A stretch of DNA of 43,422 nt, counting the filler, from Jimgerdemannia flammicorona (lineage: Eukaryota): the NCBI GenBank assembly GCA_003990765.1. It is 2 parts of 2 records of this genome, joined end to end, with 100 filler letters (N's around TTAATTAATTAA, not from the genome) between each part and the next. Parts side by side here need not be neighbours in the genome. Positions count along the whole stretch, not along the records: positions 1 to 21,667 come from RBNJ01001410.1; 1 more part is not named here. One strand, 5' to 3'. Position numbers and translations under genes: made by a program. The notes under the pieces were generated by a model that was not told the origin of the DNA, searched no databases, and was given only the letters and a program-made list of their open reading frames with translations. Positions within the stretch are counted from its first letter, which is position 1; every line of letters begins with the position of its first letter. Below are positions 1-43,422 of the stretch, in pieces.

Positions 1-453
1 ATCCGAGGTCGTCAACCTAGAGTCCGAGCTCGAAGTTGTATCCGAGGTCGTCAACCTAGAGTCCGAGCTCGAAGTTGTATCCGAGGTCGTCAACCTAGAG
101 TCCGAGCTCGAAGTTGTATCCGAGGTCGTCAACCTAGAGTCCGAGCTCGAAGTTGTATCCGAGGTCGTCAACCTAGAGTCCGAGCTCGAAGTTGTATCCG
201 AGGTCGTCAACCTAGAGTCCGAGCTCGAAGTTGTATCCGAGGTCGTCAACCTAGAGTCCGAGCTCGAAGTTGTATCCGAGGTCAACCTAGAGTCCGAGGT
301 TGAAGTTGTACCAGAGGTCAACGTAGAGTCCGAGGTCGAAGTTGTACCAGAGGTCAACGTAGAGCCCGAGGTCAAAGTTGTACCAGAGGTCAACGTAGAG
401 CCCGAGGTCAAAGTTGTACCAGAGGTCAACCTAGAGCCCGAGGTCGAAGTTGT
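1..453 (+). repeat. Coding minisatellite: 7 identical 39-bp units (1-273) followed by 5 diverged 36-bp units (274-453)
   Basis: Unit atccgaggtcgtcaacctagagtccgagctcgaagttgt is repeated exactly; the 36-bp variant lacks one gtc codon. Confidence 0.95.
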
Positions 454-1045
454 ACCAGAGGTCGACTCAGAGCCTGAGCTTGAAGTTGAGCTCGAAGTTG
501 AACACGAATTCGAACCTGATACGGAGCTCGACGAATCCGAGTTCGATATTGAACCCGAACTTGAGCTTGAACCCGAACTTGAACAAGAACCAAAATGTAA
601 ACTCGAACCTGAACTCGATCTCGACACTCCTCTCGACACCCCCACAGAACCCTCCTACCAAAGGTGCGACGAGTTCCGCGGCCAGAAATTCTTCGACTCC
701 GACTCGGAGAGCGTCGACGACGGCCTCCTCTCCCCGACTACCGAATACTCGGACAATGAATCCATGCACTCGTCCGATTTCAAGATGTCATCCCTCAAGC
801 TCACCGCCAAGTCCGCCTCCCGCCCCCCCGTTACGCACACCGAGATCGTCTCCCCTCAGACGATCAGCTTCATGTTCCTCATCGAGATGTGCATCGCCCT
901 CTGCTTTGGCCTCCTTCCCTGGGCCCGCGAGATCGCCGTCGACAAGATGGTGTACGCTGATGTCGTTGTCCGCACCCGCGGCGGATGGCACGCCGGTATC
1001 GTGTCTCTCTTCCTGAGGACACTGCTCGGGTATCTGCGCACGTAA
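2..1045 (+). CDS. 3' part of a gene for an acidic (E/V/P-rich) tandem-repeat protein with a C-terminal hydrophobic, possibly transmembrane, segment; 5' end lies outside the window
   Basis: Frame 2 is open from base 2 to TAA at 1043-1045. It reads (SEVVNLESELEVV)x7, PEVNVEPEVKVV-type x5, an E/P/L/D-rich linker, then the 764-1045 ORF with ISFMFLIEMCIALCFGLLPW. Repeat units are multiples of 3 and third positions are GC-rich. Confidence 0.75.
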   Translation, partial: SEVVNLESELEVVSEVVNLESELEVVSEVVNLESELEVVSEVVNLESELEVVSEVVNLESELEVVSEVVNLESELEVVSEVVNLESELEVVSEVNLESEVEVVPEVNVESEVEVVPEVNVEPEVKVVPEVNVEPEVKVVPEVNLEPEVEVVPEVDSEPELEVELEVEHEFEPDTELDESEFDIEPELELEPELEQEPKCKLEPELDLDTPLDTPTEPSYQRCDEFRGQKFFDSDSESVDDGLLSPTTEYSDNESMHSSDFKMSSLKLTAKSASRPPVTHTEIVSPQTISFMFLIEMCIALCFGLLPWAREIAVDKMVYADVVVRTRGGWHAGIVSLFLRTLLGYLRT

Positions 1046-3617
1046 TGGGTTTTCCGACTCTCCCCCCCCATCCCACCTTTCTTCATGACGAAAAAACCAA
1101 AAACAACCAGTCACGATTATGTTGCGTTCCTCCAGATTCCGTATGGCCGTGTGGTTTGTGCCGATGGACCAATTGGTATGAACGTTTGTGCGGTTGGTTG
1201 GTGTTTTGAACGCCTTAACCCCCTCAAGCTATCTAGCACGTCGACATGAATATTTCTTCACGATCTTTTTTTATTTTATTTTTATTTTTTTTATTGTTAT
1301 TTGTTTTTTCCAGTGGACGCTTACGACTACCTCTTTGCCAGGATTTGAACATTTCAATCGCCTTACCCTGGTCTATCCCTGTCTCTACTTCTTATTTTTA
1401 TTATTTTATTTTGGAAAAAAAAAAGAAAAAACAATGTCATTCGAGGGTTCCAAAATTCGTACATATATTCTTCAAACCTGTCCAATTTGCGTGTTCTCAG
1501 AGCAGATTCGTTTCCTTCGGACAATCGCCAGTTAGTACATATGCTAATGTGCGAGTGTGTAGATGTAATAAATATGGTTGGTGGTCACATTAGTATGTGG
1601 CGGCTCATTTTTGTGCACACACTCGAAAGACAAGTTCCGCGGGTTGTTGTCTTGGTATGAAGTCTTCCAACCCAATACCGGATCGACGTAAAAGGCCTAT
1701 CGCGGTTTTGGTGCGTCATCATGCTGGGACCTGATCGGACAAGGTACCTCGTCGGGAGGTGGGGTGGTATTCTGGAAGCCTGTCAAATCTTATTCTGTAA
1801 GTTTCAAAAAAAAAAAAAAAAAAAAAAAACTTAGAACAAAGAAGGAAACGAAGAGCGTTTAGCATGTCAAATCATTCCGAGAGGGCGTTAAGAGTTGGTA
1901 CTGTAATTGTCAAAAGGAGGAAGCAAAGAAAAAAAGTATGTAACGCAATTGTCAAGCGCCAAAAAGTATGAATAAAGACGATAAAAGGCTAAAATAGTAC
2001 TAGCCCCACACTGCCAACCATAAGCCATTGACAGTTTCGTCTCACGCTCGGTGTACCAAAAAAAAAACACACAGGCCACCCAAATTGATGACAGGGGTTC
2101 TGCAGATGGATCGTCGGCTCGTGATTATCGTCAAGTTTGTCTAGCCACGAGCCCACGCGCAGGCAGCACGTCGGCGAATCGATAAAGCATAACTGGCATA
2201 AACCTGCAAAACCTGTTCGGATACGCCATACAAACGTCATAGGGCAGCGGGATCAGATCAGATGGCTTTCTCATGCGACGTTAACGATTGACGTCAACGT
2301 GGCCTTGATCATCTTGTGAAGATGTTGGGTCGGAGTCTACGACACGGGATGACGAAGAAGCAAACACTGGTCACGTCACTTGTGTTGTTCGCCAAAAATG
2401 ACGTCGGTAAAAACGGATTGCTTGTGGCTTTCCGAGTTGGGGGGTGACGATAAGGAGTAGCGTGAAAGGGGGTGAGAAAGGGGTTGTAGTTCGGAAAGGG
2501 TCGTTGGCGCGCCTTATTCTGACAAACGGACGTAAATGAGATTGAGACTGTTTTTAACAGAAACACATTGTTGATGCTGTTAGAGATTGCCGTAAGACCT
2601 TTCATTGATAACATTGTAAGTAATTATAATGATATCGTTTAAAGTGCAGACATGTGCTTTTTTTTTTTAAAAAAAAAAAGATGGGGCGTTTGACCATACC
2701 ACAGTAATGGGAGATATTTCACCTGTTTGTGTCGCTTGCTGCTTTTGCCTGCTTTTCTATCTGACTGGCTCTTCAATGTCGTGTTTCGACATCGTCGCAG
2801 CTCTTGTTTTAGCGTTTCTGTTTCTACGTCGACTTCTGCAGTTTCGCCATTGCAAATGAAGTTTACATTCTTGGCAGCCATTAAAAATGACATCAACGAG
2901 AAAGGTATAATTTACAGATACGTATATAGATGATCTAAGAATATATAGCAGCTCTATATTAAAAGTATATAAGTTCTGAGTTTGTATAATAGAGAGTCTA
3001 TATTTAATTTATAGGTACTACATATTTATACTTTAATAATAAACTCAATATCATCGAAATAAATATTATTAGAGGGAAAAGAAAAAGAAAAAGAAAAATA
3101 TATATTTAAGATAACTACTCTAAGATTTTAATTTAAGAGAATATTCTGATATTGAACAAAAGCTATATTTTATAATATTAAAGCTATCAATAATATTGAG
3201 CTGTCAAGGTTAATAATCCTCCTCCGATGCGCCGTTACAGATGGCCAGAATAAATAGATTCGTTTTTCTATTTTATTTTATTATTTTTTGTTCTAAAGTA
3301 TTTCGAAGTTATAGGTGTGGGAGCTCGTTCCGCAGGCAAATTTGCCTGCGAAAATATTCTAATAAAAATAAAAAATAAAAAGTCAGAAATTAAAATTTTG
3401 TATTAAGAAACAATATAAAAAATCTTTTTATATCCAAACGACCGTGTCATTTCTGAGAATCAGTTCCTGTCACACTTGAGTGACGTCATCATTCGGTGTG
3501 TGGAAATTCATGACATGGCACCAAAGATGGTGCATCAATTGAAATCCATATCATAGGAATAGAGAACGGCCACAATTTCCAGTATCCAAATCTAAAATTC
3601 TAACCCATCCCAATAAA

Positions 3618-5241
3618 CTACATCTCGAACCCATCCGTATCCAGGCCTTGCAAATTGCCTTCCAACGTCAATCCCCGCCTGCTGCTTATCGATAATGGTG
3701 TCCTTATCCTGCAACTTCTGCCGAAGCTCCGTCACCTGACGATAGTTCATCCCGGGCAGTCGTTCCAAGATTCCTACCTGATCGATCGGGTTCAACTGGC
3801 GCACGCGATCACGGAAGTCGCTCCTCTTCCTCAGTAAGCGCACCGAATAGATTGGCTGCCCTTGGGAGGAAGAGTCGCGTATGTCCGGCGCGTGGACGCC
3901 GCCCCATATACTGTGAAAGTCCGACGACGCCAGCGACTCCGAAGGATTGGGAGCGCTTGCCTTCCACTGATCGTCCCTGAGTTGCGGTTCGTGTAGATTC
4001 ATCATCCCGTCATTTAAATCGTCTCTGATTGAAGTTTCACTCACAATGGTTTTGCGCCACCTATAAAAGTTATCGATGTCAGGGAGCGGCAACATTGCAG
4101 GATTTGCGATGGGCTTTGAAAGATCGGATATGCGGACATAGATGTTCATCGGGAGGCTTGCAGGTTGCAACGCCACGGGCTCCGAGGCGGAAACGTTGAG
4201 TTGACTTGGCGCAGGACTAGTAGGGGTCGGTGAGACGATGGGTGTGGCGGTGCCGGGAAGAACCTGTGGAGTCAATATGACTGGCATGATCGGAGCTCGG
4301 CGGTCTCGGTGGCCCAATGTGTCGAGAATCTCCGTCAAATCGTCGCCCAGTCACTATGGGAAGGTGGAACTATCGAGGTTGGGAGGGTTATACATGTACT
4401 ATCCATTGGGTTAATTTTGGGAGATCGCTTCCTTCAGGAACACCCTGGTGTGTTTCACTTCGATGGCTCCCTCGTCAGCCTAGTGAAGACACCTGTCACC
4501 ACTACCACCCCTGGAAATAATAGAGAAAAGGCCAGAAATATACATTCCCCACACTTCAAAAAATACAATATCTCCATCCACAAAATCCGTCGCCACCGAC
4601 AACCAACAGACCCCAAGGGCGAGACCGCCGAGGAGACAGCCAGGGAGACCTTGCTTTCGCCAATACGGACGTTTCGCGAGAAACTCTGATAGTGTTTCCG
4701 CCGGAAAAGGATCCGCCGTGTACCATGCGTCCAATGTCGCTATATCCAGGCAGCACCTTTTAACGACGTTCTCAGAAGGTGCTCAAGTCTCGATATAATC
4801 TGACCGCTGGATAGGCTGGGTTTAATGTCGCAAGTTCCCCGGCAACCAAAAATACCGAGTACCTCGCGAGGAAACGCGAAATTTTCTTGATTCCAGGTTG
4901 CTTCCACTATGGGTCCTGAACTTCTGTATATACTGAGCGGCCAGGTCAGCAATTGATATATTTCCATTCGATTCTTTTATAATTATCTCGAGCCTCTCCA
5001 AGCACTCCGACGCCTCGTACGCCGGGTTTGAGGTGATTAGCTGGTTCTTGACAAGGAAGGCGTGCATGTGCGTTTCGAGGAAGGCATCCAGCGTTCGCTC
5101 CGGAGACTGCTTCCACACGCCATCTCCATGGTTCAGTGCATATATATCCGCGAGCTTCGCGACGGTCAGTGGGGTGGTAGCATTGGCGCGGAGGATCTTG
5201 ACAAGGTTTTCAATGCAGATAGCGGAGGTGGATGTGGTCAT
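3618..5241 (-). pseudogene. Disrupted paralog of the four-LOTUS-domain gene (frameshifts, indels and an internal inversion at 4296-4620)
   Basis: Fragments MTTSTSAICIENLVKILRAN (5241 down), AWYTADPFPAETLSEFLAKRP, AQCVENLRQIVAQ (on the + strand) and LRKRSDFRDRVRQLNPIDQVGILE all match the 8764-10437 protein, but in different frames and strands. Confidence 0.9.
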
Positions 5242-5394
5242 TTTTGTTAGAGTCGGAGGAGCTTTGTTGACAGAAATTCGTCTAATCTTTGGTCTTTATT
5301 TGATGACATCAGATATATTTGACATATACAAATGGCATATTCACAAATACAACAAGAGAAGTACGTCAACCCGGCTACTTGTGCTCTATGTTTG

Positions 5395-6010
5395 ACTGAA
5401 TCGTTTCCACTCAAAAATGGAATGTGTCTACACTCTCTATATTTAATATACTCGGCATACCGCACTCTCCACTTTGCCGACTCCTTCAATATAATCCTAT
5501 CCTCCTTCTCCTGCATCACTATCGTCGGCGTGTCGCGGCTCAAGCGGCTTGAACCCCGTGATGTCGACAAACTTTCAGATGGCGCACGATGCTGTGGCGG
5601 TGTTGTCCAAGGAGAAGCTGGGCCAGGTGCAAGGAATTCAGGGCCGAGCAGGTGTCGAAGGACGCATTGACAAAGATCACTCCCGCCAACCTCTCCTCAC
5701 CCGGAACGCGCGGAGATAATCACATATATCCTACCGTACGATCATCCGACAGGAACAACCCTATCTAACTCGAGGGCGTCCGTAATGGCTCGAATGTCCT
5801 CGGCCCACTGCTGCCCATTTTGGCATACCTATTAAACTGTATTGTTAGGACCGGGGCTTCGAGCTGCGGAAACCGCGAGTGCAGGCTCTGGGCAAAATCG
5901 TGGAGGAAAAAGGTTGATGGGTAGCCGTTCTGTGGACCGATGGTGAGAACGTGAAGCTTGGTACCGTCGGTGGAGGGGATAAAGTGACTTTCAGCATGGA
6001 TAGTCATCAC
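5395..6010 (-). pseudogene. Alpha/beta-hydrolase fold pseudogene, copy 1 (apparently intronless)
   Basis: Motifs in order: STDGTKLHVLTIGP..PSTFFLHDFAQS; DIRAITDALELDRVVPVG*SYG (nucleophile elbow GWSYG with Trp changed to stop); PTIVMQEKEDRII (acid residue); YRECRHIPF (catalytic His). They are split over several frames. Confidence 0.8.
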
Positions 6011-6169
6011 ACTTGCTTTGTAATCGCAGCGCGGATGGGAGTCAGGAAAAAGAGAAAGGGGTTATGGCTGTTGTTTATAACTCGAGCGTAGATCGCAGTG
6101 TTGCTTCGAACAGAGTCATTTTACAATCATGAGAACATACAAATAAGCAAACTTGTGGACACCATCTTT

Positions 6170-6740
6170 CGAAAATTAATATCTGCAACATATCTTTAAT
6201 AACTTTTTATAACTTTAAATATTAAGTGATAGAGTAAGAAATCAATATTATTAAAAGGATTCTATTAACTTTTTGATATTTTTCTCATTTTTCAAATATT
6301 TTATTAGAATATAATTATATAATTTATTAAAATCTTAATAATAATTATTAGTATGAAAGTTTTAATACAACTATTAATTTTATAATATAGAGCTATCTAT
6401 TATATAAAATTAATTTAATTTTTTTTTATAAGTAAACTCATTTATGTATTATATTATATTATGTTATATTATAATTTTAAAGTTTATAGAAATTATATAA
6501 AAAATATAGTAGATCAGAATTTAAAATTAACAGTATAATCTTGATCAGAAAAAAATAATCCTTATTATATTATTAATATAGATTATTTATTTATAATCTA
6601 GATTATATTAATAATAAGATATATCGATCAATTTATGGTAAATAATTAATATTCTGTAAATCAAAAATTCTATAAGCCTGTAGTATCTAATATAAGTTAA
6701 GCATATATATATTTCCTAAATAAATATTATTGACTTAATT
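6170..6740. repeat. Extremely AT-rich island, probably a fully decayed repeat (similar islands at about 2935-3200, 14400-15300 and 26470-26920)
   Basis: Abrupt drop in GC, TpA-rich, almost no CpG and no ORFs. Confidence 0.5.
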
Positions 6741-6939
6741 TCTTTGGGACAGACCGCCATTGTCATCAGTTTATGTTTGACAGTGTGGGCTGAGTGTGAG
6801 TATTCGGTTTTTGAAGGAAATAAGTACTTGGTGCGCCGTCGACAGACGCTCCAGTGCTACAGCCGATGGAACATTAAAGCTGTTTGTTTAAACAATGACG
6901 GACGAATTCCAAAAATGGTGCGTGGTTACTATTATTATT

Positions 6940-8540
6940 AGCCATTGCTCATACTGGTGAGCGGGTCTCCGGTGAGAATCGGTTTCCATTCAACACCAAG
7001 AGCATTTAAATTGGTTTCCCGACAGTGTAGTTATTATGTCAGTCAATTACAAAACCTTGGCCAAAATTGTGTTTCAGTTTTCCTTGCCATAGATCATCCG
7101 GTTCAACTGTAGGTCTGAAAACGTCGTCGTTGCCAGGTTGAATCATTCAGGTTATCTCCGAAGGTGCTGGCGGCGCTCTACAAAAAAGTCGTGAAAAGGC
7201 CGGCGAGGTTGGAACAGGAACGTGGTATAAATGAGAGAAGCACATGCAACGATGCGGATAGATTGCGCAAGATTCTCGAAATCAAATACAGCACGCTGCC
7301 TGTAGAACTCCAACAAGTCGACCAACAGAGTGCTAATGTCGGTAAACTCCTGAAATTGGTGCAGCGCTTCTTGGCACTGATCTATCATACGGACCAAAAA
7401 AAAAAGGGAAATAAACAATCAACGCCATTCATAATGATAACCACCAAGTAAAAGTACAACGTTATAATCTCCCCAACATAGACTAGACCTCCTCAACCAA
7501 CCCGACATACCTGCAAGAAATACATGCATAGCAACGTCGTTGCGTAAGAGGAAAGACATCCGGAGAACATCTCGTTGAGTTCAGCCAGGATCAATATCTG
7601 CCTAACCGTCATACGAGAGGCCGCAGGACCGGAGCAGCCTCCATATACTGTTTCGTTATTTGCGCGCTCTGGTTCCCGTCGTCCCTGTTGAAGCTGACGT
7701 CCATGCTATAGCCTGAAAACTGGTCCCTGTACTTGACGATGGGCACCTGCCGCCGATGATGATGGATTGAGTGGACAGTGAGATTCTGATGTTCGCGCAC
7801 CGTAAAACTCCCCTATGGAAACAATTTATCGAGATCACCATAGCAAGCACTCACCCTCGTATCAGATCCGTCAATCATCTTGCAAGCCGATAGTTCCTTG
7901 AGTAAGACAGGTGTGCCTCGGACTTGTCACCATCGTTGGTCATGACCACAACGTCCAAGTCGCTGTGTGTGATGACGCCCAAGCCGCGTGAGAAGAAGGG
8001 ATCCAATGAGACCGAGTTCGGCGCCTTCAAGAGAGCCGGGACAAACCAACGTGGTCGGCAGCGCTAGCCCGACATCGAGCAACCCAAACAGCGTGACGGT
8101 TGAGTTTTTTCACAGGCGCTTGGCGACGGCTCGCAACCGTTGAACGGCGTCCAGGCGGATTTGCACCTCTTTCGGAGTCGGGGACATGTATATACTCGCA
8201 GAAATCGACAATTTCGGCATTCAGCCTGCGAACGGTAACATGGCGGGGAAGACGGGAACGGCAAAGTTAATAATCCTCCTCCAAATCGCCGTTACTAGAT
8301 GGAAAAAATAATTAGATGCGTTTTGTTTTTTGTTTTTTGTTTTGTTTTTTTGGTTCTGCAGAATTTCGAGATTAAGGATGCGCAACGCAGGTTCACAGTT
8401 CACATACCAATCAATTGGTGTCCGTTTGTCGTAGAAGTTATCTTCCGTCCATGGCGGACGGTCATGATCTGATGATGGTGGGGCGATGGTTTGGAGGACC
8501 AGGGTGGCCAAGGCGAAGGTTTGTAGGTGGGTAAGTCTTT
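6940..8540 (-). pseudogene. Trf4/PAPD5-like non-canonical poly(A) polymerase (nucleotidyltransferase), spliced and disrupted
   Basis: Exons read PPWTEDN..IDW|LNAEIVDFCEY/MSPTPKEVQIRLDAVQRLRAVAKRL*KNSTVTLFG..LALPT|SDLDVVV, VPIVKYRD..MDVSFN..APVLRPLV/MTVRQIL..LNEMFSGCLSSYATTLL..FLQ|, and DISTLLVDLLEFY, which is the Trf4 motif order. GT-AG introns are present, plus at least two frameshifts and an in-frame TGA at a conserved Trp. Ends are approximate and no in-frame ATG was found. Confidence 0.8.
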
Positions 8541-8763
8541 TGTTGGGGTGGCGACAGTGTTGTGATAAGAGTAGAAAAGTAAGCTGACGTCATGTATGAG
8601 TGCGTGGAAATGTCAAACTTCATGCTCCAAAGATGGTGCATTTATTGAAAATTCATAATCATAGAAATGGAGAACGGCCACAATTTCCCACGCTCTCACA
8701 GCATCCAAGTCTAAATTCTAGCTATCCCAACAAAACAAAACAAAAAAAAAAAAAAAAAAAAAA

Positions 8764-10437
8764 CTACATCTCGAATCCATCCGCATCCAGGCCTTGCAAA
8801 TTGCCTTCCAACGTTAGAATCTCCTCCAATTCGTCAATCCTCGCCTGCTGCAAATCTATAATAGCGTCCTTATCCCGCAACTGTTGTCGAAGTTCCATCA
8901 CCCGCTCGCTGTGCTGGCGGCGGTTGGCCTCGAGCAGTCGCTCCAAGATTCCCACCTGATCGATCGGATCTAACTGGCGCACGCGATTACGGAAGTCGCT
9001 TCTCTTCCTCAGTAAGCGCGCCGAAGGCCTCCCATAGAGCGCTTCTGAATCGATTGGCTGTCCTTGAGAGGAAGAGTCGCGTGTGTCCGGTACGTGGACG
9101 CCTCCCCATATACCGGGAGAGTCCGACGACGCCAGCGACTCCGAGAGATTGGGAACGAAGGTGGAATCGCTTTCCTTCCACTGATCGTCCTTGAGTTGCG
9201 GTTCGTGTAGATCCATCGTCCCGTCATCTGATTCGTCTCCGGTTGCAGGATTTGCGATGGGCTTTGAAAGGTCCTTTATTCTGACATTGATGACCATCGG
9301 GGGGCTTGCAGGTTGCAACACCGCGGGCTCCGAGGCGGGAACGTCGAGTTGACTTGGCGCGGGACTGGCAGGGATCTGTGAGACGATGGGCGCGACGGTC
9401 ACCACGACTGGCATGATCGGGGGGGCCCTTGGGGTCTGTTGGTCGTCGGTGGCGATGGATTCTGTGGTTGGAGATAACTTTGTAGTTGAAATGTGGGGAG
9501 TGTGTATTTCTCGCCTTTTATTTTCCTTGTCTTCATTATTTTCGGGAATGGGCACTTCTAGAGTTTTCCCTGCTCCAGTGGTGGGGGTGGCGGTAGGGGT
9601 AACAGGTTTCTTCACCAGGCTGACGGAGGAGCGGTCGAGGCGAAACACATCGGGGTGTTCTTGAAGGAGAGAAGTAAGCTTTTTCCCAAAATCATCCCAA
9701 TGGAGAACCATAAAACTCTTCTTGTATAACCCTCCCAACTGTGTGAGTTCCACTTTTCCATCGCTCAACTGGGCGATGATTTGACGGAGATTCTCGACGC
9801 ATTGGGCCACCGAGACCGCCGGGGCGACCGCCAGGGAGACCTTGCTTTTGCCAATACGGAATATTAATGGACGTTTCGCGAGAAACTCTGATAGTGTTTC
9901 CGCCGGAAAAGACCATGGGCCGAAATCCGCCGTGTACCATGCGTTCAATATCGCTATATCCAGGGCAGCACCTTTTATCGATGCTCTCAGAAAGCGCTCA
10001 AGTCTCGATATACATCTGACCACTGGGTAGGCTGGGTTCAATGTCACAAGTTCTCCGGCAACCAAAAATACCGAGTATTTCGCGAGGAAACGTGAAATTT
10101 TCTTGATTCCACCGAACTTCTGTTTATACTGAGCGGCCAGGTCAGTAATTGATATATTTCCATTCGATTCTTTTATTATTATCTCGAGCCTCTTCACGCA
10201 TTCCGACGCCTCGTACGCCGAGTTTGAGGTGATTAGCTGTTTCTTGACAAGGAAGGCGTGTGGGTGCGTTTCGAGGAAGGCATTGAGCGTTCGCTCTGGA
10301 GACTGCTTCCACACGCCATCGCCATGGTTCAGAGCATATATCTCCTCGAGCTTCGCGACGGTCAGTGGGGTGGTAGCATTGGCGCGGAGGATCTTGACGA
10401 GGTTTTCAATGCAGATAGCGGAGGTGTAGGTGGTCAT
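8764..10437 (-). CDS. Intronless 557-aa protein: four tandem LOTUS/OST-HTH-like winged-helix domains, a P/T/S-rich disordered linker and a C-terminal coiled coil
   Basis: The ORF is intact. ATG at 10437 (acaaaaATG, same start as the paralog) is preferred over the upstream TTG. Four 60-70-aa repeats at about 10420-9610 share C-[IV]-x-x-L-x-x-[IF]...L-x3-Y-x3-[FH]...L-x-x-[FL]-L...F-x-[VIL]...V-[ST]-L. The tail MELRQQLRDKDAIIDLQQARIDELEEIL is heptad-like. Confidence 0.75.
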   Translation of the reverse strand: MTTYTSAICIENLVKILRANATTPLTVAKLEEIYALNHGDGVWKQSPERTLNAFLETHPHAFLVKKQLITSNSAYEASECVKRLEIIIKESNGNISITDLAAQYKQKFGGIKKISRFLAKYSVFLVAGELVTLNPAYPVVRCISRLERFLRASIKGAALDIAILNAWYTADFGPWSFPAETLSEFLAKRPLIFRIGKSKVSLAVAPAVSVAQCVENLRQIIAQLSDGKVELTQLGGLYKKSFMVLHWDDFGKKLTSLLQEHPDVFRLDRSSVSLVKKPVTPTATPTTGAGKTLEVPIPENNEDKENKRREIHTPHISTTKLSPTTESIATDDQQTPRAPPIMPVVVTVAPIVSQIPASPAPSQLDVPASEPAVLQPASPPMVINVRIKDLSKPIANPATGDESDDGTMDLHEPQLKDDQWKESDSTFVPNLSESLASSDSPGIWGGVHVPDTRDSSSQGQPIDSEALYGRPSARLLRKRSDFRNRVRQLDPIDQVGILERLLEANRRQHSERVMELRQQLRDKDAIIDLQQARIDELEEILTLEGNLQGLDADGFEM

Positions 10438-10649
10438 TTTTGTTATTAGTTCAGAGAGGCGTTCCGGCTTTGTTGACTGCAAATTCGTCTTACCACGTGC
10501 CCTCTTTATGTAACCCTTTATGCAAAGCTCCTTTTGGTGTTAGTCTTTATTTAATGAATTTGATGTCAGATATATTGGCGTGTTTTAATAGTACCAAAAA
10601 CAAGTATGTCAACCCGATTATTTGTGTTGTATTTACCAAATCTAAATCA

Positions 10650-11036
10650 GTTAAACATCGCCTTCGGAATTATCCAGACCCTTATATTTAATATGCTTGC
10701 CAAACCGCAACCAATTTGTTGACAATCTTATCCTGGCACGACGCGTGTCGGGCGTCAAGGTGAAGGCGTCCTATAATCTCATACCACACACACGGCTCAG
10801 GCGGCTTGAACATCAGAAACCGGGACCAACTGCAAGGAATTCAGGACTGAGCAGGTATGTCGTCCCGGCAATGCCGACGTCGAAGGACACATCGACAAAG
10901 ATCACTATCACCAACTCCTCTCCTCACAAAATGCGCGGAGAAAATCGTATAAATATCCCACCCGACAAGAACAACCCTATCCAACTCCAGGGTGTCCACA
11001 ATGGCTTGAATGTCCTCAATGTAAAAAGAATGCTGC
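10650..11036 (-). pseudogene. Alpha/beta-hydrolase pseudogene, copy 2; 5' part lost at the transposon boundary
   Basis: IEDIQAIVDTLELDRVVLVG matches copy 1. Homology stops at about 11036, where CpG-free transposase DNA begins. Confidence 0.75.
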
Positions 11037-11039
11037 AGT

Positions 11040-12407
11040 GAAAAACCAAGATGGTCATTGATGTAAACATGACTACTGTGATGAAGAATTTTCTTTTGAA
11101 TTTTGCTGAAGTCCATAGGTTGCCTAGTCCAGTCAGAAATATTAATCAAGTCACCCAATCAATTATCTTTTTATCTGCAGAAATGAGCTACAAATTCATT
11201 CATTGTGATTTTTTTAGCTGGCCTAGAAGAAAATAGTACTCTGCATGCACTTAAATATGATATATTCTGTAAATTGTGGCATCAGCTAATTCTATATATC
11301 CAAATCATAAGTCCTTGAACTGATTTATGCAATACCTGTCAACATTTGTAAAATGATTTACAATTCAAAGCTTATAAAGAAGAAAAGGCTCAAGACTTAT
11401 TAAAGAGGTATAAAGAGCATCTTGCTAAAGCCAAATTATAATGAAACTATTATAACAGAAATACCAAATTGGCAGAAGAATAAAGAAAACTCATTGACCA
11501 GAATTATTTTATACTGAAAGACAAGATATCATTCTGCAGTATTAATACAGTTACCTATTATAGTTATAACTGAGCCCAAAATGTCCATGTGTCTCATTCT
11601 GATCAACAGATTGGCAAAGTATATTACCTTAGTACTTATAAAGTACATTTGTTTGGAATCCAAAATAAAGTAGTCTATAAGCAAATTAATTATATTCTTG
11701 ATGAGAATGAACTTCTTAGAAAGAGTCTGAATAGTATGCTTAGCCTAGTCTTTAATAGAATTAAATAATTGAATCAAGGTAAAGAGTACTTAAAAATCAC
11801 TTGTAATAATATAAGTAGACAAAACAAGAATAATACCACTCTTTGGTTTTATTTATATTTGGTAATTTGCAGATATTATAAAAGCATGGAATTGAACTTT
11901 ATGATTCTGGGCCATATCAAATTTAAATATAATAGTAGTTTTGGTCTGATTAAAAGGCTTTATTACAAAATTACAGTAAACTGTATAAATCACATTATCA
12001 ATATGGTAAAAAGGTCTAGCATTACTGGATTAAATAAAGCATGATATTATAATAGCAAAGATAATTTCCAATATTTTAACATTGTAAGTAGTTTCAAAAT
12101 ATACTTCAAGAAGCTGTCTGATATATAAAAGTTTCAATATTTTCTTTTTATCAAAGTGAATCCAGATACTATCAAAGTATAAGAAATCACCAATAGTCTA
12201 TTCTAAGAATTCAAACTATTAAAAAGTAGTAAATCTGAGGCTTCAAAAATCATAGAAATAATTAAGATCTTGTCATTTCTAGTACTAGTACCTCCTCCTA
12301 TAGAATTGAAATACCAAAAATATCTTTATTACAATATTCATCTCTTTGTTCAGAATGAATTCAAAGATATTACTTATCTAAAACCAATTTATACTATCAA
12401 TAAATAA
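11040..12407 (+). mobile_element. Degenerate DDD transposase, Sola-type (DUF7869-like)
   Basis: Motifs TDLCNTC, YYSYN*AQNVHV..QQIGKVYYLSTYKVHLFGI, INYILDE, ITCNNISRQNKN (DNCxGQNKN) and FMILGHIKFKYNSSFGLIK (GHTKFxxDxxFG), with many transition-type stops. No TIRs were identified. Confidence 0.7.
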
Positions 12408-12437
12408 AATATTTACTTCTTTACTTTTGATCAAGAT

Positions 12438-14270
<1,833 letters not shown>

Positions 14271-15301
14271 AAATTTATATTTATTTTTCTTTTATATACT
14301 TATATACTTCTTTTTTATAAGGTTATATTAAATATATAGATTATTTTAGTCAAAACAAAAAACAATGGTTATTTTTCTTTAAGGTGGTTCTGAATGAAAG
14401 AAATATATCAGATTTTTATATTTTACTGATGATAATTCAGTTATAGTATGAAAATGAAGAAATATTTCCTAAAAAAATTATGTTCTACCTAATTACAATA
14501 TATCAAAGTCTTATTAGTATCAGTGAAGACTTTAAAAGAAGTATAAAAATAGAAAACATTAGGTTATACTTTTGGTTTACTTATTCTAATCAAATTATAC
14601 AGTGAATATTGAATAATTAAAAAGTTATGAGCAAAGTAATGATAAAAATAAATAATCAAATAATATCAAATGTTCACTTTATCTAGTTTTATTGCAGTAT
14701 GTCCTATATGTATATAGAGTTATAAATCCCAATACTCTTACTCATTAAGATATTCTGAATAACTCAAAAAATTGATAAAAAAAGAATATAAATAAACTAA
14801 AGAAATATAATATCCTATATTAGAGGTTTTTTGCAACTTGAAAATCTTATATAGTACTTTGAATAAAACTATGCTCAGAAAAGAGAAATTATATTGAGAA
14901 GTTACTAAGTATTAATAAGTATATAATTTAAATTTATCTCTCAGCTAGAGGTTTTTCATTATATCTAGTTAAATAATATTATTTTTTAGTTATAGATTAT
15001 TAATTATTAAGATTATGAGTTTAGTTATATATATATTATATAAGTTAAAAGTATTATTATTATTATATATAAATATTATTTTAAATATTATTTCAGACTT
15101 TTTTTGACTTAATAGATATTATAAATATATATATAAAATAAATTATATGCTTTATTTATAAAGAGATATTTTAATTATTATAGTGTATTCTAAAACTAAA
15201 CTAATATTTTATTAAATTTTATATTTTAATTATTTAAATAAAAATACTCTATATAAATATATTTTATATTATAATATATTATAGTTTTATATTAAAGATA
15301 T

Positions 15302-16197
15302 TGTAATAGTTGATCTAAATTAGGAATATAAATCAGAGGAATTAAACATTTGATCATAATATCTAAACTTAATTTCTGATATAGTATAGTTTTACAAATA
15401 GCAGTCATTATTATTTCACAACTGTTAAAGTTTTCATAAATATTAAACTCTTTACAGATATTGAAGATTTTGTAAATATTAAAAGATTCAATACTTGTGA
15501 AAAGTGACTCATCAAAAATATAGTCATAACTTAGCCACCTATCTCATAGCTAGCAAACTTATATAAATAACCTAGTATCTTAGAGTGAATAAACCTTAGA
15601 TCAAAATAGTTCAAAGCAAAGAGAAAGTAAAAGAACTAGTAAGCCTGTGGGCAGATATACTTCCAACTTACCCACTCCTATATCCTAAAGACTCTATAAA
15701 GTCAAAGAAGATCAAGTTTTCAAGATACAGAAATTTGACATACTTCCAAGATTAAGCATCTGCTATATTACAACTTGATATCCATTGACTGGTGATTCAA
15801 GATGAATCCCTTACTTTCAAACTGAATAATGAACAACTATCACTACTCAAACAATTATATAAATCAAACCAAGATATCCAGACAAGATAGATATAAGACT
15901 ACTAATATTCTATAATTATACTTCAGATGAGTTAATCATTATCTTCATTGATAATTTTAAGCAATATACTACTATAAGGAACCTGAGAGCAAGACAGTAA
16001 GTAACTCTTATACTCTTTAGTCTCCAAGAACTAGCAAGAGCAGTATTCATAGCTATAATCTATATAGAAAATAATGATGATACTATACTAGCAGTACAGA
16101 AGACCTGGCTCTAAGCTATATATTATATAGATAAGATCAAGCAGATACTGAAGGATTAGCTCAACACAATATATCAAGGAATGAGTAAGGATCTAAT
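15302..16197 (+). mobile_element. Truncated Gypsy element A: 5' LTR (15302-15772), PBS-like site and start of gag (ATG 15802); same family as element B
   Basis: TGTAAT...ATTACA termini and a TATAAATA box; collinear with 26922-27800; gag begins MNPLTFKLNNEQL. Confidence 0.85.
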
Positions 16198-16329
16198 CAG
16201 CTATAAGCACCTCTCTCTAGTAATATTCAGATTATACAACCTTTTAGCAATACTTTTGATACAGTTTCTGGAAAAAAAGCTACTAGTATTATAGCAACTA
16301 ATGAGCATTCTGAGGTATATACTGGGTAG

Positions 16330-19300
16330 GGTGGCCCAGGTGTATTTGACTAGCAGTATGTAAAGAGGGACTCTGGCTTAGGGGATAGTATGAGAGGCCT
16401 GCTAGCAGGAGGACATAGTAGAAGAGGGGGCAGTACTAGAGGTCAGGGGACAGAGAGGGTGAGCTTTGTGAATAAGATGAAGGAGAATCAGCAGAGAGCT
16501 GGGCTGGAGGGCTGGCTTAGGAGGGGTAAGGAGATAGTGAAGACTGCAGAGCAGTGGCCTCAAGGGAGAGTCTCTCTGGGGGGTCAGAGTAGTGGGGCTG
16601 GTAGTGTAGGGGCTAAAGGGATAACTATTGATGAGAGTGTGACAGATGATCAGGAAAAAAATCTAGATGGGACTACTGATGATAGACCAAGTAGTGGGAA
16701 AGACATGAGGTCTAGTGATCTGGTAGATGGTGTAATAGAACTGGTAGTGACACCATTACTCAAGAAGTTGATCTCAGAGTTCACAGTCACTTTGTGCTTT
16801 CAGGGCTTAGCAGTGATGGCAAAAATAGTCCTGGGGCTAATTACTAAGCAGGTGGCTGAAGTAGTATCTATGAAGTTCCTGAAGGAACTGGAAGAAGTAG
16901 AGATTGGCTTTAAGGAGGCTGGACCATTAGAGGAGGTACTGAAGGTAGGGTTGACAGTTAGAGAGGTATATGTTCTGATGGTGCACTGCTTGAAGTGGGA
17001 CCCCAGGGTGGTGTAATTGCTAGTAAAGAGGGTGCCTATAGTGATCATTGAGGAGATAAGGAGGAGAGTTGAGGAAGTCATAGCTGAGTATAGCAAGATG
17101 GTTGATATTGGGTTCTGGGTCTAGGAGGGGACCTTGTTCAGAACTGGGGATGTTGATGTTCAAATCTAGTTAGCAGAGAAAAAAGCTACCAGGAAGGCTA
17201 GAGACTAGCCTTCAATAATGGTCTGAGAGACTTTCTTGTACAAAGTGATGCAGGTGAAGGGGAGTGAGGAGGAGAAAGAGGATCTGCTGGAGGTACTGGA
17301 AGAGCTAAGTAGTGCTGTAGAGCAGAGAGCTAAGACTTAGAAGGTATATGTCAAGTCAATGTATTTGAAAGTGGTAGATGAAAAAAGGATTCAGATAGAT
17401 AAGAGGTAGTGGGAAAGACCCCAAAGATATAAGAGATAGAGAGAGCTATTGACAAAACTAGAAAGCAGGGTGATGAAGGATGCTGGTGGTATTGAAATTA
17501 TGGAGGAAGCCAAGAAGAACATCTGGACCAGTGAGAATAGAGAGAATGCAGAGAAGGGACCAGAAGGGAGAGAGGAGGTGAAGGGAAATGACTCTTATAT
17601 GAATAGTACCTTTGAGGTCTAGGAGCTATCCCTGATCTCTATGCTACTTATTAGATGAGGTCCAACTTCAAGAGACAGAATGGCAGAGAATGTGCCCATG
17701 TAAGGAGTCCAGAGAGTACATTTTGGAGTTCCTGAGGTAGCAATGGGGGGGCAGATGTTGGCAGTGGGTGAGGATGAACTAGTGGATATTCAGGAGGAGG
17801 AGTGAGATGAGGCTATAAGTATAGGGGCAGATATCTTGATGCTGGATAGAGGGTGGCCAGTGACTCCTGGGGGGAAGGAGGTGGGAAATCTGCTATGGAT
17901 GTACAAGATGATGAATAACTTTGCAGCAGAGAAGTTGGGAGAGGTGGACCTGTGAGTGATGAGTGATGAGTATTGGGCACATATCCTGTATAGTGAGGGA
18001 GTGATGGAGATACTGAAGGTAGAGATTCTTACTGTTTTCCTGAAGAAGGAAGGATATGAGGTTGATAAGAAGAGGGAGGCTAGGCTGGTGGTTACTACTG
18101 GTGAGAGAACTGCTTTCTGTTGGGCAAAGTAGCATAGGTTGAAGCTCTGGCAGAAGGCCTGTCTAGAATATCATGAAGAATTCAAGGAGAAGGAGGATGG
18201 AGAGCTTACAGAACTTCTGGCTGGATTGGAGACTAAGAGGACTGAAGAGGAGGAGAAAGCTATAGAATACAATCTAGATCTGGCTCAGGATGAGATAAAT
18301 ATAGAGTAGTAGAGGATATGCTTACTATTATATATTATTTCTTATAAACAGTACAACTAACATTTTCTCTTTAAATGTGAATGGACTCTGGGGTTTGTTT
18401 CATTGACAGAATATTTTTGCTTGACTGAAGGGATTGGAGGCCAATCTCCTTCTTCTGCAGGATATCAGGAATAAGGATGATTTAGACAAACTGGAATAGA
18501 CAAAGGAATGGGGAGAGAAGGTAGTTTGGAAGAACAAGGTTGAGATTCTGGTCAGGAAGGGCAGAGGGGAGATATGGTATATGTGGAACTGGGGAGACAA
18601 ACTGGTCTGGAGTAAGTGGATTCACACTAGTCAAGAACTAGTTATGGTTGGATTCTGCTACTGCCCTGTAGTATAGAGTGAGTATGTAGATTGAGTGAAG
18701 GGTCTCCAGAAGGAAGGGACTCTGGCAGGGGCTGGAGTGGACATACTTGGAGGGGACTTTAATATGGTCAGAGATGTACTGTTGGATAGAATTGATAGAG
18801 AGTGGGGGGTGGAGGGAAAGAGTAGAGGTTTGGAGGCATGGGAGGAAGTAGAGAGGCTGAGTGCTTTGGTAGATACTGGCAGGGAGTTGTGGGGGGACAG
18901 AAGGGTGTATATACATTGAGCAAGTAGCCTGGGGACAAAGATTGACTAAATCTTGACAGTGGACTGCTGGGGTCTGGATGTTTGGGGGTCTCTGGAGGCA
19001 GAATAGTATCTGTGGTCTAATCATTAGAGACTGCTGGGACAGGGCTATTTTGGGGGGAGTGGGGATGAACTAGGACATTAGTGCCTTAATTCCTCTCTGG
19101 TAGACAATAAGGTACTGTGGGACAAGTGGGCTAAGGATATTCAGCAGAGGGTAGAGGGGTGGATATAGAAAGGTATCTCAGTTGGTATTAGGTAGATGAG
19201 GCTGAAGGAGGCTGTTAGGGTTTATTGGAAGGAGGCAGGTGCAGTGGCTGGGAGACAGAGGAGGAAGAAGAGGTTGTGGGCCTCTACTAGATTGATAAGA

Positions 19301-21270
19301 CTGTTGAAAGATTGGACAGATTTTGGTGGCCCTAGAGAGGGTAGAGGATTGGAGATTGCTATGGGTGAAAAAGGAGGTTGTGGAGTTGCAACAGATATTA
19401 CAGGAGGAGGAGGAAGCACAGGTGTAGAGTATGATAGTATATCTATGTTGGTAGAGGCTGGAAGAAGGAGAGAGACCCTCTAAGTTTCTCATGAGGACCC
19501 TTTGGGCAAGGAGGATTCAGCAGAGGTAAGAGGGGGTTCTCGATTCTGAGGAGACATTGGTATATAGTATATAAGACATTCTCAAGTTACTTAAGGAGCA
19601 GTAGAGTAGCTTGTGGAGTGAGGTGAAGAGTGGGGCAGAAGATGCTGCCATTGGTCTTACCTTGGAGGATTGGTACCTACCACAGGCAGAAGGGCTGAGC
19701 AACCTAATAATACTGGTGCAGAAGGAGGAGATTTACCAGGTTCTTACTACAACTATACTGGGTACAGCACCAGGTGAGGATGGCCTGCCCTGGGCTTTCT
19801 GGAAGAAGATGGTAGATATCTCCAGTATGCTGGGAGAGCTGAGGGTACTCTGTGACTTGGTACTATAGTCCAGGAGATGGGTAGGGGAGCAGGATCTGGG
19901 GCTGGTGGTACTGCTGTATAAGAATAAGAGTAGGAGAGGACTGGAAGAACTGGAGGCCAATCATACTACTGGACATGGACAGAAAGTTGATTACTAAGAT
20001 GGTAGTAGTGAGACTGCAGAAGGTGGCCCAGCAGGTCTTAGGGGTAGAGCAGTGGGGATTTATCAGAGGTTGACTCATTCAGGATGGTATGGCTTGGGTG
20101 TATGGTGTTATTGAAGAGGTACAGGCCTGTAGATTGGATGGGTGCCTGGTCTTCTTGGATCAGAAGAAGGCATATGACCATGTTTGGAGGGTCTGATTAG
20201 CAAAGATACTAAATAGGATTGGAGTCCCTCAATAGTTCTGAGTGATAATAGTCAGCCTACTGGAAGGGAGCAGGGCTGTACTTATGTGTAATGAGCATTG
20301 AGGGGTGACTTTTTCTTTAATAAGAGTGTTCTCTAGGTGGACCCACTGTCTCTCATTTGTATATACTCTTCTTGAAGCCCTTAATGGATAGAATTCAGTG
20401 GAAGATAGGAGAGCTTTCAGTTTATGGCATTGAGTGAAAAGTTGGTGCTTTTGTGGATGATATAGTGGTTGGCCTAAGTTTGATTATCAATATTAAGGAG
20501 CTCAAGGAGACTATGAAGTAGTATGAGATGCACTCTGGGGCTAAACTCAATTAGCATAAGTATGAAACAATGGTGCTGAGTATGGCCTGATGGGAGAGGA
20601 TGTCATTGGAACAATTGTCTCTGCTGGAGAGATAGTGAGGTACTTGGGTATCTATCTGTCAGTATACAGGTCTATTCTTTCAAAACTCTGGTGAGAGCAG
20701 CAGGTGGTTATCTGGGGGGAGGCTCTGCAGAGCTGGAGAGACTGCCACTTATCTCTGATAGGGTATGTTTCTATCTTGAATACTTACTGGCTGCTGAAGT
20801 TGTGGTATCTGGCATATCATCTGGACTTCCTGGTCTGGGTGGTAAAGAGACTACTGAAACTGGCCAAGGGGTGGATCTGGGCAGAGAGAAGGAGTCAGAT
20901 TAGCTGGGAAATTTTGTCTTTACCAGTGACTAGAGGGGGGCTCAGGCTGGTTGACTTTCTAAAGAGGTTATACTACCTGAGAGCATGGTGGCTGAAGAGA
21001 GCTGTTGAGCTGAGGGGTGGCAGCTGGGTTCCTCTATTGAAGAAGGTCTGGGAGATGAGGTCCTCACTGAGAGGATCTACAGGAGATCTTCTATCCTTAG
21101 TTAGACTTCAGAACAATGAGTGTATGCAGTTTAAGGGTTTCTGGTAGAGATTTACTAATGGGGTATACTACATTGATATTCATTAGTAGGGAGATGAGAG
21201 AGAAAGGCCTTAGGGCCCAGTGATGTAGAGATGAGACTAAGTGTTGCTAAGAGGTATCCCTCTTAGAGGG
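16330..21270 (+). mobile_element. Degenerate L1/Tx1-like non-LTR retrotransposon: ORF1 (about 16330-18310) and ORF2 with AP endonuclease and RT (about 18330-21270)
   Basis: Endonuclease motifs SLNVNGL, LLLLQD and LGGDFNMV..LDR. RT motifs APGEDGLPWAFWK, NWRPIILLDMDRKLITK, FLDQKKAYDHV, FVDD (about 20449) and YLGIYL. Downstream LPVTRGGLRLVD. Many stops. Confidence 0.9.
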
Positions 21271-21279
21271 TGAGGCTGG

Positions 21280-21667
21280 CTGGGAAGGAGAATATGGAGA
21301 AGTTGAGGGACTGGCCAGCAACACTGAGGTGGAGACCAGTGGAGTATAAGGTCTCTAGGGTGAAGGGGACTCAGAAGGAGGAGGAGGATCTGTTGGAGGT
21401 GCTGGAGGACCTGGAAGGGGCAGTTGTGAGGAGGAGATTAGCCTGGAAGAAGTTTGAGGCCAGGACAGTGGTGGGGGAGGTGGATGAGAAGAGGGTTCAG
21501 ATAGAGAAGGGGGCCTGGGAGAAGATGCAGGGGAAGAGGATCCAGAAGGAGCTGCTGGCAAAGTTGGGTGAGGATAGGGCTGGTGGAAGCTCAGGGAAGG
21601 GGGCTGCAGGGTTGCAGGAGAGCACCTGGGCTGAGGGAGGAGAGATGGCCCAGAGCGGGGCTCGGAT
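21280..21667 (+). mobile_element. ORF1 fragment of a second, related LINE
   Basis: YKVSRVKGTQKEEEDLLEVLEDL..VDEKRVQIEK..ELLAKL aligns with YKVMQVKGSEEEKEDLLEVLEEL..VDEKRIQIDK..ELLTKL at about 17240-17465. Confidence 0.75.
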
Positions 21668-21767
21668 NNNNNNNNNNNNNNNNNNNNNNNNNNNNNNNNN
21701 NNNNNNNNNNNTTAATTAATTAANNNNNNNNNNNNNNNNNNNNNNNNNNNNNNNNNNNNNNNNNNNN
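21668..21767. other. Assembly gap with an artificial six-frame-stop linker (N44-TTAATTAATTAA-N44)
   Basis: Read directly from the sequence; the block is exactly 100 nt. Confidence 0.95.
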
Positions 21768-22995
21768 ATTAGGAAATTTCGTGATGGGGTTAGGAGTAGG
21801 ACCTAACAGGGAGCGGATTTACTTAAGAGTGGTTTGTGGGTTATTAAATAGGTTTATTTGCTATTCATGATATTGCTATACTAGGAGTATTTGTATGAAG
21901 GGGTATTGTGGGGAAGTGCTCAGAAGTTGTATTCAAATTGTTCAAGTCTTTCAAGTCTGAGATTCTGAGGTCTGGGGGAGGGGGTATTTATACTAGTGAG
22001 GGGCTATCTGGACTATGCTGAATATGGATGTAGCACTAAGTGCCTTGCTGAGTCGGAATGCAGTCACGTAGTATAAGTGTGATCTGACATGTCAAGGGAT
22101 CGTCTGACTACTGAGTCAGTTCACAGTCATATCATACAAGGCTAATCTAACTATACTATGACTGCTAAGCTATTTATAGATTTAGGCACTGTCTGGTTAG
22201 TCCTTGATGACATCACTATTGATGACATCATCACTGGCAAAGTCTGAGCAGTTTTCTGACTTCTGATCTTATCAGTTTCAAGGTGTTATCACTTCTATCT
22301 CTTGCAAGATTAAGGCTGTCCTTGGTGGCGGTGGTTGTACAAGGATAACAGGTCTTGGTTGTCTTTTTTTTTTGGTCTGCTGGCGCATTTGCGAGGACTG
22401 GCCATTCTCATCTAGGGCGAGGGCTCCCAATGTCGCGGCTGGGGGTTTGAACCTCTTGGAAATGATATTTTCTGTAATCCAAGGCAATTTCTAGTAGTAA
22501 TATCTGTCACGTGGATGGCTTGAGATTGGTTTCGATGTTGTCGGCTTTCTTGAGTTCAGATGAAGTATCCGTCACTCTCTAACGGAGGTGACACAGATAA
22601 AGCGAACAGAGTTGTTCAAATGCATTTTGCTTCTGCTAAGTAATGAGGTCTTGTATAGTTACGGTATATCTTGGTCTTGAGTTGATAAGTGCAGTTCGTG
22701 AACCTTTTGATGGGTGAGATAGGGTTCTTTTTGTCTTGATTTGAGTTTGGTACTTTCGGTTTCTTTTGTAATAGTACAGTACACCAAACTAGCTATAGCA
22801 GTTCAGAGTCAATCTTATGGTTGTAGTACTTCTTCTAGTATTCTTGTATCTTGGCGGTGGGTTCTTGTGCTTGCTGGCATATTTGTGTAACCAGATGATC
22901 TCTTCGGTAACTTATTTTATAGTCTCGCATGTGGTTTCCAAATTAGTTCTGAGGATACCATGTGATTTTAGTGGCTTAGAGGTTGTGTGCTTACA
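21768..22995 (-). mobile_element. LTR copy 1 of a 1.5-kb LTR family (left end lost in the gap)
   Basis: Near-identical to 23712-24929; ends CTTACA; TATAAATACCCC on the minus strand near 21990. Confidence 0.85.
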
Positions 22996-23016
22996 GTAAT
23001 CAACCTTTCTTCTATC

Positions 23017-25996
23017 TATAAGAGGATTACTTATTAGGGTAACTGTTACATAGTTCTGGAAGGGTTTTCTGAAAGTTCTGGATATTCTGAAAAACTATTT
23101 TCTTAAGGTCAAGATCAATTTCATATAGAGTATATCCTCTATACTTATTGATTTCAAGATTAAATTAATGTCTCAACCAAAGTCCTTTTTTGGACTAGTT
23201 CTAGATGTTTAGGTTTTTTCATATTTCAGAAAGTTTAAGAAACTAAGACTAGTTTAGTTGAATCAGTGTATCACTGCAGATAATATTCAATTAGGAAATT
23301 TTGTGATAAGGTTAGAAATAGGACCTAACAGAGAGTAAATTTACTTAAGAGTAGTTTGTAGGTTATTAAATAAGTTTATTCTCTATTCATGATATTGCTA
23401 TACTAAGAGTAGTTGTATAAAGAGATATTGTGGGAAAGTGTAAGAGGGTTACTTTTTAGGGTAACCATTACGTAGTTCTGGAAGGGTTTTCTAGAAGTTC
23501 TGAATATTCTGGAAGACTGTTTTCTTATGGTCAAGATCAATTTCATATAGAGTACGTCCTCTACGCTTATTGATTTCAAGATTGGGTTGACGTCTCAACC
23601 AAAGTCCTTTCTTGGACTAGTTCTGGATATTCAGGATTTTCCATATTTCAGAAAGTTCAAGAAACTAAGACCAGCTTAGTTGAATTGGCGTATCGCTGCA
23701 GACAATACCCAATTAGGAAATTTCGTGATGGGGTTAGGAGTAGGACCTAACAGAGAGCAGATTTACTTAAAAGTGGTTTGTGGGTTATGGAATAGGTTTA
23801 TTTGCTATTCATGATATTGCTATGCTAGGAGTATTTGTGTAAAGAGATATTGTGGGGAAGTACTCAGGAGTTGTGTTCAAATTGTTCAAGTCTGAAATTC
23901 TGAGGTCTGGGGGAGGGGGTATTTATACTAGTGAGGGGCTATCTGGACTATGCTGAATATAGATGTAGCACTAAGTGCCTTGCTGAGTCGGAATGCAGTC
24001 ATGTAGTACAAGTATGATCTGACATATCAAGAGATTGTCTGACTGCTGAGTCAGTTCACAGTCATGTCGTACAATGCTAATCTAACTATACTGTGACTGC
24101 TAGGCTATTTATAGATTTAGGCACTGTCTGGTTAGTCCTTGATGACATCACTATTGATGACATCATTGCTGACAAAGTCTGAGCAGTTTTCTGACTTCTG
24201 ACCTCATCAGTTTCAAGGTGTTGTCACTTCTATCTCTTGCAAGATTAAGGCTGTCCTTGGTAGCAGTAGTTGTATAAGGATAACAGGTCTTGGTTCTCTT
24301 TTTTTTTGGTCTGCTGGCGCATTTGCGAGGACTGGCCATTCTCGTCTAGGGCGAGGGCTCCCAATATCGCGGCTGGGGGTTCGAACCTCTCGGAAATGAT
24401 ATTTTCTGTAATCCGAGGCAATTTCTAGTAGTAATATCTGTCACGTGGATGGCTTGAGATTGGTTTCGACATTGTCGGCTTTCTTGAGTTTAGATGAAGC
24501 ATCTGTCACTCTCCAACGGAGGTGACACAGATAAAGTGAACAGAGTTGTTCAAATGCGTTTTGCTTCTGCTAAATAATAAGGTCTTATATAGTTACAGTA
24601 TATTTTGGTCTTGAGTTGATAAGTGCAGTTCATGAACCTTTTGATGGGTGAGATAGGGTTCTTCTTGTCTTGATTTGAGTTTGGTACTTTCGGTTTCTTT
24701 TGTAATAGTACAGTACACCAAACTAGCTATAGCGGTTCAGAGTCAGTCTTATGGTTGTAGTACTTCTTCTAGTATTCTTGTATCTTGGTGGTGGGTTCTT
24801 GTGCTTGCTGGTGTATTTGTGTAACCAGATAATCTCTTCGGTAACTTGTTTTGTAGTCTCGCATATAGTTTCCAAATTAGTTCTGAGGATACTATGCGAT
24901 TTTAGTGGCTTGGAGGTTGTATACTTACAGAAAGTGTTCTGTATGTTTGAGTTAGAGATTCTGAGATCTGAAGAAGAGGGTATTTATACTAGTGAGAGAC
25001 TATCTGGACTATACTGAATATGGATATACATAGCACTTAGTATCTTGCTGAGTCAGAATATAGTTACATAGTACAAGTATAATCTGACATGTCAAGAGAT
25101 CATCTGACTACTGAGTTAGTTTACAGTCATATCATATAAGGCTAATCTAACTATACTATAACTGCTAAGCTATTTATAGATTTAGATACTGTCTGGATAG
25201 TTTTTGATAATATTATTATTGATGATATCATCTCTAGTAAAGTCTGAGCAGTTTTCTGACTTCTGATATCATTAGTTTCAAAAGTATCATCACCTCTATT
25301 CCTTGCAAAATTAAGACTATCCTTGGTGATAGTGGTTGTATAAGGATAATAGGTCTTGGTTCTCTTTTTTTTTTGACTGCTGATATATTTATAAGAACTG
25401 ATCATCCTTGTCTAAGATAAGGGCTCTCAATGTCATAGCTAGGGGTTCAAACCTCTCAGAAATGATATTTTCTATAATTTAAGGCAATTTTTAATAGTAA
25501 TATCTATCATGTGGATGGGCTTGAGATTGGTTTCAACAATGTCAGCTTTCTTAAATTTAGATGAAGCATCTGTTATTCTCCAATAGAGGTGATACAGATA
25601 GAGTGAACAAAGTTGTTCAAATGCATTTTGCTTCTACTAAGTAGTAAGGTCTTATATAGTTGTAGTATTTCTTAGTCTTAAGTTGATAAGTATAGTTCAT
25701 AAACCTTTAGTAAATAAGAGAGGTTCTTCTTATCTCAGTTTGAGTTTGATACTTCAGTTTCCTTTTATAATAGTATGGTATATCAAAACTAGTTGTAGAG
25801 GTATAGAGTCAGTCTTATAGTTATAGTACTTCTTCTGATATTCTTATATTTTGATAGTAGATTCTCATACTTGCTGATGTATTTTGTATAACCAGATAAT
25901 CTCTTCAGTAACTTATTTTATAGTCTCACATATAGTTTTCAAATTAGTTCTGAGGATGATATGCAATTTTGGTGGCTTGGAGATTGTGTGCTTACA
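23017..25996 (-). mobile_element. Solo LTR copy 2 (older), interrupted by copy 3; TSD CTATC
   Basis: T(A)TAAG start at 23017 and CTTACA end at 25996; CTATC at 23012-23016 and 25997-26001; the two halves are 23017-23438 and 24930-25996. Confidence 0.9.
23439..24929 (-). mobile_element. Solo LTR copy 3 (1491 bp) nested in copy 2; TSD GAAAG
   Basis: TGTAAG...CTTACA inverted termini; GAAAG at 23434-23438 and 24930-24934. Confidence 0.92.
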
Positions 25997-26921
25997 CTAT
26001 CTGTGATGGCCATCTCCTCTTCTATCTAAAAAGCAGTTACCTATACCAGAACTATACTTATCAGGAAGCTTGTTAAAGCTCAGAGAGTCTCACTACAGAT
26101 ACTAAAGACCTGTAGATAACTTATACTAGTACTTGATGCCCAAGGTTGGCCAACTCTATATATAGTCTATAATACTTCAGATAATATCTCATTAATAACA
26201 GCAAAAGGAAGAAAGCACTATATCAAAATAAGTATATCTCAGATATAGCTGAAGGTATCAGAAATTACAAAAAAGTAAAGAAAACACTGATTAGATACTG
26301 ATAAAGAGGCAACTCATCACCATTACCTCTCTCCCACTATTCTGCAATAGGTACAGTAAACCAACCCAAAGTAGAGAAGATATTAGCTATAGAAAGTAGA
26401 CTCAAAAGATTGTCTACCAAACCTTATGACTAGTAAGATAGTGGGGAAAGAGATAGTTAAATAGATCAATATCAGTATACTGAATAAGATAGATAGATCT
26501 ATTATATATTTTATATAATCAGTAGAGTATATTGCATTTAAAATATTATAATTTAGTTAATTATTTATAAAATATAATAAAAAAGAGGTTAAATTATTTA
26601 AATATCTAAGTTGTCTGTAATGATAATAATGATAATAATAATAATAATAATTAAAATATTGCTTACTACCTTATAATTATTAATAACTAAATAATAAATA
26701 ATAGTAACTATTTAATATAAATTATTAATTATATTAAAATATAATATAATATATAATATAGAAAGAAAAAATAGATATTTGATTACTAGATATTTAGTCT
26801 AATATCTAATTTAGAGATTACAAAATTATATCTTTTATATTATCTAAAAGTTATAATTCTAATAATATCTAAAATTAGTTATTTCTGAATAGATAAAATA
26901 CTATAATAGATTATTATATAG

Positions 26922-29900
26922 TGTAATAATTGATTCAAATTAGGAACATGAATCAGAGAAATAGACATTTGATTATAGTATCTGAATTTGATTTCTAAAT
27001 ATAGTATAGCCTTATAAATAGCAAATATTAAAGTTTTAACAAATGTTAAATTCTTTATAAATATTAAGATTTTGGTAATTATCAAAGATTTAGTAGATGT
27101 TAAAAGATTTAACATTTATAAAAAGTGACTTATAACTTAACTATCTTATAGCTAGCAAACTTGTATAAATACCCCAGTATCTAGAGTGAATAAACCTCAG
27201 TTCAAAATAGTTTAAAGAAAAGAGAAAGTAAAAAACTAGTAAGCCTATAGACAGATATACTTCAAACTCACCTACTCCTATATTCCAAAAACTCTGCAGA
27301 GTTAAAGAAGATTAAGTTTTCAAGATATAGAAATCTAATATACTTACATAGTTATATATCCACTATATTATAACTTGGTACCTATTGACTGGTGATTCAA
27401 GATAAATTCCTCACTTTCAAGCTGAATAATAAACAACTGCTATCATCTAAAAAACTATACAAATTGAACTAAGACATCTAGACAAGATAGATATGAGACT
27501 ATCAGTATTTTACAGATATACTTTAAATGAATCGATTATTATATTTATTGATTATTTCAAGCTATATGCTGCTATAAGAACTCTGACATTAAGATAGCAA
27601 GTAGTTTTCATACTCTTCAGTCTCTAAAGACTAGCAAGAGCAGCATTCATAGCTATAACTCATATGGGAAATAATGATGATGCTATGCTAGTAGTATAAA
27701 AAACTTTGCTCTGAACCACCTACTATATAGATAAAATTAAGTAAGTCCTGAAGGATCAGCTCAATACAATATATCAAGAAATGAATAAGGATCTAAACAT
27801 ATTCTATACCAGAATCTGATATCAGATAATCTTTACAGATTATGCTGCTACTATCTGAGATTAAGTAGCTGAGACAATCTTTATGAAAGGAGTCCACCTA
27901 GAGATAGTCTTAGCTATCTGCTCATTACTAGTAGTCCTGAATCTAGTATAAAAGATCATCTATACTCAGCAATATTGGATAGCCAGACACCTATAAGACT
28001 ATATAATAGAAAGAGTTACTAGAGTCAGAATTGAAGCACTCAAGGCAACCAGTATGATCTCTATCATAGTGATCAATTGAAATATACCTCAGCTAAGAGC
28101 TACTGAGTAGTAGAGGAATAGTGATCTTATGAAGGAACTTGCTAAGAAGTTTGCTAAAATGATTACTCATCTTAGAGATATGGTAAAGGAAATTAGAGGA
28201 AGAGACTACCACTTAGTTCAGAAGTTTGTTGCTATCTCAAATAAGAAGAGAGATACCTGTTATATTTGTAGAGAAGAAGGCCACTACTTATATAAATATA
28301 TGAGTAAAGCTCAGCCAAACAATACTATAAGGAATAAGAAATAGGTCAATATTATTATCTTTAAAGAAATTGAAGAATCAGATGAAGAAGAATAAGAGAC
28401 CTACCCTATACAGACTACTAAGAAAGATGTCTGCAAGTAACTCTACAAGAGATCACTAGGAAGATCTAAGAAGAATCCTATAGAAAAACAGATAAAAAGT
28501 ACTACAGAAAGCTAAGATAAAGAAATAAATCAAGATATAGAACTGGAACAGACTGTTTAAGATATCATCCGAGAAACTATCTTAGCCCCAACTAGTGAAA
28601 AAGAAAAGGAGAAGAAGCTTCACAAGACCAAGACTTTTAAGTATGATATCTTCAAGGATCTCAGTCAATAAAAAGTCAATGCAACTTTTGGCCAGCTAGC
28701 AGAAATACCCACATTCAGACAGTAAATAAGATATGGACTTACTGAGATAACTAAGAAATAAGGATAGAAGATAACTGAGGCCAATAATATTCAAGAAGAC
28801 TCTAGAGAAGAGAGCAAAGATAATTGCAAGATATCTGCCTATACAACTTTGTTAAATTAAAGATAGAATCTTTGAGACCATTATTGATACTAGAGTAGAA
28901 GAATGTCTTCTTAGCAAGAAAGCAGCAGACTACTTAAGTTAGGAGGTTACAAATTAGTATTCATTATAGTAAATAACATAAGAGCCACATCTTTAGAAAA
29001 GATCTGAGATATTCCTATTAAGTTTGGAGGAGAACTATTCTAGTAGATGTGATTGTAACCAATGCTACCAACTATGATATACTCATTGGCAACTAGTGGC
29101 TTTATAAAGCCAGAGCAATAATTGACCAAATGCTCAGAAGATATAGATCATCTACTAAGGTTAGAAGATGCAAATTTCCATTAATATCAATAAAGAAGTA
29201 CTGCCTGAAATAGAGAAAGAAAAAAGTAAACAAGAAGAAGCCTATATGGTAACTACCTAGAAAAAGAAGAAGAAGGTCAGATGGATTAGCAAAAAAGAAT
29301 AGTACAAAAGGATTATTAAGAGATATATACCACAAGAAGTCTGCTCTTATAGAATCAAGATATACTATATGAAACATATTGACAATTACTATTAATATAT
29401 TAGCAGAATCAAGAAAATCTACCATGAAAAAAGATAGAAGGTTCTTGAGAAATAAGTAAGGTAAGAAAAGAAAGAGGAAGAGGATGACAAATCACTAGCC
29501 CTCCTAAAGAATAGTGATGATGAAGAAGAAATTAAGGTCAAGATTTGGAAAATTCACTTTAATATAGTTCTACCAGAATATAAGTCAGAGAATATAGCTA
29601 GAATAGATATTATCATAGTAGAGGAAACTGTACTAAAGCCTCAGACAACCACTCTGCTTGCAACTAGTCTGGAAATAATTATTCCAAAGAACCATATTGG
29701 GATTCTTAAGACAAGAAGCAGTTTGGTCAAAAGTGAGATTACTATTGAAGAAGAAGTCATTAATTCAGACTATATTGAGAAAATACTACTTATTGCTAGA
29801 AATCCCAACTCCACAATTCTATTTCTAATCAAGAAGAAAGACTGATTAGTACAGATATTGATCTTCCTAGTTCTTTAGCCAAAGATCATGGAAGTCAAGA

Positions 29901-31940
29901 AGTTGGAGGAAATGAAAAGAAGAAGAAAAAGATTCAGATCTACTAGAAGAGGAGTATTTATTAGTACTAAGATTATAGAACTAGATCACAAGAAGGAGGA
30001 AACCACAAACAAGTATAGCTACACTATTGGAAATGAATTTCTACTCACAAAGAAACTTAAGAAAATACTCTATAAATTTGAGAATATCCTAGCTACAGAC
30101 TTCAAGAATATCAAGAAGAAGATTCTATACTACTATTATGATATAGATATAGGAGACACTGAACCAATCAACTAAAAAGTAAGACCAATTCCACCAGTTT
30201 ATCATAAATGGCTCAGAGAAGAAATCAAGCAGATAGAAGAAGCTGGTATCATTAAAGAGACCAGCAGCCCTTGGACTTCACCAGTCATATTGGCCCTAAA
30301 AAAAGGAAGCAAACTAGGAGAATTTGCCTCAAGACTCTGCACTAATTACAGGAAGCTCAATCTGACTATAAAGAAGGATTACCAATTACTGCCCCTTATC
30401 AGTGATGTCCTTGTAACTCTGGGAGATAAAGCACAGTACTATAGTATCTTGGATTTATACTCAGAATTCTACCAGATTAGTCTTACTGAAGTAGTAAGTA
30501 AAAAATCAGTCTTCATCACTCCAGATAAAATCTATATCTATCTGTAAATACTATTTAGAATATACAATATACTAGTAAGCTTTTAGTAAATGATAAATAA
30601 AATCTTCCACTATGATATAGGAAGATGGATAATAGTTTATATGGATAATGTTATCATCTATAGTAAGGCAGCTGAAGAATATCTACAGTACATCTAGTAG
30701 ATAATAAAGAAGCTAAGAAAGTATAGCCTATACATCAAGTTCAAGAAGTGCAAGTTTGCAGAAATTAAGATCTCCTATCTTAGACACATCATCAACTGAG
30801 ATAGAATATATACAGACTTGCTCAAGATTCAAGCAGTAGCAGTATATCTAAGATCCACTACTATCACTGAAGTCCAAGCCTTCATGGGACTTACCTTATA
30901 CTATTGCAGATTTATTAGAGGATTCTCCAATACATATCACAGGCCCAATCTATGAACTCAACAAGAAGGATGTCAAGTTTCAATAGACTGACAGATAACA
31001 GAAAGTATTTGATGAGCTCAATATCAGACTGACTCAAGCACCCATTCTTAGAAGACCTGATTGGACTCAAGAATTCATTCTGCAGACAGATGTAAGTGCC
31101 CAAGAACTAGGAGCAGTTCTGGTATAGAAGAAAGATAAAGTAGAGTATGTTATTATATATCTAAGCTGAGGAATCTGAAAAGCTGAAAAAGAGTATAAAT
31201 CCTATAAGTTGGAATGTCTCATAGTTATCTGGACTATAGAGAAGTTCTATTACTATCTTATAGAGAGATATTTCACCATTTAGATGGACCACTCAGCTCT
31301 TACCTGACTACTGACCACTGAGCGACCTAAAGAAATCTATGCCAGATAGATTATAAAGTTACAAGCCTATGATATAACCATTATACACTACTTTAGAAGA
31401 ATCAAAACCAATACAGATACTCTGAAGAACCCTCAACCAGCAAATCAACTATGAATAAGAAACTCTACTACAGAATTATTACTTATCTGGAACAGTGAAA
31501 GATGTCCCAATATCTAGAAGAATGAATACAAATGATTATTAATAGAACATAGAAACAATTTGAGACTAATAGAGAAATACTAAAAAAAGGAAAGCTATTA
31601 GTCATATCCAAATACAAGAAGGAGCAAACAATGAAATCAATATATAAACTTGGCTATTTAAGAGAAATGAGCATCTATAAAAAAGCAAAAAGAATAATGT
31701 GGTGGTCAGAAATGGAGAAAGATATCAGATAATTTGTCAAGACCAGTGACAAATATCAGAAACAGAAACAAGACAAACAAAATCAGACCCCAGGATCAGC
31801 AGATATAGAACTAGTATACATTATAATGAATATAATTGGCTCTCTACTATTGACTTTGACTGGTAACCAATATATCATTATCATTATAGATCTTTTTATA
31901 AAATAGATAGAGGTAGAACTCCTTAAAGAAGCTAATGTAT
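26922..31940 (+). mobile_element. Degenerate Ty3/Gypsy element B: LTR (26922-27372), gag, protease, dUTPase, RT, RNase H and start of integrase; 3'-truncated
   Basis: Zinc knuckle CYICREEGH (about 28258), IIDT protease (about 28880), SPWTSPVILALKK, LCTNYRKLN, YMDN (30638, from YMDD), RNase H FILQTDVS..LGAVL and DHSAL. Confidence 0.9.
29531..29953 (+). pseudogene. dUTPase domain within element B pol
   Basis: Five trimeric-dUTPase motifs, degraded by G>A changes: ARIDI, KTRSSLV, EVINSDYIE, LVQ and RRRKRFRSTR (from RGxxGFGSTG). Confidence 0.8.
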
Positions 31941-31944
31941 ATTA

Positions 31945-34328
31945 ATACCCAACCTACTCTGTCATGTCTATAAGCCAAGTGGAGCCTCAAGCTTCAAACC
32001 TTCAACCCAAAGATTATCTACAAGCCTGGCAAGATACTTGTAATACCAGATACCTTATTAAGATGCCCAGACCTCACCACAATCATACAGATCACCTTGG
32101 CATCAGAATTTCTAGACCAAATCAGGTAAGCTTACAAAGAAGATATAGTTGCCACTAGAGTTTTCTCAAATGAGCTCAAGGATATATGTATATACTGTCA
32201 AGAACAACCTGATCTATCATCAAGATCAAGTCTACTATCTGAAAACATGAACCTATACTATAAGGTTTTATAAGAACACTATGACTCCTCTCTTACCAGT
32301 TACCTAGGAATCGAGAAGACTGTCAAGAATATTCAATACTGCTACTATTGACCAAGTATGGTCAAGAAAATCAAGAACTATGTTGCCAGCTATAATCTAT
32401 GTTAGTGCAATAAGTCTACCAACCAAGCATTAGTCAGTTTGCTACAACTACTGCTAATTCCAATAAAGAAATTTGAGCAAGTTACTATAGACTTTGTAAC
32501 TCAACTACCACAAACTCAATCTGGTACTAATACTATTATTATATTCATTGACCACCTGACTAAGACTATGGTTGCTAAACTAATTACTACCAATACTACT
32601 GTACTTGAGATTACAAGAATCTTCTTTAAGTTCATCTTCCATCACTATGGTCTACTACAAGTAATTATCAGTAATTATAACTCAAAGTTTACCAGTCACT
32701 TCTGGCAAACTCTCTTCAAGACTCTGAGAACTCAATTGGCTATATCTATTACCTTTTACTCACAAACTAATAGACAAACTGAGCACATGAATAGAACTCT
32801 AGAACAAATACTTAAAAACTATATTTCTTATAAGTAAGATGATTGGGACCACTATCTGACTTATGCAGAGTTTGCATACAACAATGTTATCCAATCATCT
32901 ACTGGTCTTTCTCCTTTCTGATTACTCCACAGTCAAGATCCCAAGATCCCTGCAAGTCTATTTTCTTTTAAGAAAAGCAGTCAAATACAAGTTCCAACCA
33001 CCAAGAATCTTACAGAAAAAATGGACAAACTACTTAAGATTGCTACTACAAATCTTCAGAAAGCTCAATGGCATCAAGCCAAGTATGCTGATAAGAAATG
33101 CTGTAATGTCACTTATACTGTTGGAGATCAAGTCCTACTGTCTATCAAGAACTTCAAGATATAATCTCAAGTCAACTGCCCTTCTAACAAGTTCCAACCT
33201 AAGTATATTGGACCTTTTAAGATTACTGAATAAGTCTCTGCATCCTCCTACTGCCTCAAGCTACCTGAAACTATGAGAGTATACCCAGTCTTTCAAGTAT
33301 TATACCTCAAGACCTAGAACCAGTTACTGCCCTACTCTGGTCAAATTTCTAAGCCTTCTACTCCTGTGATTATTGAAGACTATATCAAGTATGAAGCTGA
33401 GAAAATTCTTGATAAATGAATCTGCTACTGCTGTCCTAAATACCTAGTTAAGTAGATGAATTACTCTTAATATGATACTACTTGGGAACTACTGGTCAAC
33501 CTCAAGAACTCTCAAGATCTAGTTCAAGACTTTGAGGCAAAATGTATTACCTAATCCCTATAGTGACTTCCTTAGATTATTGATGACCTATGGCAATGAT
33601 CAGTGCCTTATGCATCAGAAGTTTACTTTGGGACCCTGGAACTAGCAGAACATTTAATGAATAAGAAGTCTACTGAAATAAAGCTACTAGCTGGGTTCAA
33701 ATCTCTCCCAGTTGGTTAGTCTAATAATAGGCCCTCTGCTCTATATGAGGATGGCCAATCTCTGCTAATGTACTGATATAAGTTTGAGAAATTTTGGTTA
33801 AGTATATCTAGTCTTGTGTTACCTAAGAACTCAATGAGGATATTAGTTCTTAAGGAGGAAGAGATGTAATAATTTTACAGTTATATTTACTCTTAATACA
33901 TTTTCATATCTTTTAGTTAGTCTTTTCTTTTTATTTCTTAAATATTCTACTATATTCTGCCACCTTTTACTTACTTAGAAACCTTCTCTCAGCACTCAGA
34001 TACTACTAGAACATTCTTGTCTTTCCTTAGTACCAAGTATCTTGTCTTAGCTAGTTATGGAATCTTTTAGAACATTGTAGAATAGTATTAGTCAGCTTTG
34101 CCAAGAATATATTTCTTGGCATTTCTCTTTCTTTCTAAGATCATTCTGGATCTTTCTTTCAGATCATATATAAATATTCTTGTTCTCTGCCTGAATAAAG
34201 CTCAGAATATTTTCTCCTAGAAATCCTTCAAGAATACTTAAATATTTAAGTATCTCTTTAAGCTACTTTAAGTCAACCAGAACTTCCAGATTTAGCTGCT
34301 TCCTCTTAAAGAAACTAAAACCATTATA
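31945..34328 (+). mobile_element. 3' half of a chromovirus (Gypsy): integrase, GPF motif, chromodomain, PPT and 3' LTR (33865-34328)
   Basis: FEQVTIDFVTQLP, SKFTSHFW, QTNRQTEHMNRTLEQIL, KFQPKYIGPFKI, and chromodomain YEAEKILD..KYLVK..TWE..NL (about 33390-33540). Purine tract aaggaggaagaga precedes TGTAAT, and the LTR ends ATTATA. Confidence 0.88.
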
Positions 34329-37300
34329 CCTCTCATTTTCTTTGAAATAAAGTCAGTTCTCTTAATTTACTTATACTCAACTCCATATAAACAATCTAAG
34401 AGATAACAAGACAGTTTAAAGATAAGAAGTTTGAGAACTATAAGATCTTGAGAAGGTACTCTAATAAGAACTTGCTTATAACAAACTTGTAGTTAGTCTA
34501 AGAGATATACTTTGAAGAGAATCTAATATATTTGAAGGACTCAGTACTCACTATGTGATAACTTAGTGCTTATTGGCTGGTGATTTAAAATAAATTCCTC
34601 ACTTTCAAACTAAAAAAATGAATAACTACTATAATAACTACTCTGATTACAAGAGTCACCCCCTGCAAGAATTTAAGATAAAATAGAAATATATTCTCTT
34701 ATATTCTATAGATTTACTACTGAAGAGTCAATCTTAACCTTTATTGAAGACTTTAAACAATTTTCTGCTATATAAGCTCTCATTATAAATGTACAATTAG
34801 CCCTTTTACCAGTTAGCTACAGAGGACCTGTCAGAGATAAGTTCAATATAGCCACTATTACTAATGCTAGTGCAGCCAAACTAGCCAATATGAAGAACTT
34901 TCTCAGAACTATATATTATACTGAAGAGATCAAGTAAGCTCTCAAAGATCAACTCAACACTATCTACTAGAGACTCAGTAATGATCCCAACTCATTCTAT
35001 ACTTGAATATGCTATTAGATTATCTTAGCTGGCTATGATAATATCTTCAAAAAACAGATAACTAATTCAATCTTCCTAAAAGAAGTCTACTATAAAATTG
35101 CTCTAGCAATCTGGTCTACTCTAGCTGCTTTGACCCTTGATCAGAAAGTGATCTTTATATAGAGATATTGGACTGCCAGATATCCTGCCAAATACTCAAT
35201 AAAAAGAATAACTGGTATCAAGCTGGAGCCATCAAAATTAACTAGTATCAAGCTGAAGCCATCAAAATTAACTAGTATCATACTTACTATAGCCATCAAT
35301 AAACAACTATCCCTACTTACCCCCAAGATGACCAAAGCTGACCCAGTGGAGGAACTTGCCTAGCAGTTTGCCAAGATGACTGTATATCTTAATAATGTTG
35401 TTAGAGAAGTATAAAGTGCCAATAGGAGACCAGTGCAGAAGTTTGTAGCTACTATAGAGGAATATATCATTATATGCTTCAAATGTAGAGAAGAAGGCCA
35501 CTATATAAAGAATTATATAACTAAAACAAGATACAGAGCTCAACTAAGTGACCCAGAGAACAAATCAATATAGTAGCCATCAAGGAGATTAGTGATACTG
35601 ATAATGAATAATACTATGAGGAGTCTGAATTATACCCTATTACTAAAGCTACCAGAATCTGGTCCAAGTTCTATAATAAGAAGAACAACAGCAAGCCAGT
35701 TGGAAGACCAAAAAAGACCTTAACTATTACTATTAAAAGTAAGATCTAATTTGAGGAGATTGATTAAGACATAGAGTTAGATGAAGCTGCCTACTAAATT
35801 ATTGAAGGTACTACTCCAGTCTCAGGAGAAAGTGAAAGCAAGAAAGAACAGAAGCTGTACAAGACCAAGATCTACTAGTATGATATTTATAAGAATCTCA
35901 AGAGACAAAAGGTCAATACTACTTTTGGACAACTAGCAGAAGTCTCTGCCTTAAGACAGTAGTTGAGAGTAGAACTTATAACTACTATCAAGAACAAAGA
36001 GTATAAGATCATAGAAGCTCACAATATATAAGAAAATGAACAAGAAGACTCAGACAAAGAATCTGAAGATTAGCACAAGACCTCAGCTTATACTCAATAC
36101 CAGATTGAAGATTATATCTTTAATGCTATCATTGATACTAGTGCTGGAGAATATCTTATAAGCAAGAAGACAATTGACTATCTAGGCTGAAATATTGAAG
36201 AATCTACCAAAATGGTCTATGTTACAGTAGATTATATATAAGCTACCCTCCTAGGCAAGATCTGAGAAGTTTCCATCAAGATTGGAGGAGCTACTATCTC
36301 AGTAGATATGATCATTACAAGTACCACCAACTATAACATTCTCATTGATAACTAATGGCTTTATAAGGCCAAGGCTATCATTAACCTCAATGTCCAGAAA
36401 ATACAGATCAACTATAGAGGAAGAAAGGTATGAGTCTCTATCAATATTTACAAAGAAGTACTACCAGATATGGAGGAAGAAGATAAAGAGAATACAGAAG
36501 TCTTCATGTACTTAGTATATAAGAACAAGAGTAAGACAATCAAGCTCACAAATGAGTAGTGGTACAACAAGATCATTAATAACTATATCTCTCAAGGAAG
36601 ATACCTCTATAGTGCTAGGATATACTGCTCTAAATACCTGAAATAACTACTGGTCCTGTATCAGCAAAGTTAGAAAAATCCATCAACAAAGGCATAAGCA
36701 AGAAGCTGCTGAAGCAAAAAAGAAAGCTGAAGAAGATGATCAGCCCCCAGAGCTTCAAGCTGATAGTGATGATGAGGAGAAATAAGAACCAGATATTACT
36801 CTCAAGATCAAGAAGTTTTACCCTAAAGCTAAGATTCCAGAATATAAGACTGAAGGAGCCATAGAAATAGACCTTGCCAGCATTCAAGATACTATCCTCA
36901 AACCACAGACTACTACTCTACTTGGTATTGAAATTAGAGTCAAGTTATCAGAGAACCATGCTAGAATTATTAAGACCAGGAGCAGTCTGGCCAAGAGCAA
37001 AATCTCAGTTAAAGGAGGAGTTATTGACCCTAATTACACTGGTGAGATCTGTCTTATAGTCAGAAATTACAACTCCACCACCCCATTCGAAGTCAAGAAG
37101 CATAATAGAATTGACCAGATGCTGATCCATAAAGTCAAGAAGCCTAAGATCACTGAAGCCATTGAACTTATCAAGACTAAGAGAGGAGAACAAGACTTTG
37201 AATTTACTAGAAGAGGAGTCTATGCTGCTACTAAGATTACTGAACTTGAGCACAAGACAGATAAGGACCAGAACAAGTATATATATATCATTGAAGAAAA

Positions 37301-40300
37301 CTTTCCCCTAGAAGAACAACTTCTCAAGATCCTATATCAGAATAAAGAAGAACTTGCTACAGACTTTAGAGATATTCATAATTAAGAACCTAAGCACTAC
37401 TATGAAGTTAACACTAGTGATACCAAGCCCATCTACCAGAAAGCCAGATCTATACTATTTGCCTACAGAGAATGCTGTGAGCAGAACTTAAGAAAATGGA
37501 AGAAGCCAGTATCATTAAGCAAGCTATCAGTCCCTGGACTTCACCCATAGTCCTTGCTCCAAAGAAAGGAAGCAAGTCTGGAGAGTTTGCTCCAAGACTC
37601 TATATTGATTATAGGAAGCTCAATGCAATCACTAAGAAGGATAGGCAGCTTTTGTCAAATATTCAAGAAATCCTTACTACTTTTGGAAGTAAAGCCAAAT
37701 ACTACACTATCTTGGATCTGTTCTCAGGCTTTTATCAGATTGGTCTCACTCAAGATGCTGTTGAGAAATCAGCCTTCATTATATCTGATGCCACCTATGT
37801 CTATCTGTGAATGCCATTTGGAATGTACAATGTCCCAGTAAGTTTTCAGTGAATAATAAATAGAGTCTTCAGTAATGAGATTGGAAAATGGCTCTTTGTC
37901 TATATTGATAATATGATCATTTTTAGTAATACTGTATGGGAACATATTAATCATATACAGCTAGCCCTCAAGAAGCTCAAGGAGTATGATCTCTACATCA
38001 AGTTCAAGAAGTGTAAGTTTATAGCTCAAGAAATTATCTACCTAGGATATATCATCAATTAGACTGGAATTCACATAGACCCTATAAAGATTGAGACTGT
38101 TACAGCCTATCTAAGACTAAGAACAACTACAGAAGTCCATGTCTTCCTTAGACTGGTCTCCTACTACAGAAGATTCATCAAAGGATACTCTAATATTGTA
38201 GCATCTATCTATGAGTTACTGAAGAAAGAGACCAAATTTGAATAGACTAAAGAATATCAAAAACTTTCAATAAACTCAAGACCAGGTTGATCCAAGTACC
38301 CATCCTCAGAAGATCAGATTGGAACCTAGAGTTCATCCTATAGATAGATACAAGTGCTATAGAACTTAGAGTAGTACTAGCTCAGAAGAAAGATAGATAT
38401 AAATATATCATCTTCTATATAAGCTGAGATATCTGCAGAGCAGAACAGAACTATAAGTTATATAAGCTTAAATGCTTAGCAGTAGTCTAGATAGTAGACA
38501 AGTTCCACTACTATCTAGCCAGAAAATACTTCACTATTCAAACAGACCACTCTGCTCTTATCTGACCATTCTACATTCTGAACTCCAAAGAAATATATAC
38601 CAGATAGATCTATAGACTACAAGAGTATAACTATACTGTCAAATACTTCTTAGAAAGAACCAATACTGATGCACTTTCAAGAACACTCTGAAATACTCCC
38701 ATCAAGACTATTCAATATAAATAAGGAGTTATACTATGAATTATTCAGCTATCTTGGGTAGTAGAAGATGTTCAACCACCTCAAACCCTAGACTATCACT
38801 ATTATTAACTAGACTTGGAAACAATTCAAACTAGACAATACTACACTCAAAAAAGGAGAAAAGCTCATAATATCTGAATATAAGAAGTATCAAGTAATGA
38901 AGGAAGTACATAAACAAGAATATCTAGAAGGAATCAATATATATGATAAGATAAGAAAACTGTATAGTGGCCTAAGATAGAAGAAGACCTGTACCAATTT
39001 GTCAAAGGGTATGAAAAGTACCAAAAACAGAAATAAGATCAGCAAGATCAGTTACCTGAGTTATCAAGAATCAAACCTATCTCCTTCCACCATATTATAA
39101 TAGATATCATTAGACCACTCTATTAGGAAACTACTATATAATAGTTATTGTAAATCTCTTTACCAAATAAATAGAAGTAGGAGCATTACAAGAAGCCAAT
39201 TCTCTCTCTATTGCTGACTTCCTATACTGAGAAATCATCTGCTACTACAAGATATCAAGGAAAATCACTACATACTATGATATAGAATTTGGTAATAGAT
39301 TCTATGAGATAATATATCAGAAATACAGGATTTAGTACATCAAGACTACCATATATCACTCTTAAAGAAATAGACAGATAGAAAGAACTAATAAGACCCT
39401 CAAGAACATCCTGATCAAGATCTCAGAAATATATGAGAATTGGGATAACTATCTCCCAACTGCTCTCTCTATCTTATAAGATATATATATAGTTACAGAG
39501 TACACACTTTATTTCAAGAGAACTGCTCTTCAGAGAAGAAGATTCTAATGAAACCTCAGCCACAAATCTAGACCTAACTTGGCAATGAATTGACTCAGAA
39601 ATCCAGAGACTATACTAAATCAGAAAGAAGGTAGAAGATTACATCATCAAGTCATAAGCACTGATAAGGAAGAATGTGGAAAAGAATTACAAGACCCTAG
39701 AACCTATTCAAATTAGAGAAAAGGTTCTACTATATCAAAATATAGTAGAAGTCTTATAATCACGAAAACTGGAGCCCAAATGAAAAAAACCCTTCTATAT
39801 GTAAGATATCAAAAGAACTATATTCTGGCTTAAAGGTCTCTCAGAAACCATACTGCCTACTACAGTACATAGGAACAAACTCAAGAAGTACCATGAACCC
39901 ATATAAGAGAAGTAAACATAATGACGGCCTGTGAGGTTCTAGTCTATGAATTATAACAGCATGTCATATGACTAGTAGGCAATCTGTCTGAACTATTCTC
40001 TAAGAGATACAGTACCAGCAACTACTCATCTATAAGACTTTCAAAGTTAGAGAAGTTCAAACTATCAACTGATTGATCAAGATCAGAATCAGGCCCTTGC
40101 TCTTTTATATAAAGAGAGCAATCCTTCACTATTATGACAAAATATATAAGGAAGATACCAGCCTATAAATACTACTTTTCAACCCCCTGTCAGAGGTTAT
40201 AGGATTAGCCAATTTTTCAGACTAGATCAATGAATAAGGATGTTTAAGAGAAGATTCTTATTCAGGAAGAAGATATAACAGTAACCTCAGAATAGTGACA

Positions 40301-41818
40301 TTATCACAGAAGACAGCCTCTCCTTATAAGTCACCAGATTAGAGTATAAGAAGATCATACAGTATGACTTACTCAGGCTACAAGATGAATAATGATGACT
40401 AACCATAAGTTATCATGACTACAAGATAGACATCTCAAGGAATATAAAAGAAGGACTAAGGAACTGCAGCAGCAGCAACTCAGACAAGACTCATAAAATC
40501 CTGAAATAGTTCAAAGACTCAATATAAACAAAATGCCTGCTGCCTGCTAAATATTAAGATCCAGAAACTACCAAGGCTCCTCAGTCTAAGAAAGAATATT
40601 CCAAGACATTAGAAGAGCCATGAGGACCTATACCAGAAGGACTTCTAGCCTTAATCTGGATACTGGTGACCCTTATCACTTTATCTTCTACTGCTATAAA
40701 ATAGAAATAAGGATCACTATCACTATCAAATATCTCTAGATATGATAGAAATATGAAATAGAAAACCTCCTCTGCTAGGAATTCCCTCAGACCAGTCCCC
40801 AAGAGATATAAGATATCACCCCTATAGATATATATAAAATAAGAATAGCTAAGAAGATTCATCAGATCTTCAGACATATACTATAGTCAATTCCCAACTT
40901 AGAGTATACTAGAGTCTCAAACTTCAAGGAATTGTCAGCCTGCTACACAAATGCACTAGAGGCCATAGTAGCCATAAGAGTCCAATCCACTATCACCCTC
41001 AATAGTGATGAGATAGAAGAGTTCTGAAATTCTATTCTCCAGGACAATCTAGATCAATTCTTACAAAGATTGATCTCAGTATTTCAAGGCCCTAGCATCT
41101 AGATTAGATCTCCCCAAGACCTCACATTTGTCTCTTATTTTGTAGAAGAGAATGTCATAGACTGGATCTTCTTGCTCTCCTCTTTGCTGCTGCTAAATGT
41201 AATGATGTCATCCTGCTAATTGGTAATATGTGCAAAATATGCAAAATGGACAAAATATTTGCTGATCTCATCTCCTTTGAAGACATCCTGTCCCCAATCT
41301 CTAACCTTGATAATAGTGACAAAGATGAAGCCCTCAGAGTTTTGAACATTCTGCTCTGAGTTTCTTATATAACTATTTATCTGAATATCTAAACCTTCTG
41401 ATATCCCTTTCTTGTACAACTGAAATCTACTGGCATTCTGAACTTATGCAACTCTTTGTACAGATACTCAAATTTGTACTTACAACTAAAATTTTCTGTA
41501 TTCTAGTATCTTATTTATTTGGTTATTGGAATTTATATTTGGCTTTATATCTTAGCAAACATTAAATTATATTTTGTATAAATACCCCTCTCATTTTTAT
41601 TAAAATAAAGTTAATTCTCTCAGTTCACTTATACTCAATTCTATGCAAGCAATCTAAAAGACAATAAGACAGTTTAAAGATAAAAAGTTTGAGAACTATA
41701 AGATCTTAAGAAGATACTCCAATAAGAACTTACTTATAACAAACTTATAGTTAGTCTAAGAGATACACCTTGAAGAGAATCTGATATATTTGAAGGACTT
41801 AGCATCTACTATATAATA
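34329..41818 (+). mobile_element. Near-complete degenerate Ty3/Gypsy element C: 3' part of 5' LTR (34329-34560), gag, PR, dUTPase, RT, RH, IN, an extra 3' region and 3' LTR ending at 41818
   Basis: 34329-34560 matches 41585-41818. Motifs CFKCREEGH, AIIDTSAG, SPWTSPIVLAPKKG, YIDYRKLN, YIDN (37901), QTDHSAL and IERTNKTLK; pol ends VHRNKLKKYH at about 39900. Confidence 0.9.
36795..37218 (+). pseudogene. dUTPase domain within element C pol
   Basis: KIPEYKTEGAIEIDL, KTRSSLAK, GGVIDPNYTGEI, RIDQMLI and KRGEQDFEFTR correspond to motifs I-V in order. Confidence 0.9.
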
Positions 41819-43107
41819 ATACAAAGGATATAACTATGTATGATTTGTATGACAATAAGGTGATAATAGCTTCAAAATATAGTAATCTTTATATGACCAA
41901 TGAGATATCAAATAACATAAAAGCCTCTATATATTATAATATATCTGGCTCAATAGAGGCAAATTACAAGGTTGGGGATTGATATAGTTTGGCTTAAGCC
42001 CCTAGTTATTTTGTCAAAAAGTAACAAAATGTTCTAAGATTCTATTGGTGTTTAGTGGTATAATATTTAAGTCTAGATATAATAGTTGATTTGTATTTTA
42101 ATTTCCTTATTAGGGTAGTTCTCTGGATGTAGCAACAATTTGCATAATACAGATAGTTTATATGATAGTTTCTGTATAGTGTAAGTAGATTCCTTATATA
42201 AGATGATCTGATAATTTAGCAGTTTCCTTCTTAAGTGGTGACAATTTCTTGTATAACATGATGATCTCCAAAAGTATACGTTTCTGGTATAATGATCTTG
42301 ATGTGACAATCTCTATATGGTATAATGAGTTTCTTATATATGATAATCTGATAATTTAATAGTCTTCCTTATGTAGATTTAGCAGATAACTTGATTGGGT
42401 GCAGATTCTCTTAAATTGGCAGACTTCTTGAATGTTGCAGATTCTCCTAAATTAGCTCACTAAGAATTATACTGGTGGCAGATTCTTCCTGAATCAGCAG
42501 TTTACTGGGAATAGAGAATGATATGGATTCTGTCTGAATTAGGCTTACTAGAAATAGGTAAATAACTCAGATATTGCAAATTCTTCCTAAATTGGCTCTT
42601 CTGAGAATATGAGATAACTTGATAATAGTGGATGATGTAGACAGCAGATTCTTGGCAAGTTATGTCAAAGACTGGCTTCATTTGTACAAATAAATCACTG
42701 TGAAGTTACATCAGAAGACTAACTTGTGACAGAAATAGTAGGCTCTTTTGGAAATGGTAGACTTCTTTTAAAAATGATGGCAAAGTTCTTCACTTGAACT
42801 TGGCAGCAAACTCAGATTCTTCAGACTTATCTGGCAAGTGTACCAATCAATTTTTATATTAGAAAGTGGACCAGAGTGGGGAAAAGGGACTAATACTCAA
42901 TCTTTAGAGGCTTCTTTAGTTTACTTCAACTTTTTGAACTGAGGTTTTATTCACTCTTATCTCTGAGATATTTTATACAGTTATGGTTACTACTGATTAC
43001 TATGTTGCTAACTATAGATTGCTATCTATGGCAAGTATTTCTAGATAGTATAGTATATCTACTTGGTATAGTATATCTACTCAGTATGGTGTACCCACTC
43101 AGTATAG

Positions 43108-43422
43108 TATCACGTAGTGGTCGCTGAGTCATTCAAATATGCCAGATTCTCTTCAAGGTGTATCTCTTAGACTAACTCAAGTTGTTATAAGCAAGTTCTT
43201 ATTGTAGTGCCTTCCCAAGGTCTTATAGTCCTCAAACTTCTTATCTTTAACTGTCTTGTTATCTCTTAGATTGCTTGCAAGAGATTGTGTATTGCACTGA
43301 ACTTGACTGACTTTATTTCAGAGGAAATAAGAGAGGTATTTATACAAAATATAATTCAATGGTTGCTAAGATATAAAGCTAAATATAAATTCCAATAACT
43401 AAAACTACTGAGTTCCAGGGCT
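43108..43422 (-). mobile_element. Inverted LTR fragment of the element C family, running off the window
   Basis: The reverse complement matches about 41510-41818 (tatcacgtag = LTR 3' end; gtatttatac = TATA box). Confidence 0.85.

Follow-up and report, generated by a model that had tools for sequence, protein, structure and literature searches.

On the minus strand of the window, the 43,422-nucleotide stretch of Jimgerdemannia flammicorona DNA that was analysed here (assembly GCA_003990765.1, filler included), positions 8764-10437 hold a reading frame, P0001, to which we give about an even chance of being a real, lineage-restricted protein-coding gene, most likely for a multivalent adaptor that binds RNA. 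Several observations argue for the adaptor: the scores of the protein against the Egalitarian winged-helix and OST-HTH families, the match of its repeats to Egalitarian in a profile search of the PDB and the precedent of RNA binding by Egl and LOTUS domains; the combination of basic repeats and an acidic linker in both members of the family; and sequence identity that is concentrated in the repeats and the C-terminus, as against 16% in the linker.

The frame is unbroken and consists of a single exon of 557 codons plus a stop, and the coordinates of the original prediction proved to be the exact ATG-to-stop coding sequence. Its first ATG stands in an A-rich context, the stop-to-stop frame spans 591 codons with an in-frame stop upstream at 10540-10542, and our own arithmetic from the base composition puts the random occurrence of a frame as long as this one at about 3e-12. 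The intactness of the frame over 557 codons, together with a start and an end that agree with those of the sole homolog, P0002, argues that the gene is real. The protein follows the layout that had been proposed, with four domains, a linker and a C-terminal helix, and by Pfam scan it stands alone without an enzyme domain. Its parts are as follows.

8764..10437, minus strand: complete single-exon coding sequence of P0001, 557 aa plus stop, from translation, with termini that match P0002
10219..10437, minus strand: repeat 1 (aa 1-73), predicted minimal winged helix of the Egl type, LOTUS-like
10033..10218, minus strand: repeat 2 (aa 74-135), the shortest, from in-register alignment and shuffling (z 3.9-10.4)
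9823..10032, minus strand: repeat 3 (aa 136-205), from alignment and shuffling; 42% identity to the aligned P0002 repeat, pI 10.0
9601..9822, minus strand: repeat 4 (aa 206-279), from alignment and shuffling; holds the best OST-HTH stretch, 213-271
9028..9600, minus strand: acidic low-complexity linker (aa 280-470), probably disordered, judged from composition, pI, model and low identity
9223..9312, minus strand: conserved island in the linker (aa 376-405), 32% identical to P0002 and kept in the degraded paralog
8767..9027, minus strand: conserved module at the C-terminus (aa 471-557), in which a basic patch precedes a long helix; 45% identity to P0002

Four tandem winged-helix repeats

The repeats, 62-74 aa in length and each neutral to basic (pI 7.9-10.0), are mutually homologous and in register, and residues C9, L13, L30, Y34, L55 and F62 are invariant when the four are aligned with one repeat of the degraded second copy of the gene and with the homolog. 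All six pairs of repeats beat their shuffled controls, with z from 3.9 to 11.5; none of 1000 shuffles (0 of 1000) equalled the scores of five pairs, and 4 of 1000 equalled that of R1-R2. Because every pair outscores its shuffled versions, the fourfold repeat is real and not a product of chance.

The domains had originally been called LOTUS/OST-HTH-like, and this call was right in kind. Small winged helices of this sort also serve Egalitarian, Oskar and MARF1, animal proteins that handle mRNA. When the whole protein was scanned against the curated gathering cut-offs of Pfam, it passed that of OST-HTH/LOTUS (PF12872; E 1.3e-7, 31.9 bits against a cut-off of 23.8; two stretches, the best at 213-271) and, more strongly, that of WH_Egal, the 'Egalitarian winged helix' (PF23713; E 3.2e-13, 50.4 bits against a cut-off of 27; three stretches, the best at 11-73), while the remaining four rows were all under their cut-offs. 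By these Pfam thresholds P0001 belongs to the Egl/LOTUS winged-helix superfamily. The same scan of the whole protein reported no catalytic family, as had been claimed, and no exonuclease family at E up to 10. When the repeats were turned into a profile (alignment A2) and compared with every sequence in the PDB, the result was a single significant target, Drosophila Egalitarian (E 4e-8, 14 entries), with matching stretches in its domains ED1, ED2 and ED3, of which ED3 was the best by sequence; the next targets came only at E 0.58 and worse. The whole protein, used as a single query in phmmer against PDB sequences, met only a chance match (E 1.3), and neither the profile nor the single-sequence search had Oskar, TDRD or MARF1 chains among the matches listed. 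In the Protein Atlas, residues 1-280 reached a best score of 0.85, which serves as a lead only, with Egl-domain and OST-HTH clusters among the matches listed.

Repeat 1 is the one repeat that was modelled with confidence (pLDDT 79.2, pTM 0.61). The six-row alignment behind the model, A2, consists of sequences of the protein's own family alone, so that the likeness to Egalitarian was not fed into it. In the model, helices span residues 6-19, 27-37, 42-45 (a short one) and 47-57, with a bridge residue between the first two and a hairpin (62-65/68-71) after the last; according to this model repeat 1 is a winged helix-turn-helix, the fold that had been proposed. With this model as query, the ten best PDB matches of Foldseek are all Egl-BicD entries (TM 0.57-0.71), with E-values that start at 6.7e-3, none reaching 1e-3, and three structure searches agree in ranking the Egalitarian domains best. 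The model superposes on solved Egl domains as a winged helix-turn-helix, at an identity of only 10-22%. Interleaved among the structure matches are unrelated winged helices, namely SAMD1 (8.5), ZMYND11 (8.3) and APC2 (8.1), as well as MCM, Fox and histone H1. One could imagine P0001 as a winged-helix protein that binds DNA or chromatin instead of RNA, for example as a dimeric factor acting in transcription or on chromatin. We regard this as fairly unlikely, since by sequence the protein resembles Egl and LOTUS only: none of the families that Pfam reports for it is a winged helix that binds DNA, and the PDB profile search gives Egalitarian alone below E 0.5.

Within the LOTUS group, the repeats are of the minimal type. 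Repeats 1-3 each end in a beta hairpin, with the first helix of the next repeat beginning within a few residues, and repeat 4 is followed by a Pro/Thr-rich segment that is helix-free in a low-confidence model. A helical extension C-terminal to the wing, the criterion for an extended LOTUS domain (eLOTUS), is absent from the repeats in both sequence and models; because there is no room for such a helix, we place them with the minimal and not the extended domains. According to Jeske et al. (PMC5458760), the C-terminal helix of extended LOTUS domains is required for binding of Vasa, and fungal LOTUS domains appear to be without this extension; that paper and PMC7498356 report no Vasa ortholog in fungi. 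The original prediction had brought up DEAD-box helicases as binding partners, which these repeats, lacking the helix needed for Vasa binding, do not support. In minimal-type repeats of this kind, binding of RNA by avidity would be likelier than recruitment of a helicase.

The absence of the helix also bears on the idea, put forward in the original prediction, that P0001 acts in a granule or silencing pathway as a scaffold that recruits proteins. Its winged helices would then serve as docking sites for a DEAD-box helicase or a deadenylase complex rather than for RNA, while condensation would be driven by the disordered linker. There are precedents for such a role: in C. elegans, germ granules are organised by MIP-1/2, in which LOTUS domains are combined with disordered regions (PMC8331183), and the tandem LOTUS array of MARF1 binds CCR4-NOT (PMC6168497). 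The conserved island in the linker and the position of the gene, which adjoins both a gene resembling poly(A) polymerases and 32 kb of dead transposons, would also fit. However, the repeats are without the C-terminal extension that Vasa binding needs and no Vasa ortholog is reported from fungi, both according to the literature cited above, while the neighbouring gene has frame breaks and adjacency is by itself weak evidence. We therefore consider a recruiting scaffold to be rather improbable.

A two-member family with a conserved C-terminal module

An exhaustive HMMER search of 1,835,955,588 cluster representatives, with E up to 1e-3, returned exactly one protein. This homolog, P0002 (428 aa, E 2.8e-22), comes from the assembly of a public run (Logan) and has one member and two contigs. 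Overall it is about 30% identical to P0001, with a similar architecture, and it matches WH_Egal in its own right (E 2.5e-10, 41.2 bits). Like P0001, it has Egl-type repeats, a linker that is acidic and carries the same island, and a C-terminal basic patch and helix, but its full repeats number two where P0001 has four; it starts a few residues before the first of them and ends just past the C-terminal helix. The two proteins share the contrast between basic repeats and an acidic linker, and their identity is unevenly distributed along the chain.

Aligned repeats (R1, R3): 39-42%
Linker 280-375: 16%
Island 376-405: 32%
C-terminal module: 45%, the best-conserved part

Word-index searches with the whole of P0001, with its residues 1-280 and with P0002, which left out the length classes 'longer' and 'shorter', yielded nothing besides P0002. 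Relatives were found neither in metagenome contigs (queries A1 and P0002) nor in viral contigs (query A1). The family is very narrow and lineage-restricted.

The long low-complexity linker of the original prediction was borne out: residues 280-470, about 190 aa with a pI of 4.5, consist to 61% of P/S/T/A/Q/D/E and are without secondary structure in a low-confidence model. On sequence grounds, the island within it (aa 376-405) is possibly a short docking motif. The full-length, single-sequence AlphaFold model of P0001 has a pLDDT of 41 and is unusable except for the C-terminal helix (aa 491-553, positions 8779-8967), the sole part with a pLDDT of 62-77. In the best heptad register, the share of L/I/V/M at the a and d positions of this helix is 0.56, a modest value that is identical in P0002. 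What had been predicted as a coiled coil is hence a long, conserved helix with heptad character, which suggests a coiled coil and falls short of proving one; we regard a coiled coil as probable.

Genomic surroundings and signs of selection

Two further features of the window lie close to the gene.

7150..8220, minus strand: multi-exon neighbour with frame breaks, similar by Pfam and Atlas to non-canonical poly(A)/terminal nucleotidyl transferases
3205..5801, minus strand: degraded paralog (pseudogene) that takes in the gene together with its flanks and is inverted in its middle piece, 4298-4620, from blastn

By blastn, 8262-11017 has a counterpart at 3205-5801 that is 68-86% identical to it, the inverted piece being a match of 9425-9821 to 4620-4298. 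This second copy, about 5 kb from P0001, has numerous indels and disrupted frames, and its aligned codons include one in-frame stop. The window holds no further copies of the gene, and neither of the two lies inside transposon remnants. Between P0001 and the degraded paralog, dN/dS is 0.66 overall, with a value of 0.5 for the folded parts and one close to 1 for the linker, a pattern to be expected if one partner of the comparison is a pseudogene. A RIP-like bias between the two copies was considered and rejected, as the substitutions are directionless.

The neighbour lies about 540 bp downstream of P0001 on the same strand. Its exon 7612-7812 matches an MTPAP-like central palm in Pfam at E 1.7e-4, which is below the cut-off, and the Atlas places it, with a score of 0.95, in the non-canonical poly(A)/terminal nucleotidyl transferase family; its other motifs were recognised by eye. 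An intron follows at 7814-7855 (GTGAGT...TAG). The frame is broken at 7612, where runs X1 and X4 have one extra base, and a second break probably lies near 7906; the copy in the window is either a pseudogene or affected by assembly errors.

On the other side of P0001, the description of the gene as the last intact one before 32 kb of dead TEs is a fair one. From 11 to 43 kb the GC content ranges over 19-47%, none of the listed frames is longer than 220 aa, and the remnants comprise DUF7869, two diverged elements with dUTPase and reverse transcriptase, and internal repeats. RIP was rejected as the origin of the AT-rich blocks, in which (CpA+TpG)/(ApC+GpT) is 1.07-1.31. The window as a whole holds short GT-AG introns and the remains of LTR retroelements, which mark its source as eukaryotic, and Rfam and tRNA scans of it gave no matches.

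Related public runs, with no RNA run among those listed, carry pieces of the P0001 gene at 90-100% identity and in more than one variant, and runs X1-X4 were compared as contigs. In X1, five of the six coding substitutions among those listed, in the C-terminal module, are synonymous and one changes Ala to Val, and the coding indels among those listed in X1 and X4 are all of 3 nt (3/3). In the neighbouring segment 7612-8484, by comparison, four of the seven indels among those listed are not multiples of 3. Differences that are mostly synonymous, along with 3-nt indels, suggest constraint on P0001. The original prediction had counted a lack of purifying selection against itself, and such a lack is contradicted by limited evidence, namely the synonymous bias, the 3-nt indels and the conservation of the folded parts. 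The soil-metagenome runs X2 and X3 contain a few identical pieces of 151-183 nt, which make up small shares.

It is against this background that P0001 must be weighed as a young, decaying or transposon-associated reading frame without a cellular function, open by virtue of its recent age and duplicated, flanks included, as a segment of a region rich in repeats. Such an origin would account for a single relative among 1,835,955,588 representatives and none in the word-index, metagenome or viral-contig searches, for the degraded paralog 5 kb away and the broken neighbour, and for the several variants in run X1 and the overall dN/dS of 0.66 against the paralog. It is harder to reconcile with a homolog of only about 30% identity that keeps the architecture, the start and the end, with conservation concentrated in the folded parts, with differences that are, among those listed, mostly synonymous and with indels that preserve the frame; moreover, the window holds only two copies, both outside transposon remnants. 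We judge a functionless frame to be quite unlikely.

A possible mode of action and comparison with known systems

Returning to P0001 as an RNA-binding adaptor, the protein has four minimal winged helices, an acidic linker with an island and a conserved C-terminal helix, and from these we infer, by analogy, RNA binding, dimerisation and the recruitment of a partner via the island of the linker. The C-terminal helix would pair two or more chains, so that one particle might present eight or more weakly RNA-binding winged helices; these could grip structured or G-rich RNA cooperatively, by avidity, and the linker with its conserved island may recruit a partner. Precedents for the individual steps come from two studies. 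The EDs of Egl, which are winged helices resembling LOTUS domains, show cooperative binding of dsRNA, ED1 and ED2 placing their second helix in neighbouring minor grooves of stem-loops, and Egl is active as a dimer (PMC13186709); minimal LOTUS domains, which are present in fungi, bind RNA that is G-rich or folds into G-quadruplexes (PMC7498356). In the former study, ED3 is dispensable for RNA binding (PMC13186709), and since ED3 is the best-matched domain, a simple transfer of function from Egl to P0001 is weakened. Also speaking against an adaptor are the poor full-length model (pLDDT 41), the heptad occupancy of 0.56, the dN/dS of 0.5, evidence of selection that comprises six substitutions among those listed, and the decay of the surroundings, which include a copy that is a pseudogene and a neighbour with a broken frame.

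A bolder version would make P0001 an RNA-recognition scaffold of transposon or aberrant-RNA surveillance in a non-animal lineage, in which a dimer with eight winged helices captures structured or G-rich transposon transcripts and hands them to a non-canonical nucleotidyl transferase of the type encoded next door. If true, it would represent a functional analogue of the LOTUS scaffolds of animal germ granules that evolved without Vasa; we consider it a very long shot.

LOTUS-type domains occur outside animals, fungi included, and PMC7498356 and PMC5458760 treat their role there as not established. In agreement with the earlier statement that no characterised fungal example was known, a search by title and abstract of the literature on LOTUS domains and fungi gave no characterised fungal LOTUS protein among the matches listed. 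For now the value of P0001 is limited, as the family is tiny and its function is read from sequence; the domain call is nevertheless solid and the narrowness of the family striking.

Among known systems, the domains ED1-ED3 of Drosophila Egalitarian (PF23713; PDB 9RVY-9RWB) are the best match for the repeats in both sequence and structure. In both proteins, flexible segments connect a tandem series of winged helices of LOTUS-like form, four in P0001 and three in Egalitarian. The source of P0001 appears not to be an animal. The proteins also differ in that Egalitarian has an exonuclease-homology/XAD module, as described in PMC13186709, whereas Pfam finds none in P0001, in which residues 280-470 are of low complexity. 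Because it has no exonuclease-like module, P0001 is not an Egalitarian orthologue. The Pfam scan also recognised no part that binds BicD or LC8, and any dimerisation of P0001 would proceed via its own C-terminal helix. MARF1/Limkain b1 similarly has tandem minimal LOTUS domains, while P0001 is without an NYN or RRM module by Pfam, and the MARF1 structures had no sequence match to P0001 among the PDB matches listed. In MIP-1/MIP-2 (EGGD-1/2), Oskar, Tejas and Tapas, extended LOTUS domains bind and activate Vasa-type helicases, according to PMC5458760; P0001 has the minimal type only, and none of these proteins matched it among the PDB profile matches listed. As judged from its sequence, the layout of P0001, in which four minimal domains are combined with an acidic linker and a putative coiled coil of its own alone, thus differs from those of MARF1, Egalitarian and the Vasa-recruiting scaffolds. 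Hence, the gene offers a compact, enzyme-free test of what minimal Egl/LOTUS winged helices bind without Vasa, and it allows one to ask whether the avidity conferred by a coiled coil replaces the partner-mediated dimerisation of Egalitarian.

The LOTUS-like gene and its copies

A second, decayed version of the LOTUS-like gene lies in the same window, and the gene itself varies in the related organism whose public sequencing runs (X1 and X4) were compared as contigs.

3205–5801, minus strand: degraded paralog of the LOTUS-like gene including its flanks, 68–86% nucleotide identity

The frames of this paralog are broken, its indels are numerous and one piece (4298–4620) is inverted. Between the two copies the substitution spectrum is symmetrical, and the direction expected of the mutation process RIP is absent. 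Within the LOTUS-like gene, positions 9856–10105 are covered in run X1 by two distinct 250-nt contigs, which show 0 versus 16 differences at depths of 10 and 16, respectively, so two or more divergent alleles or gene copies exist in the related organism.

Immediate neighbours of the LOTUS-like gene

7150–8220, minus strand: multi-exon gene, non-canonical poly(A)/terminal nucleotidyl transferase-like, directly downstream of the LOTUS-like gene
11769–12041, plus strand: DUF7869 fragment (Pfam match, E 8.1e-9)

The transferase-like gene has a frame break at 7612 and probably another near 7906, and runs X1 and X4 both carry one extra base exactly at the frame-break position or positions. The locus is either a pseudogene or the product of an assembly error. 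On the other side, the DUF7869 fragment is embedded in a block of 19–24% GC directly upstream of the LOTUS-like gene.

Repeats, retroelement remains and a strand-asymmetric block

The left end of the window (1–1045) is a tandem repeat in which several frames are open, exemplified by the acidic unit SEVVNLESELEVV, present about seven times; it may be part of a repeat-rich gene that runs past the window edge. Head-to-tail units of about 1.0–1.2 kb, in three to four copies with 81–93% identity, occupy 21768–25999.

28594–31786 and 35831–39051: two copies of a retroelement with dUTPase (29465–29842 in the first, 36786–37382 in the second), diverged to 65% identity
15109–16199 and 26712–27799: 1.1-kb direct repeat, copies 75% identical and 11.6 kb apart as counted across the filler joining the two records

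Both retroelement copies are stop-riddled and AT-rich, and the second retains a reverse-transcriptase match at 37481–37807. The block at 16000–22000, which includes two runs of N (21668–21711 and 21724–21767), displays strong strand asymmetry: G makes up 32% of its bases and C 12%, the GC skew reaches 0.52, and the GC content is 45%. None of its frames gave a Pfam match; one of them (20695–21147), lacking such support, looks by eye like the end of a reverse transcriptase ORF of the LINE type. The 1.1-kb direct repeats could represent both ends of a large old element around this skewed block.
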